Sequence record: MZ443771.1
DNA: 64,000 nt
Direction: 5' to 3' (one strand)
Part shown: positions 1 through 64,000 of the stretch, one piece after another
Numbering within the stretch: the stretch's first letter is position 1
How the letters are laid out: the number at the start of each line of letters is the position of its first letter
Made by a program: the position numbers and the translations under genes
Notes under the pieces: model-generated
Databases searched by the model: none
The model's input: the letters and a program-made list of their open reading frames with translations, nothing else
What the model was told of the DNA's origin: nothing

Positions 1-1458
1 CCAAAGATCAAAGAAGCGTACAGGACGGCCATGATGGGCCGTCTTGGCACTTCCCACTTTAGTTCGGAAGTCACTCGCAAAGCATTCCGCCGCATAACTA
101 AGCTGGTGGAAGTTAAGAGCGAAATAATTGAATGGGACGACTTGCTGGAAGACCCTAACCTGAGTGAAGAGTTCAGGGACAGTCTGCGGGAAGCAGAAGA
201 AACGCCAGCAAAGACCATGAAAGGGTTTGATAAGATCTTCGACAGTCTGGAGAAGTATCGCCAGCGTCGAGATATCATGAACATCGGTAAGATGATTGCC
301 AAAGACTTTGGCGAAGCTGACCCGGAAGAGTTCGACGAGCATGAGTATATGCAGGGGCTTGCTGATAAGCTCGGGCAAGCTCAACGCGGCACACGAACGA
401 CAGAGAAAGTCTGGACGTTTGGCGGCAAGAAGTCGAACGCAACCAAGTTGGCGAAGCAGGTAATCACCAACCCGAAAGAAGTGATGTACAAGACCGGCTT
501 CTCAAGCTACGACAAAAAGAACGGCGGTTGGCCGACGACTGGCGTAGTGTTGTTAGCTGGTTCAACGTCCGGCGGTAAGTCTGTGTTGTCAATGAACATC
601 GCAGATCGCATGGCGAAGATGAATGGCATTCACTGTCTCAAGGTCACTCTCGAAATGACCGCCGAGCAGGAAATGAAGCGTATGCTGTCCATGATCAGTG
701 GCATCGACTTCTGGAAGATCAAGCAAGGCAAACTCTCGCAGCGTGAGCAGAAAGAACTGCTGAAAGCCGCGAAGAAGTACGACAAGCTGATGAGCAAGTC
801 GAAGGGGCGTAACTCGTTCACTTCACCTGAGCGTGGCATGTCGATTGATGACGTTCTGTATATGTCGATTCCGTATGGCGTACACGTAACGTTCATCGAC
901 TACGTTGGTCTGCTTGAAGGTATCGACAACGACAACCAGTGGCGCGAACTGTCTACCGTTGTTCGTAAAGCTAAAGTACACGCGTCAGCAACAGGCCAGC
1001 TTGTTGTTATCCTGTGTCAGCTTGATGATCAGTCAGGTCGTATTCGTTACTCTGGAGGTATGCGTGAGCACGCCGACGTTGTGTGGGCATGGAACTACTC
1101 TGACCCTGAAATCCGTGAAGGCAAAATCATTCCTGTTCAGGTAATGAAAGCGCGTGACGGTGAACTGTTCGAAATGCCTCTGAAAGACGTGTTTGAGAAA
1201 ATGCGTGTCGAAGATGCAGATGAAGGTACAGAAGTTCCGAAGTCGAAGGCCATATCTGCTGATGATATGGAAGGCGGCAAAGATTCCTCGAAAAAGAAAT
1301 TCGGAAAAGGTAATTTCAAGAAGAAGGGAGATAAAATTGAGATTAAGAAGTCGCGTCGTGGCGCTGCTGCATTCCTTAACTCAGGGTCTGACAGTGACGA
1401 TGACGACGGCGATTTGCCGAAGAAAAAGAAAAAGCGCAAGTCCTATGACGTTGCGTAA
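1..1458 (+). CDS. dnaB: DnaB-like (SF4) replicative helicase, 5'-truncated by the window edge
   Basis: Frame is open from base 1. Motifs: Walker A LAGSTSGGKS, LEM (TLEMTAEQ), Walker B FIDYVGLL, LCQL, RYSGGMREHAD, arginine finger KARDG. Ends in a low-complexity K/D-rich tail. Confidence 0.9.
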   Translation, partial: PKIKEAYRTAMMGRLGTSHFSSEVTRKAFRRITKLVEVKSEIIEWDDLLEDPNLSEEFRDSLREAEETPAKTMKGFDKIFDSLEKYRQRRDIMNIGKMIAKDFGEADPEEFDEHEYMQGLADKLGQAQRGTRTTEKVWTFGGKKSNATKLAKQVITNPKEVMYKTGFSSYDKKNGGWPTTGVVLLAGSTSGGKSVLSMNIADRMAKMNGIHCLKVTLEMTAEQEMKRMLSMISGIDFWKIKQGKLSQREQKELLKAAKKYDKLMSKSKGRNSFTSPERGMSIDDVLYMSIPYGVHVTFIDYVGLLEGIDNDNQWRELSTVVRKAKVHASATGQLVVILCQLDDQSGRIRYSGGMREHADVVWAWNYSDPEIREGKIIPVQVMKARDGELFEMPLKDVFEKMRVEDADEGTEVPKSKAISADDMEGGKDSSKKKFGKGNFKKKGDKIEIKKSRRGAAAFLNSGSDSDDDDGDLPKKKKKRKSYDVA

Positions 1459-1467
1459 GGAGTCTTT

Positions 1468-1710
1468 GTGGACGATATCCAATGGCAAGTGTTTGACGAC
1501 GCTGCCCGTGACAACATAGACAAGGATTATGTCTATCACATTCGCACCAAGGAGGGTGCGGAGTACAGTGGTATGTATCCCAACTACGCTGGGTTCCACT
1601 GTCAGAATCCCGGAGAGCCTCGTCGTGTCGATATGAGTGACGTTACTCACTATGCGATACAGATGACGTTCGACGATCACGCAGACAAGTACGTGTTCAA
1701 ACGTGGCTAA
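1468..1710 (+). CDS. hypothetical protein (80 aa)
   Basis: GTG start after the RBS aaggag; overlaps the next gene start. Confidence 0.7.
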   Translation: MDDIQWQVFDDAARDNIDKDYVYHIRTKEGAEYSGMYPNYAGFHCQNPGEPRRVDMSDVTHYAIQMTFDDHADKYVFKRG

Positions 1711-2500
1711 CTACGAAGGCCCGTACGGACTTGTTGAGTCTGACGACATGGTTCCACGTTGGTCGTACCCTGTTAAGCATGGACAGATACGAGCAGTAGA
1801 AGCGTGGGAACTTAATAAGATGGACAACATCACTGCGCCTGTGCGCATGGTGCGGGACATTCATGCGATTCATAGTATACCTGTAGAGGAACCCGATGAC
1901 TTACTCGACCTCGACGAAGAAGCCGAAAAGATCTCAAAAACTGAATCCCGACTTCTTATCAAGCCTCGACTCAATGAAGTCCGTTCCCGTAAGTACAAAG
2001 ACCACATTGGTCCAGAGAACGTCTTCACAGTCGAAGGTGACGTAATCGACGGTGCGCTCGATAGCATAGACGAGTTTTCTTCAACGTTCCGCGAGCACCT
2101 GCTGCGTAATGTATTCAGTGCCGTACTCGGCTTTGACATTGCTGCTGGTGAAGTGGAAGCAATCTCGAAAGACTGCCTCAAAACAGATTTGGAGATTGAC
2201 AGCGAACTCGTCCCATACATTGAGCGCGTGGGTATTGCTAACATCATAGGTGTAATGCTCTCTAAGTCCGAATCAGTACCCGAAGCAGTGCGTAGTGACG
2301 TGCTGAAAGACTGGCTTATCAAATCGTTCGATGATGTGCGTAACGAGTATAGGACGAAGACAGGCGATAACAAATTGCGTGATCGCATTCGTCGTCTAAT
2401 GCACGGTAACGATGAGCTTGTCGCAAAAGGTACGGGCATAGGAACAGCCCGCGGATTTACTGAGTACAGGAAGAAACAGACCGAGAATGGCCAAGCCTAA
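1703..2500 (+). CDS. hypothetical protein upstream of the terminase
   Basis: 265-aa ORF overlapping the terL start; no recognisable motif. Confidence 0.75.
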   Translation: MANYEGPYGLVESDDMVPRWSYPVKHGQIRAVEAWELNKMDNITAPVRMVRDIHAIHSIPVEEPDDLLDLDEEAEKISKTESRLLIKPRLNEVRSRKYKDHIGPENVFTVEGDVIDGALDSIDEFSSTFREHLLRNVFSAVLGFDIAAGEVEAISKDCLKTDLEIDSELVPYIERVGIANIIGVMLSKSESVPEAVRSDVLKDWLIKSFDDVRNEYRTKTGDNKLRDRIRRLMHGNDELVAKGTGIGTARGFTEYRKKQTENGQA

Positions 2501-5321
2501 AAAGGGCCCAGCATTCACTCTGCGTCCGAAACGAATAGCTGCGTTTGATGCGCTGCTTGGTGACGACGTTCGAGTGGAAGCCGCATCCGATGAGGAAGAC
2601 TTCTTATCGGATAATAGTTCGAGTGCGATTAACTTTCTCGAAAAGGGTGAGGTCAACATTGTTGATCTCGTCGAGGGTGCGTTAGAGCAACGTACAATCG
2701 TACCACGCGACTTGAAGTTTGATGACAGTTCAATGCCCAAGGCGAAACACTTCCTTGAGTGGTGTACGAGTCCAGACTTCTTAAAGTCTGACCCCTATCT
2801 CGAACAGGCCCTTATCGGCCTTCGCTTATTCGGCGAAATTTGTGTACGCTGTAGTCCTAACTTGCAGTGGATGTACACAGAAAACCATGAGCCACAAGAA
2901 ACGACAGCCGCGATAGAGACACACTTACACCTACTTCACAACGGTGTGTGCCCTCATTGCGGCGCTCGTCGTTCTGAGATGATCAAAAACGGGGAAATGA
3001 ACTTCTACAACGAACTGGCAGTGAACGCCGGACAGCGTTGTGTGATAGCGTCAACACCTGTTCTTACATCTCGTGGTATCATGCCTATCGGTCACATGAT
3101 GATTGGTCATGACACGCCTGGGTTCCACAAGCCTCGTCGCCACTATAACGCGCACAATGGCCGTGAGATCAAGAACGTCAGTCAAGTCTATGTGTCCGAT
3201 GTTGCGCCTACGAAAGTCGTAATGCTCGCAAACGGTATGTGGATTGAAGCAACCCATGAGCATCCGCTGCGAACCGAACACGGATTCAAGAAAGCCGCCA
3301 AGCTCGTTCCCGGTGACCGTATTGAAGTACGTTTAGGTACGAACTCGTGGGGCAAGATTCAACGCCCTGTCAGTATCTACGATGCTGGTATGTCTACGCG
3401 TGAAGATGCGCTGCGCTATATCTCTGATCGTTCGTTGCCATTCGGCTCGACGATGCAGCAATATGTGTCTAACGATGACGATGCTCTGCAAATGGTTGCG
3501 TCTATCCTGCTTAACGCTGGTTATATGCCAAGCATTCTGCATGGGCCCGGCGATAAGAGCATTCTGTTTGACCTGACTCAGCCGCCTCAGTGTCGTGCTG
3601 CACACATCGAAGTTATCACTGTCAATGATGGTGAAGCTCAGGTGACGTATGACCTACAGATGGAAGGCTTGCCGCAGTTTATTGCTGGTGGTATGCTGCA
3701 CCACAACAGCGGTAAGTCAGTCGTAGTAGCAATGATCTCGACCTACCTGACGCACAGGCTGCTTATGTCTCAGTCGCCTACAGGCATCTTGAGTATCGAC
3801 AGCACAACCGTATTGCACGGTACGTTCGTCGCGCTGACTCAGAAGCAAGCGTCAGATACACTCTGGACTCCGTACTTCAACTACATCATGGGCAGTCCGT
3901 GGTTCCAAGCCTATCACAATTTGATTCGCAAGCACGAACGCAAGTTCGGCATAGAGGTGATGAAGATTCGTGATACGTTCGTACTGTACGGACACAGGAA
4001 CTTCGTTATCTACCCCGCCGGTCCAGATGGTCGTATTCTTCGTGGTCGAACCCGTGTACTAGCGGTAATAGATGAAGTGGCGTACTTCGACAACGACGCC
4101 GCATCGAAGAAGATCAAAGTGAGTGCTGGTGCAGTATACGGTGCACTTGACCGTAGCCTCGCAACTGTACGAGCGAAAGAAAAGCGCCAGGTCGAAGCTG
4201 GCTATGATGAAGCGTTTACAGGTTACTTCTGCAACATTAGTAGCCCTGTACATGCGCGTGACAAGATCAACGAACTGCTTCGTATGTCTGTAGGCTCGAA
4301 GACGCTGCTTGGGATTCATGCTCCTACATGGAAGATGAACCCAGACATGCCGCGTAACTCTGAGTTCCTGCTTGAAGCGTTTCGTCGTGACCCTGTTGGT
4401 GCAGCCCGTGACTACGGAGCCGAAGCACCGTTGTCTGCTAACCCATTCATCACGCAGCCTACGTTTATCGCAGATGCTATTCGTGAGAAGGGTCGTTCGA
4501 TGTGTACCTACACGCATCACATCATTCGACACAAAGACGGGGAACGCCAGCGTTATGGCAGTCTCGTTAAAGCGGCAACGACAACCAAAGCGTCGATACT
4601 CGCAATTGATGCAGGCTTCTCGAACAACAGCTTTGCACTCGTAACAGGCTCACGCGGTGATGACGGCATTATCAGTGTCGATTGTCTCGTTGAGATCGTA
4701 CCGAAGCCGGGTATCCCTTTGAACTATACCCTCATCTTTGATGAACTGCTTATCCCGCTGTGTAAGGCACGTAACGTTCGCGTGATGCTTGCCGACCAGT
4801 GGCAGTCGCTCAAGCTGCTGCAAGATGCGAAACTGAAAGTGGATTCAATTGAGGAGTCTGACCAGTACAGCCTGAAATATCAGGACATGTGGACTGTTAA
4901 GACAATGTTCGAATCTACCCCTTCGAAGATCAGCTTGCCCCGCATGACCCACGCAGCGACAATTGCTGACACGTTGAAGTATGACGGTGATGAATATCCT
5001 CAGTGCTTTGAGAACAAACCAACAGAGCACTTGATAATGCAGCTCCAGACAGTGCAGGACACTGGGCGAAGCGTTATCAAGAACACAGGGGCAACCGATG
5101 ACCTGTGGCGAGCAATGGCACTCATGGTCTATGGCTTCGAGTGTGGTGAGTACGATGAGTATCTGACTAAAGCGGCAGAAGTAACGATGAATCGTGACCC
5201 GAATCGTCTTGGCCGTGTAGCGCATCGTCTGAACAAAGGCGTGGCGGGTTCTCTCAGCACATCGCTTACTGGTGGTCGCGTTCTTGGTAGTGCGCGTACT
5301 CGAATGATTGGCCGTAAATAA
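2487..5321 (+). CDS. terL: terminase large subunit, intein-containing
   Basis: After intein removal Walker A reads NAGQRSGKS. Walker B VIDEVAYF, coupling motif NISSP, RNase H nuclease ILAIDAG and TDDLWRA. N-terminal CxxC pairs (CVRC, CPHC). Confidence 0.9.
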   Translation: MAKPKKGPAFTLRPKRIAAFDALLGDDVRVEAASDEEDFLSDNSSSAINFLEKGEVNIVDLVEGALEQRTIVPRDLKFDDSSMPKAKHFLEWCTSPDFLKSDPYLEQALIGLRLFGEICVRCSPNLQWMYTENHEPQETTAAIETHLHLLHNGVCPHCGARRSEMIKNGEMNFYNELAVNAGQRCVIASTPVLTSRGIMPIGHMMIGHDTPGFHKPRRHYNAHNGREIKNVSQVYVSDVAPTKVVMLANGMWIEATHEHPLRTEHGFKKAAKLVPGDRIEVRLGTNSWGKIQRPVSIYDAGMSTREDALRYISDRSLPFGSTMQQYVSNDDDALQMVASILLNAGYMPSILHGPGDKSILFDLTQPPQCRAAHIEVITVNDGEAQVTYDLQMEGLPQFIAGGMLHHNSGKSVVVAMISTYLTHRLLMSQSPTGILSIDSTTVLHGTFVALTQKQASDTLWTPYFNYIMGSPWFQAYHNLIRKHERKFGIEVMKIRDTFVLYGHRNFVIYPAGPDGRILRGRTRVLAVIDEVAYFDNDAASKKIKVSAGAVYGALDRSLATVRAKEKRQVEAGYDEAFTGYFCNISSPVHARDKINELLRMSVGSKTLLGIHAPTWKMNPDMPRNSEFLLEAFRRDPVGAARDYGAEAPLSANPFITQPTFIADAIREKGRSMCTYTHHIIRHKDGERQRYGSLVKAATTTKASILAIDAGFSNNSFALVTGSRGDDGIISVDCLVEIVPKPGIPLNYTLIFDELLIPLCKARNVRVMLADQWQSLKLLQDAKLKVDSIEESDQYSLKYQDMWTVKTMFESTPSKISLPRMTHAATIADTLKYDGDEYPQCFENKPTEHLIMQLQTVQDTGRSVIKNTGATDDLWRAMALMVYGFECGEYDEYLTKAAEVTMNRDPNRLGRVAHRLNKGVAGSLSTSLTGGRVLGSARTRMIGRK
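3039..3707 (+). mobile_element. intein (223 aa, mini/degenerate) in the TerL Walker A motif
   Basis: Starts CVIASTPVLTSRG (block A), has block B EATHEHPL, block F VTYDLQM and ends HHN followed by Ser+1. Only a remnant of the endonuclease is visible (MVASILLNAGY). Confidence 0.9.
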
Positions 5322-5326
5322 AAAGC

Positions 5327-5340
5327 TAATTTAGACGAGT
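5327..5340 (+). promoter_or_regulatory. motif B (TAATTTAGACGAGT), candidate late promoter
   Basis: Intergenic between terL and the Zn-ribbon/portal genes. The identical 14-mer occurs on the - strand at 48580-48593. Confidence 0.55.
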
Positions 5341-5363
5341 CAGTTAATACAAGGAACTAGATC

Positions 5364-5579
5364 ATGAGCAAGCATTATAACCCGCTTCTGACTTCAAACA
5401 CTGTAAAGTCAGAGTCGAAGGACTCACAGGTGGAAAGCACAAGCGGCGCGTTCGTTGTTGATAGCGCCAATGTCTGTCCTAAGTGCAGTTCTGCAACCGT
5501 GCCTACGCAATTGCTTTCTGGTGAAGGCGTAATGTTCTGCACCAGTTGCCGCGTGAGTCTCGCAATCCCTTTGAAGTGA
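5364..5579 (+). CDS. small zinc-ribbon protein
   Basis: CPKC...CTSC motif; RBS aagga. Confidence 0.75.
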   Translation: MSKHYNPLLTSNTVKSESKDSQVESTSGAFVVDSANVCPKCSSATVPTQLLSGEGVMFCTSCRVSLAIPLK

Positions 5580-5586
5580 GGTAACT

Positions 5587-7521
5587 ATGGGCGTTCAGGT
5601 AGGTCGTCGTCATCTTGGCGGCGCACAGCCAGAGCCTGCGAAAAAGAAAGAGAAATCTATCGGCGCAGCCTCTTTACCGCGCGAGATAGGCAAAGCAATC
5701 CGCAGTGAGAGTTCGAGGCGCAATCTTGACTTCGTATCTCAATCTGCGGGCGGCGCAGGAATGGCTGCCGGTAATATGCAAATTGGTACTGTCCCTCTTG
5801 ATATCGACTTAGAGCCGATGATGGAAGGTATGGACTATGATGCTGACGACCGACAGCTATTCAATGTCTACCGCGATATGTATCACTTCGACCCAATCTG
5901 CGGTTCTTACGTGGACTTGTTCTCAACGCTGCCATTCTCCGATGTGAGTTTCAGTGGCGCGAAAGACAGTGTGCTCGAACCGTATTACGAAGTGAATGAG
6001 CGTCTGTCACTGACGACCAGTATGCCGAACATCACTACCGATATTCAGGTTACTGGTGCGTTCGTCGGCAGTATGATCTACAACAAAGACCGCAAAAAGT
6101 TCATCGACTTGATGACGCACCGTTACGACAACATCGACGTAACGCCACTGCCGTTTATCAGTCAGGACCCTATGTTCGAGCTGCGCATTCCACAGTACGT
6201 TAAAACTGCCTTCGCAAAAGAAGGTAAGCGTATTGACGCGCTGAAAAAAGAGCTGGGCCCTGGGTTTGTCGATAAGCTAATGAACGACACGACGATGGAG
6301 CTTGACCCCATCGGCACGATCTACATTCCGCGTAAGACGTTCAGCTTTGGTGAAGGTATCTCGGTGTTACGCCGTGTGCTGCCAATCTGGTTGATCGAAA
6401 AGAACCTGTATCGAGGAACGTTGATTGAATCGGGTCGTCGTCAACGCGGTATCTTACACGCCCAGTTGGGTGATGGTGATCAGTGGGAACCGTCGCAAGA
6501 AGAAATGGACTTTATGACCGACCTTCTTCTGTCTGCGGATAGTGACCCGATTGGATCTATCATTACCACGCGCTTAGGCGTGAACATCAGTGAGTTCCGC
6601 CAAGGCGGTGACTTCTGGAAGATTACGGACATCTGGGACCAGACTGCTCAATTCAAAATGCGAGCTATGGGCATCAGTGAAGCGTTCCTCAGCGGTGAAG
6701 CGAACTATGACTCGGGTGCTGCTGGCCTGACGATTTTCGTTGAAGCGATGCGAGCGTTCCGTGATCATCTGACGCGTAAAGTCTACTATGAGAAGGTCTT
6801 CCCTCTTATCAGTATGATGAATGGTCTGGCTGTTCAGCGTAACGGCAAGATCATTAAGAAGAACAACATGATGGAAGGTGGCTTGACCGAAATCATGTAC
6901 AAACTGAATGACGGTAGCAAACTGTTTATTCCGAATGTGCATTGGTCTAAGCAACTGCGACCTGATGTTGACCAAGCGATGATGGAAAACTTACGTGCGA
7001 TGACTGAGCTGGGTGTTCCGGTTCCATTACGTGCAATCGCTGCGGCTGGCGGGTACAACTTCGACCAGATTCTTATGGATCAGGATGAAGACCTCGCAAT
7101 GCGCCGTAAGCTGATGGCGTATCGCAAACGTATGGCAGAGATCGACGCTGAGTTCGCTCCTCCTGAACCTGGTGGTGGAGGCGGTGAAGACAGCTTTAGT
7201 TCTGTCAGTTCTATGTCTGCTGACCTCAAACGTCGCCGCAGACACATCGCTGGTATCGGCCTGTCTTCTGCTGTACTCGGTGGCGAACAACGCAAGCTGC
7301 TCAATCGTGACTTCGGTGAACGTTCCGAAATCTACGAAATCGGTAAGACTGGTAAGAAGAAACACGTCTTCCGTCAGTCTGTCGCAAACAGTCGTGCGAA
7401 TGACGCTATCTGGAAAGCGGCGAAGAACTATGAAGCAAACAAAACGATGCCTCTTGATGACGGCAAGGTTTCCTTCAAGCCTACCGCGCAGGAGCTTCGT
7501 GCAATGTCGAGACTCCGTTAA
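5587..7521 (+). CDS. probable portal protein
   Basis: 644 aa, located just after terL. Has a portal-like N-terminal stretch (YRDMYHFDPICGSYVDLFSTLPFSD) and a helical, disordered C-terminus. The call rests mostly on size and synteny. Confidence 0.6.
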   Translation: MGVQVGRRHLGGAQPEPAKKKEKSIGAASLPREIGKAIRSESSRRNLDFVSQSAGGAGMAAGNMQIGTVPLDIDLEPMMEGMDYDADDRQLFNVYRDMYHFDPICGSYVDLFSTLPFSDVSFSGAKDSVLEPYYEVNERLSLTTSMPNITTDIQVTGAFVGSMIYNKDRKKFIDLMTHRYDNIDVTPLPFISQDPMFELRIPQYVKTAFAKEGKRIDALKKELGPGFVDKLMNDTTMELDPIGTIYIPRKTFSFGEGISVLRRVLPIWLIEKNLYRGTLIESGRRQRGILHAQLGDGDQWEPSQEEMDFMTDLLLSADSDPIGSIITTRLGVNISEFRQGGDFWKITDIWDQTAQFKMRAMGISEAFLSGEANYDSGAAGLTIFVEAMRAFRDHLTRKVYYEKVFPLISMMNGLAVQRNGKIIKKNNMMEGGLTEIMYKLNDGSKLFIPNVHWSKQLRPDVDQAMMENLRAMTELGVPVPLRAIAAAGGYNFDQILMDQDEDLAMRRKLMAYRKRMAEIDAEFAPPEPGGGGGEDSFSSVSSMSADLKRRRRHIAGIGLSSAVLGGEQRKLLNRDFGERSEIYEIGKTGKKKHVFRQSVANSRANDAIWKAAKNYEANKTMPLDDGKVSFKPTAQELRAMSRLR

Positions 7522-7877
7522 TGTACAGCATGGCAACGTGTGCAATTGACGGTGAGGAAACGGTGGTTGTGTATCGCCACCCTATCTTCACTGACTACGG
7601 CTTAGGCTTGAAGATTAACCGCGGTGGCGACATGCCTCTTGTTGAATGTAGCATCGTTACAGGCAGCATTGATGGTGTGTCTAAGCTCGAACCAGTGACT
7701 GACCATACTGCACCACTCGAAGTGCAAGCATGGTGTTTTGCTGGTATGCTCTCTTTAAGGGACATGCGGGAATCTGTAAATATGCAGAGCCTATCATTAG
7801 ATGCTTTATTCCCGAATAACGGGGGCATCGTTTATTATCAAACCCAAACTCAGCAAAATCAGGAGAGTGCATCGTGA
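7521..7877 (+). CDS. hypothetical protein
   Basis: TAATG overlap with the portal stop codon. Confidence 0.7.
   Translation: MYSMATCAIDGEETVVVYRHPIFTDYGLGLKINRGGDMPLVECSIVTGSIDGVSKLEPVTDHTAPLEVQAWCFAGMLSLRDMRESVNMQSLSLDALFPNNGGIVYYQTQTQQNQESAS
7771..7782 (+). promoter_or_regulatory. motif A (AATCTGTAAATA), candidate phage promoter
   Basis: Exact copy of the motif that recurs upstream of multiple gene starts. Confidence 0.45.
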
Positions 7878-8260
7878 GTGGATTGTTCCCGCATCGCGTA
7901 ATTACCCAGAAAGAAGGCTTCGTGTTCATCGTTCAGCCCGCTGACGAAACGGATGCAGATGCCGTAGTTGCCGCAGAGCAAGTCGAAGAAGTTCTGGCCG
8001 AAGCGTGGCCGACTGCACCTTCTGAGCTGACTGTCGATGACGTCACTGACCCAGAAGAAGCAGAGCTGATCTTTGCTGACGTTGTGCAACTGCTGGAAGA
8101 AGCGGACCGCGAAGAAGCGAACCAGATCGTTATCACCAGCATCGTTATTGTTGGCGGTCTGGCCATCGTTAACTGTATGCTCACCGGCGAAGATATCGGT
8201 GACGACGAAGAAGACGAAGACGATGATTCCGTTGAAGCCGACGAAGAAGAGTTCGATTAA
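7874..8260 (+). CDS. highly acidic hypothetical protein
   Basis: GTG start after aggagag; D/E-rich with an acidic C-terminal tail. Confidence 0.75.
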   Translation: MSGLFPHRVITQKEGFVFIVQPADETDADAVVAAEQVEEVLAEAWPTAPSELTVDDVTDPEEAELIFADVVQLLEEADREEANQIVITSIVIVGGLAIVNCMLTGEDIGDDEEDEDDDSVEADEEEFD

Positions 8261-8269
8261 CGTCTGTCG

Positions 8270-8289
8270 TGAGGACCTTCGGGTCCTCA
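8270..8289 (+). promoter_or_regulatory. UUCG hairpin overlapping the RBS and start of the next small ORF
   Basis: TGAGGACC-TTCG-GGTCCTCA forms a perfect 8-bp stem with no U-tract. It contains GAGGA and the A of ATG 8289. Confidence 0.55.
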
Positions 8290-8423
8290 TGAATCTCACT
8301 GACAGCAATGTCGCATACGCAGCAAAGTTCCTTACGAACAAGACAGAAGACGAAGCCCGTGCTCTGCTTGCTGCACTCAAGAATGAGGAAGTGGAATCTC
8401 TGTATAACTTCTTGGTGGCGTAA
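8289..8423 (+). CDS. small hypothetical protein (44 aa)
   Basis: MNLTDSNVAY...FLVA; RBS gagga lies in the hairpin; TAATG overlap with the next gene. Confidence 0.55.
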   Translation: MNLTDSNVAYAAKFLTNKTEDEARALLAALKNEEVESLYNFLVA

Positions 8424-8920
8424 TGGAAACAAATTCAGTGGGCGCAAGCCCTAATAACGAAAGGCATCGCATCTTCTACAAGCAGCCGAAACGAGTACCT
8501 CCCTTCGATACAGCTTTCGTCCGTTCATCTAATCGTGAAGGTCTGAAAGTTCTCCTATCGGCTGCTCCTGAACATTGTCAGATTATTTTGTTTACGGACG
8601 GTCCCGGCGCTGCTTACGCCATGAAACGCCTCTTTAAGCGCAACTTCAAACTTTGTTCACAAGCGTTACAACTTGACCTAAGGACTCTCACGTTCACGGG
8701 TCAGGTCGTTTTTCAGTTCGTTCGTGGTGGTGCAATGCTCGACCCACTTGCTCGCTACTTCTGTGCTGGTGACAGTTACCTGCATGAGCTTGCGCAGACA
8801 AATAAGGGCATCGAGTTCGAAACAGACACGATTGATATGTTCTGTTGCGGTATCGGGTTTCATCGTGCGTTACGTGAGCGTGGTCGAGGCCGTTCTCTCG
8901 TATTCGCGGAGGAACAATGA
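8423..8920 (+). CDS. hypothetical protein
   Basis: Translationally coupled on both sides. Confidence 0.7.
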   Translation: METNSVGASPNNERHRIFYKQPKRVPPFDTAFVRSSNREGLKVLLSAAPEHCQIILFTDGPGAAYAMKRLFKRNFKLCSQALQLDLRTLTFTGQVVFQFVRGGAMLDPLARYFCAGDSYLHELAQTNKGIEFETDTIDMFCCGIGFHRALRERGRGRSLVFAEEQ

Positions 8921-9945
8921 GTAGATCGTTTGCCAGTATCGGAAAGAACTCCGCGCCTGGTTCTTTGCCAAAGATGAAGATCAAGTACGGCAAGAAGCCG
9001 ATGCTTCACGTTGTTGATGCGTCGAACTGGATGTGCCGTGCTTACTTCGCTACGCAGAAAAATCCCACGTATGCGAAAGACGGTACGCCTACTTACGGCC
9101 TTCGTCAATTCATGTACATGGTCAAAGACTTGATCGACATTGCTGCTAAAGACCCGAACGGTGCGTATCTCGCTTTCTGCTTTGACCCAAGCTCAAGCGA
9201 TACGTGGCGTTATCGAGCAATACAGCAATGGGCTGCTGAACACAAGAAGAAATACATTCGTCAGGTGTTCAAGAAGTCTAGCGACTACAAAGGCAACCGC
9301 GACCGTACTCAGACCGTAGAGCTTGGCCCGCAGATGACACTCGCTAGAGAGATTCTGCAAATGGCGGGTTACTATGTCGGCATTAAAAAGCCGTATGAGT
9401 GCGATGACCTTGTGGGTACGTTGAGCGACCGCTTCAAGCACGACTACCTGATCAAGCTGTATTCGCGTGACAAAGACTATGTGCAACTTGTTGACCACAA
9501 GAACGTTGAGCTTATCATGCAAGCGCAGTCGAATGCTGCTGAACGCCGCTTCGATTACAAAACAGCAAAAGGTTTCTTCGGTGTTCCTGCCGACCGTGTT
9601 ATCGACATGCTCGCTCTTTGTGGTGACGGCGTGGATAACGTTCCGGGTATTCCGGGACTCGGTGAGAAGACCTCGATTGAGCTTATCAATAAGTGGGGTG
9701 GCGCGATTGGTATTCGTGACGCTCTGCTGAAAGGCAAACTCAAGTCGAACGCTGGCTGGGCTAAAGCACTCATGATGCAAGTGCCAGCTATGGATATTGA
9801 ATTGCAAATGGAGCTTGTAACTATCGACCGCAACGTGCCGTCGTTACCTCGTAACATCGAAGCGTTTGCACCGCGCAGACCAGACATAAAAGCGCTGAAA
9901 GCTGTTAAGAAGCGCCTGGCTCTGCCTCAACTATTACACGTCTAG
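8917..9945 (+). CDS. 5'-3' exonuclease / flap endonuclease (Pol I N-terminal, T4 RNase H family)
   Basis: VVDASNWMCRAYFA, FCFD, YKGNR, ECDDLVGTL, SRDKDYVQL, and helix-3-turn-helix GDGVDNVPGIPGLGEKT. Confidence 0.92.
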   Translation: MSRSFASIGKNSAPGSLPKMKIKYGKKPMLHVVDASNWMCRAYFATQKNPTYAKDGTPTYGLRQFMYMVKDLIDIAAKDPNGAYLAFCFDPSSSDTWRYRAIQQWAAEHKKKYIRQVFKKSSDYKGNRDRTQTVELGPQMTLAREILQMAGYYVGIKKPYECDDLVGTLSDRFKHDYLIKLYSRDKDYVQLVDHKNVELIMQAQSNAAERRFDYKTAKGFFGVPADRVIDMLALCGDGVDNVPGIPGLGEKTSIELINKWGGAIGIRDALLKGKLKSNAGWAKALMMQVPAMDIELQMELVTIDRNVPSLPRNIEAFAPRRPDIKALKAVKKRLALPQLLHV

Positions 9946-9956
9946 TAGAGGACAGC

Positions 9957-10499
9957 ATGACGGAAAAGATTACGCAGTTGGCAAAGTGGTTTGATGCGGC
10001 GAAAGTCGCATTCAAGATGGGGACAGTTAATCCAGACGGTGATGCTGCGTTGCTTCTGGCAATTCACAAACGTCTGATTAAAGAGGTCGAAGATGCTGGT
10101 GATGCAGAAACCAAAGCATTCGCTCAGACAAATCTGTCAGAGTTCATTTCGGATCTGCGCATAGAGCTGCGCATGTTCGACCTGATCTGCAGGCGCTTCA
10201 ACACTGACCTGTACCCTCAGATCAAAATCGGCGATGACGTCAAAATCTATATCGCGCTCATGGCTCAAACGCCGGGCAGTGCTGTAATGGCAATGACGTA
10301 CCTGTATCTTGCTCGCTGCTACACGCTGCAAGACATGATCTTAAACTTCCTCCCGAACGGCTTCCCGGCCTCAGATGCTCTCGGTCTTACGTGGAGCATT
10401 CAGAAAGGGAACAGTGATGCGTTCACCGGAAATCTGGTGGACGATATCGAAACTGTAAATAGCCTGTACAATAAGATGTATAGCTCAGGAGAGAAGTAA
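9957..10499 (+). CDS. hypothetical protein
   Basis: RBS agagga; 180-aa helical ORF. Confidence 0.75.
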   Translation: MTEKITQLAKWFDAAKVAFKMGTVNPDGDAALLLAIHKRLIKEVEDAGDAETKAFAQTNLSEFISDLRIELRMFDLICRRFNTDLYPQIKIGDDVKIYIALMAQTPGSAVMAMTYLYLARCYTLQDMILNFLPNGFPASDALGLTWSIQKGNSDAFTGNLVDDIETVNSLYNKMYSSGEK

Positions 10500-11086
10500 T
10501 GGATTTGTCTGCAATCGGTTACGCTTCGAAACAGTTCCGAGTAATCCCCGTTGAGAAGGGAAATCTCGTGACTGATTTTATTCAAGGTAAGTTCCGCGTT
10601 ATCGGTGTTGAGTGCAATGCCCGTGGTGCTTACGGTAGTCCTATCCAGCAGAGTATCGCACGGCGCTTCCCGGAAGTCATGCGCAAAGTCGAATCAGTTG
10701 ACTACGAGCATGAACTGACTATCGGCAAGACGCATCTTATTCGTGTTGGTACTCAACACCGCCGCAATCTGTTTGTTGCTAACATGCACATTGCTCGCGG
10801 TTTCGGTCTGGGCCTCAATCGTACTATGTCCGAAGGCCCAATCAACCGTTTCAGTGAGCAGCACCTGACGCGAGCGTTTGAACATCTGATTGAACAGTGT
10901 GATAAAGAGAACATCGCACTCGACCGTCAGATCGCTATTCAGCGCTTCTATGGTGGACTCGGCGGAGTTTCGTGGGAAGAAGTATGTGTAGTCCTTGATG
11001 CTATCTGTGAAAAGCACAAGTTCAACATGTACGCGTACCTACCACGTAACTACAATTCTAACTACGTGCGTGGTAGCGCGAACTAA
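10499..11086 (+). CDS. macrodomain (ADP-ribose-binding, Poa1p/DarG-like) protein
   Basis: ECNARGAYGSPIQQSIARRFP and IAIQRFYGGLGGVSWEEV match the macrodomain N..G.MG.GIA..FP and PRIGCGLGGL.W motifs, with deviations. Confidence 0.7.
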   Translation: MDLSAIGYASKQFRVIPVEKGNLVTDFIQGKFRVIGVECNARGAYGSPIQQSIARRFPEVMRKVESVDYEHELTIGKTHLIRVGTQHRRNLFVANMHIARGFGLGLNRTMSEGPINRFSEQHLTRAFEHLIEQCDKENIALDRQIAIQRFYGGLGGVSWEEVCVVLDAICEKHKFNMYAYLPRNYNSNYVRGSAN

Positions 11087-11098
11087 CTCTGGGGTGTA

Positions 11099-11443
11099 TT
11101 GATGAATACAATACGCGGATTTGATTGGCTCTTTTACGGAGATGGAACCGATAGCGGCCAACACTCAATTTTAAGTATCGTCGTTGAACAAGCGGCGAAA
11201 TCAATACAGGTGGAAGTAGAACAAGGAAGTGCCGTGCCTGTAATTCAAGCGATTCAGGAAAACGAAGTCCTGTACGCGCAGACGGACGAAGGGCTTTATC
11301 GCGTTCGTTACAGTTGTTCATTCCGTGGTCTTGACCCGAACTTCTTCCCGCAAGACAAAACGACATTCCGTTTGAAGCTCATCTCGTTTGAGTTTCTTCC
11401 GGGAGTTACTACGCACGATAAGCTGTTGGAGTACGTGCCATGA
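11099..11443 (+). CDS. hypothetical protein
   Basis: ORF in the + strand gene chain; overlaps the next start. Confidence 0.65.
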   Translation: MMNTIRGFDWLFYGDGTDSGQHSILSIVVEQAAKSIQVEVEQGSAVPVIQAIQENEVLYAQTDEGLYRVRYSCSFRGLDPNFFPQDKTTFRLKLISFEFLPGVTTHDKLLEYVP

Positions 11444-12201
11444 TTACTGTGCAGAAAATTGAAGCCCGTTTAAAAAGACTGGACTATACTCGCCCCTCAC
11501 CTAGTCGTGAGATGCTTGAGGGACTTATGAAAGATGGACGCACTCGCATTCTTAGCAAATCAGCTTCGAGTGACCTGTGCAAAGACTCGATGGAATACTT
11601 CGAGTTCTGCCTTTCGCAAGTCGGCTCTTTCTGTACTGCGTCGTACAATGCTGTGGAGATTGGTCTGTCTCTCAACATTCAACCGATTTATATCGCTGCT
11701 GCTATTCACCTGTACGGTAGCGATTGGCAGTTCCGTTTCCTTGAGCTTAAACGTTTCGGTCTGCTTGCCCGCGGTGATTACTCTGTGTGGAAGTCTGCTG
11801 ACGCGTGGTTCGGCCTGGGTGAATGCCGTCGTCGCTTAGTACGTGCTGGGGTAACGAACGAAATCTCCAGCGGTCAGTCTGAGCTTCGCATGGCAGTACG
11901 CAAAGGTGAGCTGGACAAGATTCGTGAGATTGCCAAGAAGTTTCCGCATCGCATGATGTCCATTCTCGACGTGAAGCGTGACCCACTGTATAACGATCCT
12001 CGTATTGCGGCATCACGTAAAGCGCGTGAGAAAGCAAAGGCAGAAGCTGCTGCTGCCGGTAAGAAGCTGGCTGAACCTCGTTCGTACTCTGACCTGAGCG
12101 CTGTGTTCAACGGAGCAATCGCGCCTCGTAATACTGATCGTGGGTTTAGCGATTCGTCAGAAACTCGCGGTACGGTGAACGGTCGTCGTTTTCGTGTCTG
12201 A
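11440..12201 (+). CDS. hypothetical protein
   Basis: 253-aa ORF with a basic C-terminus. Confidence 0.75.
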   Translation: MITVQKIEARLKRLDYTRPSPSREMLEGLMKDGRTRILSKSASSDLCKDSMEYFEFCLSQVGSFCTASYNAVEIGLSLNIQPIYIAAAIHLYGSDWQFRFLELKRFGLLARGDYSVWKSADAWFGLGECRRRLVRAGVTNEISSGQSELRMAVRKGELDKIREIAKKFPHRMMSILDVKRDPLYNDPRIAASRKAREKAKAEAAAAGKKLAEPRSYSDLSAVFNGAIAPRNTDRGFSDSSETRGTVNGRRFRV

Positions 12202-12251
12202 TAACTGCGAACGGTAATTTCTGCTGTCAAAACAAATAACGGAAACCTCCA

Positions 12252-13022
12252 ATGAGCAACATTGATAATACAATGCCTGAGGGCAAGTGGGAGTTCAACG
12301 AGCCTGTTGCTGCTGTGTTCGATAACATGCTGCAAAACTCAATCCCGTCGTATGGCCGTATGCGCGACTTGACCTATCGTCTGGGTCGTCAGTTCGTCAC
12401 GCCCGGTACTGCTATCGTTGACCTCGGAGCTTCTCTGGGTCGTGCTGTTGAGCCGTTCTGCAAAGAGTTCGGCGAGTACATCTACGTTCACGCTGCTGAC
12501 CGTCCTGAGCCAGATCGTGAAATCGGTAACATGTACTGCTGCTACGAAGTCGCTCCTGCGATGCTTGAACGCCTGCGTGAAAACGAAGTGCTGAAAGCGG
12601 CCAAAGCGAAAATCAGTAGCGAATCGCTGGTGGACGTTGACACGTTCCGCTTCGACGAACAGGTTGAGTGCTCGCTCATTCTGTCTGTACTCACTCTCCA
12701 GTTCACGCCGATTGAACATCGTCAACACGTCCTTGAGAAAGTCTATGACTCTCTTGCAAAAGGCGGTGCGTTCATTCTCGTTGAGAAGGTTCTCGGTGAC
12801 GACAACTTCCTCGACCGTCTGCTGGTGGACACGTACTATCACATGAAAGGCGACAACGGCTACACGCAAGAATCTATTGCATGTAAGCGTAAGTCACTCG
12901 AAGGTATTCTGGTGCCTGTCAAAGCTGCATGGAACGAAGAACTGCTGCGCAAAGCGGGCTTCAACCGTGTAGAATGTTTCTACCGCGATCTCAACTTCGC
13001 CGGATGGATCGCAATTAAGTAA
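12252..13022 (+). CDS. cmoA: carboxy-S-adenosyl-L-methionine synthase (CmoA homolog)
   Basis: Collinear with E. coli CmoA: WEFNEPVAAVFDNM..SIPSY, DLGASLG, TLQF, GGAFILVEK, NGYT..I..KRKSLE (the conserved carboxylate-binding Arg), AGF and NF. Confidence 0.9.
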   Translation: MSNIDNTMPEGKWEFNEPVAAVFDNMLQNSIPSYGRMRDLTYRLGRQFVTPGTAIVDLGASLGRAVEPFCKEFGEYIYVHAADRPEPDREIGNMYCCYEVAPAMLERLRENEVLKAAKAKISSESLVDVDTFRFDEQVECSLILSVLTLQFTPIEHRQHVLEKVYDSLAKGGAFILVEKVLGDDNFLDRLLVDTYYHMKGDNGYTQESIACKRKSLEGILVPVKAAWNEELLRKAGFNRVECFYRDLNFAGWIAIK

Positions 13023-13032
13023 GGGAAGTAGC

Positions 13033-14295
13033 ATGAAAGTAAACGGGCGTATCTTAGCAATCGTACCGCACAAGACTCTGGCTGATCGCACGAAGTCTGG
13101 TGTTGGTGCTTACATCGACGGACTCGAAGCGTATGGCTTCTGCGACTTCACCACTGACGGTGAGAACAGTTCCGTAACCAAGAGCTTGTGGTTTAACTAC
13201 GGTGACACCACGCTGAGTGATGGTTACAAAGTAGGGCACATTCAAAGTGAACTGCTTGCTGCTCTTGAGCGTCATCCGTATCGTGCAATCATTTGCAGCA
13301 CATACGAAGCGATTGAAGCTGCTGTCGGTCTGGGCTTGCCAAAGATTATGCCCGTTTACTATCGTTCGCATAACAGCTTCCTGTTGACGCAAGATCTCAA
13401 TGGTCTCGGTGCTGAGAAGATTCACCGTGCTCTACTGCAAGCTGGCGTAACTGGTCTGCGTGTGTTAGCGAACTGTGATTCAACTGCAAACAATCTGGCA
13501 TCACGTTATCCTGTTGCTGCGTCTGTCGCGTACAACTCGTTCAACGTGCCTGACTACAATCCACCAGCAAAGCGCAAGCCGACGCTGTTGATTATCTGTC
13601 GCTACGAAAAGGTTAAGCGCCCTGCGTTTGCTGCTCGTATCGCTGCTGCATCTGGTCTGCCTGTTCGTGTGATGACGGGCAGTGATCGCCAAGTTAAAAG
13701 CTGGCAGAAAGAATTGACCGATGCTGGTGTCAAAGACCATACAGTCGTTAGCGGTATCAGCGGCAAAGAGAAACTTGAGTTCATCGGTGCTTGTACCGTG
13801 GCTCTCTCCTGCGCTGAAATCGAATCGTTCGCTAACGGTGTGCGTGAGTCTATCCCGTACTGCCCAACGTTCATCGTGCAAACATCGAAGTTCGACTGGG
13901 CGAAAGATTACACACGCTTCTGCTCTCTGGACAAACACATCCACGTTCGCACCGTCGACCGTGTGACAGAGCAGGAAGTCACTGAGCTGGGTAATGAGAT
14001 TGCTTACTGGGCTACTACTCGCTACCTGAACAATGCTCAACGTAAAGACTTGATGACCAAGTGGGTTGCTCAAGTCGATAAAGGCTGGGCTGACTTTATG
14101 AAGAATGCCGTTGTTGCTGATGACGGTAAGCCTATGAAAACTGACCTGTCGAAAGAACTCGAACAAAAAGGCGTAGTAGACTGGTCAGAAGTACCTGCGC
14201 TTATGCGTACTGTAAAAGCATTACACAAATGCCATGCTCGTATGGGCCTGACATTCGATGGCACCAAAATCAAAACTAAAGGAAGAAAGAAATGA
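13033..14295 (+). CDS. GT-B fold glycosyltransferase (GT4-like)
   Basis: N-terminal SGVGAYI, C-domain LIICRYEKVKRP (GR...K) and ESFANGVRES (E.FG...EA). Confidence 0.75.
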   Translation: MKVNGRILAIVPHKTLADRTKSGVGAYIDGLEAYGFCDFTTDGENSSVTKSLWFNYGDTTLSDGYKVGHIQSELLAALERHPYRAIICSTYEAIEAAVGLGLPKIMPVYYRSHNSFLLTQDLNGLGAEKIHRALLQAGVTGLRVLANCDSTANNLASRYPVAASVAYNSFNVPDYNPPAKRKPTLLIICRYEKVKRPAFAARIAAASGLPVRVMTGSDRQVKSWQKELTDAGVKDHTVVSGISGKEKLEFIGACTVALSCAEIESFANGVRESIPYCPTFIVQTSKFDWAKDYTRFCSLDKHIHVRTVDRVTEQEVTELGNEIAYWATTRYLNNAQRKDLMTKWVAQVDKGWADFMKNAVVADDGKPMKTDLSKELEQKGVVDWSEVPALMRTVKALHKCHARMGLTFDGTKIKTKGRKK

Positions 14296-15326
14296 GCGTG
14301 ATTGGTGATATCTATAACATTCCTCAACCGTATGCGATGTACTGCGGCAATGCCAAAACCAAAGCAATGGCAAAGATTACTGCCGGTATGGTTGAGTGGG
14401 CTCCTGAGAAGGTATGTTGTGTAGTCGAAGACGCTGAACGTTTGTTCGCTGACGTACCGTGTGTTGAAGTGCGCGATCTCGATAAGACCGACGCTGAAAC
14501 TCTGGTTATCGGCTTTGCGCCATTTGGCGGTCAGATTAACGATGACATTGATCGCGTTGTCTGCGAAGCATTAAAGCGCGGTCTGAACGTTGCTGCTGCT
14601 CTGCACGTCAAACTGGCAGACAATCCTAAATACTTCGCGCTCGCTCGTGAGCACGGTGTATCACTGTATGACTTCCGCCATCACCCTGAGCAATATCCTC
14701 TGGGCACCGGTATTCGTCGTGACGGTATTCGCGTTCTGACTGTTGGCACCGACTGCTCCTGCGGTAAGAAATTCACTGCGCTCGCTCTGACCAAGAAGCT
14801 GACCGAGATGAGTCAGAAAGCTGTGTTCTGTGCTACAGGCCAGACAGGCTTCTTGATTAGCGGTCGTGGCATCAACAACGACACTGTGGTTGCTGACTTC
14901 CTTGCTGGTGCTGCTGAGTGGCTTTCACCTGATGACAAAGACGCAATCTATTTGATTGAAGGTCAAGGCGCTATTCGTCACCCTGCGTATACTGGTGGCA
15001 GCATGAGTCTGATTGCTGGCTCGCAACCTGATGCGCTCGTTATGTGTCACACTGTTGGCCGTAACGTCATGATGGGCACTGAGCGCGAGATCAGTATCAC
15101 GGACGAAATCTCTGCTAACCTTGCAGCGGCTGCGATGCACGACTGGTACCCTCGCGTTGTTGGTATCAGTATCAACTTCTGCGAGTCTGGTATGAGCAAA
15201 GAACAGCGCAAGAAGTATCTGGCGACTATTGAACGTAACATCGGCTACGTAGCGTTCGACCCGCAAGAAGGTGGCGAAGCGTTTGACCGTGTTGCTACTA
15301 CCATAGCGTTGCTGTCGCGCCCATGA
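14292..15326 (+). CDS. DUF1611 / DgcN-family P-loop protein
   Basis: VIGFAPFGG, VGTDCSCGKKFT, ATGQTG, DFLAGAAE, IEGQGAIRHPAY, GSQPDALVMCH. Confidence 0.88.
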   Translation: MSVIGDIYNIPQPYAMYCGNAKTKAMAKITAGMVEWAPEKVCCVVEDAERLFADVPCVEVRDLDKTDAETLVIGFAPFGGQINDDIDRVVCEALKRGLNVAAALHVKLADNPKYFALAREHGVSLYDFRHHPEQYPLGTGIRRDGIRVLTVGTDCSCGKKFTALALTKKLTEMSQKAVFCATGQTGFLISGRGINNDTVVADFLAGAAEWLSPDDKDAIYLIEGQGAIRHPAYTGGSMSLIAGSQPDALVMCHTVGRNVMMGTEREISITDEISANLAAAAMHDWYPRVVGISINFCESGMSKEQRKKYLATIERNIGYVAFDPQEGGEAFDRVATTIALLSRP

Positions 15327-16258
15327 TAGTCCTAATCGACAACGCTGCGTTAGCGAGTAATGCAGCGTATTTAAAATCACTCGCACCGACCATGATTCCC
15401 GTTGTGAAAGGTAATTTCTATGGGCATGGTTTAGATTGCGTGACAGCGTTCGCGTCTGACTTTGACGTGCTTGCAGTGCATAACGTCCAAGAGGCATTGA
15501 CGCTGCGTGAGCTTGGACTTGACCACACGCTGCTGATTCTCGGTGGTACTGACGCGCGTATGTGGAATATAGTTCCTGTATTGAATGCAGCGCAAGCCTC
15601 AACGTATGAAGGCCAGTATGCTGTGTTTGCTGATTGGGGCTGTCGTCGTATCAATGTCAGCCCTGGCCAACTTACCAGTCGCCCAGCTCTCGTTCTCATT
15701 CACTCTGAGGACTACCGTCAGCCTGTGTCTGCGCACACTGCTAACGAGATTGCTGTGCGTTACAACATGCCGCGCTCTCGATTGTCTGTAGGCTCAAGCA
15801 TGAATGCGCTTACACCAGACGCGCCTAAGTTGATGCCGCGTGTTGGTATGGCACTTACCGGTTATAGCAGTGATGAAACTGTTAACGGTAATTTGATCGT
15901 AGCGAAGACAGTGCTTGCTCGCATCTGCGATAAGCTGGATGCGGGTCGAGTATTTGGTTACGGTGCATTAGTGCCTAACAGCGCACACATGTTTCTGTAT
16001 TCGATTGATGTGGGTTATTACGATAACTTATATCAGTCAGAGAACAACACGCCTGTGCATTGCCCTAATGTGCCACACGCTAAGGTCACGTTGCTTACTG
16101 GCGTTGCGCGATCAATCAGCATGAACCATGCCTTCGTATTGTCAGATACTGAGCTACCGTTCGACTCTGAAATTGAATTGCTTGGACCGAACGTTCGCGC
16201 AGATTATCTGGCCAAACTTCACGGAACAACAACTGCGAATATTTTAAGGCTGGGTTAA
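15323..16258 (+). CDS. PLP-dependent alanine-racemase-like protein
   Basis: VVKGNFYGHG (PLP Lys motif VVKANAYGHG), AVHNVQEALTLRELG, PRVGMALTG, FGYG (catalytic Tyr), GYYD and ISMNH. Shorter than a typical Alr. Confidence 0.8.
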   Translation: MIVLIDNAALASNAAYLKSLAPTMIPVVKGNFYGHGLDCVTAFASDFDVLAVHNVQEALTLRELGLDHTLLILGGTDARMWNIVPVLNAAQASTYEGQYAVFADWGCRRINVSPGQLTSRPALVLIHSEDYRQPVSAHTANEIAVRYNMPRSRLSVGSSMNALTPDAPKLMPRVGMALTGYSSDETVNGNLIVAKTVLARICDKLDAGRVFGYGALVPNSAHMFLYSIDVGYYDNLYQSENNTPVHCPNVPHAKVTLLTGVARSISMNHAFVLSDTELPFDSEIELLGPNVRADYLAKLHGTTTANILRLG

Positions 16259-16260
16259 TC

Positions 16261-17130
16261 ATGGCTAAACACGTTTTGCGTAAGCTGTTTGAACAGCACG
16301 TTAAGCAAGAGGTTAAAGCTGACAAAGTTGCGGTGCTGCTGTCAAGCGGCCTTGATGGACTTGTCAGTGCTCTTGCTGCCCACGACTTAGGAAAGAAGGT
16401 ACATGCCTTTACTTTCCAGATGGGTGACAACGAAAGTTTTGACAGCAAACACGCACGTAAAGTAGCAGAGAAGATGGGCTGGGAGTTCACGCTTGTGAAA
16501 GTTCCTACGTCCGACACTGCTATCGCTCAGGGCTGGCGCACACTTCACGCCAAGTATCGCTGTATCAAAAAGCGTGACTACGAGTGTGCTTACCCTATGG
16601 TGTATTGCTACAAGGCAATCAAAGAAGCAGGTTACAAGTACGTTCTCAGCGGCCTTGTTGCTGACGCTTACTTCTGCTTTGCGCGTAATACCCACATCGC
16701 AAAAATCAGCGGCCCGCATAGCGTACTCGAAAAGTTCGACGAGTATCGCAAAGAGTATTGGGCGCCGTGGTTCAAGAACGGTAAGAAGTCTCTCGGCGTT
16801 GACGGCTATAATCCAAGTGGTATGCTGCAACACGAAATGCTGTGCGACACTTTCGGCCTGACTCACGTTAACCCGTGGCTGTTGAAAAAAGTCCATGACT
16901 ACTTCATCGGTCGTTCGTGGCAAGAACTAAATCAACCCAAGCAGAAAATGCCAATAACAGAAGCCTGGGCTGATCACATCGCTGTGGTAGGGCATCGTCC
17001 TCACCGTGGCTATCAAACAGAAGCTGGAGTACCTGCGTACTTCGAACGCTTACTGGATAATCCTGAGATCAACTTCAACGGTCGCAAGCGTGTTATGGAC
17101 CTTGCGCGTGATTGGTCAACGAGGACTTAA
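16261..17130 (+). CDS. asparagine-synthetase-like ATP-dependent amide ligase (synthetase domain only)
   Basis: PP-loop VLLSSGLDG and VLSGLVADAYF (AsnB SGEGADE.F). No N-terminal Cys glutaminase domain. Confidence 0.75.
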   Translation: MAKHVLRKLFEQHVKQEVKADKVAVLLSSGLDGLVSALAAHDLGKKVHAFTFQMGDNESFDSKHARKVAEKMGWEFTLVKVPTSDTAIAQGWRTLHAKYRCIKKRDYECAYPMVYCYKAIKEAGYKYVLSGLVADAYFCFARNTHIAKISGPHSVLEKFDEYRKEYWAPWFKNGKKSLGVDGYNPSGMLQHEMLCDTFGLTHVNPWLLKKVHDYFIGRSWQELNQPKQKMPITEAWADHIAVVGHRPHRGYQTEAGVPAYFERLLDNPEINFNGRKRVMDLARDWSTRT

Positions 17131-17131
17131 T

Positions 17132-17752
17132 ATGTTAGTACACATCATTGACGGAAGCGTAGGCGGTAACTATGTATTCCATAATCTGCAAGAGGCTGGC
17201 ATCAACGCGCGTGTTCATGCTCCTAGTGATCCACGTCGCCGCGCAGTAGCAGCAACCTATCCTTCGCTGTCTATGGGATTTACTCCCGAAGAGATTGAGA
17301 AGCATATCGGTAATGTGCTTGGCACGTATCGCGGTCTGTTCTTGATTAGCAGCTACGTTGGTTCGCTGGTGGCTCGCAACATGATTGACCAGTGTGGTCA
17401 GAGTCATAACATCATCTACTGCGATGATCTCAAGTGCGGGTCTACGCCTGTCGTTGCTTCCTCGATTTCTGTAAATGTCTATCAGAAGCAACGACAACTC
17501 GGACGCATTGCAGGTCGAATCAAACACTTCGACTTCGACCATGAGTTCATTGTAGCTGACAAGGCTGTGCGTTTTGCAGCAGGGTCAGAATTTGATGAGC
17601 ATGGTGCGCGTGAAGAACTGGACGACACGCCCAAGTTCTTATCGAGTCCGTCAATGATTGTTGCTGCACACAAACTCGGTGTGAAGCGCAACGTGTATCA
17701 CAACTACGCTGGTCTGGTGCAAGAGTTCCTTGAAAAGCGCCAGCAGCAATAA
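17132..17752 (+). CDS. degenerate glutamate/aspartate racemase (MurI)-like protein
   Basis: Start reassigned to ATG 17132 (RBS gagga). HIIDGSVGG resembles GVFDSGVGG, and TPEEIEK resembles KS.EEI. The two catalytic Cys positions appear replaced (LISSY, RIKHF). Confidence 0.45.
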   Translation: MLVHIIDGSVGGNYVFHNLQEAGINARVHAPSDPRRRAVAATYPSLSMGFTPEEIEKHIGNVLGTYRGLFLISSYVGSLVARNMIDQCGQSHNIIYCDDLKCGSTPVVASSISVNVYQKQRQLGRIAGRIKHFDFDHEFIVADKAVRFAAGSEFDEHGAREELDDTPKFLSSPSMIVAAHKLGVKRNVYHNYAGLVQEFLEKRQQQ

Positions 17753-17764
17753 CGCGAGGGTACG

Positions 17765-18028
17765 ATGATCAATCGCTTTCAGTTAAAACGAGTTCCAGTG
17801 ATTGAAGCATGTCAGTGGAACGGCGAGAACATTGATGAGATGAATCAATTTCTCAACGGTAGCGGTTACGTTGTAGGTCGCTATGTTCAGATTGGTGTTA
17901 CAGACCAATTCGGTAAGCCGACTCTTGCAAACGTATCAGTCGGCAACTATGCAGTGAAACACGAAGACGGTAAGTTCGACGCAATCACCGCATCAGAATT
18001 GATGGACCTTTACGTACTGGCGGATTGA
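17765..18028 (+). CDS. conserved small phage hypothetical protein
   Basis: IEACQWNGEN...GNYAVK...GKF pattern, common in phage ORFs. Confidence 0.7.
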   Translation: MINRFQLKRVPVIEACQWNGENIDEMNQFLNGSGYVVGRYVQIGVTDQFGKPTLANVSVGNYAVKHEDGKFDAITASELMDLYVLAD

Positions 18029-18035
18029 GGAACAA

Positions 18036-18491
18036 ATGAACCTGTTTTCTATTCTAAAGCAGCAAGTGAAGAAAGCGCTGTCGACCGAAGCTAACCACGA
18101 ACCAGAAATACGTGCGCAGTTCGACTGGCGTTACGCTCTTGAGATCAAAGGGCAGATGTACATTGTAGGCAAGACGGGCGCTAACACCTGCTTCTATATT
18201 GAGCCAGGTACTACCGAGCCTGTTGGTTGTTATCCAGATGCGCTTCTGGAGAAGATTGATCAGTGGGGTGGCAGCAAGTATGTTTCGTTTGCTATCTACT
18301 TCAAACACTTCGATAGCCCTGTCGCTGAGAATATCAAGACAGAAGAACAAGCGCTGAAAGGTAAGCCGAAGACATTTAAGAAAGGTTACTTCATCTGCGG
18401 TGTGACACCGAAAGGCAAGCGTATCAAACTGTATCGCTTGCAGCAAGGTCTCAGCGGTATGCAGTGGGTTGCCGTCGAACCTAAAAAGTAA
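18036..18491 (+). CDS. hypothetical protein
   Basis: RBS gagga. Confidence 0.7.
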   Translation: MNLFSILKQQVKKALSTEANHEPEIRAQFDWRYALEIKGQMYIVGKTGANTCFYIEPGTTEPVGCYPDALLEKIDQWGGSKYVSFAIYFKHFDSPVAENIKTEEQALKGKPKTFKKGYFICGVTPKGKRIKLYRLQQGLSGMQWVAVEPKK

Positions 18492-18519
18492 TCACGGTCT
18501 GTCCGTGTGAGGAGCAAGT

Positions 18520-18813
18520 ATGATTAGCGACATTACAGTTGGCCACATCTATAAGTCACCAAGCAATAAACCTTTTATTGTTGACTGCATTGCTGCGCAC
18601 GGACAGGATTGCTCATTGCCTATGGTTGTCTATCGTAATCTTGAAGCTACGTTTGACAAACCTGCTGATAGCATTTGGGTAATCCCTGAATCGTTGTTTG
18701 TGATGCAGTTCTCTGAGTACGAATCAGGAGAGCACCATGAGCACAACGAGCTTGTATCATCATCTGGAGTCAAGGGGATTTTCTCCTTCTTTCTATCACT
18801 GTTGGCTAAGTGA
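18520..18813 (+). CDS. DUF1653-like small beta-barrel protein
   Basis: GHIYKS...FIVDCIA...MVVYRNL...IWVIPESLF. Confidence 0.65.
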   Translation: MISDITVGHIYKSPSNKPFIVDCIAAHGQDCSLPMVVYRNLEATFDKPADSIWVIPESLFVMQFSEYESGEHHEHNELVSSSGVKGIFSFFLSLLAK

Positions 18814-19253
18814 TACGCAAATGACTGTGCCGCTGTTTGGCTTTGACAGAGCTATGCGCGGCCTACAGGTCTACACACCAAATGCACCTAAGCATGACGC
18901 TAACCCGAAAGCCTGTCGTTACTTCACGCGAGCATTCGGTGGCAAGCAGTTGGTGTGGGGATCAGAAATTAAACCTGAACGGGTCGACCGTATTCTTAAC
19001 TGAGTCTGTGTTCAAGGCATGTGCGCTACATCGTCTTGGACTCAACGCTTGGTCCGTTCTTGGTTCAGATGTTAATCTACATCTCTATCGTCAGTTGCGT
19101 CTTCTTGGTCTGCGTTTCGTTTGTCTTGGTGACAACGATGCTGCTGGTGAAAAGTTCAGTCAGACATTCGGACTAGGCACGACGAGCAAAGACCTCGATG
19201 AGATGACAGACGAAGAACTTCGCGATCTAACTCTACCATTCTTGAGGAAGTGA
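18737..19253 (+). pseudogene. Toprim (primase-like) gene split by a +1 frameshift near 18965-18968
   Basis: Frame 1 gives ...RYFT...LVWGSE. Frame +1 continues LNLNGSTVFLTESVFKA...GDNDAAG (Toprim E and DxD). Removing one A from GAAA fuses them into one ORF. Confidence 0.7.
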
Positions 19254-19254
19254 A

Positions 19255-19707
19255 ATGCCAAACGTAACCGAACAGGCGCGCCAACATAAAGTTGAAGTGC
19301 GCATCTTAGGTGCTGTGGGTAGCGGCAAGTCTGCTGTCTATTCAAAGATTGTTGCTGCCCTGACTAACAGTGGCGCGACTGTCAAACACGCAGACGAGAA
19401 AGCGTGGACGATGTTGAAGAATGCTGGTGAAGTTGACCAGTCTTCTGAAACGCTCTACACTTTCAGCCCGGAAGTGACTATCGAAGAAGTTTGCGTTCGC
19501 GCCAACACCGATATGTCGAACAACAAGATCATGCAGTTCTTCGCCTACGCACATCTGCCGCCGCATCTGCAAAAGGTGAGCAAGCCATTCGCTCTGCTGG
19601 CGCAAGAGATGGACCAGTATCTGCCTGACGGTGCTGAGAAAGCTGCGGGTCTGCGTAAACTTCTCGAAGCTAAAGACTGCGCCGTTCGCGCACTCGTAGC
19701 TAAGTAA
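19255..19707 (+). CDS. fusion of a P-loop-like N-terminus and a conserved phage helical-hairpin domain
   Basis: ILGAVGSGKSAV, then MQFFAYAHLPPHLQKVSKPF...LRKLLEAKDCAVRA. Confidence 0.7.
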   Translation: MPNVTEQARQHKVEVRILGAVGSGKSAVYSKIVAALTNSGATVKHADEKAWTMLKNAGEVDQSSETLYTFSPEVTIEEVCVRANTDMSNNKIMQFFAYAHLPPHLQKVSKPFALLAQEMDQYLPDGAEKAAGLRKLLEAKDCAVRALVAK

Positions 19708-19719
19708 CATGGAGCAATC

Positions 19720-20100
19720 ATGCCTAACTTTATTCGTCCACCAGCTTTCATCAAATCGGTTCCTACTATGTCAACGGTCGATGCAACCGATTTCATAGCA
19801 AGTGGTTCTCCTGTGAACCACGTAGTCAATCTGGATGCTGTACAGGCGCTCCACCGCGAACAGATTAGCGCGGGGCACATCGAGCCCTTCTCTAAGTCTA
19901 TCGGTCTGCACCCTGCCGACCCTCTGCCTGAAAACGATCACGTAAGCGTACCTTCATTGGCCTTCTTCCTTGAAGGCGGCGAGTGTGAAATCTGGTACTT
20001 CTGTGGTCCAGAGCTTCCACTTGTCGAGTGGACGAAGCTGCGTGATAAAGTCGAACAGGCTGTATTTGAAAACGCGTACCATCACGACACAGAGTTCTGA
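19720..20100 (+). CDS. hypothetical protein
   Basis: RBS ggag. Confidence 0.7.
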   Translation: MPNFIRPPAFIKSVPTMSTVDATDFIASGSPVNHVVNLDAVQALHREQISAGHIEPFSKSIGLHPADPLPENDHVSVPSLAFFLEGGECEIWYFCGPELPLVEWTKLRDKVEQAVFENAYHHDTEF

Positions 20101-20123
20101 TAACCTGACCAGAGGAGGCAATC

Positions 20124-20150
20124 ATGAACGATTGGTTCTACGACTGGTAA
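20124..20150 (+). CDS. putative 8-aa micropeptide MNDWFYDW
   Basis: Strong SD AGAGGAGG 5 nt upstream, double TAA stop, directly followed by a terminator. Confidence 0.45.
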   Translation: MNDWFYDW

Positions 20151-20154
20151 TAAC

Positions 20155-20180
20155 AAAGGGTGGCTTCGGCTGCCCTTTTC
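20155..20180 (+). terminator. Rho-independent terminator
   Basis: AAAGGGTGGC-TTCG-GCTGCCCTTT then T/C. Confidence 0.8.
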
Positions 20181-20301
20181 TGATCTTAGACGACTAAAAC
20201 ATGCCTATAGGGATAGCGAATAACCGTGCGTAAAGCGTATAAAACCATGTGTAGACAGCGCAGAAACACCACCTTTTTCTTGAGCAGTGTCAAGCGCTTA
20301 A

Positions 20302-20313
20302 AATCTGTAAATA
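20302..20313 (+). promoter_or_regulatory. motif A (AATCTGTAAATA)
   Basis: Intergenic, about 40 nt before ATG 20353. Confidence 0.6.
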
Positions 20314-20352
20314 AGCATCAGATACCAATAACGATTCTTGAAAAGGATAAAA

Positions 20353-20754
20353 ATGAGACCCGAGACCATCGCACGAACGTATAGAGTCCCAAGCCAGACT
20401 TTGGAGACAGTTCACAATATCTGCGAACGCCAAGGCGTAAGATTATCTGACATTGTTCGACGCTATGCCCAATTCGTCGTGCGTACTCGCGGTGAGTTTC
20501 TGCGTTCGGCTCCTCGGCCAGAATCGTCCCAGCTCAACGTGCGTATGCCTTTTGATTTAGCACATTCGTTTAGTCTTGTGTGCAAACAATCTGGCTCTGG
20601 TACCAACACAACTGTGACCAGTTTCCTGAATGAGATCGTTCAACTCAATCGTATTCCTGAGGAACTTCTGCAAGAGTCGGCAGAAGATGTGCGTGAGTAT
20701 ATCCGCAAAGAACGTGCTCGCCTCGATACACTGGAGGCCCAACTCGGAAAATAA
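20353..20754 (+). CDS. tandem ribbon-helix-helix DNA-binding protein
   Basis: Two RHH-like units: RTYRVPSQTLETV...LSDIVRRY and QLNVRMPFDL. ATG 20353 follows aagga. Confidence 0.6.
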   Translation: MRPETIARTYRVPSQTLETVHNICERQGVRLSDIVRRYAQFVVRTRGEFLRSAPRPESSQLNVRMPFDLAHSFSLVCKQSGSGTNTTVTSFLNEIVQLNRIPEELLQESAEDVREYIRKERARLDTLEAQLGK

Positions 20755-20755
20755 A

Positions 20756-21598
20756 ATGACAGTAATCAGCCCCATTCGTTATCAGGGCAATAAGCGTAGC
20801 CTTATCCCTCTTATTCTTGAAAACACACCTGATGTGAAAGACTGCCCGCGTATGGTCGATGTGTTTGGCGGTAGTGCCACCGTGTGCGCGAACATGCCTC
20901 AGAAGTTTCGCGTCTACAACGAGCTTAGTCCTCAGGTGTATGAGATCGTTAAGATGCTTGTCGAGCAAGACCCGAAGAAAACATTGGGTCAAGTCAAGCG
21001 TCTGGTAAAGCACTGGTGCCTGACAAACAGCAACGAAGCGAACTATGACGCGTTTCGAACTGTCGTCCAGAAGAAGCGTACTCCCATACTTCACTACGTT
21101 GCGCACAGACACGCACACTCGAACATGCTGCGCTTTAACCAGCAGGGTGTGTACAACGTAGGCTTCGGCGATCGTGGTCTGATTGGAAAGTTCGAGGAGC
21201 TTGAGCATGAGCTTACGACATTCCACCAGCACATGCAGGGTGTTCACCTGACGAACATGAAGTACGGTAAGTTGTTGGGTAGATTAGGCAATCAACTGGA
21301 TTGCAATACGTTCTGCTACTTCGACCCACCGTATCTGGCAAGTGGCGCGATGCAGTACGGCAAGTGGACTGAATCAAACGAACGTAACCTGCTTGCTACG
21401 CTTGAACAACTCAATCGCTTAGGCGTACCGTGGATGTTGAGCAACGTTACAGAGCACAGGCATTTCTCGAACGACCTGTTAAAGCGTTGGCTAAAGAAAC
21501 ACGCGACGACCGTGCTCTACCCGAACAAAAGCTATGCGATGAACAACGGCCAGAGTGGCTCGCATGGTACTGTTGAAATTCTGGCAATGAACTACTGA
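20756..21598 (+). CDS. dam: Dam-like (D12 class) N6-adenine DNA methyltransferase
   Basis: SPIRYQGNK, DVFGGSATV and DPPY. Start reassigned to ATG 20756. Confidence 0.88.
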   Translation: MTVISPIRYQGNKRSLIPLILENTPDVKDCPRMVDVFGGSATVCANMPQKFRVYNELSPQVYEIVKMLVEQDPKKTLGQVKRLVKHWCLTNSNEANYDAFRTVVQKKRTPILHYVAHRHAHSNMLRFNQQGVYNVGFGDRGLIGKFEELEHELTTFHQHMQGVHLTNMKYGKLLGRLGNQLDCNTFCYFDPPYLASGAMQYGKWTESNERNLLATLEQLNRLGVPWMLSNVTEHRHFSNDLLKRWLKKHATTVLYPNKSYAMNNGQSGSHGTVEILAMNY

Positions 21599-21605
21599 GG
21601 CTTCT

Positions 21606-21911
21606 ATGACTATGCGCACAAACCAAAAACTGATCTTCGTGTTAAAAGCACTGACTCGTAAACTGGAAGAGGTCAATGCTCTCGCGTGGTCAATTTCGAA
21701 AGATCCCAGAGATACGTGCGGCGCTATTGATATGTCCGCAATTTCTGACTACTCAGACGAAGGTCTGATCAAAGAAATTGAAATGCGCGCCAATCAAATC
21801 GAAGAACGCAAACGCTACATTGCCGGTCTGCATGGCGGTGCTGATGGTCACTGCCGCGTTGCCAATAGACAAGCAGACGAGCTGTACCAGAAATACTGCG
21901 GCAAACGCTAA
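21606..21911 (+). CDS. hypothetical protein
   Basis: ORF in the gene chain; RBS gagg. Confidence 0.65.
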   Translation: MTMRTNQKLIFVLKALTRKLEEVNALAWSISKDPRDTCGAIDMSAISDYSDEGLIKEIEMRANQIEERKRYIAGLHGGADGHCRVANRQADELYQKYCGKR

Positions 21912-21921
21912 TCTGTAAAAC
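21910..21921 (+). promoter_or_regulatory. motif A variant (AATCTGTAAAAC)
   Basis: Intergenic, about 40 nt before ATG 21963. Confidence 0.5.
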
Positions 21922-21962
21922 AACACTGAACCACTTATTTGACTACACATTAAGGATATACG

Positions 21963-22547
21963 ATGAAAGAGTTCCTGTCTAAATATTTCGATCTGGGTGA
22001 GTATGACCGTTGGCCTGTTATCGGCATGTTCATTCCGATGTTTATCGGTCTGTTCACTGATCATCTGGTGTCTGTTGAAAATCAGCTTTACGTCACGGTG
22101 CTGTTTATCGCGTTTCTCGTTGTGTGCGTTTGGCAAGATGCACGTAATCTGAAAGAAGCTGGCTTCGATCATCCGTCACGCGGCTGGGTGCTGCTTATCC
22201 CTGTGTATCTTTTCCGCCGCGACCACGTAACAAAGAAAAAGAACCATCGCATCTTCCTCGCGTGGATGTTGTTGTTCTGTGTCTCTGTTGCAAACGGCGT
22301 CTGGGCAATGAACAAAGACCAGAACTATGCTGTCGAGCAAGACGTGTGCTCTGTGCTTGATACGCTTGACTCTCTCAAAGAGAACAACGTGACCTGCGTT
22401 CGTGCGTACAACATGGAAGAACAATACGACGGCTACTGGAAGGGTAGTGCGCACCTGTCAAACAACCGTGACGTAAACGTAAGCGCTGACTACAACAAGT
22501 ATCAAGGTCAGGTGTACGTTCAAATTCATAGTCTGCTGGTGGAGTAA
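21963..22547 (+). CDS. inner-membrane protein (3-4 TM segments plus a soluble C-terminal domain)
   Basis: Hydrophobic segments VIGMFIPMFIGLF, LYVTVLFIAFLVVCVW, WVLLIPVYLF and IFLAWMLLFCVSV. Confidence 0.75.
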   Translation: MKEFLSKYFDLGEYDRWPVIGMFIPMFIGLFTDHLVSVENQLYVTVLFIAFLVVCVWQDARNLKEAGFDHPSRGWVLLIPVYLFRRDHVTKKKNHRIFLAWMLLFCVSVANGVWAMNKDQNYAVEQDVCSVLDTLDSLKENNVTCVRAYNMEEQYDGYWKGSAHLSNNRDVNVSADYNKYQGQVYVQIHSLLVE

Positions 22548-22549
22548 TC

Positions 22550-23248
22550 ATGGAACAGAACATGCAAGACATGCCTGTGCATATCATCAACGGCTTCCAG
22601 TTCAACAAGAAATCTGCTGCGCTGTTTGGCTACGCGCTCGACCTTGTTCGTCTTGGCGCAGAGATTGATGAATCGTTCTGGATCGATCACATTCGTCCGC
22701 AAGACGAGAAAGCAGATCTGATGCACACGATCTCAATCTCAGGTCCTGTCATTCGTCATCGTGAATTTGACCTCTTCGATTCGCTTGATAAGTGCCGCCG
22801 CAACGCACACATCATTCTCGAAGGTCTGATTGACGGTATGAGCACTATCTGCTCCGAGCTGGAAACAGCGTTCCTTGCAGAAGACGGTCCGTCCCTTCAT
22901 ATCTGCAAGTCAAACCAGAACATGTTCCGTAACGAAACGCTGCAATACTTGACGCGACCTGCGGAAGAACAGGACATTCTCTTGTGTGCTGCCGGACGTA
23001 GACAAGCTGCCCAGCTGTACGACACTGAATCTGTGTTGTTGGCTATTCGTGGTATTGAGTCAAGCTGGCAGTACGTGTGGAACGGCGAGTGGCGGGCACT
23101 GCTTGCGTCAGACGAAGAAACGCGTAGCACTCACTTCCGTCGTTGGTATTACAACCATGTGCTGACAATCCATCGTCTGCGTCATGCCCTATCGTGCCAC
23201 CTGTACACGGTCTATCCTGAACATTTTAACAGAGGTAAGAATGCGTAA
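22550..23248 (+). CDS. hypothetical protein
   Basis: RBS ggag. Confidence 0.7.
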   Translation: MEQNMQDMPVHIINGFQFNKKSAALFGYALDLVRLGAEIDESFWIDHIRPQDEKADLMHTISISGPVIRHREFDLFDSLDKCRRNAHIILEGLIDGMSTICSELETAFLAEDGPSLHICKSNQNMFRNETLQYLTRPAEEQDILLCAAGRRQAAQLYDTESVLLAIRGIESSWQYVWNGEWRALLASDEETRSTHFRRWYYNHVLTIHRLRHALSCHLYTVYPEHFNRGKNA

Positions 23249-23579
23249 GATCAGAGCGTTGTTGAAAATGCGTCATCTGGAACAATTGCGTGATCGTTTC
23301 GAAGATGGTCCGCTGTTTGATATCATCTACTTCGATGGTCAGGCAACCGATGCGCCTCAGTACGTCCGCGAAGTTGTGTGCGACAAGCTGTTCCCTAACA
23401 GCATCGACGAATCTATCGTTGGCGGTTACGACTATCTGGTGCTGGGAGTTCGCGATCAGGACGTGGATATCGAACTCAAGCCGGGTGACTATGTTGTGTT
23501 CCGTGACGACAATAGCTTCGTCACCCTTCGTGGTTTTGATAAAGCAGAGGTGGCTGGTGGAAAACTCGTCCTTCACTGA
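23241..23579 (+). CDS. hypothetical protein
   Basis: ATG 23241 after gagg. Confidence 0.7.
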   Translation: MRKIRALLKMRHLEQLRDRFEDGPLFDIIYFDGQATDAPQYVREVVCDKLFPNSIDESIVGGYDYLVLGVRDQDVDIELKPGDYVVFRDDNSFVTLRGFDKAEVAGGKLVLH

Positions 23580-24036
23580 GTTGCGTGAGCGTCTGGTTAA
23601 GGCGCTCGATATGTCTATCGTAAGTGACGGTCCATCTGCCTGTTACGTCGATGCTATAGGCAAACCAATGGGTCTGGTTAGTCACTGGCGTCCTGAATCA
23701 GCAGAGAACATTCTGCTTGTGATCGAGCGTTACGGTCTGCATGTAGAGCGTATCGTAGCACCTTACCATAAGCCTCGTCCCGGCGAAGAAGATAAGATTG
23801 TGTGGCAGTTCAACGTATGGTCGCGCAATCCAATTTATCGCACACTGTCTCAGGATTACGGACGTAGACTGGAACATGGTCCTCGTGTCGTTGGTCCTGA
23901 TTTGACTACTGCCGTGTTTACGTGGGCGGTACTTCGTGCAGAGCGTGTCAAGCAACTACGCGAGTGTAAAGTAGACGCGAACCTCTACCACTTTGGTGCG
24001 CTGCTGGAGAAGGTATATGTATCACCAGCTCAGTGA
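23557..24036 (+). CDS. hypothetical protein
   Basis: GTG 23557 after gagg. Confidence 0.65.
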   Translation: MENSSFTELRERLVKALDMSIVSDGPSACYVDAIGKPMGLVSHWRPESAENILLVIERYGLHVERIVAPYHKPRPGEEDKIVWQFNVWSRNPIYRTLSQDYGRRLEHGPRVVGPDLTTAVFTWAVLRAERVKQLRECKVDANLYHFGALLEKVYVSPAQ

Positions 24037-24235
24037 CGGCGCGTCTGACGATGAAGTTCGTAAGTATTACGAGCAGATTCACAAGGACGCAGAAGCAATC
24101 ATGCAGCAGGTGTGGGCGCTTCGTGGTTGGACTATTCGCTGGGAGTGGCACAACGGCATTTGCGATGACTGTGAATTTAAACAGGCAAATGCCGTGGCAC
24201 TAAGTCTGATGCCATACCTCAGCAGGTGGGGATAG
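24017..24235 (+). CDS. hypothetical protein
   Basis: ATG 24017 after ggagaagg. Confidence 0.6.
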   Translation: MYHQLSDGASDDEVRKYYEQIHKDAEAIMQQVWALRGWTIRWEWHNGICDDCEFKQANAVALSLMPYLSRWG

Positions 24236-24417
24236 CTGACCGCATCGACGCGCTAAAGCTGTCTGTTTCGCACACCAAGAAATCTGTAAAGATAACTAAC
24301 AAACATGCTGAAAAGCCAGTTGAAGGAAAAGGCCGTAATGTGCGCCTTGCTTATCTCGACTGGTTGCTCAGTGTTGAAAAGCAGAAAGCTGAGGAGAGAA
24401 AGTGCGCTGCAACTTAA
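24226..24417 (+). CDS. small hypothetical protein
   Basis: Overlaps both neighbours; contains a motif A variant at 24281-24292. Confidence 0.55.
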   Translation: MGIADRIDALKLSVSHTKKSVKITNKHAEKPVEGKGRNVRLAYLDWLLSVEKQKAEERKCAAT

Positions 24418-24923
24418 CTGAACTACCAATCAAGCTCGAACAGGCCGAGTTTATTATGGCAAGCGTCTTTGCGCTCGCTGGTGCTTCTAAATCGAAACGC
24501 CGTGCGACTGCTGCGATGCTGGTGCACTTTCACAAAGGCTTCCCCACTATTATCAGTAGTGGCGTGAACGGTACGATGCCTGGTGAGAGCAACGTCATGG
24601 AGAACGCTGACCTGACGCTCTCGCTTGACACTGTTATTCACGCAGAAGCGAACTGCCTGAATCGCATGGAAGAGTACAACATGTGGTCGGACGATCAGGA
24701 CATTTTGTTCTGCACCGATTCGCCGTGTCCAAACTGTCTGGCGTATCTTGAAGCGGAAGGCGTTAAGACGATTGTGTACGCGCGAGAGTATCGCCTGACC
24801 GATCATCTGGATGCGTCTGATATCAAGATGTTCTGTCTCGATATGGATAGCGTTATTCAGCGTATGCAACACAGCATCGACCGCAGCAAAGAAGTGATTG
24901 CAACAACCCCAGCGTCTAATTAA
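24402..24923 (+). CDS. dCMP deaminase (cytidine/deoxycytidylate deaminase family)
   Basis: SGVNG, HAEAN and PCPNC zinc motifs. Confidence 0.88.
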   Translation: MRCNLTELPIKLEQAEFIMASVFALAGASKSKRRATAAMLVHFHKGFPTIISSGVNGTMPGESNVMENADLTLSLDTVIHAEANCLNRMEEYNMWSDDQDILFCTDSPCPNCLAYLEAEGVKTIVYAREYRLTDHLDASDIKMFCLDMDSVIQRMQHSIDRSKEVIATTPASN

Positions 24924-24948
24924 GACCAATAGCAGAGAGGCTCTCAAC

Positions 24949-25752
24949 GTGGAAAAGAATCAGCATTACAATACGGCTATACCGTCGGATGATCAAGTAC
25001 GTCAGGTCTTAGACCAAGAGGACCGCATCTTCGTTGATGCTATGCGTGAGATTGAAAATGCGCGTCGTCGTAATCTGGATCGTCTGGCCGAGATGATTGC
25101 TTCTGATCCCAAGTTGAGAGCCAAGCTGGAAGCGACTCAGCGCAACAAGTTCCAACCAAAATTGGACCTGTCTTCGCTTGAGGAGATTGCTGCTAGGACG
25201 CATACTGGTCGTGTGAGATCTGATCGTAGTAATATCGAACATGTCTCACCTACGTTTCGTCACACGTCAGGCAAAACTCGCGGTGTCATTCAACGCGTAC
25301 CGTTTATGGCAGACAATATCCCGCGTGACGGTCATATCAAAGTTGACGTAGCTCCTGGGAAGCGTGTTCTGCAAACTGATATTCATCTTGGTGATGCCAA
25401 AACAGAGGATTTATCTATGGCAATGGTAGCTGCTGCCTACGGACTGAGTGGCGAACAGCTTGGCGTTATTCCTGCTGTATCTGGTGGCGGTCAGTCTGTA
25501 CCAGATCCGCGTCTGTCTTATATCGACGAAGCCCCTTTCGTTCCGAATCACATGGCGCAGCATTACCTACAGACCGCTAAAGGTCCTGTGTGTCCAGTAG
25601 GTCCTAGTCCTTCAGGCAGAGCGCTACGTGTTGAGAAACTGCAGGGCTGGTCTGCTACTCGCCGTGACCGCGCTGCCACTTCTGCGCCAGTGCGTAAGAA
25701 GCTCCGTGATCGTACACGCGCCCAGAAGCAAGCGCGCCGTAAACAACGCTGA
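24949..25752 (+). CDS. hypothetical protein with a basic C-terminus
   Basis: GTG 24949 after gagagg; ends RAQKQARRKQR. Confidence 0.65.
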   Translation: MEKNQHYNTAIPSDDQVRQVLDQEDRIFVDAMREIENARRRNLDRLAEMIASDPKLRAKLEATQRNKFQPKLDLSSLEEIAARTHTGRVRSDRSNIEHVSPTFRHTSGKTRGVIQRVPFMADNIPRDGHIKVDVAPGKRVLQTDIHLGDAKTEDLSMAMVAAAYGLSGEQLGVIPAVSGGGQSVPDPRLSYIDEAPFVPNHMAQHYLQTAKGPVCPVGPSPSGRALRVEKLQGWSATRRDRAATSAPVRKKLRDRTRAQKQARRKQR

Positions 25753-25762
25753 GGTAACAGCA

Positions 25763-26251
25763 ATGTCTGATTTTAATAAGTTCAAAGATGGTTTCCTTCG
25801 CTCGGTGGGTATCGACCCAAAGCGTCTTGACCTGCCGGAAGATCCTGAGGGTGCTGAAATCTTTAACAGCCTGAATGCGCAAGACCAGCGCAAAGTCAAA
25901 GTTGGTCTTGCGCTGCTGCATCTGAAAGTTCCTGATGAAGTTCGTTATGAGTTGCTGACGAACCATCTCGATGAAACCGAGCGTCTGGTATCTACCGCGT
26001 TTGAAGATCTGACTGCCTCGCTTGTGAACAAGCTGTCGCAAGCGGGTGATGCGGAAACCAAATCGACACTCGGTAGTGTTCGTCTGGCTATGCTGATGAA
26101 CATTCTGGGTTTTGATGACGCTACTCTCACTGGCGTCCTTACCGATCCAATTCTCGCTCGTCGCGCCAGCCTTGTTGCTGTGACGTGCATGAATGAGATG
26201 GGTCAGAAAATCCAACAAATGTACGACGAGAAAAGCAATGAGCCAACCTGA
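25763..26251 (+). CDS. hypothetical protein
   Basis: ATG 25763 after gagg. Confidence 0.7.
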   Translation: MSDFNKFKDGFLRSVGIDPKRLDLPEDPEGAEIFNSLNAQDQRKVKVGLALLHLKVPDEVRYELLTNHLDETERLVSTAFEDLTASLVNKLSQAGDAETKSTLGSVRLAMLMNILGFDDATLTGVLTDPILARRASLVAVTCMNEMGQKIQQMYDEKSNEPT

Positions 26252-26396
26252 AAATCCTTTAGCGAAATTCTTCGATGAATCTGCATCTATCCCGGGTCTG
26301 GACGAAGCCCAAGAGCGCGTTGAAACAATGCGTGATGGTGGCGGTGAAGTTGTAGAAGCATCTGATGAATGCGAAGGTGGCGGCTGCAAGATCTAA
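26238..26396 (+). CDS. 52-aa protein ending in an NrdA-like redox tail (DECEGGGCKI)
   Basis: The C-terminal decapeptide matches the E. coli NrdA C-terminus DGCESGACKI at 7/10 positions. Followed by a terminator. Confidence 0.65.
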   Translation: MSQPENPLAKFFDESASIPGLDEAQERVETMRDGGGEVVEASDECEGGGCKI

Positions 26397-26399
26397 CTC

Positions 26400-26422
26400 A
26401 TGGGGCCTAGTGCCCCATTTTT
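26400..26422 (+). terminator. Rho-independent terminator
   Basis: ATGGGGC-CTAGT-GCCCCAT followed by a T-run. Confidence 0.8.
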
Positions 26423-26434
26423 GTTTTGGGGAAC

Positions 26435-26965
26435 ATGATGCAAACAGCATATCGGTGTAAGCACTGTAAGTACGTCCACATTGGCAAAGTCAGTAGCTGT
26501 GACTGTCAAGGCAGCAAGCGATTCGAATACACGTTGGTGCAAATCATCGACGTGCCAGAAGCTGAGGAGCAGATTCCTCAGTTCAAAGATCTCAAACACT
26601 CTCGTGCCCAGCGTTACGTGAACGTGAAAGACGGTACGTATGGCAACGGCATTTACGAGCTGCGCGAGAAGCGTGAGGGTGAGCGTTACTGGTGGACGCA
26701 TCTAGGCACGATGCAGAGCGGGCTTGATAGCACTGATGCCAGCTACAAAATGTGCGAAGACAACCGCAAGGCAAATGTTGTTCTGGCTGCTGCCGGGCCT
26801 GTTATGCTCGAAGCGCTCTACATGTGCTATCAGTATTTCAATCTCAAACGTGAGGTGCAAGGCAGTTCAATCAAGAACGATAGCCGTATCTCAATCATCG
26901 CAGACGCTATTCGTCAGGGCACGGACTTGTCTGTGTTTGACACACTTCAACATCCAAAGGAGTAA
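26435..26965 (+). CDS. hypothetical protein with an N-terminal Cys cluster
   Basis: CKHC...CDC motif. Confidence 0.65.
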   Translation: MMQTAYRCKHCKYVHIGKVSSCDCQGSKRFEYTLVQIIDVPEAEEQIPQFKDLKHSRAQRYVNVKDGTYGNGIYELREKREGERYWWTHLGTMQSGLDSTDASYKMCEDNRKANVVLAAAGPVMLEALYMCYQYFNLKREVQGSSIKNDSRISIIADAIRQGTDLSVFDTLQHPKE

Positions 26966-26967
26966 CA

Positions 26968-27564
26968 ATGACAACGCGAGCGAAAAACATGCTGGACGAA
27001 ATACGCATGAAACTTAGTAAGTGCCGACATGAGTACCGCAGACAAGAAGCTGCTGATCGTGTGCTCAAGCACGATGCAATACGCGGCGGTCAGGTGTGGA
27101 CAAACATCAAAAACAATGCGCCATACCAAGTGTTGTTCCTGACTAACCTGTACAACGACGGTCACATTCAGGTTGTGTATTCTCAGCATTGGGCATACAT
27201 CTACTCCATGCCTGTTGAAGACTTCTTCGAACAGTTCACACAAAATCTGAACATCGACAACACCTTGGCCAGTGCGCACGATGACCTGATGGCTATGGCG
27301 ACCAACATGCGTGGGAGCACTCGCTTACGCTTACCGCAAGAAGGTGAACGCTGGACGCGTGTTGACCGCATACCAGACGGCTTCGATGAAAATCGTATGC
27401 CTGTATACCGCCCGCAGTCTGTTACCGTTGTGGTTGAAGGCATCGTCGAGCAAAGTCCTGCGCATCCATTCGTTCTGTTTAAAGAAGGCGGCGAGCGCAA
27501 GGTCCTGAACATGTATATGTTCCTAAACTTCTACAGCCCTGAAGGTGAAAACAATGTTGCTTGA
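26968..27564 (+). CDS. protein with two DUF1653-like beta-barrel domains
   Basis: GQVWTN...YQVLFL...VVYS...SMPVEDF, plus LPQEGERW...HPFVLF. Confidence 0.6.
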   Translation: MTTRAKNMLDEIRMKLSKCRHEYRRQEAADRVLKHDAIRGGQVWTNIKNNAPYQVLFLTNLYNDGHIQVVYSQHWAYIYSMPVEDFFEQFTQNLNIDNTLASAHDDLMAMATNMRGSTRLRLPQEGERWTRVDRIPDGFDENRMPVYRPQSVTVVVEGIVEQSPAHPFVLFKEGGERKVLNMYMFLNFYSPEGENNVA

Positions 27565-28189
27565 TGCGCTAAAGGCACTGCCGTTGCTTGTACTGTGTTA
27601 TATCGCGTGGAACTGGTTGATTGCTCGTCGTGACCGTGACCGTCAACTTATCAAAGCGCAAGAGCATTATGATCGCGGTCACCTTGATCGCGGTAACGTC
27701 TGGATTCATTTAAAGACAGGTCGTCCGTATACCGTTCTCGGTCTGACTAATACTGGCACGTCGAAAGCTGGCTGGGAAATCAACGTCATCTATACGAATG
27801 ACTTCAAGCAGATCTATAACAGGCCGTTCAGTGAGTTCTGCCATAAGTTCACGCACGTTAGTCGCGGTTCTAATGAAGAACACTTCACTTTGACGCTGAT
27901 GGGTTTGCAGATGGAAGCTAACACTCGTCTTCTTATTCCACAAGAAGGTGAGATTTGGTTTGAGGGCACCATACACGCGACACCTCCAGAGCTGGTGGAA
28001 CGTGGCCACGCACCGCAAGTAGTCAGTCAACGCCGTGCGCATATCGACATGGTGCTTGGTGTAGGTGAAGCCCACCCAGTAGTCGTGTATACTGTAAATG
28101 ACAAGCAGACAGCAATGCTGCTCTCGCAGTTCATTTTCATCTATCGCAAAGAGGTGTCCTTCGATGGAACAACCAGCTCTTGTGTTTAA
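27554..28189 (+). CDS. paralog of the previous gene with an N-terminal TM anchor
   Basis: LPLLVLCYIAWNWLI; GNVWIH...YTVLGL...VIYT...NRPFSEF; IPQEGEIW...HPVVVY. Confidence 0.65.
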   Translation: MLLDALKALPLLVLCYIAWNWLIARRDRDRQLIKAQEHYDRGHLDRGNVWIHLKTGRPYTVLGLTNTGTSKAGWEINVIYTNDFKQIYNRPFSEFCHKFTHVSRGSNEEHFTLTLMGLQMEANTRLLIPQEGEIWFEGTIHATPPELVERGHAPQVVSQRRAHIDMVLGVGEAHPVVVYTVNDKQTAMLLSQFIFIYRKEVSFDGTTSSCV

Positions 28190-28511
28190 ATACGTGATGT
28201 TCGTTCGTACTCGTAACAAAGAGCGTACGGACGGCGTTCACCTGCCAGTGATCTTCCCTACCCATATCATGCACTCTGATATGGGCGATGTGATGCGCGG
28301 TTACGGTATGCAGAATGGCTATCGTGACAACTACTACCACCAGCGTGTCGAACCAATCTCTGCTGGCTTCATTAACTTGCGGACGCTTCAATGCTTTGGT
28401 GAGTCTGAATCTCTGGAACTCAAATCACGTCCAGAAGACAGTCAGATAATTGCCGAGTACATGAAGACTCAGGGCAAGGGTGCAGAAGCTCCACCGGAGG
28501 AAGACGAGTGA
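28164..28511 (+). CDS. conserved phage hypothetical protein
   Basis: KYVM...PVIFP..IMHSD...SAGF...CFGESESL pattern. Confidence 0.65.
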   Translation: MEQPALVFKYVMFVRTRNKERTDGVHLPVIFPTHIMHSDMGDVMRGYGMQNGYRDNYYHQRVEPISAGFINLRTLQCFGESESLELKSRPEDSQIIAEYMKTQGKGAEAPPEEDE

Positions 28512-28849
28512 TGGAAACGCTCTTAGCATTTTGGAACAGCCCGTTCTGGAGCAGCCCTGCATCTGCGTTCGTCGTACCTGTTGTGGTAATCAGCTACTTC
28601 ATCTTCACCGAATGGCGTGAGCGCCGCATCTTCCGTATGTCACGCAAAGCATTCGCAGACGGCTGGGACCCGAAGAAGAATACGCGCTTTCGTCATAAGT
28701 GGTTTCCATTTTTGACGTGTCGCGTTGACTTCTATTCAAACAGTCCAAATGACGCGTTCGTGCCGACTGTATTCGTTCAACGAAATAGCGGGCGTTATGT
28801 GGAAATACCCGCTGGAATCCTACGCTATCGCTGGAAAGAAATCCAATGA
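28511..28849 (+). CDS. membrane-anchored hypothetical protein
   Basis: Hydrophobic segment AFVVPVVVISYFIF. Confidence 0.65.
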   Translation: METLLAFWNSPFWSSPASAFVVPVVVISYFIFTEWRERRIFRMSRKAFADGWDPKKNTRFRHKWFPFLTCRVDFYSNSPNDAFVPTVFVQRNSGRYVEIPAGILRYRWKEIQ

Positions 28850-29187
28850 CTACACCAGTAATTCGCTTTGACGAACAGACACGTCAACTGCTGGCAAAGA
28901 TCTTCGGCATACATAAGCCGTTCTTTGTTGTGCGTCGTGATACGATCATCTCAGGTGGTGACTTGGGCTTTCGTGTGTATCTGTCGAATGGCACCAACAC
29001 TGTTACCGTTCCTCGCGTTAAAGGCCTTGACTTGGGCGACAAGCTCTATCTTGGTGATGACGAGGAAGTTTATGAGTGGCATCCTCATATAGGCTGCACG
29101 TATATGGCCATTGGCGATAATCAGCCAGAAGCACTCGCATTTGGTCTTCATCCAATCGTTTTTCACAAAGACAGTCGGAACTCTTAA
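28846..29187 (+). CDS. hypothetical protein
   Basis: ATGA overlap with the previous gene. Confidence 0.65.
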   Translation: MTTPVIRFDEQTRQLLAKIFGIHKPFFVVRRDTIISGGDLGFRVYLSNGTNTVTVPRVKGLDLGDKLYLGDDEEVYEWHPHIGCTYMAIGDNQPEALAFGLHPIVFHKDSRNS

Positions 29188-30290
29188 TGGCAAAGCAAAC
29201 TCTTGATCTACGCGATCCTAATCAGTACGAACTCTATTCCCTGCATTGTGTTGACGAGCAATACATCAATCTGGGCAACGCTATCATCTCTCAGGGTACT
29301 GATGAGTCAGACCCAGGCCGTACAGAAGATACGTGGCGCACCATTATCGGCTGTGGCTTCCAGTTGTCAAACACGCTGATCGCTTTCCCTGCGTTAGTCA
29401 GTGCTCGTAAGAACTGGCTGGCAGCAGTCGATGAGATGTGCTGGATGTCTCGCGGCGAAACGAATATCAGCTCGCTCAATTCCAAAATCTGGAATGAGTG
29501 GGCAGATGAAGACGGCGAGTGCGGCCCTATCTACGGTCTGATGTGGCGCATGTGGCCTGATATCAAAACGTTCCCGACTATTGAGTCGATGAAAGAGCGT
29601 CAGATCAGCGATGCAGAAATCGAGCGCATCTCGAAAGAGATCAATCGCATGAAAGCTGCCGGGTACACTGAAACGCAAATGGCTGACGGTCGTGTGTGCT
29701 ACGAAGGTACAGTTGACCAGTTCGCTGATGCGCTGCGTCAGGTAATGGCCCGCAGTCGTTCTCGTCGTATTCGCGTTCAGGCGTACAACCCGTCCTATCT
29801 GCACATGCAGGGTCTGCCTCCGTGCCACACCGAGTTCGAGTTCAACGTAACCAAGCCGACGCTGTATGAAATCGCTCAGATGGAAGCGCGTCAAATGGCA
29901 CCGGCCGAAGATTCGTTGCACATCGTTGTGACCATGAGATCGAACGATGTGCTCTTGGGCAGGCCATTTAACATCATCGGCTACAGCGCCATGCACCAGA
30001 TGATTGCCAAGTGGGCTGGCTTGAACGTCGGTAGCTTTACGCTCAACACTACCAACACGCACCTGTACACGCATCACTTTGAAGCGTTTGAAAAGCAGCG
30101 TGAGCAGTGGGCAGTTCTCGCAGACAACATGAAGCGCACTGGCGAACCTGTTGTCTATCCTATGCTGGAAATCAGCGACGACATTCTCGGTCTGACGCCG
30201 GAAGAGTTGCTGGACAACGCGAACGCAGAGTGGTTCCAGCTTCTCGATTACGCACCATCACCAGCGGTCAAAGGACGTGTGACGAAATGA
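29187..30290 (+). CDS. thyA: thymidylate synthase (ThyA type)
   Basis: EMCWMSRG, IWNEWA, GPIYG..WR, SRRI, LPPCH, RSND..LGRPFN (Asn, dUMP-specific) and HLY. Confidence 0.93.
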   Translation: MAKQTLDLRDPNQYELYSLHCVDEQYINLGNAIISQGTDESDPGRTEDTWRTIIGCGFQLSNTLIAFPALVSARKNWLAAVDEMCWMSRGETNISSLNSKIWNEWADEDGECGPIYGLMWRMWPDIKTFPTIESMKERQISDAEIERISKEINRMKAAGYTETQMADGRVCYEGTVDQFADALRQVMARSRSRRIRVQAYNPSYLHMQGLPPCHTEFEFNVTKPTLYEIAQMEARQMAPAEDSLHIVVTMRSNDVLLGRPFNIIGYSAMHQMIAKWAGLNVGSFTLNTTNTHLYTHHFEAFEKQREQWAVLADNMKRTGEPVVYPMLEISDDILGLTPEELLDNANAEWFQLLDYAPSPAVKGRVTK

Positions 30291-30949
30291 TTGACAATAA
30301 CTTCCTGCTGATTAAACGTATCAGCGCTTTCCTGTACCTTGGTTATGCAGAGAAAGAGCTGTACATCCCGCGCCGTGGCGTAGAAACGTTTGACGTGCTT
30401 ATCCCTAATCCTAAAGGTCTGGCCGAAGAAGGTCCTATCCTGACGATGCGAGCACGTTGCATCTATCATCTGCCGCACAACTGCTTCCTGATTCAACGTG
30501 TCGATGACGGTCGCTCTGGTTCGTATGAGCACCCATCATTGATGAAGTCGCACTGCCAGAAAAACGAAGGCGTGTTCCAGAGGTCAGAGCACGGTCGTGA
30601 GCAGTCTGCCGTTAACCTGATACTGAACGAACTGCGCGATGCAGAAACTGATCATCCTACGTGGCCGGAAGAATGTATTCACGCTGCATCCATCGTTGTT
30701 GAAGAAGCGGGTGAGTTGCTTCGTGACTGCGCTACGTTTGAAGAAAACGGCGATATGCGTCTGATTGAAAACATGGGGATTGAAGCTGTGCAGACAGGCG
30801 CAATGGCAGTTCGTTTCCTCAAGAATCTGCCGCGCAGCCAGAAGCGCACAATCCCACACAATGCCCTGCGTTCTATTCTCGATTCCGGGATGACACAGGA
30901 ACAGCAACTGATTGAGTTGCGCCGCCTTGTAGAAAATGGAGTAAGCTAA
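30287..30949 (+). CDS. protein with a C-terminal MazG-like NTP pyrophosphohydrolase domain
   Basis: HAASIVVEEAGEL...EAVQTGAMAVRFL. Start reassigned to ATG 30287. Confidence 0.6.
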   Translation: MIDNNFLLIKRISAFLYLGYAEKELYIPRRGVETFDVLIPNPKGLAEEGPILTMRARCIYHLPHNCFLIQRVDDGRSGSYEHPSLMKSHCQKNEGVFQRSEHGREQSAVNLILNELRDAETDHPTWPEECIHAASIVVEEAGELLRDCATFEENGDMRLIENMGIEAVQTGAMAVRFLKNLPRSQKRTIPHNALRSILDSGMTQEQQLIELRRLVENGVS

Positions 30950-31839
30950 TGAAGCTATTAGGCTATGCTGCTTGTGGCGGCACACCCTTTCGTATTCTGC
31001 GTGTGCAGGACTATGGTAAGCTGACTGACGGTACGCACGAACGTCTTGACCTGTTCGGTTGTATCTTCACTAACGTAGACGTGTCGCACGACATTGATAC
31101 GAATCTGGCGTATCTGTCTTTACCCACAGCTAATGACTGGCGTGTTAATCTGACCAATCCAATGTTCACCAAAGAGTACATGGACTGGTTCAACGGTTAC
31201 TCACCTACAATCGAAGTCATGCTTGACGCACACAAGCTGAAAGCACTCCTGCCTAACATCACGCAAGAGTTTGACCAGTTCGTTGACTGGCTGAAAGTGC
31301 AGATAGCGAAGATGCCGACGCTTGAAGTCTCGTTTAAGAACGACACTCTTACGGCGGTTGCGACCGGTAATAAGTACGACATTTGGATGCTGTACAAACA
31401 CTACCTGATGGTTGACGGCAATCTGATTGTGACACGCAATCCTGAAGGTGATGTTATCTTCCACGATGCTCACATCTCTGAAAAAGGTACCAAGCATTGG
31501 TTGCTTGAGCACAACAAAGAGATGATGCGCCTCGCAGCAGAAAATGATCTGCTAGCTGCATACATCACTTTCGGTGCGGTGCGCGGACACCCTCAGTATC
31601 AGTACACGTTTGTAACGCGTGAAGGTGACTACATGCACCGGCCAGTAGATGAAGCAGAGTTCACGCACATCGCTATTCGCGGTCAAATGCCTGTCGTGTT
31701 GTTTAAAGATGAGGGCGCTAACCTGAATCTTACTGTCAACATCGATCAGCACTTCCCGCAGAAGTATCTCGACTTCACGCGTACTGCGCATCCAGTCATC
31801 GGCTACAACCATGCACTGAACCTGATTCGCTTCATCTGA
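30949..31839 (+). CDS. hypothetical protein
   Basis: 296-aa ORF; TAATG overlap. Confidence 0.75.
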   Translation: MKLLGYAACGGTPFRILRVQDYGKLTDGTHERLDLFGCIFTNVDVSHDIDTNLAYLSLPTANDWRVNLTNPMFTKEYMDWFNGYSPTIEVMLDAHKLKALLPNITQEFDQFVDWLKVQIAKMPTLEVSFKNDTLTAVATGNKYDIWMLYKHYLMVDGNLIVTRNPEGDVIFHDAHISEKGTKHWLLEHNKEMMRLAAENDLLAAYITFGAVRGHPQYQYTFVTREGDYMHRPVDEAEFTHIAIRGQMPVVLFKDEGANLNLTVNIDQHFPQKYLDFTRTAHPVIGYNHALNLIRFI

Positions 31840-31848
31840 CCGGCTGCC

Positions 31849-31884
31849 GTCTCCTGTCAGTAATTTAACTTTCTAACAGGAGAC
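31849..31884 (+). promoter_or_regulatory. RBS-sequestering hairpin with motif B (GTAATTTA) in its loop
   Basis: GTCTCCTGT (31849-31857) pairs perfectly with ACAGGAGAC (31876-31884), which contains the SD of ATG 31890. Confidence 0.7.
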
Positions 31885-31889
31885 TTGCC

Positions 31890-32225
31890 ATGAAATACGA
31901 TCCGAAGAAAGACTACAAACCATTTCAGTATCTGGGTGCGCCTAAAGCTCCAACGAGCGGGTACTTAGGCAGTACAGTGTATGTCGTAGAGAACGATGTT
32001 AACATCGGAAGTGATGAATGCGAGTTCGTATTCACTGTAGCTCAGATGAATGAGATGGATAGAGGTACTGTTACGTTCCGTGCTAAAGACTCGGGCGGAG
32101 GTATCACGATAAAGAAATGCTCGGTCTCAGGTCTGAAAATGGTAATTAAGCTGGACAGACGCGTCATACAGTTTGGCAAAGTTCAGGTCGAATGGCAGAC
32201 AACGCCCCGACATTATTACTACTGA
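31890..32225 (+). CDS. hypothetical protein, probably late-expressed
   Basis: SD aggag lies inside the hairpin. Confidence 0.7.
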   Translation: MKYDPKKDYKPFQYLGAPKAPTSGYLGSTVYVVENDVNIGSDECEFVFTVAQMNEMDRGTVTFRAKDSGGGITIKKCSVSGLKMVIKLDRRVIQFGKVQVEWQTTPRHYYY

Positions 32226-32236
32226 ATCTGTAAAGA
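32225..32236 (+). promoter_or_regulatory. motif A variant (AATCTGTAAAGA)
   Basis: About 33 nt before ATG 32269, upstream of the ParB-like/C5-transferase pair. Confidence 0.5.
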
Positions 32237-32268
32237 CAGAGAAAGAGCAACCGATAAGAGATACGATA

Positions 32269-32973
32269 ATGGCAAAAACTGCTACCAAAACAAAGGACGG
32301 AAAAAAGAAAGGCGAGTTGAAGTTTGATCTGAAAAAACTCAATTCAGTCTCTCAGCTCAAGGGCGCAGAGTACAACCCGCGCTTCATTACTGACAGTCGC
32401 TTGAAAGCTCTCGAAGGTTCTCTCGGGAGTTTCGGTGATCTGTCTGGTATCGTGTTCAACAACAACATCAAGTCTGGTGTGTTGATCTCAGGCCACCAGC
32501 GTCTGAAATCAATCGACGGTTGGAAAACTCGCATCGAGATTCAGCCGACGACTGACAAGCACGGTACTATCGGTCTGGGCTACATTCATGCAACGCATCC
32601 GAAGAAAGCTGATCGTGTTATCAGCATTCCTCTGCGTGTCGTGAACTGGACTGATAAGAAAGCTGAGTACGCAGCGAACATCGCAGCGAACGCCCACGGC
32701 GGTGAGTTCGATAACAAGAAGCTCGCCAAGCTGGTTGAGAAACTCGATCTGAATACGATCAAGCCTCAGCTGCTGGGTCTCGACCCGCTTGAGATTCGTG
32801 GTCTGCAAGCCAAGATCAAGATTCAGGCGAACGTCGAAGATACGAAACGTGCTGGCAAGACTACTGGCCAGATGAACGGCAGCACCGGTAAGTTTAATGA
32901 GTACAACCCTGATGATGTGGGTGACACTCTGAACTGCACCTGCCCGCGTTGTGGATTTAAGTTCGAGGGATAA
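32269..32973 (+). CDS. ParB/Srx-like N-terminal domain protein with a C-terminal Zn ribbon
   Basis: YNPRFI...LEGSL..FG.L..IV, LISGHQRL, and C-terminal CTCPRCGFKF. Confidence 0.75.
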   Translation: MAKTATKTKDGKKKGELKFDLKKLNSVSQLKGAEYNPRFITDSRLKALEGSLGSFGDLSGIVFNNNIKSGVLISGHQRLKSIDGWKTRIEIQPTTDKHGTIGLGYIHATHPKKADRVISIPLRVVNWTDKKAEYAANIAANAHGGEFDNKKLAKLVEKLDLNTIKPQLLGLDPLEIRGLQAKIKIQANVEDTKRAGKTTGQMNGSTGKFNEYNPDDVGDTLNCTCPRCGFKFEG

Positions 32974-32974
32974 T

Positions 32975-35104
32975 ATGATCATCAAGCCGCCAACCATGAA
33001 GGAAATCAACAAGCTGGCTAAACCCTGGCGTGGTATGAGTTTCTTCGCAGGTTGCGGTGGGTCTTCGACCGGTCACAAGATGGCCGGTATCGACATTCTG
33101 TTGAGCAACGAGTTTATTGACTCTGCGCGTGAGTCGTATGAAGCAAACCACCCGACAACCAAAGTGCTGCCTCATGATATCCGTCGCTTAGACCCAAGCA
33201 AGCTGTTGCGCTACTGCGGTCTTGCTAAGGGTGAGCTGGATTTGCTTGATGGTAGTCCTCCGTGCTTTACCGAAGACACAATCATCCACACTGCTGACGG
33301 CATGAAGTTCATTTCTGATATGCACGTCAACGATCTGGCAATGACGAGCGTTGGTGAATACTTTCCTGTGTACGACACTATGGTTCGTCCGTATGTCGGT
33401 ACGATGCACAAGATTGAAACGATGCTCGGTAGCAACAAAGCAACGCCAGAGCACCCGTTCTTTGTTCGTCGCTCTCAGGCAGACGGTAGCTACTCTGAGC
33501 CGTTCTGGTGTGATGCGAAAGACGTGCAAGAAGGTGACTTGCTCGGTACGCCGCGCACTACCCCTGACATGGGGATTGACGTGTATCAGGCTCAGATTGA
33601 TCAGTTGCCTAAGTTAGTAGCGGACTGGGTGACTTACCCTGAGTTCTGGTGGATGATTGGTCACTGGTGTGATCGTGGCACAATCGAAACAGTTAACGGT
33701 GTTGACGTCATCTGCTTCGAGTCGCACTCAAGCCTTGAGAACGCGATGATCGAGCAGGCGTTTGATGCGCTTAAAATCAGTAGCCTGAATCGTATCGACA
33801 CGACAACGGCGCAGCGCAAAACATTCCGCACTGTTATCGAAGCAGAGCTGGTGCAGTTCCTGCGTCGATTCGTCAGTCAGGAGCAGAACAAGTTTTCTCG
33901 TCGTCTGCCTGCAATCGTGTTCCATTTGTCAAACGAGTTGAAGCAACAATTCATTCTCGGTTGTGCGGGGCATGACTACGTGACTGCTATGGGCACAAGC
34001 CTTGCTATCACATCTGATAGTCGCCGCTTCCTGATTGAGCTGAACTACCTGTGTGCGTCTGCTTTCAATCGTCCGCTGTTTGACGGTCTTATCTGGGCAG
34101 ACGTTAACTTCGGTAGTGCGTTAACGCCGCGTGAGCGTAACAGTTCACGAGCGCATATCGGCTTCCTGTTCCTGCAGGATGAAGCGCTGTTCATGCACGA
34201 GTTCTCCGATGAAGACCCGCATCTCTGGGTTGAAGTGATTGAGAACCTCGCGTATCAGGCGACCTGTGACGTGTATAACTTCTCTGTGCAGACAGACGAG
34301 ACATACGTTGCAAATAGCATGGTCGTTCACAACTGCAAAGGCTTCTCTACTGCTGGTGTGAAAGAAGAAGGCTGGGGCAAAGAAGTTAAATACAGCGACA
34401 ACAAGTATCAGCAGGTTGATGACCTGTTCGATCAGTATTGCCGTATGCTTCAAGGCATGGAGCCAAAAGTGTTCACTGCGGAAAACGTCAGCGGCCTAAT
34501 CAAGGGTACCTCTAAAGGGTACTTTGTCGAAATCATGAAGCACTTCGACAGATTAGGTTATTATGTTCGTGCTCCGATGCTGAATGCTTGCTGGCTTGGC
34601 GTACCGCAGTCGCGTGAACGTATCATCTTCATGGGTGTGCGCAAAGACGTTGCCCATGCTCTCGGCTATAAGTCTGCTCAGACCGCTGTGCCTGATGTTA
34701 TCCCGTGCGAGACGCAAGCGTTTCTCGGTGATGCGTTGCCGCACATCATGCGATACAAAACAACGCAGCGTGACCTGATCAAATATCTGCCTGCCGTTAA
34801 CGGTCCGATGCCTACGATTACTGCTGCTGATGCGATTGCGTATGAGACTGCGCGATTCTCGTCTGCTGGCTTTATCGAAGACAACAAAGGTCATCGGCGT
34901 AAGCTGACCATCGACGAACTCAAAGTTATCTCTGGACTGCCGTCTGACTATAAGCTGATGGGTGAGTTTGAAGAACAATGGGAACGTCTTGGTCGTATCT
35001 GTGTGCCAGCAATGACACACGCTGCATCTAAGGCTTTCATCGAGCACATTCTTCTGCCGTATGCGAAGAAGCGTAAGAAGAAGCCCGGCGATATCTTTAA
35101 GTAA
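32975..35104 (+). CDS. DNA cytosine-C5 methyltransferase-fold enzyme, predicted carboxymethyltransferase; intein-containing
   Basis: Motif I FFAGCGG, IV GSPP|C-KGFS, VI ENV, VIII PQSRER, IX RKLTIDE. Motif X reads LGRICVP (Arg at 34994-34996 in place of Asn). Start ATG 32975; 352 aa after splicing. Confidence 0.85.
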   Translation: MIIKPPTMKEINKLAKPWRGMSFFAGCGGSSTGHKMAGIDILLSNEFIDSARESYEANHPTTKVLPHDIRRLDPSKLLRYCGLAKGELDLLDGSPPCFTEDTIIHTADGMKFISDMHVNDLAMTSVGEYFPVYDTMVRPYVGTMHKIETMLGSNKATPEHPFFVRRSQADGSYSEPFWCDAKDVQEGDLLGTPRTTPDMGIDVYQAQIDQLPKLVADWVTYPEFWWMIGHWCDRGTIETVNGVDVICFESHSSLENAMIEQAFDALKISSLNRIDTTTAQRKTFRTVIEAELVQFLRRFVSQEQNKFSRRLPAIVFHLSNELKQQFILGCAGHDYVTAMGTSLAITSDSRRFLIELNYLCASAFNRPLFDGLIWADVNFGSALTPRERNSSRAHIGFLFLQDEALFMHEFSDEDPHLWVEVIENLAYQATCDVYNFSVQTDETYVANSMVVHNCKGFSTAGVKEEGWGKEVKYSDNKYQQVDDLFDQYCRMLQGMEPKVFTAENVSGLIKGTSKGYFVEIMKHFDRLGYYVRAPMLNACWLGVPQSRERIIFMGVRKDVAHALGYKSAQTAVPDVIPCETQAFLGDALPHIMRYKTTQRDLIKYLPAVNGPMPTITAADAIAYETARFSSAGFIEDNKGHRRKLTIDELKVISGLPSDYKLMGEFEEQWERLGRICVPAMTHAASKAFIEHILLPYAKKRKKKPGDIFK
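33263..34333 (+). mobile_element. intein (357 aa) with a degenerate LAGLIDADG-type domain, inserted just before the catalytic Cys
   Basis: Starts CFTEDTIIHTADG, has block B ATPEHPF, block F DVYNFSVQTDETY and ends VHN followed by Cys+1. Endonuclease-like blocks WWMIGHWCDRG and QFILGCAGHD are degraded. Confidence 0.92.
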
Positions 35105-35113
35105 GGGCGCGTT

Positions 35114-35215
35114 ATGTTCTGGGCCGGCTTAGGCTTAGGTGTCGTTTTAGGCGTAGTGCTGTGCATCGGCATTGCGTGGTATTACCTCAGAGACTTTGCA
35201 GTGTTCAAGTCTTAA
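35114..35215 (+). CDS. 33-aa single-TM micro-protein
   Basis: MFWAGLGLGVVLGVVLCIGIAWYYLRDFAVFKS; below the ORF-track length cutoff. Confidence 0.55.
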   Translation: MFWAGLGLGVVLGVVLCIGIAWYYLRDFAVFKS

Positions 35216-35248
35216 TAACCGTGGACAAGGACGTCCGGAGAATTTCAA

Positions 35249-35815
35249 ATGTCATATACAATCACTCGTGGTGCAATGATCGCTTTCGTCCAGAACGGTC
35301 AGTTGCAATGTCGCAGCATCAAAGTAAAAGCGTCTGGTATTCAAGACGTCTATATCTACAACAAGCTGGCCGGATTACAGGCGCTTCTCAACACGAAGAT
35401 CTTCACGCAGGGTCCGTCCGGCGCTGACGTTCTTCCTACCGATGAATACATCAAGGCTGCCCACTGTCTCTACACTGACCTGGGTATTCTGAAACGTCTG
35501 GAGCGCATGTTCTCCGATGAAGACGTGACGATTCGTATCATCGACAAACAGCGTGATACGCCGCTTTCAGTTGCGTCTGTGTTCTGGATTGATCGCAAAG
35601 ACACGATTGCCTGTCAGGTACTTGAGACTGACAAGAAAGAGCACAACAGAAAGACTATCCTCATTACCGAGGCGGTCGATGTTAAGTACCCAGGCAACCC
35701 AACTGTCCTGCGCTATGATGCGGACGAGCAGTGCGTCTACGACACTGACCTGTGCAACAACGTCTACACGCTGCACGGTTGGAACGAAACAGTTACCCAC
35801 TCAGCGGATAAGTAA
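35249..35815 (+). CDS. hypothetical protein
   Basis: RBS ggag. Confidence 0.7.
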   Translation: MSYTITRGAMIAFVQNGQLQCRSIKVKASGIQDVYIYNKLAGLQALLNTKIFTQGPSGADVLPTDEYIKAAHCLYTDLGILKRLERMFSDEDVTIRIIDKQRDTPLSVASVFWIDRKDTIACQVLETDKKEHNRKTILITEAVDVKYPGNPTVLRYDADEQCVYDTDLCNNVYTLHGWNETVTHSADK

Positions 35816-35816
35816 C

Positions 35817-35984
35817 ATGATACGCTACCCGATAATCTTCTTCGCTACATGGATTCTGGTAGCGTACTCGTTATCTACAGTGGAAGTATCTCCTGAATGG
35901 TGCGAGCGCATTGGCATAGTATGCGCCGCTGTCTTCACGCATTTTGAAATGAAGTGGCAACGTTTTATTAAGGATCGTGGCTAA
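35817..35984 (+). CDS. small membrane protein
   Basis: MIRYPIIFFATWILVAYSL...; TAATG overlap with the next gene. Confidence 0.55.
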   Translation: MIRYPIIFFATWILVAYSLSTVEVSPEWCERIGIVCAAVFTHFEMKWQRFIKDRG

Positions 35985-36394
35985 TGAGCAAGCGCCAAGA
36001 AGCAATTGGTATTCTGAAAGAGTTTGGCTTTGAGCACCATCGTGGTTTTATTCGTTTCGTTCGCGGTGAGTATCTGTCTTCGTTCCAGTTCCATCTGGAC
36101 GAGATACGCGAAGTGACTGTGGCACAGGGTGAAGGTGTCAACAAAGCAGACGGAAGCATCGTTACCGTATGTCGCGTTAACATTGATTTGATTGGCGGTG
36201 GCGTTGCCCACTCAGTACCGATGCACCCTGAACGTGATAAAAGAAACTACGAGCGCCTTTCTGCCGCTCTCTTGTTGTTGCGTGATTCAGCTTGTGGTCT
36301 GCCTTACGCAGATTATCACGTCCGTCTTGTTGATACAAAGTTTTACACCAACCCGCCAGTTGTTGACTGGCCTGTTGAAACTCCCGCCAAGTAA
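35984..36394 (+). CDS. hypothetical protein
   Basis: Coupled start. Confidence 0.7.
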   Translation: MSKRQEAIGILKEFGFEHHRGFIRFVRGEYLSSFQFHLDEIREVTVAQGEGVNKADGSIVTVCRVNIDLIGGGVAHSVPMHPERDKRNYERLSAALLLLRDSACGLPYADYHVRLVDTKFYTNPPVVDWPVETPAK

Positions 36395-36452
36395 TTGGCA
36401 TTCGGTGTGTAGCGTAAACTCGACTACACCCTCTACCTAAAAGGTATGTACT

Positions 36453-37367
36453 ATGACTAAGCAACATGTGTCTTATAGCAGCGCGTTCGCAATCGGTGAG
36501 AGTGCTATTCTGGTTCTCGATAGCTTTGGGCAGAACAAAGTACCGTACGGCGTGATCGAAGGTGTGATGTTCTACGGACGTCAGCGTCTGTACCGTGTGT
36601 CGTTGTTCGTTAACGAAGGTACGGAAGCATCGCCAGAAGCGTTCCTGCATCAGGGTCGTCCTGTTGACGGTTTCATTGCGCAAGATTTAAAGCCGATTCT
36701 TGACCGTCAATACATCGATCATATCGGGCACGTTGGTAAGTTCGAGCGCACTGATTGTGCAGCTATGGGTGACGCGAGCTTTATCCCAGGCCAGCTTGTA
36801 GAAGTCGATATCGACCTCGAAAGCGAAGGCGAACAGGATAAGTTCAACATCCCTGTAGTCGTTACTGGTGTGACTTACGTTGAAGGTAAAGTGTTGTACG
36901 AAGTGAGCATTCAACGTGCCTATTACAATGACGGTCGTGTTAATGGCGGTCGTCTGGTGCGTGACACTCTGAGCAACATCGACAGCATTTACCTGAAACC
37001 TGTAGGCGGTTGGCCAGAGACTGTGCTCGACGAAGAAAAGGGTGACGCCACTCTTACAGTCAAAGGCAACGGTACTATCGCTATCGACTGCGATGCGGAG
37101 CTGACTATCACTGCTAAATCGATCAGCATTGAACCAGCTACGCAGACCAACATGCCAATCTCAAACGATCTGTTTGATGCGGCTTATGAAGCGCACCTGT
37201 TGGGTATTTTCTGCGGCGATAACAACAAGCAAGCGGCTCGTAACTTCCTGGGGCAGTACATCCGTGAACAGGACAAACGCCTGGAAAACTTCCGTGCTCT
37301 TGGCTCTGTTAGCGGTCGTGTTTCTGGCCTGACTGAGAACCAGAGCGCTGAACCTCGTTCTAAGTAA
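36453..37367 (+). CDS. hypothetical protein with two SH3-like repeats
   Basis: FAIGES...VIEGVMFY...LYRV and FIPGQL...VVTGVTYV...LYEV. Confidence 0.65.
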   Translation: MTKQHVSYSSAFAIGESAILVLDSFGQNKVPYGVIEGVMFYGRQRLYRVSLFVNEGTEASPEAFLHQGRPVDGFIAQDLKPILDRQYIDHIGHVGKFERTDCAAMGDASFIPGQLVEVDIDLESEGEQDKFNIPVVVTGVTYVEGKVLYEVSIQRAYYNDGRVNGGRLVRDTLSNIDSIYLKPVGGWPETVLDEEKGDATLTVKGNGTIAIDCDAELTITAKSISIEPATQTNMPISNDLFDAAYEAHLLGIFCGDNNKQAARNFLGQYIREQDKRLENFRALGSVSGRVSGLTENQSAEPRSK

Positions 37368-37373
37368 CTAAAT

Positions 37374-37399
37374 ATGGGTGACTTCGGTCGCCCATTTTT
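37374..37399 (+). terminator. Rho-independent terminator
   Basis: ATGGGTGAC-TTCG-GTCGCCCAT-TTTT. Confidence 0.85.
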
Positions 37400-37407
37400 G
37401 TATCTAA

Positions 37408-37419
37408 ATTCTGTAAATA
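37408..37419 (+). promoter_or_regulatory. motif A variant (ATTCTGTAAATA)
   Basis: Directly after a terminator, about 30 nt before ATG 37449. Confidence 0.6.
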
Positions 37420-37448
37420 TCAGACACACAAACAAAGAGAGTACCGAT

Positions 37449-38102
37449 ATGAATCTTGAGCATGTACAACTGGCAACAGCTGCTGTAGTCAATCTCATTA
37501 ACGAGATGAAAAGCGAAGCAGAGAAGAATGGCTTTGCAGTATCTGACAAGGAAGATGGAGTTCGTATCGTCTTCCCTGGCTTTAATGGCGGTCAGACCTA
37601 TAACTTCCTGAATCTGTCCCGCATGGCTCTTATCTCAGTGGTAACGAAGTGTCCGTTCATAATCAAAACGGATGAACGCTACGGACCAATGATGATACCC
37701 GAAGTTGATCTCAGCAAATACGATGGCGAATTCCCTTCGACGAGAACAATGTTCAGCACAGTCAACAAGGAACTACGTGAGTTCCTGTCGGCGCAAGGTG
37801 ATCTCGAACCATCGCACATCTTCTGGGTACAACCTGAGCCTCCACATATAAACGCCACAGAAGAAGAACGTCATCACTTTGCGGTATTGAGTAACGTGTA
37901 TGAGAACGGGCGTTTCCGCAATCTAACCACTACACTCTATCACTTCTCGTACATCTACCTGACGGATAACGTCAAGTATAAAGTGTTTGAGCATCCAGAG
38001 CGCGGCCAGTACGTTGACTTGCACGAAGACTCAGATAAAGCGTACGGCGAGTTGTGCTGGGAAGTGTTTACTCGCGTTAAGAATGAACTGCGTCCAGCGT
38101 AA
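37449..38102 (+). CDS. hypothetical protein
   Basis: Start reassigned to ATG 37449; the upstream ATG lies in the terminator. Confidence 0.7.
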   Translation: MNLEHVQLATAAVVNLINEMKSEAEKNGFAVSDKEDGVRIVFPGFNGGQTYNFLNLSRMALISVVTKCPFIIKTDERYGPMMIPEVDLSKYDGEFPSTRTMFSTVNKELREFLSAQGDLEPSHIFWVQPEPPHINATEEERHHFAVLSNVYENGRFRNLTTTLYHFSYIYLTDNVKYKVFEHPERGQYVDLHEDSDKAYGELCWEVFTRVKNELRPA

Positions 38103-38108
38103 GTTGAG

Positions 38109-38462
38109 GTGACTGTGGAACAACATAAGCCTGTAGTCAAACAGATGGTCGATTACGTCACGAAGCGTATAAACGAAAACGCGACTGATGGACTCGATAT
38201 CAGCGAAGATGCGTGGCGTAGTCATGCACGAGATATCGTTAACGGTGTAATGCGCGCCTTTAACGATAAACCTGAGAGTGGTGTGCGTGTTGTGTGCGAC
38301 GAATCAAATAACCCGCAATACAACATCGACAACAACATTCTGACCATTGATGTTATCATCACAGGTCAACCGCTGCGTAAACTCATTCTCGGAGAAGAAG
38401 ATGATCAAAAGACTATTAGCGTGGTTTGCTCGCTCGAAGACCCAGCCAAAGAAAACCTTTGA
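38109..38462 (+). CDS. hypothetical protein with a tail-sheath C-terminal-like motif
   Basis: VRVVCDESNNPQYNIDNNILTIDVII resembles the sheath motif V.CDE.NN....ID.N. Confidence 0.5.
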   Translation: MTVEQHKPVVKQMVDYVTKRINENATDGLDISEDAWRSHARDIVNGVMRAFNDKPESGVRVVCDESNNPQYNIDNNILTIDVIITGQPLRKLILGEEDDQKTISVVCSLEDPAKENL

Positions 38463-38880
38463 AGAAAAGCTGGACGATGTTGCGGGCGTGAAGCACGATA
38501 ACTCTTTGGCCGCTGAGATTCGTCGTGACGATGAACAACTGCGTCGAGCGCTGCATCCAGGGTATCAACCGATTCGTAGGGAAGATGATCCAAAGGTAGT
38601 AGACTTCCCTACACGGCGTTATCAGACGCAACGAAGTGCTGATCGACCTAAGCCGTTGAATCGTGGCATGACGGTCAATCAACATGCGTCCAGTCGAGCA
38701 GCAACAGACGATCTGGCAATGGCAATGATGATGCGCCAGACGTTCGTAGCACCATCACCGATTGTCTCTTACGACGATGACTGCCGCAATACTCATCACA
38801 CGCCTAGTCATGGTGGGTACGATAGCCCGTCTGATGGTGGCGGTTCAAGCGACGGCGGTGGAGGAGGTTCCTGTGATTAA
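38401..38880 (+). CDS. hypothetical protein with a Gly/Ser/Asp-rich tail
   Basis: ATG 38401 after ggag; ends SDGGGSSDGGGGGSCD. Confidence 0.65.
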   Translation: MIKRLLAWFARSKTQPKKTFEEKLDDVAGVKHDNSLAAEIRRDDEQLRRALHPGYQPIRREDDPKVVDFPTRRYQTQRSADRPKPLNRGMTVNQHASSRAATDDLAMAMMMRQTFVAPSPIVSYDDDCRNTHHTPSHGGYDSPSDGGGSSDGGGGGSCD

Positions 38881-39214
38881 ACGTTTTCTCAACTGGATAG
38901 GCTTGATGCTTATCTCTGACAAGAACAAGCGCAAGCTCCGTCAACACGAAGCGATGATGCGCGCCTGCACTGACGTGTACGACTGGTGTGGCGCAGACTT
39001 ACCGCAAACAGCAGAAGCAGTTGAGTATGTGCGTACTCGCGCTCTCGGTTATGAGAATCGCTTGAACATACACAACGGTAAGATCATGACGCCATACGAA
39101 TGTCACACTGGTATCAGTGACTGGCGTGATGCGATGCGCCGTAAATACCGCGAACTACCTGAACTTGATTTCGACGGCAAAGACTTCAAGGTCAAGTCAG
39201 TATCTGTAAACTGA
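38873..39214 (+). CDS. hypothetical protein
   Basis: GTG 38873 after ggagg. Confidence 0.65.
   Translation: MIKRFLNWIGLMLISDKNKRKLRQHEAMMRACTDVYDWCGADLPQTAEAVEYVRTRALGYENRLNIHNGKIMTPYECHTGISDWRDAMRRKYRELPELDFDGKDFKVKSVSVN
39201..39212 (+). promoter_or_regulatory. motif A variant (TATCTGTAAACT)
   Basis: About 32 nt before ATG 39244. Confidence 0.45.
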
Positions 39215-39243
39215 TCGCACGAACAACATATACCGAGAAAAAT

Positions 39244-39729
39244 ATGGAAAAGAAACAGAAGCAGCCCAAGAACGATAATCCAAACATCGTTGTCTTGGAC
39301 ATTGAAATGTATCGCACACTTGTGGGTTACGCTAAGTGCGGTGAAGCAGATTGCGGTGAAGGTTTCTTTGGGAAAACAATGCGGGATATCGAAAAACACG
39401 CACGGCACTTCAATGTGCATCTACGCCCGCAGTTCGAGCAGCAGCAGAAGAACGAGCGCATGGCGAAAGCAGAACGCCGTCGTCTGGTGAAGAAAGCTCG
39501 TCGTCTAAGTTCGCAGCGTGAGCCTGTGCGTTTCCTCGTTGACCACCAGCACAAGGTAATCTACCCTATCGTCATTATCGGCGTAGCGTCTGACAATCAA
39601 CTGCGCTTGAAGTATCACGCGCTGTCAGACGGCTGGGAATCATACGCTATGGTTGATCGCATCTTCGAAACACCAGAAGAGTTGCCTCAGTCGTATCGCG
39701 TGATGAAAGAAGGGGAGAAGTGCGAATGA
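39244..39729 (+). CDS. hypothetical protein
   Basis: ORF in the gene chain. Confidence 0.7.
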   Translation: MEKKQKQPKNDNPNIVVLDIEMYRTLVGYAKCGEADCGEGFFGKTMRDIEKHARHFNVHLRPQFEQQQKNERMAKAERRRLVKKARRLSSQREPVRFLVDHQHKVIYPIVIIGVASDNQLRLKYHALSDGWESYAMVDRIFETPEELPQSYRVMKEGEKCE

Positions 39730-40124
39730 AAGCTCTTTCTATCCGTCAACCGTGGGCGTGGCTGATCGTTCAAGGCCACAAGAAGATTGAGAACCGTACG
39801 TGGGACACAAAGAAGCGCGGACGTTTCCTCATTCATGCAAGCTCGAAGCGACCGAGTGACGACGACATGGAAGCAGCGTTAGCTATCTGCACCAAGCTTG
39901 GTATTGCTCTGCCGCATAAAGCAGACTTTACTCTCGGTGCTATCGTTGGCTACGCTTCGCTGTGTGGCACTGTCACTCAGTCTGACGACCCATTTTTCTT
40001 CGGGCCTGTAGGGTTGCAGTTGAAAGACTGTCACGCAGTTGAGCCTATTCGTTTCAAAGGCGCTCTCAGTTTCTTCAACACGCCGTACTGCGTCAACAAC
40101 GGAAAGGTGGTACACTCACGGTGA
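39726..40124 (+). CDS. ASCH domain protein
   Basis: MKALSIRQPWAWLI..GHKKIENRTW...RG..LIHAS. Confidence 0.88.
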   Translation: MKALSIRQPWAWLIVQGHKKIENRTWDTKKRGRFLIHASSKRPSDDDMEAALAICTKLGIALPHKADFTLGAIVGYASLCGTVTQSDDPFFFGPVGLQLKDCHAVEPIRFKGALSFFNTPYCVNNGKVVHSR

Positions 40125-40336
40125 GACCCATACTGGTTGTACATAATGGTAAAGTTCTGCCTGCACAACTGGTTAATGAAGATCGCAATGACGTGTATTT
40201 CGTGCGGCAGATTGTAGTCCGTGGATTCTCAGTCTTCACGACGGGTATATGTCCAGTTGCCTACGTCGTGTTTCTCTACGGCTACTCTCCAACGAAAGAT
40301 GATTACGATGTTGTGAGCGCTATGCGTGGCAGATAA
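40121..40336 (+). CDS. small hypothetical protein
   Basis: GTGA overlap; precedes a terminator. Confidence 0.55.
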   Translation: MRPILVVHNGKVLPAQLVNEDRNDVYFVRQIVVRGFSVFTTGICPVAYVVFLYGYSPTKDDYDVVSAMRGR

Positions 40337-40338
40337 AC

Positions 40339-40366
40339 AAAGGGTGGCCTAATGGTCGCCCTTTTT
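40339..40366 (+). terminator. Rho-independent terminator
   Basis: AAAGGGTGGCC-TAAT-GGTCGCCCTTT-TT. Confidence 0.8.
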
Positions 40367-40394
40367 GTGTTTTACTTTCGAAACGAGGAACATC

Positions 40395-40799
40395 ATGCTA
40401 CCGTTTGCACCTAAGACGCGTGTAGTCAGTATGCGCAATGGAAACAAAGACTATGACGTGCGCATCGACCGTGAGACTAAGTGGGGAAACAAGTTCTACA
40501 TGAAGCGGGAGACAGTCGCAGAACGTAACCGAGTGTGCGACGAACATGAGGAAGATTTGTGGAAGAAGATACTCAGCGGTGAGATTCTATTGAGGCATTT
40601 GCTTGAACTGTACGGTAAACGGTTGGGTTGTTGGTGCAGCCCTAAGCGTTGTCATGGTGACGCGTTGGTCAGAGCAGCAGAATGGGCGTATCAGCTAAAC
40701 TGTAAATATGAACGTATCAAACGTACATACAGGAAACGCCGTCGTGCAGCAGCTAAAGCCAATCGTCAAAAAGACAGGAAGAAAGTTTCTCGCAAGTAG
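40395..40799 (+). CDS. DUF4326 family protein
   Basis: VRIDRETKWGNKF...LYGKRLGCWCSPKRCHGDAL. Confidence 0.85.
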   Translation: MLPFAPKTRVVSMRNGNKDYDVRIDRETKWGNKFYMKRETVAERNRVCDEHEEDLWKKILSGEILLRHLLELYGKRLGCWCSPKRCHGDALVRAAEWAYQLNCKYERIKRTYRKRRRAAAKANRQKDRKKVSRK

Positions 40800-40806
40800 T
40801 CCCTCA

Positions 40807-41298
40807 ATGCGGGCCATGAATTGGGAAGTATATGTCAGCCCATGCAGTGGCCTTGCTTATGGACAGTTTGCAGTCGCGTGGGGTGCAGCGCATCTCGTCA
40901 TCCACACGCTCGATGCCACAGAGCAGATTCGCCATAACTGCGACCAGCTCTACATCGACAAGCTAACGTTAATCATCGACTGCCTGAACGAGTTCATGGA
41001 TCTGCTTGGTACGACAAATACTGGTCGTCGCCGTGAGTGGTTGAACCCGATAGAAACAGGTGCTACGGGCAGCGTGGCCTACTGTTACTCAGTGGCAGAG
41101 AAAGAGTCCACCGTGTATTTCGAGCTTGGCTCATGCACAGACAAGATTCGCTTCTACCCTGCAATGACAGGCCGTAATAAACTGCGCAATCTCAAAACCA
41201 GTATGGAGAGACTGCGCGTAGAGCTTGCTAACCACAGGCAAGCCATGCTTGATACAATGAGCGTAGTCAACGAAACACGGGCTATGCTGAATCTGTAA
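40807..41298 (+). CDS. hypothetical protein
   Basis: Start uncertain (40807 or 40816). Confidence 0.65.
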   Translation: MRAMNWEVYVSPCSGLAYGQFAVAWGAAHLVIHTLDATEQIRHNCDQLYIDKLTLIIDCLNEFMDLLGTTNTGRRREWLNPIETGATGSVAYCYSVAEKESTVYFELGSCTDKIRFYPAMTGRNKLRNLKTSMERLRVELANHRQAMLDTMSVVNETRAMLNL

Positions 41299-41301
41299 AT
41301 A
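41290..41301 (+). promoter_or_regulatory. motif A (AATCTGTAAATA)
   Basis: Overlaps the upstream stop codon; about 39 nt before ATG 41340. Confidence 0.6.
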
Positions 41302-41339
41302 TAGCGTAAGATCACTATACCTAGAATAAGGACCATATT

Positions 41340-41666
41340 ATGGCAATGACTGAATTGCAGTTCGCGCTATCCATGTTTTCTCAGAAGTGTTCTGAGGCTG
41401 CCGTGCTTGCTACAGAGGCCCAACAGTTTGGCCTTGGTCATTTTGACAATAGCGGCAAGCCTGTTGTAGATCGTCTCCTGAGCATCATGCGTGATATTGA
41501 CGCGGCTCAGTATCTGGTTGAAGAAAAAGCGCAGGCGTTTGAGTACGTGCCTGATGTGCTTCGCTCTCTGGACCGTACCGACGAATTGAAAGCACTCATG
41601 GAACAGGCCAAAGATAATGGTCAAGTGCTCCGTGAAGACGAAGAAGATGAAGACGAGGACGAATAA
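41340..41666 (+). CDS. hypothetical protein, degenerate MazG-like helix pattern, acidic tail
   Basis: SQKCSEAAVLAT..QQFG...RDIDA resembles the EEC.E...K..RFG...E..D pattern but lacks the acidic residues. Confidence 0.55.
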   Translation: MAMTELQFALSMFSQKCSEAAVLATEAQQFGLGHFDNSGKPVVDRLLSIMRDIDAAQYLVEEKAQAFEYVPDVLRSLDRTDELKALMEQAKDNGQVLREDEEDEDEDE

Positions 41667-41668
41667 TA

Positions 41669-42184
41669 ATGAGTTACTCTTTCGTTGTTGAGTGGAATAT
41701 CCGACTCAAGGCAGATACGCCTAAAGAAGTTATCAGCATGTTGAAGCAGTGGCACAATAACCCGCACGGCTTTGACGATTTTCTGCATCTGGGCATTGAC
41801 GTAAGTGCAGCGTTGGGTTGTCGTGACAGCGAAGGCTTCGCTAGCGTTGTTCCTGACAGAAACTTCATTCACGGTTCCGGTGTAGTTACCTGCATTCGCA
41901 CCTGCTCAAACTTCTCGCGCCGCTCTCAAGGTACAGACCGTCTTGTTGGTTTCATCAACTGGCTTGAGCCGTACATCGACCATCGTGATGACGTTATTGG
42001 TATCATGCGAGGCGAAGACGATCTGTATAACATTCATGATGACCGCGTGAACATGTGGTCCGATGAACCACAAACGCCTACCGAAACCTACTACGAAATT
42101 CGCGTAGTCAACAACCATGCCCAGATCAAATACGTGCGTGGTGATCTCTATAACCTCTACCCGTGGGTACAACATGCTTACTAA
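41669..42184 (+). CDS. hypothetical protein
   Basis: Coupled start. Confidence 0.7.
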   Translation: MSYSFVVEWNIRLKADTPKEVISMLKQWHNNPHGFDDFLHLGIDVSAALGCRDSEGFASVVPDRNFIHGSGVVTCIRTCSNFSRRSQGTDRLVGFINWLEPYIDHRDDVIGIMRGEDDLYNIHDDRVNMWSDEPQTPTETYYEIRVVNNHAQIKYVRGDLYNLYPWVQHAY

Positions 42185-42848
42185 CATTGCACGTCTTGTC
42201 GCTACACAAGCTCATCACGGCCAAGTACGCAAGTACACTAACGAGCCTTACATCAATCACCCGCTGCGTGTTGCACATTGGTTGTCGCAATTTAACGTGG
42301 GTGAACTGATCGAAGCTGGCGCTATCTGTCACGATGTTATCGAAGACACAGGCGTTACGCACGGTACGTTGGAACTGACTGTCGGCACTCAGGTTGCTGA
42401 TCTGGTACTTGAAGTAACCAACAACGAATACCCTGAAGGTACGCCGCGCGTTGAGAAGTTCTGGGGCAACGTCATCAAACTGCTGCAAGCCAGCCATCAG
42501 GCACAAACGCTGAAATGCGGCGACTGCTACGACAACTGCAAAGACGTGTATGAGCTGGACCCGTCGTATGCTGCGCGTTACATCGCAGAGAAGTTCTTCA
42601 TGATCCGCATGTTCACTCGCGCTCAGGGTGACGTTCGTGCCGCAGTGCTGCAACTACTGTCCGATATCTATAATAAAATGTCTGACGGTCATCGCATCTA
42701 CTGTCTGGAGTACATGCAGCGTCTGGAACGCGAATGCCCGGACAGCCTGTTAATCCACTTCCACAACGCACTGGCGGAAGCCCAGAACTACAACGGCTAC
42801 ACTCTGCGCATCGGTGATAATCATGGAACTGAAACTGCCGCCGTTTAA
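42174..42848 (+). CDS. HD-domain phosphohydrolase, SpoT/Mesh1-like
   Basis: AHHGQVRKYTNEPYINHPLRVA, HDVIEDT, V..LVLEVT, KCGDCYDN. Confidence 0.85.
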   Translation: MLTNIARLVATQAHHGQVRKYTNEPYINHPLRVAHWLSQFNVGELIEAGAICHDVIEDTGVTHGTLELTVGTQVADLVLEVTNNEYPEGTPRVEKFWGNVIKLLQASHQAQTLKCGDCYDNCKDVYELDPSYAARYIAEKFFMIRMFTRAQGDVRAAVLQLLSDIYNKMSDGHRIYCLEYMQRLERECPDSLLIHFHNALAEAQNYNGYTLRIGDNHGTETAAV

Positions 42849-43197
42849 AACTCGTAGCGTGTTGGTTGAGAATATGGAAATCAAAAACAAACACGCTAAT
42901 GCAGTTTTGACTGTCAGTGAAACAAGCTGGTGGGGCTTTCGCAAACGTCATCTGCGAGTGAGGATGAAGTGTGATAAAATCACTCGAAAAGAGCCTGAGT
43001 GGTTCGCACTTGTTGAGTGGACTGACGGCTTTATTTACATGCCTATCTGCGACGATCATGAAGTCCTGACAGTAGCAACCAATACACTACGCGATATGCG
43101 CAACATGAACATGACACACTTTGATCAGTTGCTTGCGCATCGCCTTACTATTCACATGAGGAAGAATCATGGCCGCCTTATCTCTGCACCTGTTTGA
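42823..43197 (+). CDS. hypothetical protein
   Basis: ORF in the gene chain. Confidence 0.6.
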   Translation: MELKLPPFKTRSVLVENMEIKNKHANAVLTVSETSWWGFRKRHLRVRMKCDKITRKEPEWFALVEWTDGFIYMPICDDHEVLTVATNTLRDMRNMNMTHFDQLLAHRLTIHMRKNHGRLISAPV

Positions 43198-43552
43198 GAA
43201 CGTAGTGAACGAGCAAGAGTTTGCTGAACGCCGCTTTCATAAAAGCATTATGCTGATGAAAAGCGCTACGCCGAATAGCGTGTGCGTCAAAGAAGCCGTA
43301 CCACAGACTTTCGCCGTGTACGAAGTGGGTGATACCCGCACGTATGCTGCAACTGTCGGTACGCACCTGCCTGAGCATTTGCAGCAAGCAATGAACCTTG
43401 AGCCAGTGCGTGTGTGGCAATTGGTTCGTCGTGGTGACGATGTATTCTTTGTAGGCGAAAGCTCCGAAGCAATCGTTGCTGAAAACGTTGTACCTGCTGA
43501 GATTCTTGTTGAGGGAGGCCAAGATGCAGAGCGTTGCTGGGCAGCCCGTTGA
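43169..43552 (+). CDS. hypothetical protein
   Basis: RBS gagga. Confidence 0.65.
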   Translation: MAALSLHLFENVVNEQEFAERRFHKSIMLMKSATPNSVCVKEAVPQTFAVYEVGDTRTYAATVGTHLPEHLQQAMNLEPVRVWQLVRRGDDVFFVGESSEAIVAENVVPAEILVEGGQDAERCWAAR

Positions 43553-44204
43553 GTTAACCGCTAAAGACGTTGAAGCATATTGGAGGGGACGTGCCTACAT
43601 TGAAGCTGCGCGACTTGCGCACGAAAGCCATGAAGACCCTACGGCGCACACTCTCAGTCATGCAGAGATCGCTCCGTTTTTAGATCAGGGTAATGCGATC
43701 ATCGAACCGCTGCGTGAACAGCATGAGCAACAACAGGCGGATGCTCAGTTCGAGCACTCTCTGCCTGATGCTGTCTTCGAAGAGGGCAACACGCTTGAGC
43801 CGCGTTTCGTTATCTTGCTTGCGCTTATGCTTGACAGTGAGAAGCAGGTTGGCGGTAAGACGCTGCGAGCTATGGCTGATATCTCTGCCTATGCGCGTGA
43901 CAAAAAGATCGTGTTAGTGCTTAACGGTCATGATACAGAGCTGGCGCGTCACCTTGCGCGTGAGTCAGGCTACGAAGTGAAAGAGTCTGGTCTGATTGAA
44001 GCTACGCAGGCTATCAGTGCAAAGATGCTGCGGAGAGAACAACTCACAGGCTTCTTCGAACTCGATACGCCTCGTGTGCGTAAAGAGCCTGACCCTAATC
44101 TGAAAGCTGTACGTCAGTCGCACAATCGTGTAGGCAGACATTCAGGCCACCAGCGTTTTAACGCGAAGCCTCAACGCCAGAACTTCAAAGGTCGCGGTCG
44201 TTGA
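43524..44204 (+). CDS. hypothetical protein with a basic C-terminus
   Basis: ATG 43524 after gggagg. Confidence 0.65.
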   Translation: MQSVAGQPVELTAKDVEAYWRGRAYIEAARLAHESHEDPTAHTLSHAEIAPFLDQGNAIIEPLREQHEQQQADAQFEHSLPDAVFEEGNTLEPRFVILLALMLDSEKQVGGKTLRAMADISAYARDKKIVLVLNGHDTELARHLARESGYEVKESGLIEATQAISAKMLRREQLTGFFELDTPRVRKEPDPNLKAVRQSHNRVGRHSGHQRFNAKPQRQNFKGRGR

Positions 44205-44398
44205 GCAAGTCACCATCTCTACCGCAGTCTCCACTCGATGCGGTATCAACGCGCACAAGAGTTTTTCTTGATGTGCTGAATAATGAACGTACACCAGCAG
44301 GTGAATGTATCAGCCGTGTTGTGGATGCGGAACTTGCTCAGGGGAATGGCCATGAGTATAAAAGACTGGTTGATACGGACGGAGACAATCGTCCATGA
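44201..44398 (+). CDS. small hypothetical protein
   Basis: TTG start overlapping the previous stop. Confidence 0.4.
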   Translation: MSKSPSLPQSPLDAVSTRTRVFLDVLNNERTPAGECISRVVDAELAQGNGHEYKRLVDTDGDNRP

Positions 44399-44708
44399 GA
44401 TGATTGTTAATGTCGAAGACGGTACAGCGGTAGGCTCAGTGGAAACTGTTTACTACGGACCTAAGCGTACCGGAGGCAATCGCATTCACGGCAGAAATCA
44501 GTCCTGTATGTGCCACGATATCTACCGTCGTCATTTGACGTGGGCGGATGTTAATGGCATGGACGATCTCTTGCCTAAAGACAACACTGCGAAGTCATTG
44601 AGCCGTAGACTACGCACTGAACTCAACAAACTCGTTGCAGAAGGTAAAGTAAATGGCGAGTCCATTATCAGAGATGCAAATAGGCAGCCCACTGCCGAAC
44701 ACGAGTGA
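44352..44708 (+). CDS. hypothetical protein
   Basis: ATG 44352; start uncertain. Confidence 0.6.
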   Translation: MSIKDWLIRTETIVHEMIVNVEDGTAVGSVETVYYGPKRTGGNRIHGRNQSCMCHDIYRRHLTWADVNGMDDLLPKDNTAKSLSRRLRTELNKLVAEGKVNGESIIRDANRQPTAEHE

Positions 44709-45378
44709 TCTGATCTTCAAACAGATACTCGAAGGTAACATCGAGATTCTCGATACAGTCCAAGAGCTACACGAACGCAGTCAGATAAACATGCGTAACG
44801 TTGAGTCGCTTGGGCTGGTTGCACTTAACGGTAGTTGGTGCTATACGCCTAAGTATTTGCACGAAAACAAACACGCTATCTCATACATGCTCGGTCATGT
44901 TCTGCTTGGTCCGACGCTGAACTACACCACTCTCCTGACCGAGATGACTCAGCGTGTAGAGAACGAGATGTACTACGGCCCGTTGCGTCAACTGCGCACG
45001 TTCCTGATCAATCACGATACAGTGTCCGGCAAAACTGATTTGCGTATGCCTGACGAATGGACAATTGACTTCGATGAAAGCCTGACAGTGGCAGACTTCA
45101 TGGGTGTCGTTGAAGCCTATGTGCGTGAACCGCAACGTCAGGCAATCTCGTCGTTTGTGTACGAGCACTTCTACGCAAATGGTCTGAATGACAAAAACGG
45201 TGCTGCGCGTTTCGCATTCATCGGCGGTCAGATGGTATTCGTTGCGCCTGACAGTTTTGCGCCTGGTGTTAACTACAAATACAACATGACGCGAATCATA
45301 CGCTTCATCTCACGTCCGTGGAATCACGGTCTTGACCAGAAGAATCTTCGCGCCTATCGCAGTCTCGTAAATCTGTAA
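44653..45378 (+). CDS. hypothetical protein
   Basis: RBS gaagg. Confidence 0.7.
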   Translation: MASPLSEMQIGSPLPNTSDLIFKQILEGNIEILDTVQELHERSQINMRNVESLGLVALNGSWCYTPKYLHENKHAISYMLGHVLLGPTLNYTTLLTEMTQRVENEMYYGPLRQLRTFLINHDTVSGKTDLRMPDEWTIDFDESLTVADFMGVVEAYVREPQRQAISSFVYEHFYANGLNDKNGAARFAFIGGQMVFVAPDSFAPGVNYKYNMTRIIRFISRPWNHGLDQKNLRAYRSLVNL

Positions 45379-45381
45379 ATA
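45370..45381 (+). promoter_or_regulatory. motif A (AATCTGTAAATA)
   Basis: Overlaps the upstream stop codon; about 52 nt before ATG 45433. Confidence 0.6.
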
Positions 45382-45432
45382 CTGACTGCTAAAGTTAACT
45401 GTCTCTAACTTCTCGATAGAAAGGAAAAAGTA

Positions 45433-46131
45433 ATGGTATCTAAAGTTCGTAAAGGCGGTGCTAGCGGTGATACGCTTCCTGCTGCGGGTAAACGTGTGAC
45501 TGCTCCAGTTTATAATGGCGCTGTTGCTTCGTCTGTTCCTGCTCCGGAACTGCGTACAGCCGTACCATGCAAAGGCCAATCGCTGGCGGGTGCTCTGTAT
45601 AGCCGCATCGACTCACTGCACTACGCCGTATCTTCTCTAACCGATACGCTTACCCGCATGGGCGTATACTCTGCGCCACCGGCAGCAGAAGACAAAAACA
45701 AAGAAGGCGCTGGTCAGCACGAAAACATTCTTCGTATTCTGAACGAAGATCTGAACTACGCTACCACACGCGCCGGTCAGCTTCTGATTGCGTCCATTTA
45801 TGATCGTGAAGATCCAACGGACGATGAAGAAGGCGAAGACGCAGATAAGCAACCAAGCGGTCCTATCCTGCGCACTGCATACGGTCGCTCCATCTACAAC
45901 GACTGCGAAGCACTGATCGAACGTCTGCTGATTATTCAGCGTAACGCAAACGACGTGGGCGCCTCGTTCGTAGGTGAAGGTCCCGAATCAATCTCGCGTG
46001 GCTCGCGTGTGACGGATAGCGTTCACGCGTGTGTTAGCAATCTGGCAGATCACGTCGAAGACACTATCGGCGTTCTGCATCGCATCAACGCGGACCTGGC
46101 CGCAAACATCCTGGGAGAAACTGAGCAATGA
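45433..46131 (+). CDS. helical hypothetical protein
   Basis: RBS aagga; amphipathic helices. Confidence 0.7.
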   Translation: MVSKVRKGGASGDTLPAAGKRVTAPVYNGAVASSVPAPELRTAVPCKGQSLAGALYSRIDSLHYAVSSLTDTLTRMGVYSAPPAAEDKNKEGAGQHENILRILNEDLNYATTRAGQLLIASIYDREDPTDDEEGEDADKQPSGPILRTAYGRSIYNDCEALIERLLIIQRNANDVGASFVGEGPESISRGSRVTDSVHACVSNLADHVEDTIGVLHRINADLAANILGETEQ

Positions 46132-47123
46132 TCGACTTTACCGCTGTCAAATTTGACGATGAGCGCCAGCCGTATATTGTAGAGCGTGGCGCTAAGGGCA
46201 AGTTCACTCGTCGTTACCTGGACGATGGTGAACAGCAAGCCCACAAAGAGTGGGAAGATGAACGCGTCCGTAAGCTGAACGCACAGGCAGTTGCGCCTGC
46301 ACGTGGCCAGACCAAATCGTTCCAACACGCTGACACTATTGGTACTGACCGTAGTGCAGCACGTATCGCTTCTTACCGCGGTTTCCATGAAGGCGCAACA
46401 GGTGTTGCTGGAGGCTGTGCTGGCGGTCCAATTGGCGGTGAGCCTTCTGCGATTCCACCGTCAATAGAAAGTAACGAAGACCAAACTGAAATCCCTATCG
46501 GCCAGCGCGTAGCTCGTCGCTCTGTTAACCTGATGGATAGCGTTGCGCATCTGACCAATGCTCTGTATGAGTTCGGTGCTATCGACAACTCATGTCCGGC
46601 AGATTTACGCGCACGTATCATGGATCGCTTCTCCGGCGAGTGCATCTCTGATCGTGATAATGTTATTCGTGCAGAAGACGAGCTGGAAGAACCGTACTTC
46701 TACATCGAAGGCCTGTCGCAGTACCTGTGCAATGCGTACACGCAGTCACGTACTCAGGCGCCGTTAAAAGTTGTCGGCTATCACGCAGCACCGATGATCG
46801 TTCTGGCGCAGTACCTGATGGGCCTGCTGTTCCCTGAAGGCGATATGGCACGTCGTGCTCAGTCTGGCGACATGCTTGGTCGCGGTGATGAAAACGTGTA
46901 TAGCTTGGCACTCGACCTGCTGACCGTATACAACAACATTCAGGCTGACCTGAGTCATGCCGGTAACACGCTGCTGGGCGTAACACCAGAAGAGATTGGT
47001 GAAATCACCGTAACGATCTCTGACCTGTCTCAGCTTGACGTTGTTCACTGCGTTGACGAGATGCTGGAATATCTGACCCGACGTATCGACGGTCTGACTG
47101 AACTGCTTAACGAACGTCTGTAA
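46128..47123 (+). CDS. helical hypothetical protein, possibly paralogous to the previous gene
   Basis: ATGA overlap; similar helix repeats. Confidence 0.7.
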   Translation: MIDFTAVKFDDERQPYIVERGAKGKFTRRYLDDGEQQAHKEWEDERVRKLNAQAVAPARGQTKSFQHADTIGTDRSAARIASYRGFHEGATGVAGGCAGGPIGGEPSAIPPSIESNEDQTEIPIGQRVARRSVNLMDSVAHLTNALYEFGAIDNSCPADLRARIMDRFSGECISDRDNVIRAEDELEEPYFYIEGLSQYLCNAYTQSRTQAPLKVVGYHAAPMIVLAQYLMGLLFPEGDMARRAQSGDMLGRGDENVYSLALDLLTVYNNIQADLSHAGNTLLGVTPEEIGEITVTISDLSQLDVVHCVDEMLEYLTRRIDGLTELLNERL

Positions 47124-47142
47124 AATTTGCCGTAGAAACGAC

Positions 47143-47179
47143 AAAAGGGCGACTCTCAATTACGAGGGCCGCCCTTTTT
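47143..47179. terminator. bidirectional terminator at the convergence of the two transcription units
   Basis: AAAAGGGCGACTCTC-AATTAC-GAGGGCCGCCCTTTTT, with A and T runs on both sides. Confidence 0.85.
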
Positions 47180-47181
47180 AT

Positions 47182-47646
47182 TTACAACGCCAGTCCTATT
47201 CCGATTGCCGCTGCAATGCGTGTTAACCACAACTGAAAATCTGCTGACTTCTGATCTTCAATACGTGCTTTACGCTCTGCTGCAAGATCATCAGAAAGTC
47301 CATTAGCCCTCACCTCTTCGGCTTGAGCCAAACGCAATAGCTTGTTGCGTTCATCAATAGTCAGATTAAGCACATCGAGTAACTTGTTTCGTTCTTCGGT
47401 GCGCTCTTTCCCTGCCTGATAAAGATTTATCAGATCAACCATCCCCTTGTTATCGAGCACAGCTACCTTCTTGTCGTCTACTACTTTGACAACAACACTA
47501 GGCTTAGCAGGAACGCTTTCCTTCTGCCACTCAACATGATTAATCTGCTGAATGTCCTGCATGGTTGTTTTCTTTTGTGCGTCGATGCTCGACAAGGAGC
47601 TGCAACCACAGACGAGCAAACACAGGAGTAACGTGATTATTTTCAT
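47182..47646 (-). CDS. spanin-like lipoprotein (o-spanin or u-spanin)
   Basis: Signal peptide with lipobox (LLVCG-CSS), coiled-coil body, and hydrophobic C-terminus LWLTRIAAAIGIGLAL. Confidence 0.7.
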   Translation of the reverse strand: MKIITLLLCLLVCGCSSLSSIDAQKKTTMQDIQQINHVEWQKESVPAKPSVVVKVVDDKKVAVLDNKGMVDLINLYQAGKERTEERNKLLDVLNLTIDERNKLLRLAQAEEVRANGLSDDLAAERKARIEDQKSADFQLWLTRIAAAIGIGLAL

Positions 47647-47945
47647 AGCTTATTATACCTGTCTACCAGCTCATCCATGCTGTCATCTACGGACGGAGGC
47701 TTAACATCAGTCTCAGGCTTCCGCGTGTTCAGGTCTTTCACCGCCTCGTTGACAGTCTTGCTGTCTTGGACTTGGTTCTCGATTGCTGCTTCACGCGTAT
47801 TCTCAGCGGCTTTCTGCTCACCTGTAACGGTCGATGGGCTAGTCTTAGGACGACGGAACAACAACGCCGCTACTACCAACACAACAACAGATGCGAAAAC
47901 CTTCCAGTATTTTCTAAACAACTCAATAGCCTTTGACATAATCAC
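47643..47945 (-). CDS. i-spanin (Rz-like)
   Basis: Single N-terminal TM (VFASVVVLVVAALLF), helical periplasmic domain, overlaps the lipoprotein gene. Confidence 0.65.
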   Translation of the reverse strand: MIMSKAIELFRKYWKVFASVVVLVVAALLFRRPKTSPSTVTGEQKAAENTREAAIENQVQDSKTVNEAVKDLNTRKPETDVKPPSVDDSMDELVDRYNKL

Positions 47946-47954
47946 GCACTCCCG

Positions 47955-48263
47955 CTATTCGGCTTTGTCGTCAGCCTGCTTCTGCGCTTTGGTCGTCTGC
48001 AAGTTGACGAGATTCTCAACCGTGAATGCCAAAGAGAAGTAGGTTAAATGATCGGTCTGACCGTTCATCAGTAAACCGATGAACATACCGGTAGACACGA
48101 ACACTGCGGCTATGGACGAGATTGGATTCAGCGTCCAATACTCTTTCCAGTTCAGGCCTTCTCGCTTAGTCTTGACTACATAGTTCATCAAGACGCCGCC
48201 AACGTATGAAAGAAAGAAGGCTACGATTTGAATCGTTGGCATTTGTGATAATACATCACCCAT
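47955..48263 (-). CDS. holin-like membrane protein
   Basis: 102 aa, 2-3 hydrophobic segments, charged C-terminus, upstream of the spanins. Confidence 0.55.
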   Translation of the reverse strand: MGDVLSQMPTIQIVAFFLSYVGGVLMNYVVKTKREGLNWKEYWTLNPISSIAAVFVSTGMFIGLLMNGQTDHLTYFSLAFTVENLVNLQTTKAQKQADDKAE

Positions 48264-48283
48264 GTTAATACTCCCTATTAGAC

Positions 48284-48313
48284 AAAAGAAAAGGGAGAGC
48301 CGAAGCCCTCCCT
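48284..48313 (-). terminator. Rho-independent terminator
   Basis: On the - strand: AGGGAGGGC-TTCG-GCTCTCCCT-TTTCTTTTG. Confidence 0.85.
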
Positions 48314-48318
48314 ATAGA

Positions 48319-48558
48319 TCAAAGCTGTTCAGCGGTAATCTGCCCAGCTTGATACAGTTCCCGTTTGCGCGTTTTCCACGATGAGGAAAGTTCAGAGAAG
48401 AACTCTCTCAGGCGGTCATCGTCCAGTTCAAACGGTTGTGCCACGCCATACTTCTCGCACATTGCTTCGTATGCGGTCACGTATTCCTGTTGAAGGAATG
48501 ACTTCTCAGCGCTAACGCTAACGTACTGCTGCGCTGTCAGAGCTACAGATACTTGCAT
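48319..48558 (-). CDS. small hypothetical protein
   Basis: RBS gaggatgg; flanked by its own motif B and a terminator. Confidence 0.7.
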   Translation of the reverse strand: MQVSVALTAQQYVSVSAEKSFLQQEYVTAYEAMCEKYGVAQPFELDDDRLREFFSELSSSWKTRKRELYQAGQITAEQL

Positions 48559-48579
48559 GATACCATCCTCTTATTTTGT

Positions 48580-48593
48580 ACTCGTCTAAATTA
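48580..48593 (-). promoter_or_regulatory. motif B (TAATTTAGACGAGT)
   Basis: Identical to 5327-5340; intergenic. Confidence 0.55.
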
Positions 48594-49193
48594 TCAAACG
48601 AATTTCAAAACAAGGTCGTTGATAATCACTGCTTTCGACTGGTCAGTAGGGGTGCTGCTATTCGCATACACCTTGCCGCCTTTCAGTCTGAGGTCTGCGT
48701 TCGAGTTCTCATCCCCAACAGAACATATTGCGAGGAACGCACAGCCTGCATCGTTGGTGCCTGTCTGCAAGTTGAGCGTATTCGAATATGCGCAAGCGAC
48801 GATACACCAAGTAGGCGTAGCGTCTTTGAGGAAGTAACTCGAACGATAGTCAGTGTTACTAGCAGCGGCCTTCATGTTCATAGCAGACGCAAGAAGCACA
48901 GGCACGTTGTTCGCATTGAGCGTCATCGCAGCCTTGTTACCTGCCACACCGCCAACGTAATCAGCAGCGTGGGCATTAAGCAACGGAGAGATACGCGTGT
49001 ACAATGCGTTACCACCAGCAAGCTGGGTAGCTTCGGCAAGCAGTGCCTGAACTTCTGCTTTAGTCGGCATCGTACCTGTATAGAACAGGATTGAGTTCGC
49101 AACAGTAGTGTAGTTCGTAGGAATAGCCGCAGACACCAAGCTGCTGAATGCGTTACGCATCATTGCGTTCGCAGTAGAGGGAAGCATTTTCAT
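48594..49193 (-). CDS. paralog-array virion protein, short type
   Basis: ILFYTGTMP...ATPTWC...SVGDENSNADLRL. Start reassigned to ATG 49193. Confidence 0.65.
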   Translation of the reverse strand: MKMLPSTANAMMRNAFSSLVSAAIPTNYTTVANSILFYTGTMPTKAEVQALLAEATQLAGGNALYTRISPLLNAHAADYVGGVAGNKAAMTLNANNVPVLLASAMNMKAAASNTDYRSSYFLKDATPTWCIVACAYSNTLNLQTGTNDAGCAFLAICSVGDENSNADLRLKGGKVYANSSTPTDQSKAVIINDLVLKFV

Positions 49194-49194
49194 A

Positions 49195-50103
49195 TCACAC
49201 ACCCTCCAGGATGTTATCCACGATACGAACGGTAAAATCAGAAGTAGCCATCTGACCGTACTGACCGATAGACGATACGCCGAGCACAAGGTCAGTGCCA
49301 ACATCAAGCACAAGCCCGTAGTAATCGTCCTGCACCTGACTGAGATATTGAGCAGTACCGGAAGGAATGCTCAGAGTCAGAGGCACAAGCACAACATGCG
49401 TGAATGCGGCTGTGACGAAATCGCTCGCTCGTTCTGCATAAGGCGTGAATGCCAACTGGTTATTGGTAGACGTACCGTTCATGCTCAGTCGGAGCTTACG
49501 CGCAGTGATATCCACATCGTTGATGCCAGTGACAACAGTGATGCGTGTCCACACTAACGTTGTAGGGTCCTGATACTCAAGGCGAATGTTGCCTGTATTG
49601 ATAGGCGTAGCATTCGGTACGAAGAACGAACGAAAACGCAGGGTGCGTCCGTAGTCGTACTCGACGATATCATTCGCATCATAAGATGGAGCGACACCAG
49701 TAGTGATATCAGAACAGGCTGCTAAGTTCGCCAGTACCTGCTGAGGAGTTTTGCTCCAACCGGGTGACGGGATATAGCGAGAGTATTCAGGGTAGACAGC
49801 AAACGTTGCAACAGCCTGTTTGTTCGTAGCATCGAATGCCATGCGGCCCTGACCGTACCCGCCAATCGGCATCAGACTGCGAACGCGAGAATACAGACGG
49901 CAGAGAATACCGTTCGCATCAGCAGTCTGGTTCTGGTACTTGAGTTCAACAGCGCAGCGAGAAGTCGCAATCAAGTCAGTGAGTGACTTGGGCATGTTCG
50001 CGCTACTACCGTTGCGGAAGAACGCTGCCCAGCCGCTTGAGTTTGTCGTAGTACCGGCAGTCTGTAGCAATTGATACAGCGCTTGCTTTTCAGAGACTAA
50101 CAT
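49195..50103 (-). CDS. paralog-array virion protein, long type with a discoidin-like insert
   Basis: EYDYGR...LEYQD...W...ARKLRL; C-terminal FTHVVLV...DVGTDLVL. Confidence 0.6.
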   Translation of the reverse strand: MLVSEKQALYQLLQTAGTTTNSSGWAAFFRNGSSANMPKSLTDLIATSRCAVELKYQNQTADANGILCRLYSRVRSLMPIGGYGQGRMAFDATNKQAVATFAVYPEYSRYIPSPGWSKTPQQVLANLAACSDITTGVAPSYDANDIVEYDYGRTLRFRSFFVPNATPINTGNIRLEYQDPTTLVWTRITVVTGINDVDITARKLRLSMNGTSTNNQLAFTPYAERASDFVTAAFTHVVLVPLTLSIPSGTAQYLSQVQDDYYGLVLDVGTDLVLGVSSIGQYGQMATSDFTVRIVDNILEGV

Positions 50104-50112
50104 AATGCCTCC

Positions 50113-50646
50113 TTAGAGTTTGATACGCATATCAGCTACACGTACAGGCTGACCGGCAGTAACAGTACCACCGAGAATACGCAGGTCGGCAGTTGAGTTC
50201 TCATCACCGACAGTACCTGTCATGAGTGCATAACAGTTAGTGCCCGCAACGAAGTTTGTCCATGAATCACCGGCAGAAGCAACAGAAGTCACACGCATCA
50301 GGAACCACGTTGGCGTACCGCTTGTTGCGATAGTCATCGTGTTCGGCTGGCTGCTGAACGGCAGGTTGATGATGTTGTTATCGTAGTCCATGTTCGGTAC
50401 AAACGAAGACAGTGTGGCATCACCGAGGAAGTTCGATTGCGTTGCAAATGAGGAGAGAGCAGCAGCGGACCACGTGAACATCGTGTTAGTCGTAGACAGC
50501 ATCGCTTGTAACTGATCATCAGTCGGTGGCGTACCGGAGAACAGAGCGATATGCACGGTGTTTGCAGAGGCAGCAGACCCTGGGACTAAGCGCCAGTTGA
50601 GTGCAATCATTGCTTGCAGCGAGTTAAAGGCTTTAGAAACGCGCAT
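50113..50646 (-). CDS. paralog-array virion protein, short type
   Basis: IALFSGTPP...GTPTWF...TVGDENSTADLRILGG. Confidence 0.7.
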   Translation of the reverse strand: MRVSKAFNSLQAMIALNWRLVPGSAASANTVHIALFSGTPPTDDQLQAMLSTTNTMFTWSAAALSSFATQSNFLGDATLSSFVPNMDYDNNIINLPFSSQPNTMTIATSGTPTWFLMRVTSVASAGDSWTNFVAGTNCYALMTGTVGDENSTADLRILGGTVTAGQPVRVADMRIKL

Positions 50647-50647
50647 C

Positions 50648-51712
50648 TTAGTATACCTCCAGCACGACAGGTTTAAAGGTCACATTGAACGAGCCTACAG
50701 CTTGTTCCTGTCCAGGGTACACAGTTGCGTCATTCAACACAAGGTCAAAGCTAGCAGACTGTTTCAGATCGTCTGTAACTGTCAGGCCGTAGTGCGGGAA
50801 GATGCGGCCGTAAGACTGCGCGACAAGACCTGTAGAGATTGCAGTTGCGTTGTAGCTTGTACCCCACAGCAGAGGGAACATAACTGCATGTTGGATTTTG
50901 CCCAACGTACGCGGTGCAGTACCCGCAGCGTAATCGCCGTAGAAGTGCAGCGCATAAGTACCGATACCCAGAGGGAATGGGTTCGCTACAGCTTTAGACA
51001 CGATACGGAAGCGACGACCCTGAACAGTAGACGGCAATTGATAGAACTTCTCAGTAGCTACTGAGGTTTGGAACAGGTTCGTTTGCAGGTTGGTCACGTC
51101 TACCCACGAGCTACCCTGCTGCACTTGCAGGAAAGGTAAGTTTGCAGCGGTGTTGGCAAACAGGTTGTTCCCAGCAGTTGTGAGAGTGATGCCCGCCAGA
51201 GAGTTAATAACGACTTCCGCACCGAAGTCATACTCAGCCAGAGTCCATGTACCGTCTGCGTTCGCTTGTTTTACCACAGGCACAGATGCGTTCGTTGAAG
51301 GACTAGCGCATGGTTGCAGCGTAGCACTTGAAGTCGAAGCAACACGGTGCATCAGGATAGTAGCGTACAGCATGTCCAGTTGCAGACCGAAGATAGACAG
51401 GTTAGCTGCTACGTCTTGATACACAGTGCTGTAGGAAGCGAACGTCACTTTAGGCAGAACGCGTTTACCACGGAAGCCTTGTGCAGTAGTCCATGCCGGA
51501 GCAGGAGAGACCTGATAGTTAGGTGCTACAGCCGGTTGAATTTGCTGTAGACTTGCACCAAGAGGCTGCTGCGTACACATACGACCCGACACCATGTTGT
51601 TCAGCAGAGTCTGAATGTCGTAGTTAACAGGGTTAGGAAGATTCCCTTCCATAAAGGCACCGTACATAATGACCGGCGTGTTCTGATAGATAGGTAGGAT
51701 TTTCATATACAT
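50648..51712 (-). CDS. paralog-array virion protein, long type with a discoidin-like insert
   Basis: AEYDFGAEV...LQVQQGSSWVDV...GRRFRIV; RTLGKIQH; TVTDDLK. Confidence 0.65.
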   Translation of the reverse strand: MYMKILPIYQNTPVIMYGAFMEGNLPNPVNYDIQTLLNNMVSGRMCTQQPLGASLQQIQPAVAPNYQVSPAPAWTTAQGFRGKRVLPKVTFASYSTVYQDVAANLSIFGLQLDMLYATILMHRVASTSSATLQPCASPSTNASVPVVKQANADGTWTLAEYDFGAEVVINSLAGITLTTAGNNLFANTAANLPFLQVQQGSSWVDVTNLQTNLFQTSVATEKFYQLPSTVQGRRFRIVSKAVANPFPLGIGTYALHFYGDYAAGTAPRTLGKIQHAVMFPLLWGTSYNATAISTGLVAQSYGRIFPHYGLTVTDDLKQSASFDLVLNDATVYPGQEQAVGSFNVTFKPVVLEVY

Positions 51713-51732
51713 GCCCTTGGTTTAAAGACAGT

Positions 51733-51740
51733 TCAAATTA
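51733..51740 (-). promoter_or_regulatory. motif B variant (TAATTTGA)
   Basis: Intergenic, about 20 nt before ATG 51712. Confidence 0.4.
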
Positions 51741-51772
51741 ATGACGTGGCAGCCGAAGCCACCACGTGTGTC

Positions 51773-52297
51773 TTACAGTTGAATGGTAAGATCGAGGAAG
51801 CGGTATGCTTGACCTGTCTTAATCGTACCACCGATGAACTGTAGTTCTGCGTCAGACCCTTGAGCACCGACACTGCCAATCCAGAACGGTCCAGTAAGGC
51901 TTGCGCTGTAGCTGAACCCTGCCCAGTTGTTTGATGCGTTAGCAGGAAGAATACGCGCAACATAGAACGTAGGCGTACCGTCAGCAGCACCAACCAACGT
52001 AGCGGCCTGCCCAGAAAGAGGCAACGTGACTGTACGAGCAGTGACGTTCACTACTGGAGTGATTGCAGCAGACGCCAACACACCAAGGAAGTCTGTAGAC
52101 GTCAGGCCAAGATTAGCTGCCACCGTACTCCATGTAAGCAGACTGTTAACAGCACCTGGAGCCATGAGATCAAGTGCTTTACTGATCTTAGGAGCAGTGC
52201 CTTTGAACAGAGCAATGTGCAACGTGTTAGCAGCCAGAGCAGTTGCAGGGAATGCAGCGTTCATCTGGGCAAGAGAGATACCTTTGTTGCTAATCAT
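51773..52297 (-). CDS. paralog-array virion protein, short type
   Basis: IALFKGTAP...GTPTFY...SVGAQGSDAELQFIGG. Confidence 0.7.
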   Translation of the reverse strand: MISNKGISLAQMNAAFPATALAANTLHIALFKGTAPKISKALDLMAPGAVNSLLTWSTVAANLGLTSTDFLGVLASAAITPVVNVTARTVTLPLSGQAATLVGAADGTPTFYVARILPANASNNWAGFSYSASLTGPFWIGSVGAQGSDAELQFIGGTIKTGQAYRFLDLTIQL

Positions 52298-53370
52298 ACG
52301 CCCCTCCCTACGAGTGCATCTTGCTTAATGCGGAACGTTGGCACAGGCGCTTCACCTAACGCAATGCTGTATGTCGTATCTGGCATCACGATATCGTTGC
52401 TTGCAGCGAGCTTGAGATCGTCAGTGACGGTCAGATGTGTCATACCGAAGTAACGTCCGGCAACCGTTGCTTCTGCGGCAGGCCAGTTGAAGTGCCACTG
52501 GGTGCTGTTAGCATAACTACTGTTTGCCATGAGTGTGAGCAGAGACATGTGCTTGTACTTGCCCAACGTGCGAGGCTTCGTTCCTGTGTAGTTGCCATAG
52601 AACTGCAAGCTAAACGGATAGTGGCCTGTAGTAGACCACGGCCATGCGGTAGTCTTGTTCACCAGACGCCACTTCTGCGCTTTGATAGACACAGGCAGGT
52701 TGTACGCTACTGGTGACCAGTTGGTGGTTGTGCGGACGTTCGTGTAACAGTCAACTGCATCAACCCACTGACCATCAACATAGGCCTGCAGGAAAGTATT
52801 CGCAGTGCCGAGCACCATCAGGCTACTTACCATAGAACCGATAGATACGCCCACCAGCCCTTTGAGTTCCATCTCAGCGCCGAAGTCATATTCAGCAATC
52901 AACCAGTTGCCAGCTTCTGTCAGGTTGTACTGAGGACTCAGGTACAGACTGGTATTGATGGAGAACTGAGTCTGAATAGTCCCCATCTTATGTGCGAGAA
53001 TAGTTGTCGCCACGCTCTCATTGTATTTACCAACAGTCGCAGCGAAACGGTTGTCGAGTGCAGGCAGTCGCACTTTAGGAACGATGCGCGATAGCACATT
53101 GATAGCAGCACCATATCCTAGCGACCCACTGAACTCGACCCACGCAGGATAGAAGTTGGTGCAGAGGAACGTTGACGCTGTTACTGGCTGATACCGCCAG
53201 CTAAACGGTGCAGTAGACATAAATGTTTTCTGAAACAGACGCATAGCGATAGCGTCATTGAACGTGCTATGAATGCCACGCTCGCCATTTGCTGGCACGT
53301 CTGTATCATACAGCAGACCGAGCGCAAACACCGACGCTACGTTTGCGGCTTGATACGGAAAGAGTTCCAT
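52294..53370 (-). CDS. paralog-array virion protein, long type with a discoidin-like insert
   Basis: AEYDFGAEM...LQAYVDGQWVDA...AQKWRLV; RTLGKYKH; TVTDDLK. Confidence 0.65.
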   Translation of the reverse strand: MELFPYQAANVASVFALGLLYDTDVPANGERGIHSTFNDAIAMRLFQKTFMSTAPFSWRYQPVTASTFLCTNFYPAWVEFSGSLGYGAAINVLSRIVPKVRLPALDNRFAATVGKYNESVATTILAHKMGTIQTQFSINTSLYLSPQYNLTEAGNWLIAEYDFGAEMELKGLVGVSIGSMVSSLMVLGTANTFLQAYVDGQWVDAVDCYTNVRTTTNWSPVAYNLPVSIKAQKWRLVNKTTAWPWSTTGHYPFSLQFYGNYTGTKPRTLGKYKHMSLLTLMANSSYANSTQWHFNWPAAEATVAGRYFGMTHLTVTDDLKLAASNDIVMPDTTYSIALGEAPVPTFRIKQDALVGRGV

Positions 53371-53379
53371 AGAGCGTCC

Positions 53380-53961
53380 TTAGCTGAATGAGATGTTGTT
53401 GATGTTGACAGTACCATTCAGGTTGAATGTACCGTCACCGTTGTCAGTCAAAGGTACACCCATGCTGATCAAGTCTTGTGGCGTGAACTCAAACACCGTA
53501 GTTGTAGACACAGTTCCCGCGGCGTATGCAGAAGTGCTGTTACTGACTAACAGGTACATGCGATTGAATGCTTTCGCGTAGCTGAAACGTCCGAGTAGAC
53601 CGTTCAGGTCGAGAGTACGCTTGCCGCCACCAACATTGATAACACGCACAGTACCAGACGAAATGAACGATGCGTCCATGACACAGTTAGGCAAATTCGC
53701 TGCGAGATATGTGCGCAACGAAGTGAGACTGAACAGAGCTTGTGACTGGTTTGTCCAAACGCTGTCTGGAATTGTGTCGCCCGTGGAGAACACGATAGCA
53801 GCAGAAGGTTCAGCCGATATAGGAACGCCACCAGACTGATAGGCACCAGCTTGGTTGTATGCAGTAAACGCACTCGGTACCCAGGGCATATCCACGGTAA
53901 TAGATGCAGTAGAACTAAGCGAGTCACCACGCATGTTGAGCATTGCTTTAGAGATATACAT
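53380..53961 (-). CDS. paralog-array virion protein, divergent short type
   Basis: MYISKAML N-terminus like the other short members; IVFSTGDTIP. Confidence 0.55.
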   Translation of the reverse strand: MYISKAMLNMRGDSLSSTASITVDMPWVPSAFTAYNQAGAYQSGGVPISAEPSAAIVFSTGDTIPDSVWTNQSQALFSLTSLRTYLAANLPNCVMDASFISSGTVRVINVGGGKRTLDLNGLLGRFSYAKAFNRMYLLVSNSTSAYAAGTVSTTTVFEFTPQDLISMGVPLTDNGDGTFNLNGTVNINNISFS

Positions 53962-54863
53962 CAGCTACTCCTTTGCGTGAAGCGAAGTTTAGGGCAGTAC
54001 ATCAGCGTCTTCTGGTTAGGAATAACCTGATCGACTAACTTGAACGGACCCTGATTGCCGACAGCACCAGCAGTGAACATGATCTCGTCACTGTAGTTAA
54101 TGTCGCCATGAGTGAACGTGTTGCAGTGCGCAAGAGCAGCCCACGTAGGTGAAGTAACTGCCGTAGCACTAGGCACATCCACAGAACTAAGCAGCACACG
54201 CATAGCAGACTGCGCGGACGTGCTGGTGGACTTGTAACGGTAGCGCTTAGAAGCACGAGGCGCACTTAGCACTAGGCAGGTTGTGTCGCCTGCAATAGCT
54301 GTAGCACTACCGAGTTGATATTCAGTTAGACCGTCATCAGACAGAGCCACCAGCTGGAACGCATCACCAACTGTATTGTTGAATTTGATATGCGTTACGG
54401 TAACTGCCGTGTCGAACTCGAAGTCTATATCAGTGCCCAGATTACGCGGAGCAGGAACGTAGCCAGTACCTGCACCCATAATCAATGTGATGCTACGATC
54501 AGTAAAACCTGAACGAGTGATACGATGAGGCACAAGTTGAGATACCACAAGAGCAGCAGTGCCAATGGTCCCATAGTACGATACCCCTTTAGGGATGTAC
54601 TGAGATTGAAGGGCAAGTGCAATCACGTTGCCGTTTTCAATTCCAGTAATAGGGTTTCGCACGATACCGATAGACTGATTGTACATATCAGCAAGTGACT
54701 TATTGTTGAAGGCTGCTTCGAAGCCCTCTTTTGAGGTAGGCAGTTTGCCGCTAAACGCAAAAATATTCCACCCAGCACCTACATTGGGATCTTGCAGGAG
54801 AGTGTTATTTGTGTTTGTGCCAACAACTGCCTGAGCCATGTTACGTGTGTTAATGATTTTCAT
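53961..54863 (-). CDS. paralog-array virion protein, long type
   Basis: IFAFSGKLP...DFEFDTAVTVTH...KRYRY...PTWAAL...AVGNQG. Confidence 0.6.
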   Translation of the reverse strand: MKIINTRNMAQAVVGTNTNNTLLQDPNVGAGWNIFAFSGKLPTSKEGFEAAFNNKSLADMYNQSIGIVRNPITGIENGNVIALALQSQYIPKGVSYYGTIGTAALVVSQLVPHRITRSGFTDRSITLIMGAGTGYVPAPRNLGTDIDFEFDTAVTVTHIKFNNTVGDAFQLVALSDDGLTEYQLGSATAIAGDTTCLVLSAPRASKRYRYKSTSTSAQSAMRVLLSSVDVPSATAVTSPTWAALAHCNTFTHGDINYSDEIMFTAGAVGNQGPFKLVDQVIPNQKTLMYCPKLRFTQRSS

Positions 54864-55318
54864 TAGCTCACCACCGGTGCAACAGATTTGTTATTAGCTT
54901 TCGTGTCAGACAGGTCAAGCTGAGGAACAGACACGCGGAACACGATGTTATCGAACAGAGGTTCAATCGTCTGGTCAGTAACGAAAGAACCTGTAGCGAT
55001 AGGAACATCAATACGAGACTTCCCAGGGTTCGACGCAAAGTTGCGTGGTGTGAACTTGGACTGAACCTGATTCACACCTGCGGGAACAAGCACAATGCTG
55101 TCTGAACTGCTCACCTGCTGATTGAGAATCTGCGACCAGCGATACGCCTGAATAGCAAGCGTTACCGTATCTGCGACACGCTCTGCTGGGTGCAGTGCGG
55201 CCTTCTCATTCGTCATAGGCTTTGACGGTTGTGAGTTCGTACTGATCTCAATCTGAGACATAACGAACACGAAGTCAGCAAAGAGATCTGGATCATACGC
55301 AATGACAGGTACAAACAT
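54863..55318 (-). CDS. hypothetical protein within the array
   Basis: Coupled to both neighbours. Confidence 0.6.
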   Translation of the reverse strand: MFVPVIAYDPDLFADFVFVMSQIEISTNSQPSKPMTNEKAALHPAERVADTVTLAIQAYRWSQILNQQVSSSDSIVLVPAGVNQVQSKFTPRNFASNPGKSRIDVPIATGSFVTDQTIEPLFDNIVFRVSVPQLDLSDTKANNKSVAPVVS

Positions 55319-55319
55319 G

Positions 55320-56408
55320 TTATGCTCCTTGTCTCACGCTGTAGCGGTTGATTATTGGCGTGAACGCAGCGTTACCACCTCCGTAGCCACCTTGAACCAT
55401 AACGTTAGTCGCTACAGGCTTCTGCAACGCATACGTGAACTGATCCACCTGAGTACCGTTCAAGAACACAGTGTGCGTGTTGGTAGTTGCGTCATACACA
55501 TATTTGATGTGGACAACACTACCAGACCAGAGCGCAGAGTACGGAGAAATTGAGCGCGTGACTTTAGCAGGCGCGGTTCCACCGTTAACGTTGTTCCAGA
55601 TGAGCAGACCACGTTCGTTAGAACGGTCGAAAGCAATGACCATTCGGTTAGACGCAGCGCCGCCGATATTGAGCAGACACCATTCAGCGTAATCAGAGTT
55701 ACCTGATTGGTGGTAGTCACACTCGATTGTGAATGACTTGCTGCAATCAAAGGCAGTTGGCGTTGAAGTCGTGCAGATACCGTTAGTGCCCAGGTCGATG
55801 CCGCTACCATCAGCAGCAACTTTCAAAGCGCCTGACGTTGTGTATGCGTTGCCAATGTAATCGGTAAACGCGCCAGTGTTGAAGCTACCTGTGTCGAACG
55901 CTATCGTTTCGTTGCCAGCAAGCCATGTCACGCCAGCAGTCTCAGTCCAGAAGCTCGACAGGCTAATGTTGAACGCAAGAATGGTGATTTGCGTCTTATA
56001 GCCGTTCGGGTCATACTTGATATTCAAGTCAGGATAGAGCAGCGTAACGTCAGTGCCTACAGTCAGACACACAGGCAGAATGCCGCCGAGAATCAAATGG
56101 GTTGGCACACCTTCGGCTGTAGCAGTAAGCAGACAGTCAGAGACAGCGATCTTAGTGCGGTCGATTGTGCGCACACAGTTGGTGCCTTTCGCAAGCACGG
56201 TACAAATGCCTGTAGATGCAGCGAGCGCCGCGTCGAATACATAGCCTGCACCTGTCTGCGTCTGATAGTTCAGGCATTTGTTGATATCAGCTTCGGTAAA
56301 ACCGGCATTCAACTTGACCAGATAGCAGGACTTATCGTCTGCTGTAGCCTGAGCGAACAAACGAGTCAACTGAGGTACAACAGAGTTTGCGAATAACTTA
56401 TAGTTCAT
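55320..56408 (-). CDS. array core domain fused to a C-terminal LamG/concanavalin-like domain
   Basis: Core GVPTHLI...TVGTDV; C-terminal FTIECDY...VHIKYVYD...VFLNG. Start reassigned to ATG 56408. Confidence 0.6.
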   Translation of the reverse strand: MNYKLFANSVVPQLTRLFAQATADDKSCYLVKLNAGFTEADINKCLNYQTQTGAGYVFDAALAASTGICTVLAKGTNCVRTIDRTKIAVSDCLLTATAEGVPTHLILGGILPVCLTVGTDVTLLYPDLNIKYDPNGYKTQITILAFNISLSSFWTETAGVTWLAGNETIAFDTGSFNTGAFTDYIGNAYTTSGALKVAADGSGIDLGTNGICTTSTPTAFDCSKSFTIECDYHQSGNSDYAEWCLLNIGGAASNRMVIAFDRSNERGLLIWNNVNGGTAPAKVTRSISPYSALWSGSVVHIKYVYDATTNTHTVFLNGTQVDQFTYALQKPVATNVMVQGGYGGGNAAFTPIINRYSVRQGA

Positions 56409-56409
56409 G

Positions 56410-57366
56410 TCATACCTCGGTAGATAGACGGAGCTGGGCGACAGATGCAAACTCACCAGGACCGAGTGATGTGCTTAACAACTCGATAGGCTTGCCACTA
56501 CCAATCGCACCAACTTCACATGCGAAGTAAGTAGGCACGTAGCTGCCGTTTGCCAGAGCACCATAGTTCGTGTCTTGAATGACAACGATAGCACTCTTAA
56601 TCGACTTGTACGCTGCGGTGCGACCTACATCCGATGCAGTCACAGGCAGAACGCGACGAGTACCTGACGTCTGAATGAAACGATAACGGTTCGACTGAGG
56701 GATAGACGTGGCAATCACGTTACCTTCTTGGTTAGCAGCAATCGACCAAGCGACAGCAGTACCAACTGTACCAGAGCCATCAATAGGAGCAATCGTGCCC
56801 GCCGCGGCGGTTGATATGTCACCCACATCAGACAGCACTGCGTCAATCGTAACAGCGAAGTCATACGTCAGGTCAGTAGTAGACAGATGAATGCCGGGCA
56901 TCAGTGCATCGTGCGGCACACCTGCATAGTCCCACGGTCTGAACCCAGCAGGACCAATTCCCCACAGAGCTTTGTTACCTGCATCGTTGCTGGTGTTGTA
57001 CGCTGTCTGAATCTGAACAGCAGCAACACCGTTATAGCCTACAGGACGCGCTTTCGAAGGATAGTGAATTGTAGCACCGTTCTTGATCTCATACACATGA
57101 CCAGAGCGAGCTTTCCAGCCTTCTTGCTGATCCATCAGAGGCAGCAGACCTTCTGTAGTTGGACGCAGCACAAGGCGCGTAGCAGCAACAGCGTTGTCAT
57201 ACAGGTTACGCATGTCGAGCAGATGCTGGGAGAAGTTACCTTGATCGGCAATTTCCGTATCGAAGAAGAACACGTTAACAGTCTGACCGTTAGCCGCATT
57301 CGATGCCCAGCCAGTGCCTAAGTTAAGCACACTGAAAGGCAGTAGGTTGTGACCTAAGATGCGCAT
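56410..57366 (-). CDS. paralog-array virion protein, long type
   Basis: VFFFDT...LTYDFAVTIDAV...NRYRF...EVGAIGSG. Confidence 0.6.
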   Translation of the reverse strand: MRILGHNLLPFSVLNLGTGWASNAANGQTVNVFFFDTEIADQGNFSQHLLDMRNLYDNAVAATRLVLRPTTEGLLPLMDQQEGWKARSGHVYEIKNGATIHYPSKARPVGYNGVAAVQIQTAYNTSNDAGNKALWGIGPAGFRPWDYAGVPHDALMPGIHLSTTDLTYDFAVTIDAVLSDVGDISTAAAGTIAPIDGSGTVGTAVAWSIAANQEGNVIATSIPQSNRYRFIQTSGTRRVLPVTASDVGRTAAYKSIKSAIVVIQDTNYGALANGSYVPTYFACEVGAIGSGKPIELLSTSLGPGEFASVAQLRLSTEV

Positions 57367-57863
57367 TAGAACTCCTTAGAATCTTTGACGACTGTAGCGA
57401 GGAATTTACCGTTGCGCAGATTCGCTGCGGACAGAATCAAGTCAGCACCAGAGCCAGCAGCACCGATAGTCAGAATCAGGAAGCCGCCGTAAGGTGTGCT
57501 TGCAATGTCCTTGTTAAACACAATAACATTGTATGCTGTCAGCAAGTCAGAGATAGTCCCGGCAAAAGTACCAGACAGAGTTGCGCTCAGTCGGAACTTA
57601 TACTTGTTATCTTGACCGTGAATCCAGCGCACAGGGTTAACAGTAACAGAAGTCAGGTCGAGCACCGCAGTAGCACCGATAGCTGTTTGCACTGTAGTGC
57701 CGTCGGCAACAACAATGTTAGCAGGGTCAGGCACTTTAGCGAGGCAGATAGTCTTCTGCATATTCGAGAGGCCGTACTTCAACGGCGGATCAGAAGCAGG
57801 ACGTTTACCTGCATCGGGGATCGTAATGCCGTTGGCGACCAGAGGGAATGAAACTATTTCCAT
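57366..57863 (-). CDS. paralog-array virion protein, short type
   Basis: C-terminal LTIGAAGSGADLIL. Confidence 0.6.
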   Translation of the reverse strand: MEIVSFPLVANGITIPDAGKRPASDPPLKYGLSNMQKTICLAKVPDPANIVVADGTTVQTAIGATAVLDLTSVTVNPVRWIHGQDNKYKFRLSATLSGTFAGTISDLLTAYNVIVFNKDIASTPYGGFLILTIGAAGSGADLILSAANLRNGKFLATVVKDSKEF

Positions 57864-57879
57864 TTTAGATCTCCAGTTA

Positions 57880-57900
57880 ACTCGCTATAAATTACTGACA
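57880..57900 (-). promoter_or_regulatory. motif B (TGTCAGTAATTTATAGCGAGT)
   Basis: Shares TGTCAGTAATTTA with 31855-31867 and CGAGT with 5336-5340. Confidence 0.6.
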
Positions 57901-57919
57901 ACAAAGGTTCGTGTAGGAC

Positions 57920-58972
57920 TTAACACCTAAAGGAGCGCTCAATCGCCAGCGGTGTGTAGTCTCTCAATGCAGCTACAGGTTTCTCATTTGGCAGAATCGC
58001 TGAGGCTACATCAAAATCAATTCCCGCTTTAGCCACCAGCACATAGACTGGAGCGCCATAAGCAAACGCTATAGGCATTGCTCCCCATGTGATAAAGTAT
58101 GCGGGAGTATCTTCATGAGTACCTTGTCCATAGTACACAAGATTTTCATTCGCAGGGGCTGTCCCATAGGAACCGGGAGAGTATGATGTTGTATACGACC
58201 AACCTCCACCCGAAAAGTACGTCGTACCGTAAACAACAGATCTATACGGCTGAAATAGACGAGGTGCTCGCGCGAAAGAGTATGCACCATGGTTATAAGG
58301 TTGATTGGCTGTTATGCCTGGCAATGACTGAGATGCAGTAACAAGGACTGCTGTATCTGCAACTCTGTCCATTGAGTTCACGCCTATATTTTGCAGATAG
58401 GACGTTGTGTTTCTTGACCAATAACCGATACCGCTGCCACCACCGCCATAGATCGTCCCTGACTCTGAGAGCGTTGTATTTGCGTTGGCCGATGGTGTCG
58501 TATACAAAGACACACTGTAGCTGGTGTTATCAAACGACGGTAGTACCATATCAGAGTAGGCAGGCACTGTAGGATTGCTTGTGCCTAACGTATCAAGCAG
58601 ACTACCAGACCCATTGAGTGCACCGCCACCTGTATCATCTTTTCCTATGGCATAGTATCGACAGAACAGGTTGAACGCAGTTGTGTTGCGACTTTGGTTG
58701 GTCTGATCGAATGTAGACTCCTTTCTCACATTCGGAACATAGTTGTAGAACAACTTATTACCAGACCAACCAGCTCCTCTGACACACAGCATATTCTTAT
58801 CTGCATCAACTGAGGCACAGAAAGAGAGTGACGTGTTTATCTTGTCCCACATGTCAGAGAACGAAGACTTGTCAGTTGGTTTTGGTGTGCTATCAGAAAA
58901 CAGAAACATGCGCTTTCTGGCTATCTCAACTTTCTTCTCCAACAGCTGGGCACCGTTTGAAACAAAAAGCAT
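57920..58972 (-). CDS. divergent array member, putative fibre/receptor-binding protein
   Basis: MLFV...MFLFSDSTPKP N-terminus and ITWGAM...LVAKAGIDF C-terminus. Confidence 0.55.
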   Translation of the reverse strand: MLFVSNGAQLLEKKVEIARKRMFLFSDSTPKPTDKSSFSDMWDKINTSLSFCASVDADKNMLCVRGAGWSGNKLFYNYVPNVRKESTFDQTNQSRNTTAFNLFCRYYAIGKDDTGGGALNGSGSLLDTLGTSNPTVPAYSDMVLPSFDNTSYSVSLYTTPSANANTTLSESGTIYGGGGSGIGYWSRNTTSYLQNIGVNSMDRVADTAVLVTASQSLPGITANQPYNHGAYSFARAPRLFQPYRSVVYGTTYFSGGGWSYTTSYSPGSYGTAPANENLVYYGQGTHEDTPAYFITWGAMPIAFAYGAPVYVLVAKAGIDFDVASAILPNEKPVAALRDYTPLAIERSFRC

Positions 58973-58981
58973 AATGCGTCC

Positions 58982-60019
58982 TTACATCAGATACAGCGTC
59001 TTAGAACCAAATGGCAGTTCAGATTCGATGTTCAGCACAGCAACATCACCAGTGGCCGCGGGTGCGGTCTGTATAATGTCTTGGCCAATCTTGGCACGAA
59101 GCATATATCCTTGTCCGTTACATTTAAACATCATCATGCACGAAGACAAGGTTACGTCAGGTGTGTTTGATTTACCAGTCACAGCAACTCGCATGTTGAA
59201 TGCGGCTGCGGCAGTTCGATCATATCCACCAATACCGTTCGACACTGTAGGAACATCCCACGCAGTGTTTTGGTTGAGGCCGTTAGCGCTATATCGTTTA
59301 CCTACAGGACGCACGAACACAATGTGGTCGGCTGCAACATTCTGTACAGGCATTGATTGCATAGGCGTAGCAGTAGGTGATATGTAGGCGTAAGCGTTCG
59401 TAGTAGTCTCTTGTCGTGTGCTCAGGTTAAGCGCAGCATTCATAAAACCTGCTTCGTAGCCGCTGTACGTTCCCCAGAACGGGTCAGTGCTTATCGAATA
59501 CTGAATACCAGCTTTGGAGCTGTACGTTTCAATAGTAGTAGACTGTCTAATGCCGTTAGGGAAAACGAGCATTGACTGCGAAGGCCAGTAGTAGCCTGTT
59601 TCGCAAGTGTCTCTGCTTGGACCGTTCCAGCCGTTGAACACAGGGTTACCGTTCGACCACTGCTGGGATGTACCTACAGGTGAATCATATACACAGAAGT
59701 AACGCTCGGCCGTAGCTTTTGGCGTCTGCACAGTCGTGTAACTGTTATGCGCAGCATTCACGCCAGAAATCAAGTTAGCACTACGCGCAGGGTAGAAGTA
59801 GTTATCTTTGATGCCACTCATAGGACTGAGCGTGATAGACTGAGCGTTTGTGTCTGAACTGTTTCCCCAAGCCCTTACATTTGGAATCTTAGCAAGGTAG
59901 TGGCTTTCGTCAAGATGCGCGTCGGACAAGTCTGTCTGATCGTCAAAGTACATGGCACGATGCAGTGCCAGCGTAGCGATGTTGTTTGCTTTCTTGTTGT
60001 GGTACGTTGCAAAGAGCAT
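58982..60019 (-). CDS. divergent array member, putative fibre/receptor-binding protein
   Basis: MLFA...AMYFDD; ATG 60019 after ggagg. Confidence 0.55.
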   Translation of the reverse strand: MLFATYHNKKANNIATLALHRAMYFDDQTDLSDAHLDESHYLAKIPNVRAWGNSSDTNAQSITLSPMSGIKDNYFYPARSANLISGVNAAHNSYTTVQTPKATAERYFCVYDSPVGTSQQWSNGNPVFNGWNGPSRDTCETGYYWPSQSMLVFPNGIRQSTTIETYSSKAGIQYSISTDPFWGTYSGYEAGFMNAALNLSTRQETTTNAYAYISPTATPMQSMPVQNVAADHIVFVRPVGKRYSANGLNQNTAWDVPTVSNGIGGYDRTAAAAFNMRVAVTGKSNTPDVTLSSCMMMFKCNGQGYMLRAKIGQDIIQTAPAATGDVAVLNIESELPFGSKTLYLM

Positions 60020-60042
60020 CGTAACCTCCTTATAAATAGGTA

Positions 60043-60972
60043 TCACAGAGCAAACTGGTTACGAGCGTACAGGGAGAACTCTTTCACTGAGGTAACTGTA
60101 GCATTCATACCAGCCAGAGTGTTTCCGTGTGCGAAGTCTCCATCGGCACTAGAAAGAACGACAGCGCGAAGTGTTGGCCCCTCGTCAACTACAAGCAAAC
60201 CCTTAGTCAACTTGATTGCAGACTCAACGCCACCACTGAAAGCGAAATCACTGGACACAGCATTAGCATACGTTGACGTGTCGCTACGCGTTGGCGTCGT
60301 AATTCGGTTCTGACCGCTGATTAGAAACGAGGGTGACCACTTGAACGCAACAGTCGTGCCATTCGTATAGGTAGGTGCGAATATGTTTATACTGTTATTG
60401 TCGTTGTAGGCCCAAGATGCAATAGTGGAAGTGGCCTCCGTTGGACCAGAAGGAGTAAACTCTCGGTGCCAATGCGTCCATGCTGCCGCATACTGGAGAC
60501 TCTGTTTAGAGGCTTGCGAGGTGAGTTTCGGGAATGTCATTGTCGTGTTAGTGAATGCGTAAGCACCAACATAAGCAGGACGTACCCATATAGGACCTTC
60601 ACGTTCACCAGCAGCACCTTGAGGGAATGGTATAGAGTTCTCAAGGAAATCAATCTCCGTGCGAGGATTCAGGCCACGCCCCGGATGCAACATTGTCTGT
60701 ATGAAACGCTTATCCGTAGTGAAGTCTGGGTCTTCGGACAGGAATGATATCCGCGCAAAGTGAACTCGTTGTGTGCCACCAGCAACGCCTGCCACAGCAC
60801 CCATCATGCGGTGAGTAACAAGAGTGCTGCCTGACTGAGACTTCACAGTTGCGCGTGTGCTTCTTATCGTATCTTTGAGCGCTGCCATTGAAGCGAAGTT
60901 CAAAGGTGTGGCATCGTCGTAGAAATAGAGAAGTTTTCTTAGGTCTTGTTGTGCAGGGAATATGTATTGCAC
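60043..60972 (-). CDS. divergent array member
   Basis: LLYFYDDATP N-terminus. Confidence 0.5.
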   Translation of the reverse strand: MQYIFPAQQDLRKLLYFYDDATPLNFASMAALKDTIRSTRATVKSQSGSTLVTHRMMGAVAGVAGGTQRVHFARISFLSEDPDFTTDKRFIQTMLHPGRGLNPRTEIDFLENSIPFPQGAAGEREGPIWVRPAYVGAYAFTNTTMTFPKLTSQASKQSLQYAAAWTHWHREFTPSGPTEATSTIASWAYNDNNSINIFAPTYTNGTTVAFKWSPSFLISGQNRITTPTRSDTSTYANAVSSDFAFSGGVESAIKLTKGLLVVDEGPTLRAVVLSSADGDFAHGNTLAGMNATVTSVKEFSLYARNQFAL

Positions 60973-61027
60973 TATCCATCTCCCAGAAGGTAAAAAGGCC
61001 CGTACCGTTAAGATACAGGCCAGAGGG

Positions 61028-61609
61028 CTACACCAACAGACGACCTGCGATGGTGATCGCTACACCGTTAAGTGTTGTGTCAGCAGTGTCAGGCGCAACT
61101 ACACGCAACTGGTCGCCAGCAACAAGAATGATCTCTTGATCCTGATACGCAGCAAGCGGTGTAAACACACCAGTCTTCGAGCCAGCACCAAACGTCACAG
61201 TACCAAGCTGAATAACTGCTTGGGTTGCTGAGTCGTATGCACTGATCTTAAACGCAGCCGCAGCAGTAGCCGCAATGTCAGCGTTGGCCATAGAGCCGCC
61301 GAAGTTTTTGATGATTGCAGTTGTGCGGACAGACAGGTAGCGAGCGATCTCCTGACCACCTGCATAACGCTTGAGCACACTCATGCCTACATCATAGGGA
61401 TTTACAGACTGCAACTGATTAACCCACTTGGCGCGTACTTGACTGTAGACGTACAGGCCAGGCTGGTTAGCGCCAGCTACAGCGGTCAGGTTCCATACGC
61501 GACCGTTGCTTGGGTTAGATGGAAAGGTAGGCCCAGATGAGTTTGGATCTCCCGGTGCGCGTGTAATCTGCGCCTGTTCGCCCGCTAATTGAATACCAAA
61601 AGCGTACAT
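61028..61609 (-). CDS. putative tail-fibre-associated structural protein
   Basis: FPSNPSNGRVW...LYVY...KW module; RBS ggag. Confidence 0.55.
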   Translation of the reverse strand: MYAFGIQLAGEQAQITRAPGDPNSSGPTFPSNPSNGRVWNLTAVAGANQPGLYVYSQVRAKWVNQLQSVNPYDVGMSVLKRYAGGQEIARYLSVRTTAIIKNFGGSMANADIAATAAAAFKISAYDSATQAVIQLGTVTFGAGSKTGVFTPLAAYQDQEIILVAGDQLRVVAPDTADTTLNGVAITIAGRLLV

Positions 61610-61620
61610 TGTTTATCTCC

Positions 61621-61839
61621 TTAGGCGATTCGCGCTTCGCCCGTAACTGCATACGGGAAGACGATTTTTACCGTGTTGTTATCAACGATGATAACGTCAA
61701 GAGGTAGCACTTGATGGAGTTTACCATCAGGCATATTCACGCACGTTGTCACAGCAACTGGACGCCCGAAGTTGTGTGTAATCGTCCATTCAGATGCTGG
61801 CGTTTCTTGCTTGTAGCTACGCCCCATTGAATAGTTCAT
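61621..61839 (-). CDS. small structural protein with one W.ITHN.G module
   Basis: SEWTITHNFGRPVAV...PLDVII.DNNTVKIVF...GEARI. Confidence 0.6.
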   Translation of the reverse strand: MNYSMGRSYKQETPASEWTITHNFGRPVAVTTCVNMPDGKLHQVLPLDVIIVDNNTVKIVFPYAVTGEARIA

Positions 61840-61846
61840 AAGTTCC

Positions 61847-62752
61847 TCACATATCGAAGATGTATTGTGACTGAATACTGGATGATAGAGCGGCCGTACC
61901 GTAACCATCAAGCACAGGCGTCACATGCGCTAAGTCGCTCTCTGCAACCAATGCAATGAGCAACGTGCTTTTCTCATTGACGAAAGCAGCCATTCCCCAT
62001 GTAGGAGCAGACACGCCGGGAGTACCACCAGTGATAGGATGATACAAGTTTTGTGTGCCCCAGTAGATAGAGAAGAAAGTGCCGCCTGAGTTGTTGAAGT
62101 TGATATTCCTATATGTGACTGCGTACTGCAACCTGTTGGCTGGAATGCCGTTGGCACCCATAACAATGTTACCGTTGCTCGACCATGAATACGAAGGACC
62201 AGCGACGTTAGTGAACGAGTCCAATGTCTCAGGGTACACGAATACGCCCATATTGGTTGTATACATGTTGTTGCCCTGTTGACCGTTAAGCTGACCGTTA
62301 GCAAGAATATTCAGTGTTCGGTCTATACCATAAGCAGCTCTCGCTTGCGGCACACTCTCACCCGTTGGCACAGTAATCATACCTAGGGGATCACTCAGAT
62401 TGAGAGCAAACTGACGTTCCATGTATCGGTAGCTGGGCACTGTCGGTTGATTCACAGGAGCGAGTGTTCCTGATACTGTACCGTTATTGCTGGCATACGT
62501 GTGGCTAACCAAACGTGTATGTAACCAGCGACGTGTACCATCAGCACTGACACCGGCTGCTGGGTTAAGCGGGATCTCTCCGTTTGTCGGATAGTCTCTG
62601 GCGCTCGTCACAGATTTTTCAGCACACAACTTAACGAAACTGTTCCATGTCAAAGTACCCATGTCTGGCTTAGGCGTGGACGCTTCGAACAGGAACAGGC
62701 TTCGTTCTATCATATGCTTTTGAGCGGTACGTCTTGACGGCACAAAAAGCAT
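61847..62752 (-). CDS. divergent array member
   Basis: MLFV...LFLFEASTPKP...PTWGMA...LIALVAESDL. Confidence 0.55.
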   Translation of the reverse strand: MLFVPSRRTAQKHMIERSLFLFEASTPKPDMGTLTWNSFVKLCAEKSVTSARDYPTNGEIPLNPAAGVSADGTRRWLHTRLVSHTYASNNGTVSGTLAPVNQPTVPSYRYMERQFALNLSDPLGMITVPTGESVPQARAAYGIDRTLNILANGQLNGQQGNNMYTTNMGVFVYPETLDSFTNVAGPSYSWSSNGNIVMGANGIPANRLQYAVTYRNINFNNSGGTFFSIYWGTQNLYHPITGGTPGVSAPTWGMAAFVNEKSTLLIALVAESDLAHVTPVLDGYGTAALSSSIQSQYIFDM

Positions 62753-62764
62753 ATGCCACCTACC

Positions 62765-63361
62765 TTAGTACAGGATGACAGTACCAGACTGCGCACTATC
62801 GAACGTGATGGTGAGCTGGCTGTTGCTGTCATGTACGATTGACTTAGGTTGGACCTCTTCCGTACCCTGATAGATGCGCACCGCTGGGTGATAGCCGAGG
62901 TTGTGAGTAACAACCCATACAGCTTCATCAGTGAATGATGTGGTGAACGCTACGGTAGGAGTAGGCAGACCGCTTTCGATACCAGACAGAAGCACAGCGG
63001 TACCGGCAACGGGTTCAGGGAACAGCACGATAGTCGTGTTTGCATCCTGAGCTTTGATGGAGGAAGGCTGAACCACTTCGCCGTTCTCGTCGTAGCACTG
63101 CACGATAGGCGTAGCAGTATTCATGTTGTGCGCGATTTCCCAGCGAGACGACGCAGATGCCTGAGCATAACGGTACATCGTCATTTGCTGCGTCAGTGGC
63201 ACCCAGATTGGCAGAGTTTCGAACTCAACACAGAACATAAGACGCTTGTCCATGAAGATTGCCATGCCGGGCTGCGGGTTCTCAGGCCAGTCAGTTACTT
63301 CTGCGAACTTAAAGTTCTTGATTGAGCCGAACGCTAAGTCTAAGCTCCCGATGACTTTCAT
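62765..63361 (-). CDS. structural protein with two W.ITHN.G modules
   Basis: RWEIAHNMN... and VWVVTHNLGYHP...; start reassigned to ATG 63361. Confidence 0.6.
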   Translation of the reverse strand: MKVIGSLDLAFGSIKNFKFAEVTDWPENPQPGMAIFMDKRLMFCVEFETLPIWVPLTQQMTMYRYAQASASSRWEIAHNMNTATPIVQCYDENGEVVQPSSIKAQDANTTIVLFPEPVAGTAVLLSGIESGLPTPTVAFTTSFTDEAVWVVTHNLGYHPAVRIYQGTEEVQPKSIVHDSNSQLTITFDSAQSGTVILY

Positions 63362-63380
63362 AAATCTTCTCCTGAAAGGT

Positions 63381-63408
63381 AAAAAGGGCAGGCAGATGCC
63401 CACCCTTT
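63381..63408 (-). terminator. Rho-independent terminator
   Basis: On the - strand: AAAGGGTGGGC-ATCT-GCCTGCCCTTT-TT. Confidence 0.75.
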
Positions 63409-63429
63409 ATTTTATGCTACTGAGTCGAA

Positions 63430-64000
63430 TTACTCTGCTGGCGCAACGTAGGCGTTAGCACCAGTCACGAATGCAATTGCGACTTTCTTAGCAGTGGTCA
63501 GCTCAACGCGCAGGCTGTTAGCGTCGATGAACACGATCTCATCAGGAATGATCTGATAACCGGTGTCGTCAACAACAGTAACGGTACCGTACTTCACGCC
63601 AGCGTTGTGGGTGAAGGTGTGCGCTGTAGCAGCAACATCACCGCTAGCGGTTTTGTCGTACTGGTACAGTTTAGCAGCGGAGCCGCCAGCAGAAGCTGCG
63701 ATTGTATCAACAACGAACTTCTTGCTTACCGCAGAGTTGTCTGTGTAGTCTGCGCTATCACCGGTCAGGGTGATTTCAGCAACAGAGCCACCGGTCGCGT
63801 CGATGAAGCCGCCAGCAGTTTTAACCGCTGCAACGTCAACAGCGATTTTGCTATTGGTAGTGTCCTGTTTCAGGCCATCACCCAGAGCGGCAGCAGCAAT
63901 CTGGTCGTAACCAACGCCACCAGCAGCAATTGCCAGACCATCAACAGAACGTGCCAGAGTAGCGCCGTCCAGTTTCACGCGGGTAGAACCTGCGTTATCT
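63430..64000 (-). CDS. 3' end of a tail fibre-like structural protein (5'-truncated)
   Basis: Frame is open to base 64000. Ala/Gly-rich GDGL repeats and a C-terminal FTHNAG module. Confidence 0.65.
   Translation of the reverse strand, partial: DNAGSTRVKLDGATLARSVDGLAIAAGGVGYDQIAAAALGDGLKQDTTNSKIAVDVAAVKTAGGFIDATGGSVAEITLTGDSADYTDNSAVSKKFVVDTIAASAGGSAAKLYQYDKTASGDVAATAHTFTHNAGVKYGTVTVVDDTGYQIIPDEIVFIDANSLRVELTTAKKVAIAFVTGANAYVAPAE

Follow-up and report, generated by a model that had tools for sequence, protein, structure and literature searches.

A diverged, cysteine-less glutamate racemase homolog encoded among DNA-hypermodification genes of Erwinia jumbo phage pEa_SNUABM_20

We analysed a 64,000-nucleotide (nt) stretch (the window) of sequence record MZ443771.1, which comes from the Erwinia jumbo phage pEa_SNUABM_20 (Alexandravirus, 266 kb), and found that a 206-amino-acid (aa) protein encoded there, P0001, is homologous to glutamate racemase (MurI) but compact and extremely diverged, with serines at the positions of both catalytic cysteines. 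Its gene lies in an island of CmoA/CmoX/CmoY-type genes. From its residues and gene neighbourhood, P0001 is probably (probability about 0.6) an accessory of 5-carboxymethylcytosine DNA hypermodification that re-uses the MurI fold to bind a ligand and does not work as a racemase. The analysis gives a fold and a name to a 'hypothetical protein' of about 40 deposited phage genomes that sequence-family libraries do not recognise.

Fold and ancestry of P0001

Deposited relatives of P0001 are always annotated as 'hypothetical protein', and P0001 itself had no match in Pfam, NCBIfam, PHROG or, by phmmer, the PDB sequences. Scanning 16 close homologs against Pfam and NCBIfam at E ≤ 10 gave chance matches only, as did a search of the PDB with the family-profile HMM (RNase J, S18), and PF01177 (Asp_Glu_race) was absent from a six-frame scan of a 99%-identical genome (G001) even at E ≤ 10. 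The family is tiny: 5 clusters emerged when 1.84 billion representative proteins were searched with its profile, and word searches recovered 17–22 proteins at 90% clustering. It is also confined to phages, each located member being on a jumbo-phage genome or contig; two members are on small contigs that were mis-binned into a Raoultibacter MAG. The family alignment (A4) holds 23 sequences, with identity down to 24% and 12 invariant columns. With a median pairwise dN/dS of 0.14 (range 0.06–0.19), compared with 0.07 for CmoA and 0.05 for a downstream 151-aa gene (p151), we regard the P0001-type gene as functional and under purifying selection.

AlphaFold2 supplied with the 16 close homologs only returned a pLDDT of 43; addition of the members with 24–31% identity (alignment A4, 23 sequences) raised this to 92.1, with a pTM of 0.88. 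Independent BFVD models of the homologs from Y3 and pEa_SNUABM_5 superpose on the P0001 model with TM scores of 0.95 and 0.80. The predicted structure is a pseudo-symmetric α/β fold of two domains with an interdomain cleft. Foldseek searches of the PDB placed glutamate racemases in essentially all top rows (E 7e-5 to 1e-3, probability 1.00, TM approximately 0.6). VIA-align superposed 182 of the 206 residues on Listeria MurI (Z 14.8, r.m.s.d. 3.6 Å), and its first 49 entries all belonged to the Asp/Glu/allantoin/hydantoin racemase superfamily. A Foldseek-independent search of 48,161 PDB representatives recovered MurI at Z 13.9, 13.6 and 13.2. The Asp/Glu racemase superfamily accounted for every one of the ten chains that reached Z ≥ 8, and the next chain, at Z 7.9, was a single-domain match. 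The MurI fold that the earlier note had recognised by eye was therefore borne out, the structure searches returning glutamate racemases and not a different fold. The P0001 model spans MurI residues ~3–224 of 265, so the C-terminal ~40 residues of MurI are missing. The positions of the first and second catalytic Cys (Cys1 and Cys2) are 98 residues apart in P0001 and 111–112 in MurI, consistent with loss of helix α4 between strands 4 and 5. We also considered a class-I glutamine amidotransferase (HisH-like) or α/β-hydrolase fold, a reading prompted by the N-terminal motif and by ESM-Atlas features (Ser_hydrolase/Abhydrolase, score ~0.9). It was dropped because the fold searches gave racemases only and because the putative His190 varies among distant members of the family.

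To compare sequences, we built a MurI profile from E. coli MurI and the MurI open reading frames of 23 actinobacterial genomes (the unpublished genome G003 was excluded); a word search seeded with E. coli MurI had returned only sequences more than 85% identical, which were unfit for a profile. Profile–profile comparisons were run with hhalign in local mode. Compared directly, the P0001 family and MurI gave a weak match (P 0.003–0.007), in which the IIDGxVGG motif of P0001 was already paired with FDSGVGG, and its EEIE helix with the helix that follows PYG. The two families are linked by p190, a 190-aa tandem paralog that is encoded immediately upstream of the P0001-type gene in Yersinia phage fHe-Yen9-02 (gp254). 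Alone, fHe-Yen9-02 p190 matched the P0001-family profile with Prob 74 and E 2.8e-5. A three-member p190 profile matched MurI with Prob 97.2 and E 3.4e-11, and the P0001 family with Prob 96.4 and E 1.3e-9 over 181 columns. Because the p190 profile links both, the homology of P0001 to MurI is statistically supported at the sequence level, at an identity of 10–14%.

The known p190 set comprises gp254 and three metagenomic relatives, all unannotated and 190–196 aa long; the fourth member, P0143, occupies the same position on a Logan contig, beside the most divergent member of the P0001 family. No p190-type gene was found in IMG/VR or in other GenBank phages, and in 4/4 cases p190 accompanies a single ligase type, LigYen. 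Both p190 and P0001 have a compact MurI-derived form, belong to the same island, carry Ser at the Cys2 position and share an EPDY/xNY motif. Among the MurI signatures that p190 retains (FDSGAGG, PFG, CACNT, GTxNT, AED and LGSTH), it differs from P0001 in keeping FDSGAGG, PFG, CACNT with Cys1, the Glu of AED, and STH. Judged by these residues, p190 may still be capable of one-directional proton transfer.

Catalytic positions and the cleft

Residues of E. coli MurI were mapped to p190 and from there to P0001 by two chained profile alignments together with the secondary structure of the predicted model (Table 2). The catalytic Cys pair is absent: Ser74 and Ser172 occupy the two sites and are invariant in all 23 sequences, in agreement with the earlier note, which had judged both cysteines substituted. 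The residues that bind substrate or assist catalysis in MurI are likewise replaced, namely the Ser of FDSG, the N-T and T-H pairs and the helper Glu. Asp7 is the only MurI active-site residue that is unchanged, and a few Ser/Thr-type positions also remain.

The earlier note had paired five strings of P0001 with MurI motifs, and all five occur in the translation of 17132–17752: VHIIDGSVGGNYV at residues 3–15, TPEEIEKHI at 51–59, LFLISSYVGS at 69–78, GRIKHF at 128–133 and FIVADKA at 139–145. Profile alignment through p190 and the order of secondary-structure elements support the first three pairings, which match IIDGxVGG with FDSGVGG, the EEIE helix with the one that follows PYG, and LISS-YVGS with IAC-NTAS. 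The other two were mis-assigned. GRIKHF is not the second catalytic motif, as the counterpart of LGCTH is FLSSPS (169–174); and the counterpart of the (L/I)(I/V)DSG strand is YHNYAG (189–194), not FIVADKA. The placement of YHNYAG rests on colinearity, VIA-align ranges and motif spacing, as the p190–MurI alignment ends just before the DSG strand.

Most of the invariant or nearly invariant polar residues (D7, S73/S74, S78, S110/S113, D143, S171/S172 and N191/Y192) lie at C-terminal strand ends that line the cleft, as placed by the secondary structure of the AlphaFold2 model. A second conserved group (R67, D86, G89, S91 and N93), of which the first four are invariant, is on the opposite side of the N-domain, away from the cleft, and may be structural or form a protein interface. 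In OpaE, a member of the same superfamily, the C90S mutant retains 4.8% activity, and the C199S and C90S/C199S mutants are almost inactive (PMC12661438). Because both cysteines and their helper residues are gone and the Cys-to-Ser mutants of OpaE are almost inactive, we infer on sound grounds, from sequence and by analogy, that P0001 would be dead as a glutamate racemase. Its pocket appears too altered for glutamate binding to be assumed.

Table 1. Position of the P0001 gene, selected codons and island partners in the window
Feature	Position	Strand	Basis or remark
CmoA homolog (carboxy-SAM synthase), first island gene	12252–13022	+	TIGR00740, 142 bits; phrog_4752; PMC12783734
Variable cassette accessory genes	13033–16258	+	Family matches; presence/absence in relatives
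420-aa protein of no assigned family	13033–14295	+	Cassette gene
DUF1611/DgcN-like	14292–15326	+	Cassette gene
Truncated Alr-like	15323–16258	+	Cassette gene
Glutaminase-less AsnB-type amide ligase, CmoY homolog ('LigA' type), directly upstream of P0001	16261–17130	+	PF00733, 59 bits
GAGGA Shine–Dalgarno sequence, 6 nt before the P0001 ATG, within the ligase 3′ end	17121–17125	+	Sequence
Ligase stop codon, upstream of the P0001 ATG	17128–17130	+	
P0001, MurI-derived cysteine-less protein (206 aa)	17132–17752	+	Translation, AlphaFold2 model, Foldseek/VIA-align, hhalign via p190
Asp7 codon, invariant; Asp of MurI FDSG	17150–17152	+	Alignments A2/A4, three-way mapping
Ser74 codon, invariant; Cys1 position	17351–17353	+	Alignments; between strand 69–72 and helix 75–82 (model)
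Ser172 codon, invariant; Cys2 position	17645–17647	+	Alignments; between strand 169–170 and helix 173–182 (model)
87-aa gene (p87), after P0001	17765–18028	+	Same island; absent with it in JA11
151-aa gene (p151), after p87	18036–18491	+	Same island; absent with it in JA11
CmoX-type C5-cytosine (carboxy)methyltransferase homolog, intein at SPPC catalytic Cys	32951–35104	+	Distal island partner

Table 2. Corresponding residues of E. coli MurI, p190 and P0001
E. coli MurI	p190	P0001
D28	D6	D7
S29	S7	G8
C92	C63	S74
N93-T94	N64-T65	Y75-V76
S96	S67	S78
T135/T138	T99/T102	S110/S113
E170	E126	A150
C204	S154	S172
T205-H206	T155-H156	P173-S174

The carboxymethylcytosine island

Carboxymethylcytosine hypermodification was first described in December 2025 as a pathway of three enzymes: phage CmoA supplies carboxy-SAM, the C5-methyltransferase homolog CmoX introduces 5-carboxymethylcytosine, and glycine is joined to it by the AsnB-like CmoY (Yang et al. 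2025; PMC12783734); that paper mentions neither a racemase-like component nor these phages. The window encodes homologs of all three (Table 1), and its ligase is 33% identical (E 8e-36) to the product of the CmoY gene of S-B43. CmoX and CmoA co-occur in the same 53 phage records. At all loci examined (the window, L002, L005–L018, L061, L062, L067 and L068), CmoA and a CmoY-type ligase stand with the P0001-type gene in a single block of genes that all run in the same direction. The earlier note took P0001 for the last gene of its operon; p87 and p151 lie downstream in the same orientation, separated from P0001 by 12 nt and from each other by 7 nt, and are part of the same insertion. Predicted promoters and terminators near the P0001 gene did not exceed chance and so gave no operon boundary. 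In the same note, P0001 would be the second racemase-fold protein of the operon. The Alr-like neighbour is indeed a racemase by family, but its fold is a different one (PLP, TIM-barrel).

The limits of the island are seen in Dickeya phage JA11, which lacks CmoA and CmoX (PMC6143709): this syntenic genome is without exactly the block from CmoA through p151, between conserved flanking genes, and the whole block is absent from JA11-type Dickeya phages. In PaBG, a Pseudomonas phage, a ParB-like gene is followed by CmoX, CmoA, a homolog of the 151-aa gene, and the ligase. The 203-aa orphan that follows the ligase there, gp305, was dropped as a candidate P0001 homolog (hhalign P 0.06 over 19 columns); no relatives of gp305 were found in the phage collection.

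The stretch from CmoA to P0001 behaves as a swappable cassette that comes in four versions: one combines ligase A with DUF1611 and, optionally, the 420-aa and Alr-like genes; another consists of ligase B only; the third pairs ligase C with a 2OG-Fe(II) oxygenase; and the fourth has the 'Yen'-type ligase with p190 (4/4 cases). Across these four ligase cassettes, the P0001-type gene keeps its slot immediately before p87–p151. The type B ligases of pEa_SNUABM_30 and the Rivsvirus pEa_SNUABM_5 are 84% identical, and the MurI-like proteins of the two phages are 80% and 25% identical to P0001. This mixing and matching of ligases around a fixed slot suggests that P0001 is tied to a constant part of the pathway and not to a given ligase.

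The P0001-type gene is present in 40 of the 53 records that hold CmoA, CmoX and p151, and only in such records; the other 13 carry the module without it. It is missing from Snuvirus, which has a ligase A cassette, and from Yoloswag, which has a ligase C cassette, the rest of the island being kept; tblastn at E ≤ 10 detected no remnant of it in either. Having been lost in two lineages, the gene would serve a role that is non-essential or that the host can supply. From gene content and order, we conclude that the P0001 gene is a constant member of the CmoA/CmoX/CmoY-type 5-carboxymethylcytosine hypermodification island and that it is dispensable.

Possible roles and known relatives

We propose that P0001 no longer racemises glutamate and that purifying selection has kept it for an accessory task in the 5-carboxymethylcytosine pathway, the binding of a ligand. 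Its serine-rich cleft and the N-termini of two helices would hold a small molecule that bears a carboxylate, or a modified base; an amino acid, carboxy-SAM, a prephenate-type dicarboxylate and the modified base are candidate ligands. P0001 would serve the constant part of the pathway, not one particular ligase, and would be helpful but dispensable. A possible, if unlikely, alternative is repurposed chemistry, in which Ser74 and Ser172, possibly with Asp7 and Asp143 to activate them, would work on an intermediate of the pathway, either by epimerising an amino acid that is amide-linked to 5-carboxymethylcytosine, as OpaE and NozR do on peptide-like scaffolds, or as a Ser-nucleophile hydrolase or transferase. 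Invariant polar residues do stand at the cleft-lining C-terminal strand ends (D7, S73/S74, S110/S113, D143, S171/S172 and N191/Y192), the Ser pair with Asp7 and Asp143 could equally mark another working active site, and the gene is under purifying selection; the superfamily already holds enzymes for non-amino-acid and amide substrates (PMC12661438, PMC10156859), and the variable cassettes contain genes related to D-amino acids (Alr-like, DgcN-like and p190). Such chemistry is harder to reconcile with the OpaE mutants, in which Cys-to-Ser exchange nearly abolishes proton transfer, with the loss of the His and Glu helpers, with a gene that is dispensable in two lineages with the same cassettes, and with a closed small-molecule cleft that fits a base in duplex DNA poorly. 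It is likewise unlikely that the Ser/Ser protein works without a cofactor as an active enzyme whose chemistry, directed at the carboxymethylcytosine-derived DNA modification or its precursors, is unprecedented in the superfamily; it may then invert or trim an amide-linked amino acid, or boost the supply of carboxy-SAM or prephenate. Were that so, MurI (Cys/Cys), p190 (Cys/Ser) and the P0001 family (Ser/Ser) would represent a stepwise change of function in phage DNA hypermodification.

The MurI proteins of E. coli, B. subtilis and mycobacteria are reported to moonlight as inhibitors of DNA gyrase, independently of racemisation (review, PMC10886550), so P0001 could be a host-directed protein that merely lies beside the island, either inhibiting gyrase or joining the dimeric host MurI as a dominant-negative partner. 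A retained fold with lost catalysis fits a binding role, as do the conserved patch outside the cleft (R67, D86, G89, S91 and N93) and the lack of co-variation of the gene with ligase type. We nevertheless consider this improbable: the gene is never seen without CmoA, CmoX and a ligase and is gone with the island in JA11, the most MurI-like parts of the surface (the C-terminal 40 residues and helix α4) are deleted, and at so low an identity to MurI a specific interface is unlikely to have been retained. It is very improbable that the neighbouring amide ligase depends on P0001 as a subunit, which would replace the missing AsnB glutaminase domain and deliver or position the amine substrate. The ligase does lack that domain, and in three cassette types the two genes are 1 nt apart or overlap, with the ribosome-binding site of the P0001-type gene inside the ligase gene. 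However, the mixing and matching of cassettes disfavours such a subunit. Type B ligases that are 84% identical stand beside MurI-like partners of widely different identity to P0001, with no sign of co-evolution, and one MurI-like type accompanies four unrelated ligase types. Moreover, Snuvirus has ligase A (83% identical) without a P0001-type gene, a 2OG oxygenase separates the two genes in Y3, and the characterised SpCmoY works alone (PMC12783734). The accessory role in ligand binding is thus the reading that we prefer.

P0001 would add a conserved, unannotated fourth component to the 5cxmC system in the version found in Erwinia, Dickeya and Yersinia jumbo phages and, by implication, p87 and p151 would be components as well. 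Natural comparison pairs, with and without a P0001-type gene in the island, are provided by pEa_SNUABM_20 and Snuvirus and by Y3 and Yoloswag; pEa_SNUABM_7 carries the ligase A cassette of pEa_SNUABM_20 and lacks a MurI-like gene. The Synechococcus phage S-B43 shares CmoA, the SPPC-containing C5 enzyme of CmoX type and the CmoY-type ligase with pEa_SNUABM_20, but has no MurI-like gene. The pEa_SNUABM_20-type system differs further in its hypervariable ligase cassette and in the location of CmoX, which is interrupted by an intein and found at a distance of 15 kb.

P0001 and MurI (PF01177; PDB 3isv, 2jfn and 5w16) share two pseudo-symmetric α/β domains, in which strands and helices follow one another in identical order, and match in structure at Z 13.6–14.8 over ~182 residues. 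They have in common the Asp of FDSG (D7) and the Ser of CNTAS (S78), and the GT..T loop of MurI appears as AS..S in P0001. In contrast to MurI, P0001 has 206 instead of ~265 aa and lacks helix α4 and the C-terminal strand and helices; it is encoded by a phage in a DNA-modification island, and PF01177 does not detect it.

Replacement of one catalytic Cys has precedents. Arylmalonate decarboxylase (AMDase), with Gly74 and Cys188 at the two positions, is one such enzyme. EcL-DER/YgeA (Thr83/Cys197) is a natural superfamily member in which one catalytic Cys has likewise been replaced (PMC12661438). In both, the single replacement gives unidirectional or different chemistry, and both keep one Cys, whereas the P0001 family keeps none; the P0001 model matches 5ell at Z 8.4, and only 86 residues could be aligned with 2vlb. 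OpaE and NozR are examples of the superfamily fold acting on amino-acid residues in amide linkage, in pathways that resemble those of secondary metabolism (PMC12661438, PMC10156859); unlike P0001, they keep the Cys/Cys pair and belong to the allantoin–hydantoin branch, and they match the P0001 model at Z 8.3–8.6. MurI, p190 and the P0001 family (Cys/Cys, Cys/Ser and Ser/Ser) form a series in which the fold of a two-base racemase loses its bases and yet stays under selection.

A hypervariable ligase cassette and its p190 genes

Comparison of window positions 12252-17130 with the loci L005-L018, L060-L063, L067 and L068 revealed a hypervariable cassette between CmoA and the MurI-like gene. Four types of CmoY-type amide ligase occupy it, sharing 25-35% pairwise identity except for types Yen and B (~50%), and each comes with its own accessory set: DUF1611 with or without a 420-aa protein and with or without an Alr-like protein; none; a 2OG oxygenase; or p190. 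This variability suggests that several distinct amide hypermodifications exist in one phage group and are horizontally exchanged.

The accessory p190 constitutes a second family of compact phage MurI homologs (190-196 aa), which lack annotation. Cys1 and almost all MurI motifs are retained, the Cys2 position being occupied by Ser, and the gene is always flanked by a 'Yen'-type ligase and the MurI-like gene that carries Ser at both catalytic positions (Ser/Ser gene). We consider p190 a candidate one-directional racemase supplying the 'Yen'-type ligase. Two of the p190 loci, L026 (JAVWLC010000408.1) and L027 (JAVWLC010000354.1), are contigs binned in a Raoultibacter (actinobacterial) MAG; both are short, low-coverage fragments of Alexandravirus-like jumbo phages and therefore represent bin contamination. 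The MurI-like gene of L027 is spread across two frames, owing to a frameshift or to faulty assembly.

Features of the cassette, its flanks and the CmoX region
Feature	Coordinates	Phage	Remark
p190	L002:6404-6973	Yersinia phage fHe-Yen9-02	
p190	L026:324-893		
p190	L027:800-1225		
p190	L067:6399-6989		
gp305, orphan, 203 aa	L065:8290-8898	Pseudomonas phage PaBG	directly 3' of PaBG ligase
gp021, small ORF, 84 aa	L060:5877-6131	pEa_SNUABM_7	fills slot of missing MurI-like gene
gp20, small ORF, 80 aa	L063:6709-6951	Yoloswag	fills slot of missing MurI-like gene
87-aa gene	window 17765-18028		after MurI-like gene
151-aa gene	window 18036-18491		after MurI-like gene
266-aa ORF	window 32173-32973		directly upstream of CmoX
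CmoX-type C5-cytosine enzyme gene	window 32951-35104		intein-interrupted

The MurI-like slot and the genes behind it

PaBG gp305 has the same slot and size as the MurI-like gene, but its match to that family is confined to a 19-column motif (VLGxxYRGxFL, P 0.06), making it no more than a possible homolog. Neither gp021 nor gp20 has detectable similarity to the MurI-like gene.

Because the 87-aa and 151-aa genes are missing together with CmoA from Dickeya phage JA11, we place all three in one insertion block; in PaBG a homolog of the 151-aa gene lies between CmoA and the ligase. Neither protein has a Pfam match, and both may be additional unrecognised parts of the carboxymethylcytosine system.

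CmoX and its upstream neighbour

The CmoX-type enzyme carries an intein of ~360 aa, whose insertion point coincides precisely with the SPPC-motif Cys (Cys1 ... HN/Cys+1). The 266-aa ORF has no Pfam match, and its counterpart slot in PaBG holds a ParB-like gene. ParBc-domain partners have been reported for CmoX (PMC12783734), and the 266-aa ORF stands in that position.

Follow-up and report, generated by a model that had tools for sequence, protein, structure and literature searches.

P0001, a candidate surrogate redox tail for host ribonucleotide reductase in the Erwinia jumbo phage pEa_SNUABM_20

Introduction

DNA precursors are made de novo by ribonucleotide reductase (RNR) alone, and turnover of this enzyme is probably limited by its regeneration step. 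The factors known to act on this step are thioredoxins and glutaredoxins, Sml1-type inhibitors and peptides of the small-subunit tail. For pyruvate formate-lyase, the protein GrcA/YfiD is a free spare glycyl-radical domain that replaces the damaged one. The redox tail of the class Ia large subunit (alpha) has two cysteines, spaced Cx4C or, in eukaryotes, Cx2C, among the last ~10 residues of the chain. This C-terminal pair of RNR restores the active site and in turn receives electrons from thioredoxin (Trx) or glutaredoxin (Grx) (PMC4078304, PMC5704485). Residues 360-375 of the beta subunit bind alpha, the last ~24 residues of which, including C754 and C759, are disordered in crystals (PMC4728125), and yeast R1 has a site for the R2 peptide (PMC3483043).

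Here we describe P0001, a phage micro-protein in which an NrdA-type tail stands on its own. In the literature searched, the motif CESGACKI occurred in no paper, no phage mimic of the RNR tail was described, and neither was a free, mobile copy of the large-subunit tail. Our analysis points, with a likelihood that we place a little short of even, to P0001 being a docked surrogate redox tail that acts on the host RNR.

The P0001 gene and its surroundings

The whole stretch of DNA analysed (the window, 64,000 nt) comes from the Erwinia jumbo phage pEa_SNUABM_20, a virus of the fire-blight bacterium. Gene P0001, located at 26238..26396 on the plus strand, consists of 52 codons plus a stop (translation, MSQPENPLAKFFDESASIPGLDEAQERVETMRDGGGEVVEASDECEGGGCKI). 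The first-pass annotation had described an acidic reading frame of 52 aa with the ending DECEGGGCKI and a terminator after it, and this was borne out by the translation, which has a pI of 4.05, a net charge of about -9.5 (13 D/E versus 4 K/R) and cysteines C45 and C50 in the DECEGGGCKI-stop end, and by a terminator-like hairpin at 26400-26418, beginning 4 nt past the stop codon. Three parts can be distinguished in the protein, all encoded on the plus strand: a variable, acidic N-terminal part (residues 1-16, 26238..26285, MSQPENPLAKFFDESA); a conserved central segment, predicted to be helical and to be the element docking on NrdA (residues 17-35, 26286..26342, SIPGLDEAQERVETMRDGG); and the NrdA-type redox tail (residues 37-52, 26346..26393, EVVEASDECEGGGCKI), with Cys45 encoded at 26370-26372 and Cys50 at 26385-26387. 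A C-terminal ending of the form C.{2,4}C.[IL] was found in only one of the 1127 open frames of at least 30 aa in the window.

The start of P0001 and the stop of the upstream gene (25763..26251, plus strand), which encodes a 162-aa protein of unassigned function, share a 14-nt overlap. The product of the upstream gene belongs to no Pfam or PHROG family, and P0001 is annotated in related records as a CDS for a hypothetical protein. Outside Alexandravirus, the upstream genes are not conserved beside the micro-ORF, and the immediate neighbours were rejected as obligate partners. Downstream, the intrinsic-terminator-like element (26400..26428, plus strand), which has the stem ATGGGGC/GCCCCAT and a 5-nt loop followed by the T run TTTTTGTTTT, appears to close the transcription unit of P0001. 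It is the sole terminator-like site on the plus strand from the dCMP deaminase gene to that point, and the dCMP deaminase gene and P0001, lying on the same strand, are probably in one transcription unit.

Genes for dCMP deaminase (24402..24923, plus strand; PF00383, E 1.5e-10) and for a thymidylate synthase homolog, ThyA (29187..30290, plus strand; PF00303, E 2.3e-55), had been noted near P0001 at first reading; these Pfam matches confirm the proximity, which recurs in other genera. A nucleotide-metabolism neighbourhood surrounds the micro-ORF in at least four genera, with a dCMP deaminase homolog also near it in Yoloswag and JA13, and ThyA also in Yoloswag, JA13 and Wellington.

The protein sequence of P0001 is 100% identical in phages whose flanking regions are only 77-87% identical. 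In comparison with one such relative, six synonymous and no non-synonymous differences were found, and dN/dS against more distant relatives was 0.14-0.2. Contigs from wastewater metatranscriptomes also span the ORF; they carry neither strand nor level, and may reflect DNA carry-over. The comparisons with relatives show P0001 to be a real gene under purifying selection.

A family of free-standing RNR-tail micro-proteins

Profile searches found the module in 26 cluster representatives when E was limited to <1e-3, and in 64 proteins when it was allowed to rise to 10, the module being at the extreme C-terminus in every case. With more than 60 homologs, P0001 belongs, as judged by these searches, to an unnamed family of free-standing RNR-tail micro-proteins, part of which is covered by phrog_10239. 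Relatives match phrog_10239 while P0001 itself has weak matches to phrog_24014, 14561 and 38753; Pfam and NCBIfam gave no meaningful match for P0001 and its relatives, and a sequence search of the PDB with P0001 gave none. The family module, present in P0001, reads D-x-A-E-x-R-V-E-x-M-x-x-GGG-E-V-V-E-A-S-x-E-C-E-G-G-x-C-K-I. Its central segment, conserved across the family as D-x-A-E-x-R-V-E-x-M-[RQ]-x-G-G-G, is helical in models of fused homologs, and the segment equivalent to the tail has pLDDT <50 in both fusion models, supporting the disorder suspected at first reading. The N-terminal part is poorly conserved, and in other members consists of a K-D-L-S-x-Y-L motif plus D-D-F-D-L-x-A-L, or of whole folded domains.

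The first-pass annotation had made conservation of the CxxxxC-K-I end in homologs a test of its reading. Both cysteines and the terminal I/L are indeed invariant in the more than 60 members; the Cx4C spacing is not, Cx3C and CxxC being found as well. Invariant cysteines at variable spacing suggest a dithiol shuttle that turns over rather than a rigid structural mimic.

Members are of three kinds, namely free proteins of 41-85 aa, C-terminal modules on two unrelated domains, and a 42-aa gene flanked by iscS and iscU within the iscRSUA operon of Neisseria-type bacteria. Nothing on this small iscS-iscU gene of Neisseria was found in the literature searched. The two fused N-terminal domains have no Pfam family and no conserved cysteine; Foldseek against the PDB gave no fold match for either (model pLDDT 62 and 70), an Atlas search gave no usable match, and one of them (domain b) is absent from the phage of the window. 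The fusions, the bacterial isc-operon homolog and the conserved central helix all go beyond what had been annotated earlier. The isolated carrier phages all infect Enterobacterales, whose NrdA bears this tail; the BASEL phage Bas88, which is related to a metagenomic N4-like carrier, lacks the gene.

Homology between the family tail and the NrdA tail

The C-terminus of Escherichia coli NrdA reads ...IQDDGCESGACKI, and 80 Enterobacterales NrdA proteins end in DDGCE[SG]GACKI, in line with the DGCESGACKI ending given for the E. coli protein in the first-pass annotation. Homologs of P0001 in Alexandra and AD1 also end in DGCESGACKI and are thus identical to host NrdA at all of its last ten residues (10/10), and the Miami homolog has CEGGACKI, the NrdA motif of Pectobacterium and Yersinia. 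Alignment of the family profile with the NrdA tail profile by hhalign gave a Prob of 95% and a P of 3e-8 over 26 columns; the score of 37 compares with 8.4 +/- 1.9 for a shuffled null, and none of 300 column shuffles reached it. The family HMM aligned end-to-end with residues 751-761 of E. coli NrdA (p 8e-5). A search of the six-frame translated E. coli K-12 genome with the family profile returned no match, NrdA included, the module being too short for the tool. The likeness first noticed at the CxxxxC-K-I end therefore holds at that end but is wider than supposed, since the profile match spans the last 26 residues of enterobacterial NrdA. These profile comparisons show the tail of the P0001 family to be homologous to the NrdA tail.

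The same data bear on whether P0001 could be a cysteine peptide without any relation to NrdA that came to resemble it by convergence, for instance one that binds a metal or an iron-sulfur cluster, or the precursor of a modified peptide. A short, acidic protein with two cysteines, whose bacterial homolog lies in an iron-sulfur assembly operon, would suit such a role. However, identity to host NrdA at 10/10 positions and profile similarity over 26 residues far exceed a shared CxxxxC, the variable cysteine spacing is at odds with a fixed metal site, and no modifying enzyme is conserved beside the gene. We thus regard convergence as quite improbable.

RNR and redox genes in the carrier phages

The window contains no nrdA, as the first-pass annotation had stated, and searches of ten genomes of carrier phages gave no match to the RNR large-subunit domain PF02867; the ten include the complete genome nearest to the window (G001, 92% shared words), in which it is absent throughout. 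NrdD, Trx and Grx were not found in the five carrier genomes searched for them, G001 among these. A host-like NrdB is the only RNR gene of PCH45, and no other carrier searched has NrdB. Infection by PCH45 leaves the host chromosome intact (preprint 10.1101/2023.02.24.529968), so this phage probably depends on new dNTP synthesis.

An earlier suggestion was that P0001 is a tail split off from an RNR, here one of the phage; a related possibility is that a phage nrdA was lost and that P0001 is what is left of it, in decay. A precedent exists in class II, in which a separate C-terminal Cys-rich domain is encoded, as in NrdJa plus NrdJb (PMC5704485). With no PF02867 in 10/10 carriers and no NrdD in the five searched, a split phage RNR was ruled out, and in the one Neisseria-type genome with nrdA that was read (G197), NrdA retains its own tail, DDGCAGGACKI. 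The idea that a phage NrdA might lack its tail lapses likewise, as no phage large subunit was found in a genome-wide search of G001. A remnant, for its part, would hardly have its own start, be conserved across unrelated phage groups and remain under purifying selection. Together, these two origins have in our estimate a very slight chance of being correct.

The first-pass annotation had further considered a redox shuttle acting in trans on the RNR of either host or phage. The version involving the host enzyme is the best supported, by the tail homology, by the lack of a phage RNR and by a complex model scoring well above its controls (see below).

A Trx or Grx partner encoded by the phage was also sought, and none was found in the five carrier genomes searched.

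With such a partner missing, the free tail could be a high-affinity substrate of host Trx1/Grx1, i.e. a protein-borne dithiol resembling DTT, which would divert Trx/Grx from clients including NrdA or lend reducing power to the fused domains, to IscS/IscU or to a phage enzyme. Such a decoy or adaptor would fit a tail identical to a natural Trx/Grx substrate and a portable module, which has undergone a fusion/fission event and is attached to N-terminal domains of two unrelated kinds; it would also fit the location of the bacterial homolog between iscS and iscU, with at least one such bacterium retaining a normal NrdA tail. We nevertheless rate either form as rather unlikely. The fused domains have no conserved cysteine able to serve as a disulfide client, a two-cysteine substrate would recycle and so would not trap Trx, and the conserved central helix, the predicted docking on NrdA and the link to nucleotide-metabolism genes would all be left unexplained.

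Predicted docking on NrdA

Complex models of P0001 with residues 1-740 of E. coli NrdA scored 0.66, 0.65 and 0.66, versus 0.00 for the best control; the score is the model's own confidence and may echo memory of solved R1-R2 peptide complexes. Among solved complexes 51 of 78 attain the score mark used, as do 2 of 108 mismatched pairs. The partner had a pLDDT of 53-55, and the runs have at least 67% of contacts in common. In the models, residues 17-21, 24-25, 27-28 and 31-35 of P0001 contact residues 347-350, 394-405 and 711-715 of NrdA, and the Cys tail received no placement. These NrdA residues we take to correspond approximately to the R2-peptide site of yeast R1, going by residue offsets rather than superposition. 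The central helix of P0001 thus apparently sits, in these models, in the NrdA cleft for the small-subunit tail.

Mimicry of the NrdB tail at the level of sequence, suggested by the K-D-L-S-S-Y-L and D-D-F-D-L motifs, was rejected: it was not significant by HMM, profile-profile comparison or column shuffling. Specifically, for the NrdB tail (~350-375) hmmsearch gave p values of 0.07-0.11, and hhalign of the N-terminal and middle part gave a P of 0.18, its score being equalled or exceeded in 50 of 300 shuffles. Mimicry remains as a structural possibility suggested by the modelled interface.

A helix in the NrdB-tail cleft could instead make P0001 an RNR inhibitor, its tail plugging the active site or competing with the NrdA tail, so that host class Ia RNR would be throttled; the purpose could be to halt host replication or to reshape pools, and the homolog in bacteria could serve to link RNR with iron-sulfur status. 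The predicted interface coincides, by approximate numbering, with the R2-peptide site; R2 C-terminal peptides are the classical competitive inhibitors of RNR (PMC3483043); the small protein Sml1 is reported to block R1 regeneration by its CX2C tail (PMC6382339, citing Zhang 2007); and an iron-sulfur stress operon would be a suitable place for a regulator. Inhibition is still unlikely in our view. The carriers have no RNR, some spare host DNA, and blocking the sole dNTP source looks self-defeating; PCH45 brings its own NrdB; two invariant cysteines would be unnecessary in a pure blocker; and the helix, being internal, does not offer the free C-terminal carboxylate on which R2 peptides depend strongly.

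Proposed action as a surrogate redox tail

As the best explanation, a docked surrogate tail for host RNR could work as follows. P0001, small, mostly disordered and very acidic, would have two working parts joined by a GGG hinge, namely a short amphipathic helix (residues about 17-33) and a 16-residue copy of the flexible two-Cys tail of class Ia NrdA. The helix would dock on host NrdA, either within the cleft usually occupied by the NrdB C-terminal tail or next to it, and would thereby bring the dithiol tail to the active-site entrance. There the tail would reduce the C225-C462 disulfide left by each turnover, as C754/C759 of NrdA itself do, and host thioredoxin or glutaredoxin would recharge it. 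The docking on NrdA is a modelled one. We infer the thiol-disulfide exchange with the active site and the part of Trx/Grx in recharging the tail, and likewise whether RNR is boosted or blocked. For a phage without RNR, Trx or Grx, P0001 would be a cheap means of acting on the host enzyme that supplies dNTPs, its most likely purpose being to keep host RNR turning over during infection. More tentatively, we suggest a wider use: in phages from several unrelated groups, and in some bacteria, a two-part peptide of 40-60 residues would diffuse, be recharged by thioredoxin and stand in for the tail of class Ia RNR.

Several observations run counter to a surrogate tail. An occupant of the beta cleft should compete with NrdB, arguing for inhibition, and such competition would be ill-suited to PCH45, which encodes its own NrdB. 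The local concentration of the NrdA tail is high from the outset, which puts the benefit of a free tail in question. For a class II RNR, a separately expressed C-terminal domain, when added back, failed to restore activity (PMC5704485). The iscRSUA placement of the bacterial homolog, together with an intact NrdA tail in one genome, points to a more general or iron-sulfur-linked role. In addition, two unrelated domains of unassigned function carry the module as a fusion.

Should P0001 act on host NrdA, it would reveal the way in which jumbo phages that lack RNR secure, or steer, the dNTP supply of the host. Bacterial RNR would then have a natural peptide ligand that is bivalent and of use as a probe or inhibitor scaffold, and the poorly understood tail-swing step would become testable in trans. 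The wider use suggested above would, if true, add a new layer of RNR control, in which the host enzyme could have its redox cycle taken over by an RNR-less virus, and RNR turnover in bacteria could be tied to iron-sulfur status; the iscS-iscU homolog suggests an unexplored link of iron-sulfur assembly with RNR or thiol redox. As a plain Trx/Grx substrate, P0001 would still represent a new family of small proteins, of narrower interest.

Comparison with known systems

The P0001 family and the NrdA tail have in common the last 8-11 residues, which read DECEGGGCKI in P0001 and DGCESGACKI in some homologs, and both are acidic, disordered and two-Cys elements at the extreme C-terminus. Unlike the NrdA tail, P0001 is not joined to the RNR catalytic barrel (PF02867), is encoded by phages without a large subunit, and belongs to a family in which the cysteine spacing varies and the tail is preceded by a conserved helix and GGG hinge that are absent from NrdA. 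With the NrdB tail and inhibitory peptides, P0001 shares an acidic, amphipathic character and, by approximate numbering, the predicted site on NrdA, and the K-D-L-S-S-Y-L start of some members recalls V-S-S-Y356-L-V of NrdB; however, the P0001 segment is internal, hence without a free C-terminal carboxylate, and the tyrosine is missing from P0001. GrcA/YfiD offers a parallel in concept, being a small protein that duplicates the C-terminal module of a large radical enzyme and acts in trans, but the enzyme family and chemistry are different, and the replacement role is that of GrcA.

Yeast Sml1 (like the Spd1/Dif1-type RNR regulators) is likewise small and largely unstructured, acts on the large subunit and is reported to hamper the regeneration of the active site by the C-terminal Cys pair (PMC6382339, citing Zhang et al. 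2007). It is a eukaryotic inhibitor without a tail copy, whereas the P0001 family is viral and bacterial, and the likeness may be considered functional. Finally, NrdJb of the split class II RNR resembles P0001 in being an RNR C-terminal redox element with its own gene (PMC5704485), but NrdJb is folded, zinc-finger-like and adjoins a tail-less partner, whereas P0001 appears to be a short, disordered, class Ia-type tail without a partner gene.

The micro-gene and its locus

The window matches, at 100% identity, pEa_SNUABM_20, an Erwinia amylovora jumbo phage of the genus Alexandravirus (MZ443771, 265.9 kb). The micro-gene P0001 (26238-26396, + strand) encodes MSQPENPLAKFFDESASIPGLDEAQERVETMRDGGGEVVEASDECEGGGCKI, a product with a net charge of about -9.5 and a pI of 4.05, and its ORF is labelled hypothetical protein in related records. 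It overlaps the stop of an upstream 162-aa gene by 14 nt, and a hairpin with a T run (26400-26428) lies 3' of its own stop. Translation, pI and hairpin thus agree with the first-pass annotation, which had described an acidic 52-aa ORF ending DECEGGGCKI and followed by a terminator. Only one of 1127 open frames (>=30 aa) in the window has a C.{2,4}C.[IL] terminus. Since the hairpin is the sole + strand terminator-like site from the dCMP deaminase gene (24402-24923, same strand) to the end of the micro-gene, the latter probably closes a transcription unit that starts with the deaminase gene or further upstream. Between the micro-ORF and ThyA, two adjoining genes of ~200 aa each (26968-27564 and 27554-28189) both match one JA13 gene (L011:5150-6019), an apparent tandem duplication with no function assigned.

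The micro-gene is a real gene under selection. The pEa_SNUABM_33 protein is identical to P0001, although the flanking DNA is 77-87% identical; all six nucleotide differences between the two micro-genes are synonymous, third-position changes, and dN/dS was 0.14-0.2 in comparisons with Y3 and the Alexandra group. Because DNA carry-over is possible, the short contigs from three wastewater metatranscriptome runs that covered the micro-ORF give only a hint of its expression. Contigs from wastewater RNA libraries also carried variant alleles, with loose ends at window position 26379 (runs X11 and X16) and a variant stretch at 26249-26373 (X17), indicating that close relatives circulate in sewage; in one variant ...DDKDADGCES was joined to GGCKI, and in another the middle 123 nt were replaced, with both ends kept.

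Relation to the NrdA tail

E. coli NrdA, the large subunit of class Ia ribonucleotide reductase (RNR), has the C-terminus ...TRDGAEDAQDDLVPSIQDDGCESGACKI, and its end, DDGCE[SG]GACKI, was nearly unchanged in 80 Enterobacterales genomes, including those of Erwinia species. This tail consists of the disordered last ~24 residues, with C754 and C759 (PMC4728125); the tail restores the active-site cysteines and is in turn reduced by thioredoxin/glutaredoxin (PMC4078304, PMC5704485). We found that the last 11 positions of the family HMM align end to end with NrdA 751-761 (p 8e-5, single sequence), and that the family profile matches an NrdA-tail profile over 26 columns, P0001 D22-I52 against NrdA 736-761 (probability 95%, P 3e-8), with a score of 37 versus 8.4 +/- 1.9 for column shuffles, none of 300 reaching 37. 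The Alexandra and AD1 homologs end in DGCESGACKI, 10/10 identical to host NrdA, and the CEGGACKI of Miami is the NrdA motif of Pectobacterium and Yersinia. Judged by sequence, the family tail is a homolog or close mimic of the whole flexible NrdA tail, beyond a chance CxxxxC.

Distribution and architecture of the family

Searches by tblastn, by words and by full profile found the module in Alexandravirus, Yoloswagvirus, Snuvirus, Salmondvirus (Dickeya JA11/13/29/33) and Y3, in the nucleus-forming phages PCH45, Miami and Wellington/Kwan, in Salmonella SA002, Erwinia pEa_SNUABM_37/48/54, Yersinia fHe-Yen9-02 and Proteus phage 10, and on a metagenomic N4-like contig. All isolated carriers have Enterobacterales hosts. 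Since a Chimalliviridae study places Alexandra as a non-chimallin outgroup and PCH45, Miami and Wellington within that family, the gene has moved between unrelated phage groups. Among 1.84 billion representative proteins, the profile search returned only 26 clusters with E <1e-3, each with the module at the extreme C-terminus, and the word-based search added about 40 small proteins.

After a variable acidic N-terminus, which in some members begins M-S-G-K-D-L-S-S-Y-L, the consensus reads D-x-A-E-x-R-V-E-x-M-[RQ]-x-G-G-G-E-V-V-E-[AP]-S-[DN]-E-C-E-[GS]-G-[GA]-C-K-I. Both cysteines and the terminal I/L are invariant. Their spacing varies: most members have Cx4C and a few Cx3C, and the Wellington, Y3 and Yoloswag proteins have CxxC.

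Larger proteins, too, carry the module at their C-terminus, behind one or the other of two mutually unrelated N-terminal domains, neither of which yielded a Pfam family, conserved cysteine or fold match. Domain (a), of ~105 aa, is fused to the module in Salmonella phage SA002 (L004:3608-4099) and relatives, whereas pEa_SNUABM_37 encodes it on its own (L007:2638-2961), directly 5' of the free micro-protein gene (3001-3186), the two arrangements being a gene fusion/fission pair. It was modelled as beta-beta-alpha-alpha-beta-beta (pLDDT about 90). Yoloswag gp34 (L008:2722-3162) has an ~85-residue, partly collagen-like insertion (GPGPCPKGEPGQP) between its N-terminal M-A-K-D-L-S-Q-Y-L and the tail module.

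A cellular homolog in the isc operon

The DNA pattern CE.G[AG]CKI-stop, run on 301 genomes of one bacterial order, matched three genomes besides the centre genome's own NrdA tail. All three matches are a 42-aa acidic ORF, MNEQDLDLDNLDNLLEDFDGVTVEGGVDSENDDGCEGGACKI, ending DDGCEGGACKI and located between iscS and iscU (X in iscR-iscS-X-iscU-iscA-hscB) in each genome (L111 4008-4136, - strand; L112 3940-4068 and L113 3906-4034, + strand). Alignment of this ORF to the phage family HMM spans all 42 residues (p 5e-6 to 3e-5). One of the three genomes has nrdA beginning 360 nt past hscB, and this NrdA retains its own tail, DDGCAGGACKI, so that the free tail is an extra element, not a replacement, and may serve more than RNR. 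In view of this homolog and of the fusions to unrelated domains, the micro-protein may also be a general Trx/Grx adaptor or decoy.

RNR genes and nucleotide metabolism in the carriers

PF02867, the RNR large subunit, was missing from ten carrier genomes, among them the complete genome closest to the window's phage, and class III RNR, thioredoxin and glutaredoxin were absent from five carrier genomes searched. The first-pass annotation had entertained the detached tail of a split RNR; with the large subunit missing in 10/10 carrier genomes, and class III RNR in the five tested, a split RNR of the phage is rejected.

Among the carriers searched, only Serratia phage PCH45 encodes the small subunit, a host-like NrdB with its tail intact. 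The gene (L012:1284-2390; MN334766 about 124783-125889) is full length (368 aa, tail ...SSYLVGQIDADVNTEDFGDFQL), with no large subunit gene. Apparently PCH45 supplies only the radical-bearing small subunit, for pairing with host NrdA. PCH45 leaves the host chromosome undegraded (preprint 10.1101/2023.02.24.529968), and PCH45-like phages probably need the host large subunit to make new dNTPs.

The proximity to dCMP deaminase and ThyA noted at first pass recurs, both genes lying within a few kilobases of the micro-gene in Alexandravirus, Yoloswag and JA13; the Wellington micro-gene is flanked by ThyA and a gene annotated MazG-like. The N4-like (Schitoviridae-like) contig L107 (1097-3232, 4393-4929, 8001-8141) carries the micro-protein with the class III RNR genes NrdD and NrdG, and thus the family is not limited to jumbo phages or RNR-free phages.

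Predicted docking on NrdA and possible function

In yeast R1, the site for the R2 C-terminal peptide comprises V342, E343, Q386, W389, L393, M721, G722, T725 and F729, and the E. coli R2 peptide is helical when bound (PMC3483043). Likeness of the family to the NrdB tail was not significant by sequence. For the complex model, P0001 was paired with residues 1-740 of E. coli NrdA, which leaves out the NrdA tail. Three runs scored 0.66, 0.65 and 0.66 (best of three controls, 0.00), a mark reached by 51/78 solved complexes and 2/108 mismatched pairs, although such a pass may reflect memory of solved complexes and the score expresses likeness, not binding. The runs had at least 67% of contacts in common, with a partner pLDDT of 53-55. 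At the interface predicted with confidence, the conserved helix of the micro-protein (residues 17-21, 24-25, 27-28 and 31-35) contacts NrdA 314-328, 347-350, 394-405 and 711-715; the Cys tail received no placement in this model. Shifted by approximate offsets based on conserved catalytic residues, the yeast positions fall at E. coli about 349-354, 397-404 and 710-719, on the predicted interface, so that the central helix apparently sits in the small-subunit cleft of NrdA in this model. A ligand in this cleft should also compete with NrdB, making an Sml1-like or R2-peptide-like RNR inhibitor a serious rival.

In the micro-protein, a helix can be read as the anchor and GGG as the hinge to a dithiol tail of 16 residues that matches the natural thioredoxin/glutaredoxin substrate; this anatomy, with both cysteines invariant despite variable spacing, is consistent with a redox arm cycling while docked on host NrdA. 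The helix would dock, the dithiol tail would cycle, and host RNR would be kept regenerated during infection. We favour this regeneration role because the carriers searched have no RNR, and because PCH45, the sole carrier for which host DNA is known to stay undegraded, probably has to draw on host RNR and contributes its own NrdB.

No paper in the literature searched contained the motif or reported a phage-borne copy of the RNR tail. The pEa_SNUABM_20 window adds a family member, a selection analysis, shuffle-controlled tail homology, a verified isc-operon homolog beside an intact NrdA tail, and a predicted NrdA docking model. Closest among known systems are the NrdA tail itself, NrdJb of the split class II RNR (PMC5704485), R2-peptide inhibitors and Sml1, with GrcA a precedent as a concept only.

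Follow-up and report, generated by a model that had tools for sequence, protein, structure and literature searches.

Results

The cmoX locus of pEa_SNUABM_20

The window analysed here, 64,000 nt in length, corresponds to nt 1-64000 of the Erwinia jumbo phage pEa_SNUABM_20 (Erwinia phage, MZ443771.1; 100% identity). The gene of interest is an open reading frame without internal stop that runs from 32975 to 35104 and is annotated in the record as 'hypothetical protein' only (Table 1). The C-5 cytosine DNA methylase profile of Pfam (PF00145) matched the 709-aa product at 5.8e-38 in two stretches, with an intein between them. Removal of the intein in silico gave exactly 352 aa, the length that a preliminary description of this DNA had assigned to the spliced form, and restored motif IV as GSPPCKGFS. 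The catalytic C5-methyltransferase motifs, which the same description had reported to be intact, were indeed all present (FAGCGG in motif I, ENV, QSRER and RRKLTIDE), and the loop GWGKEVKYSD of the C-extein was specific to the family. The predicted masses are 80.2 kDa for the precursor, 39.5 kDa for the spliced enzyme and 40.8 kDa for the intein. A 717-aa version with a GTG start at 32951 was dropped, as the orthologues all begin with MII or MLI and the longer frame would overlap the upstream ParB-like gene.

The stop codon of this ParB-like gene sits 1 nt before the ATG of cmoX, and it is therefore probable that the two genes are co-translated. The ParB-like protein is 44% identical to its counterpart in the related phage PaBG, whose gene also precedes cmoX, and a search of this reading frame against Pfam returned nothing, even at E = 5.

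Table 1. Coordinates of the features discussed in the text, in the numbering of the window.
Feature	Coordinates	Strand	Description and evidence
cmoA homologue (carboxy-SAM synthase), 256 aa	12252..13022	+	TIGR00740 2.8e-41; 4GEK 1.3e-29
GT-B (GT4-like) glycosyltransferase-fold protein, 420 aa	13033..14295	+	AF2 model (pLDDT 79.5) and Foldseek
DUF1611/DgcN-like P-loop protein, 344 aa	14292..15326	+	PF07755 2.5e-51; PF17396 2.1e-17
PLP-dependent alanine/serine-racemase-like protein, short, 311 aa	15323..16258	+	PF01168 1.8e-14; TIGR00492 and VanT matches
CmoY-like ATP-dependent amide ligase, 289 aa	16261..17130	+	PF00733 6.9e-16 (residues 6-139); SpCmoY homology
ParB-like gene	32269..32973	+	phrog_620 'ParB-like partition protein' 4.5e-32
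cmoX precursor gene	32975..35104	+	ORF, 709 aa, interrupted by intein; homologue of C5-MTase-fold carboxymethyltransferase
N-extein, aa 1-96	32975..33262	+	motif I FAGCGG; F24, E46, F47, D68; 'GSPP' half of motif IV
Intein, 357 aa (aa 97-453), 40.8 kDa	33263..34333	+	PF14890, TIGR01443, splicing residues
C-extein, 256 aa	34334..35104	+	CKGFS, GWGKEVKYSD loop, ENV, QSRER, target-recognition region, RRKLTIDE (motif IX), GRICVP (motif X)
+1 Cys and catalytic Cys (residue 454 of precursor)	34334..34336	+	TGC; aligns with SpCmoX Cys-98 and HhaI Cys-81
Arg-674 (Arg-317 in spliced form)	34994..34996	+	CGT; position of SpCmoX Arg-350, HhaI Asn-304 and M.MpeI Asn-374

An intein at the catalytic cysteine

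The intein is a 1071-nt in-frame insertion that splits motif IV (GSPP/C...HN/CKGFS), so that Cys-454 has a double role, as splice nucleophile of the C-extein and as catalytic Cys of motif IV. The class 1 splicing residues were complete, namely Cys1 (CFTEDT...), TPEHPF as block B (TxxH), VVHN and the +1 Cys. The PF14890 profile matched the intein at 3e-09 (37.3, above the cut-off of 35.8), and TIGR01443, which describes the intein C-terminal region, scored 18.9 for a cut-off of 15.6. The splicing blocks were conserved in AD1, Y3, Yoloswag and the metagenomic contig L010, and the splicing residues were all conserved across the genera Alexandravirus, Sasquatchvirus and Yoloswagvirus. The insertion site was identical in P0006, P0038 and L010. 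Moreover, filled and empty alleles were found as a pair in L010 (743 aa) and L012 (341 aa), whose exteins are 97-99% identical and which have their junction at GSPP/C, and an intein-less relative (P0001) shared 70% identity. On these sequence grounds, we consider that the intein is real and that its limits are precise.

The central domain of the intein is LAGLIDADG-like, and it gave no match in Pfam or in the PDB; a PDB sequence search with the whole intein was marginal (2LWY, E 0.79). L010 keeps the canonical motifs (GDG, SADG), while in the inteins of the Erwinia phages GDG is replaced by DRG, AHG or SNG and motif 2 is 3 aa shorter, so that acidic residues are substituted or lost. By sequence comparison, the homing endonuclease motifs of the Erwinia phage inteins thus look decayed.

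One could imagine that such an insertion in motif IV simply wrecks the active site and leaves no functional enzyme. Indeed, 357 residues separate SPP from the catalytic Cys, the homing endonuclease motifs of the insert are degenerate, and the intein part was poorly modelled by AF2 (pLDDT <50, versus >90 for the exteins). However, the reading frame continues through the insertion, no canonical splicing residue is missing (Cys1, TxxH, HN and +1 Cys), and other members of the family carry inteins of differing size at the same site. Across the three genera, the exteins were conserved at 90/78/75% and the intein at 80/70/40%, as one would expect if selection acts on the spliced product. A dead methyltransferase is therefore very unlikely. 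An intein placed at the catalytic Cys and kept across three phage genera appears to be an undescribed feature.

Similarity to SpCmoX and the arginine of motif X

The best PDB match by sequence was 8YF3 (1e-58), the structure of SpCmoX from Synechococcus phage S-B43, which was also the top Foldseek match (E 2e-17, TM 0.77 normalised to 8YF3); the extein model further matched the folds of HhaI, HaeIII and MpeI. Identity to SpCmoX reached 35% over the full length (E 4e-68), and M.MpeI (PDB 4DKJ) was a distant relative only (E 2e-6). The enzyme class was published in December 2025 (Nat Commun 2025, PMC12783734), and the protein described here is an uncharacterised member of it. Wild-type SpCmoX uses Cx-SAM only, not SAM, and yields 5cxmC. 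In its crystal structure, Arg-350 stands where HhaI has Asn-304 and is in contact with the carboxymethyl moiety of Cx-SAM, an arrangement that its authors likened to the engineered M.MpeI N374K variant (PMC12783734). The criteria given there for the CmoX family include the SPPC motif (S95-P96-P97-C98 of SpCmoX) together with this Arg.

In pEa_SNUABM_20, motif X reads EQWERLG-R-ICVP, with a CGT codon at the place where the preliminary description had noticed an Asn to Arg change. The equivalence of the residues, which that description had assumed, was borne out: in the phmmer alignment (...EQWERLGRICVP versus ...QQTERVGRMVPP of 8YF3), R317 in the spliced numbering pairs with R350, and R350 corresponds to HhaI N304 in the published overlay of crystal structures (PMC12783734). 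We then counted residues among the 120 best homologues from a search of 5.8 billion proteins, which gave 121 aligned sequences. The motif X column held Arg in 115, the canonical Asn (GN[AS]VPP) in five and Met in one, and as judged from this alignment of close homologues the Arg is more than a matter of chance. S, P, P and C of the SPPC motif, formed here after splicing, were invariant in 121/121. In a 107-sequence alignment, the invariant positions were F24, G26, G28, G29, E46, D68, S94, P95, P96 and C454, as well as E503, N504, V505, Q545, R547, R549, R642, E648 and R674. F24, E46, F47 (90% conservation or higher across the family alignment) and D68 align with the cofactor contacts Phe-25, Glu-47, Phe-48 and Asp-69 of SpCmoX. 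By alignment, all the cofactor-contacting residues named for SpCmoX are conserved here.

An ordinary SAM-dependent methyltransferase that makes 5mC, with an Arg that is neutral or structural, would also present a complete set of C5-methyltransferase motifs and belong to PF00145, and the canonical Asn in 5/121 close relatives implies that the scaffold can support both states. It is nevertheless highly improbable here, because SpCmoX with the same Arg took Cx-SAM only (PMC12783734), because the Arg is kept so widely among the homologues, and because cmoA was present in 50/50 Erwinia/Dickeya phage records carrying cmoX. Moreover, Tyr116, Ser117 and Glu313 (spliced numbering) were 100% conserved in Arg-type sequences, and 5/6 of the non-Arg variants had also lost at least one of them. 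The contigs of the Asn-type variants held no cmoA-like gene, and with a length of about 6 kb they are too short for a meaningful control of linkage. SpCmoX R350N accepted neither cofactor (PMC12783734), and an R to N mutant assay may therefore be uninformative. Altogether, the homology to 8YF3, the Arg at the position of R350 and the CmoA homologue encoded in the window support the DNA cytosine carboxymethyltransferase predicted in the preliminary description; the gene very probably codes for a CmoX-type DNA cytosine C5-carboxymethyltransferase that is produced as an intein-bearing precursor.

The target-recognition region, earlier estimated at about 85 aa, measured a close 92 aa from QSRER to the Arg of motif IX. 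It is specific to the family, with conserved LPHI, PxPTITAxD and ETAxFSSxGFIE, and no detailed alignment with that of SpCmoX was possible; the target is therefore not readable from the sequence and GC specificity cannot be assumed. For the same reason, neither the length of the region nor its similarity was used to deduce the specificity. Since SpCmoX recognises GC only (PMC12783734), it is plausible by analogy that such a short region goes with a target that is itself short or relaxed, and hence with densely modified DNA. As a what-if figure for a GC target only, GpC holds 29% of the cytosines.

The carboxy-SAM synthase homologue

A carboxy-SAM synthase had been placed in the same window, and we found it as a CmoA homologue that matches the E. 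coli CmoA structure (4GEK), the phage family phrog_4752 (1.3e-79) and, over its full length, TIGR00740 (PRK15451), with a score of 141.8 bits that stays below the equivalog cut-off of 193.3. It is 31% identical to SpCmoA and 41% identical to the PaBG gene adjacent to cmoX. The distance between cmoA and cmoX is 20 kb in pEa_SNUABM_20. Contiguous orders exist elsewhere: ParB, cmoX, cmoA, a 150-aa gene and the ligase in PaBG, and cmoX (with intein), the glycosyltransferase, DUF1611, ligase and cmoA in metagenomic contigs.

The sole classical role of CmoA is in tRNA modification, and enterobacterial hosts carry CmoB. The phage CmoA might in principle serve cmo5U34 formation in tRNA through the host CmoB, to the benefit of phage translation, and have nothing to do with a methyltransferase homologue to which its gene is not adjacent. 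However, no CmoB homologue occurred in any phage record that has a CmoA homologue, and E. coli CmoB searched against the phage records found none except one Salmonella fragment; the phage CmoA is therefore without a tRNA-modifying partner of its own. In addition, cmoA is the direct neighbour of cmoX in PaBG and S-B43, in L011 it adjoins the ligase cassette linked to cmoX, and SpCmoA was validated biochemically as making Cx-SAM and feeding SpCmoX (PMC12783734). We thus regard the tRNA role as extremely improbable.

A variable cassette between cmoA and the ligase

The ligase consists of an asparagine-synthase C-terminal/PP-loop domain only, without glutaminase domain, and is 34% identical to SpCmoY of S-B43 over 276 aligned positions (residues 14-287 of 289, E 2e-53). 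Three genes lie between cmoA and the ligase, and the reading frames of this cassette overlap or abut. PDB sequence searches with the ligase and with the 420-aa protein gave nothing useful. The predicted structure of the latter matched GlgM, the glycosyltransferase of phage HY126, BshA and TarM in Foldseek (E 1e-10 to 1e-8), and this fold search on the model settles its assignment to GT-B. The DUF1611 protein matched NF041892 (DgcN) at 1.4e-91, below the equivalog cut-off; our literature search for DgcN returned unrelated acronyms only, and its function label follows the name of the NCBIfam model. The racemase-like protein has the lysine motif PVVKGNFYGHG, and its gene occurred in 12 phage records only.

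The cassette exists in four versions in near-identical phages: ligase B or C alone; DUF1611 with ligase A; GT-B with DUF1611 and ligase A; and GT-B with DUF1611, the PLP racemase and ligase A. In sibling phages, the ligase found here is swapped for ligases that are about 25% identical to it. DUF1611 and the type A ligase occurred together in 34/34 phage records. This variable cassette appears to be an undescribed feature, and its differences between sibling phages suggest hypermodifications other than 5-glycyl-carboxymethylcytosine. The racemase-like and DUF1611 neighbours hint at a ligase substrate other than glycine.

It could be argued that CmoX acts as proposed but that modification ends, as in S-B43, with 5-glycyl-carboxymethylcytosine, or else with plain 5cxmC; the genes for the GT-B, DUF1611 and racemase-like proteins would then be unrelated to DNA. 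The ligase is, after all, a full-length homologue of the glycine-specific SpCmoY, jumbo phages are rich in auxiliary metabolic genes, and no chemistry ties the three extra genes to DNA. We find this explanation less likely than not. The three genes are flanked by cmoA and the ligase in the compact arrangement described above, the GT homologue lies directly beside cmoX in the unrelated metagenomic contigs L010-L012, where DUF1611 homologues are also found next to it, and the order cmoA, GT, DUF1611, racemase-like gene, ligase recurs in the distant relative L007, whose GT is 36% identical. The strict association of DUF1611 with the type A ligase points in the same direction, as do the ligase clusters with non-glycine active sites noted earlier (PMC12783734). 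A joint reading, to which we give somewhat less than even probability, is that in this clade of Erwinia/Dickeya jumbo phages 5cxmC would be the first step only, the swappable cassette would lead to undescribed cytosine hypermodifications, and CmoX would be gated by splicing, because the +1 nucleophile of the intein is the catalytic cysteine. In this joint reading, the product in pEa_SNUABM_20 is possibly a glycosylated and/or D-amino-acid-bearing carboxamide.

Discussion

A scenario can be drawn for the locus. First, as the intact splicing residues suggest, the 357-aa intein would excise itself and join GSPP to CKGFS. Splicing would thus create the SPPC catalytic loop, so that activity should be absent from the precursor and confined to the 39.5-kDa spliced enzyme. 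Second, by homology to S-B43, the phage CmoA would make carboxy-SAM from SAM and prephenate, and CmoX would flip cytosine out of the phage DNA after replication. Cys-454 would attack C6, and the carboxymethyl group, its carboxylate paired with Arg-674, would pass from carboxy-SAM to C5 to give 5-carboxymethylcytosine. Third, the CmoY-like ligase would adenylate the carboxylate and amidate it with some amine, and in this phage subgroup the DUF1611, GT-B and racemase-like proteins, according to their gene neighbourhood, would probably supply or decorate the appendage. The likely benefit is that the phage DNA would be shielded from host nucleases.

The ParB-like protein could be a partner of CmoX or its activator, and may load or activate it on DNA, as its gene neighbourhood suggests. 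An association of ParBc with CmoX was noted before, and SpCmoX was active without any ParB (PMC12783734). There is a precedent for a ParB-dependent DNA-modifying enzyme in the phage thymine dioxygenases 5mYOX (PNAS 2026, PMC13229309). In both cases, a ParB-like gene adjoins a post-replicative base-modifying enzyme in a phage hypermodification locus; however, the partner here has a methyltransferase fold and is not a dioxygenase.

The closest known system is that of S-B43. Both enzymes share the C5-methyltransferase fold, SPPC, the GWGK..YSD loop following motif IV and co-encoded CmoA and CmoY homologues, but the gene of pEa_SNUABM_20 is interrupted at the catalytic Cys by an intein of 357 aa that has no counterpart in SpCmoX, and its target-recognition region is dissimilar and shorter (92 versus 115 aa). 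In S-B43, cmoA, cmoY and cmoX are contiguous, whereas here cmoX stands beside a ParB-like gene, 20 kb from cmoA, and the GT-B, DUF1611 and racemase-like genes are extra. The ligases likewise share an asparagine-synthase-type adenylating domain without glutaminase domain, but unlike SpCmoY, a 5cxmC:glycine amide ligase, the one described here is strictly linked to a DUF1611 gene. M.HhaI and M.HaeIII have the same fold, motifs I, IV, VI, VIII, IX and X and the covalent Cys-C6 mechanism; in contrast, they carry the motif X Asn (GN[AS]V), use SAM, make 5mC and lack the GWGK..YSD insertion. The engineered M.MpeI N374K, which uses carboxy-SAM and forms 5cxmC (Wang and Kohli 2021, cited in PMC12783734), also has a basic residue in place of the motif X Asn. 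It differs by its engineered Lys, where the Arg here is natural, and by the CpG specificity of M.MpeI, and natural CmoX, as for SpCmoX, would be Cx-SAM-exclusive. Finally, the intein resembles class 1 phage inteins with a LAGLIDADG homing endonuclease that are inserted at catalytic residues of proteins of replication and nucleotide metabolism, with Cys1, TxxH, HN and +1 Cys, a position at the most conserved part of the active site, and filled and empty natural alleles. Unlike those, it resides in a DNA-modifying enzyme of the CmoX type, whose catalytic nucleophile is the +1 Cys itself.

The idea of a natural carboxymethyltransferase was sound in its logic and found independent confirmation when CmoX was discovered in 2025; hence it is not new. 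That study lists 5,615 CmoX candidates, and its supplementary files make no mention of Erwinia, Dickeya, intein, PaBG or racemase (PMC12783734). Our literature search on Alexandravirus, vB_DsoM_AD1 and PaBG gave nothing on DNA modification, restriction resistance or a methylase intein. With the catalytic cysteine as splice nucleophile of its intein, the precursor would represent a naturally 'caged' form of an enzyme that already attracts interest for epigenomic labelling. Close phages that retain cmoA and cmoX and exchange the ligase, glycosyltransferase, DUF1611 and racemase-like genes constitute a natural experiment and lead directly to the 'further amide modifications' which, according to the authors of the CmoX study, await discovery. 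This exchange is also relevant to how phages resist restriction and CRISPR tools, and to artefacts that arise when these phage DNAs are sequenced or cloned. The present locus would extend natural DNA carboxymethylation to cultivable enterobacterial jumbo phages, with 50 sequenced Erwinia/Dickeya isolates and tractable hosts. Some of these isolates are found in fire-blight phage cocktails.

Relation to the CmoX carboxymethyltransferases

Erwinia phage pEa_SNUABM_20, an Alexandravirus that infects Erwinia amylovora, is a jumbo phage with a genome of 265.9 kb, the first 64 kb of which form the window (MZ443771.1); all genes in the region are annotated as 'hypothetical protein'. In Pfam, the 709-aa cmoX ORF matched the C-5 cytosine DNA methylase family (PF00145, 5.8e-38) in two pieces, with an intein splicing domain between them. 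The intein-free product is 352 aa long, and motif IV then reads GSPPCKGFS. The preliminary description had reported an Arg in place of the motif X Asn, and all the observed details were recovered from the sequence (see the table).

We then compared the product with solved structures. A HMMER sequence search gave 8YF3 as the best match (E 1e-58), with M.HaeIII (9e-19), DNMT1, M.HhaI (2e-10) and M.MpeI (2e-6) far behind. This is the structure, with carboxy-SAM (Cx-SAM), of SpCmoX from Synechococcus phage S-B43, to which the spliced protein is 35% identical over its full length (E 4e-68). In an AlphaFold2 model of the whole precursor, pLDDT exceeded 90 in the exteins and was below 50 in the central domain of the intein; the model's top PDB fold match was again 8YF3 (E 2e-17, TM 0.77 normalised to 8YF3), with HhaI, HaeIII and MpeI next.

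SpCmoX is a DNA cytosine C5-carboxymethyltransferase (Nat Commun, December 2025; PMC12783734). It forms 5-carboxymethylcytosine (5cxmC) in vitro from Cx-SAM, the only cofactor that it accepts, does so in E. coli only when cmoA is present, and targets GC (PMC12783734). In its crystal structure, Arg-350 stands in place of HhaI Asn-304 and touches the carboxymethyl group, an arrangement described as 'mirroring' the engineered M.MpeI N374K, and an R-to-N mutant is inactive with both cofactors (PMC12783734). The HMMER alignment set EQWERLGRICVP of the window protein over QQTERVGRMVPP of 8YF3, which makes the window Arg the counterpart of Arg-350. Moreover, the cofactor contacts Phe-25, Glu-47, Phe-48 and Asp-69 and the nucleophile Cys-98 of SpCmoX all have identical counterparts. 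The earlier prediction of a natural cytosine carboxymethyltransferase is therefore supported by homology to 8YF3, by the Arg/Arg-350 alignment and by the conserved cofactor contacts. SPPC and the Arg were the two criteria behind 5,615 published CmoX candidates (PMC12783734). Judged at the sequence level, the window protein has every defining feature of this already known family, of which it is an uncharacterised instance; the experiments proposed in the preliminary description are essentially those published for SpCmoX. It differs from SpCmoX in its intein, its pairing with a ParB-like gene, its target-recognition region (92 versus 115 aa) and its extended cassette. What it chiefly adds is an intein placed at the catalytic cysteine, together with a cassette that varies between sibling phages, which can be cultivated.

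In an alignment with the 120 closest homologues out of 5.8 billion searched proteins, SPPC, ENV and the arginines of RxR were invariant, and the motif X column held Arg (115), Asn (5) or Met (1). The Asn variants carry the canonical GN[AS]VPP, so that the Arg column is the canonical Asn site and Arg a signature of the family. These variants are P0060, P0067, P0074, P0091 and P0110, and the Met variant is P0023 (loci L017-L019). The GN[AS]VPP relatives inside the family may be reversions to SAM-dependent methylation; no cmoA-like gene was seen on their contigs, which at about 6 kb are too short to judge. Y116 and S117 of the spliced protein, in the GWGK..YSD loop, and E313, four residues before the Arg (R317), were conserved in all 115 Arg-type homologues, and at least one of the three was lost in five of the six non-Arg variants, a small sample. 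From this conservation pattern, Cx-SAM use may also depend on Y116, S117 and E313.

In S-B43 DNA, modification affects about 75% of GC sites and about 10% of the cytosines (PMC12783734). By analogy, the dense modification suggested in the preliminary description would be a reasonable expectation for the window CmoX; GC sites hold 29% of the window cytosines, a figure relevant only if the target is also GC.

Features of the cmoX system and neighbouring genes (window coordinates unless a contig is named)
Feature	Position (nt)	Strand	Characteristics
Two large ORFs	within 2487-7521	+	944 and 644 aa
5'-3' exonuclease	8917-9945	+	PF02739/PF01367
cmoA homologue, full-length	12252-13022		TIGR00740 2.8e-41 (below equivalog cut-off); 4GEK (E. 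coli CmoA) 1.3e-29
GT-B (GT4-like) glycosyltransferase-fold protein	cmoA-ligase cassette		420 aa; model pLDDT 79.5
DUF1611/DgcN-like P-loop protein	cmoA-ligase cassette
Short PLP racemase-like protein	cmoA-ligase cassette		PVVKGNFYGHG lysine motif kept
CmoY-like ligase	16261-17130		asparagine-synthase-type adenylating enzyme without glutaminase domain
D12-class (Dam-like) N6-adenine DNA methyltransferase	20756-21598	+	PF02086 5.1e-23
Thymidylate-synthase homologue	29187-30290	+	367 aa; PF00303 2.3e-55 over residues 24-365; TIGR03284 above cut-off
ParB-like gene	32269-32973	+	phrog_620 4.5e-32; stop codon 1 nt before cmoX ATG
cmoX precursor ORF	32975-35104	+	open over 709 codons
Intein, residues 97-453	33263-34333	+	starts with Cys (CFTEDT...); block B TPEHPF; VVHN at its end, then Cys
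+1 Cys codon TGC	34334-34336	+	splice nucleophile and catalytic cysteine of methyltransferase fold
Motif X Arg, residue 674 (317 spliced)	34994-34996 (CGT)	+	context EQWERLG-R-ICVP
aroFGH-type DAHP synthase	L007 14162-15025		directly after CmoY-like ligase; TIGR00034 180 bits, above 173 cut-off

An intein at the catalytic cysteine

Excision of the intein, whose C-terminal block was also found by NCBIfam, would restore GSPPCKGFS, so that the +1 Cys would serve both splicing and catalysis. In other CmoX homologues, exactly the same site, between SPP and C, is filled by inteins of other lengths, namely 171 aa in P0038, 259 aa in P0006 and about 380 aa in contig L010. Two contigs of one metagenomic sample series, L010 and L012, have exteins that are 97-99% identical, one allele with and the other without the intein, and this natural filled/empty pair fixes its boundaries. 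The intein is homologous across Alexandravirus (AD1), Sasquatchvirus (Y3) and Yoloswagvirus and evolves faster than its host protein, with identities of 80, 70 and 40%, respectively, against about 90, 78 and 75% for the exteins; the splicing residues are all conserved. The LAGLIDADG motifs are canonical in L010 (7783-10014; FLGDGW and SADG). In all the Erwinia phage copies, the first reads DRG, AHG or SNG and the second has a 3-residue deletion. This sequence pattern suggests a decayed homing endonuclease within a fixed, vertically inherited intein that retains all splicing residues.

When 1.84 billion cluster representatives were scanned with HMMER, 923 relatives of the intein were found. About 21 of the best 150 directly follow the 'PP' of a C5-methyltransferase motif IV, some in Arg-type and others in Asn-type enzymes, so that the motif IV cysteine is a place where inteins recur across this superfamily. 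Our literature search found no paper mentioning it as such.

Putative partners of CmoX

The carboxy-SAM synthase said to be encoded in the same window has a candidate there, a full-length CmoA homologue that scores below the TIGR00740 equivalog cut-off. It is 31% identical to SpCmoA, for which Cx-SAM synthesis has been shown (PMC12783734). Cx-SAM normally serves a tRNA enzyme, CmoB. Apart from a single Salmonella fragment, no phage record contained a homologue of E. coli CmoB; the phage CmoA is therefore without a phage-encoded tRNA partner. Over its full length, the ligase shares 34% identity (E 2e-53) with SpCmoY, which amidates 5cxmC with glycine (PMC12783734).

The pairing of a ParB-like gene with cmoX extends from the Erwinia phages to PaBG. 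In PaBG, a related jumbo phage, the genes for the ParB-like protein, CmoX, CmoA, a 150-aa ORF and the ligase are contiguous, and the CmoX, 48% identical to the window protein, is without intein. ParBc proteins occur in 1,660 CmoX contigs and were left unexplained (PMC12783734), and some phage thymine dioxygenases require a cognate ParB-like activator (PNAS 2026, PMC13229309). By analogy with the dioxygenases, we hypothesize that the ParB-like protein might activate CmoX. Its C-terminus, CTCPRCGFKFEG, resembles half of a zinc ribbon, and the orthologous AD1 and Y3 proteins carry the annotation 'putative transcriptional repressor'.

A variable cassette between cmoA and the ligase

Three genes with abutting or overlapping frames separate the window cmoA from the ligase. 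The 420-aa product had GlgM, a phage HY126 glycosyltransferase, BshA and TarM as fold matches, and one of its sequence homologues carried PF00534. The genes that follow cmoA, up to the next conserved one, vary among near-identical jumbo phages (window 12252-17130; AD1, L004; pEa_SNUABM_35, L005; Y3, L006). We surveyed 50 Erwinia/Dickeya records with cmoA and an intein-containing cmoX. Type A ligase was found in 34, always with DUF1611, and also with the glycosyltransferase (GT) in 21 and the racemase-like gene in 12 of them. In the other 16, a different ligase, only about 25% identical, directly follows cmoA, in Y3 together with a putative oxygenase. By version, GT-B, DUF1611, racemase-like gene and ligase A occurred in 12 records, GT-B, DUF1611 and ligase A in 9, DUF1611 and ligase A in 13, and the different ligase alone (or with the 'oxygenase' in Y3) in 16. 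AD1 represents the version with DUF1611 and ligase A, to which pEa_SNUABM_7 adds the GT; the different ligase is of type B in pEa_SNUABM_35 and of type C in Y3. Such variation resembles the exchange of cassettes within a hypermodification pathway.

The metagenomic contigs L010 and L011 have the order cmoX (with intein), GT, DUF1611, ligase, cmoA. Contig L007, from a metagenomic jumbo phage and syntenic with the window, has cmoA, an 84-aa ORF, GT, DUF1611, racemase-like gene and ligase, then an aroFGH-type DAHP synthase. These orders indicate that the link between cassette and cmoX is more than local. We read the system as modular, with a constant carboxymethyl 'handle' and a variable appended group; in pEa_SNUABM_20, our guess for the putative group is a glycosylated and/or D-amino-acid-containing amide. 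How prephenate, which CmoA uses as co-substrate, is supplied was left as an open question (PMC12783734). The L007 DAHP synthase could increase the flow through the shikimate pathway towards this compound; the window has no aroFGH-type DAHP synthase gene.

Proposed pathway

From homology, CmoA would convert SAM and prephenate into Cx-SAM. Splicing of the CmoX precursor, to which the intact splicing residues and extein conservation point, would create SPPC and turn an 80.2-kDa protein into a 39.5-kDa enzyme and a 40.8-kDa intein; the precursor should be inactive because its catalytic loop is interrupted. By homology to the crystal structure and assays of SpCmoX, spliced CmoX would carboxymethylate cytosine C5 in duplex DNA, probably at a short motif and with the carboxylate bound by Arg-674. 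The ligase would then amidate this carboxylate, homology here indicating the reaction type only, and DUF1611, GT-B and the racemase-like protein may, from gene neighbourhood, supply or elaborate the appendage.

Other genes in the window

The D12-class gene probably provides the phage with a second, independent DNA modification. Upstream, the exonuclease and the two large ORFs have an order shared with contig L007, whose phage is therefore a distant relative of the pEa_SNUABM_20 group. The thymidylate-synthase homologue is some 80-100 residues longer than usual owing to an internal insertion.
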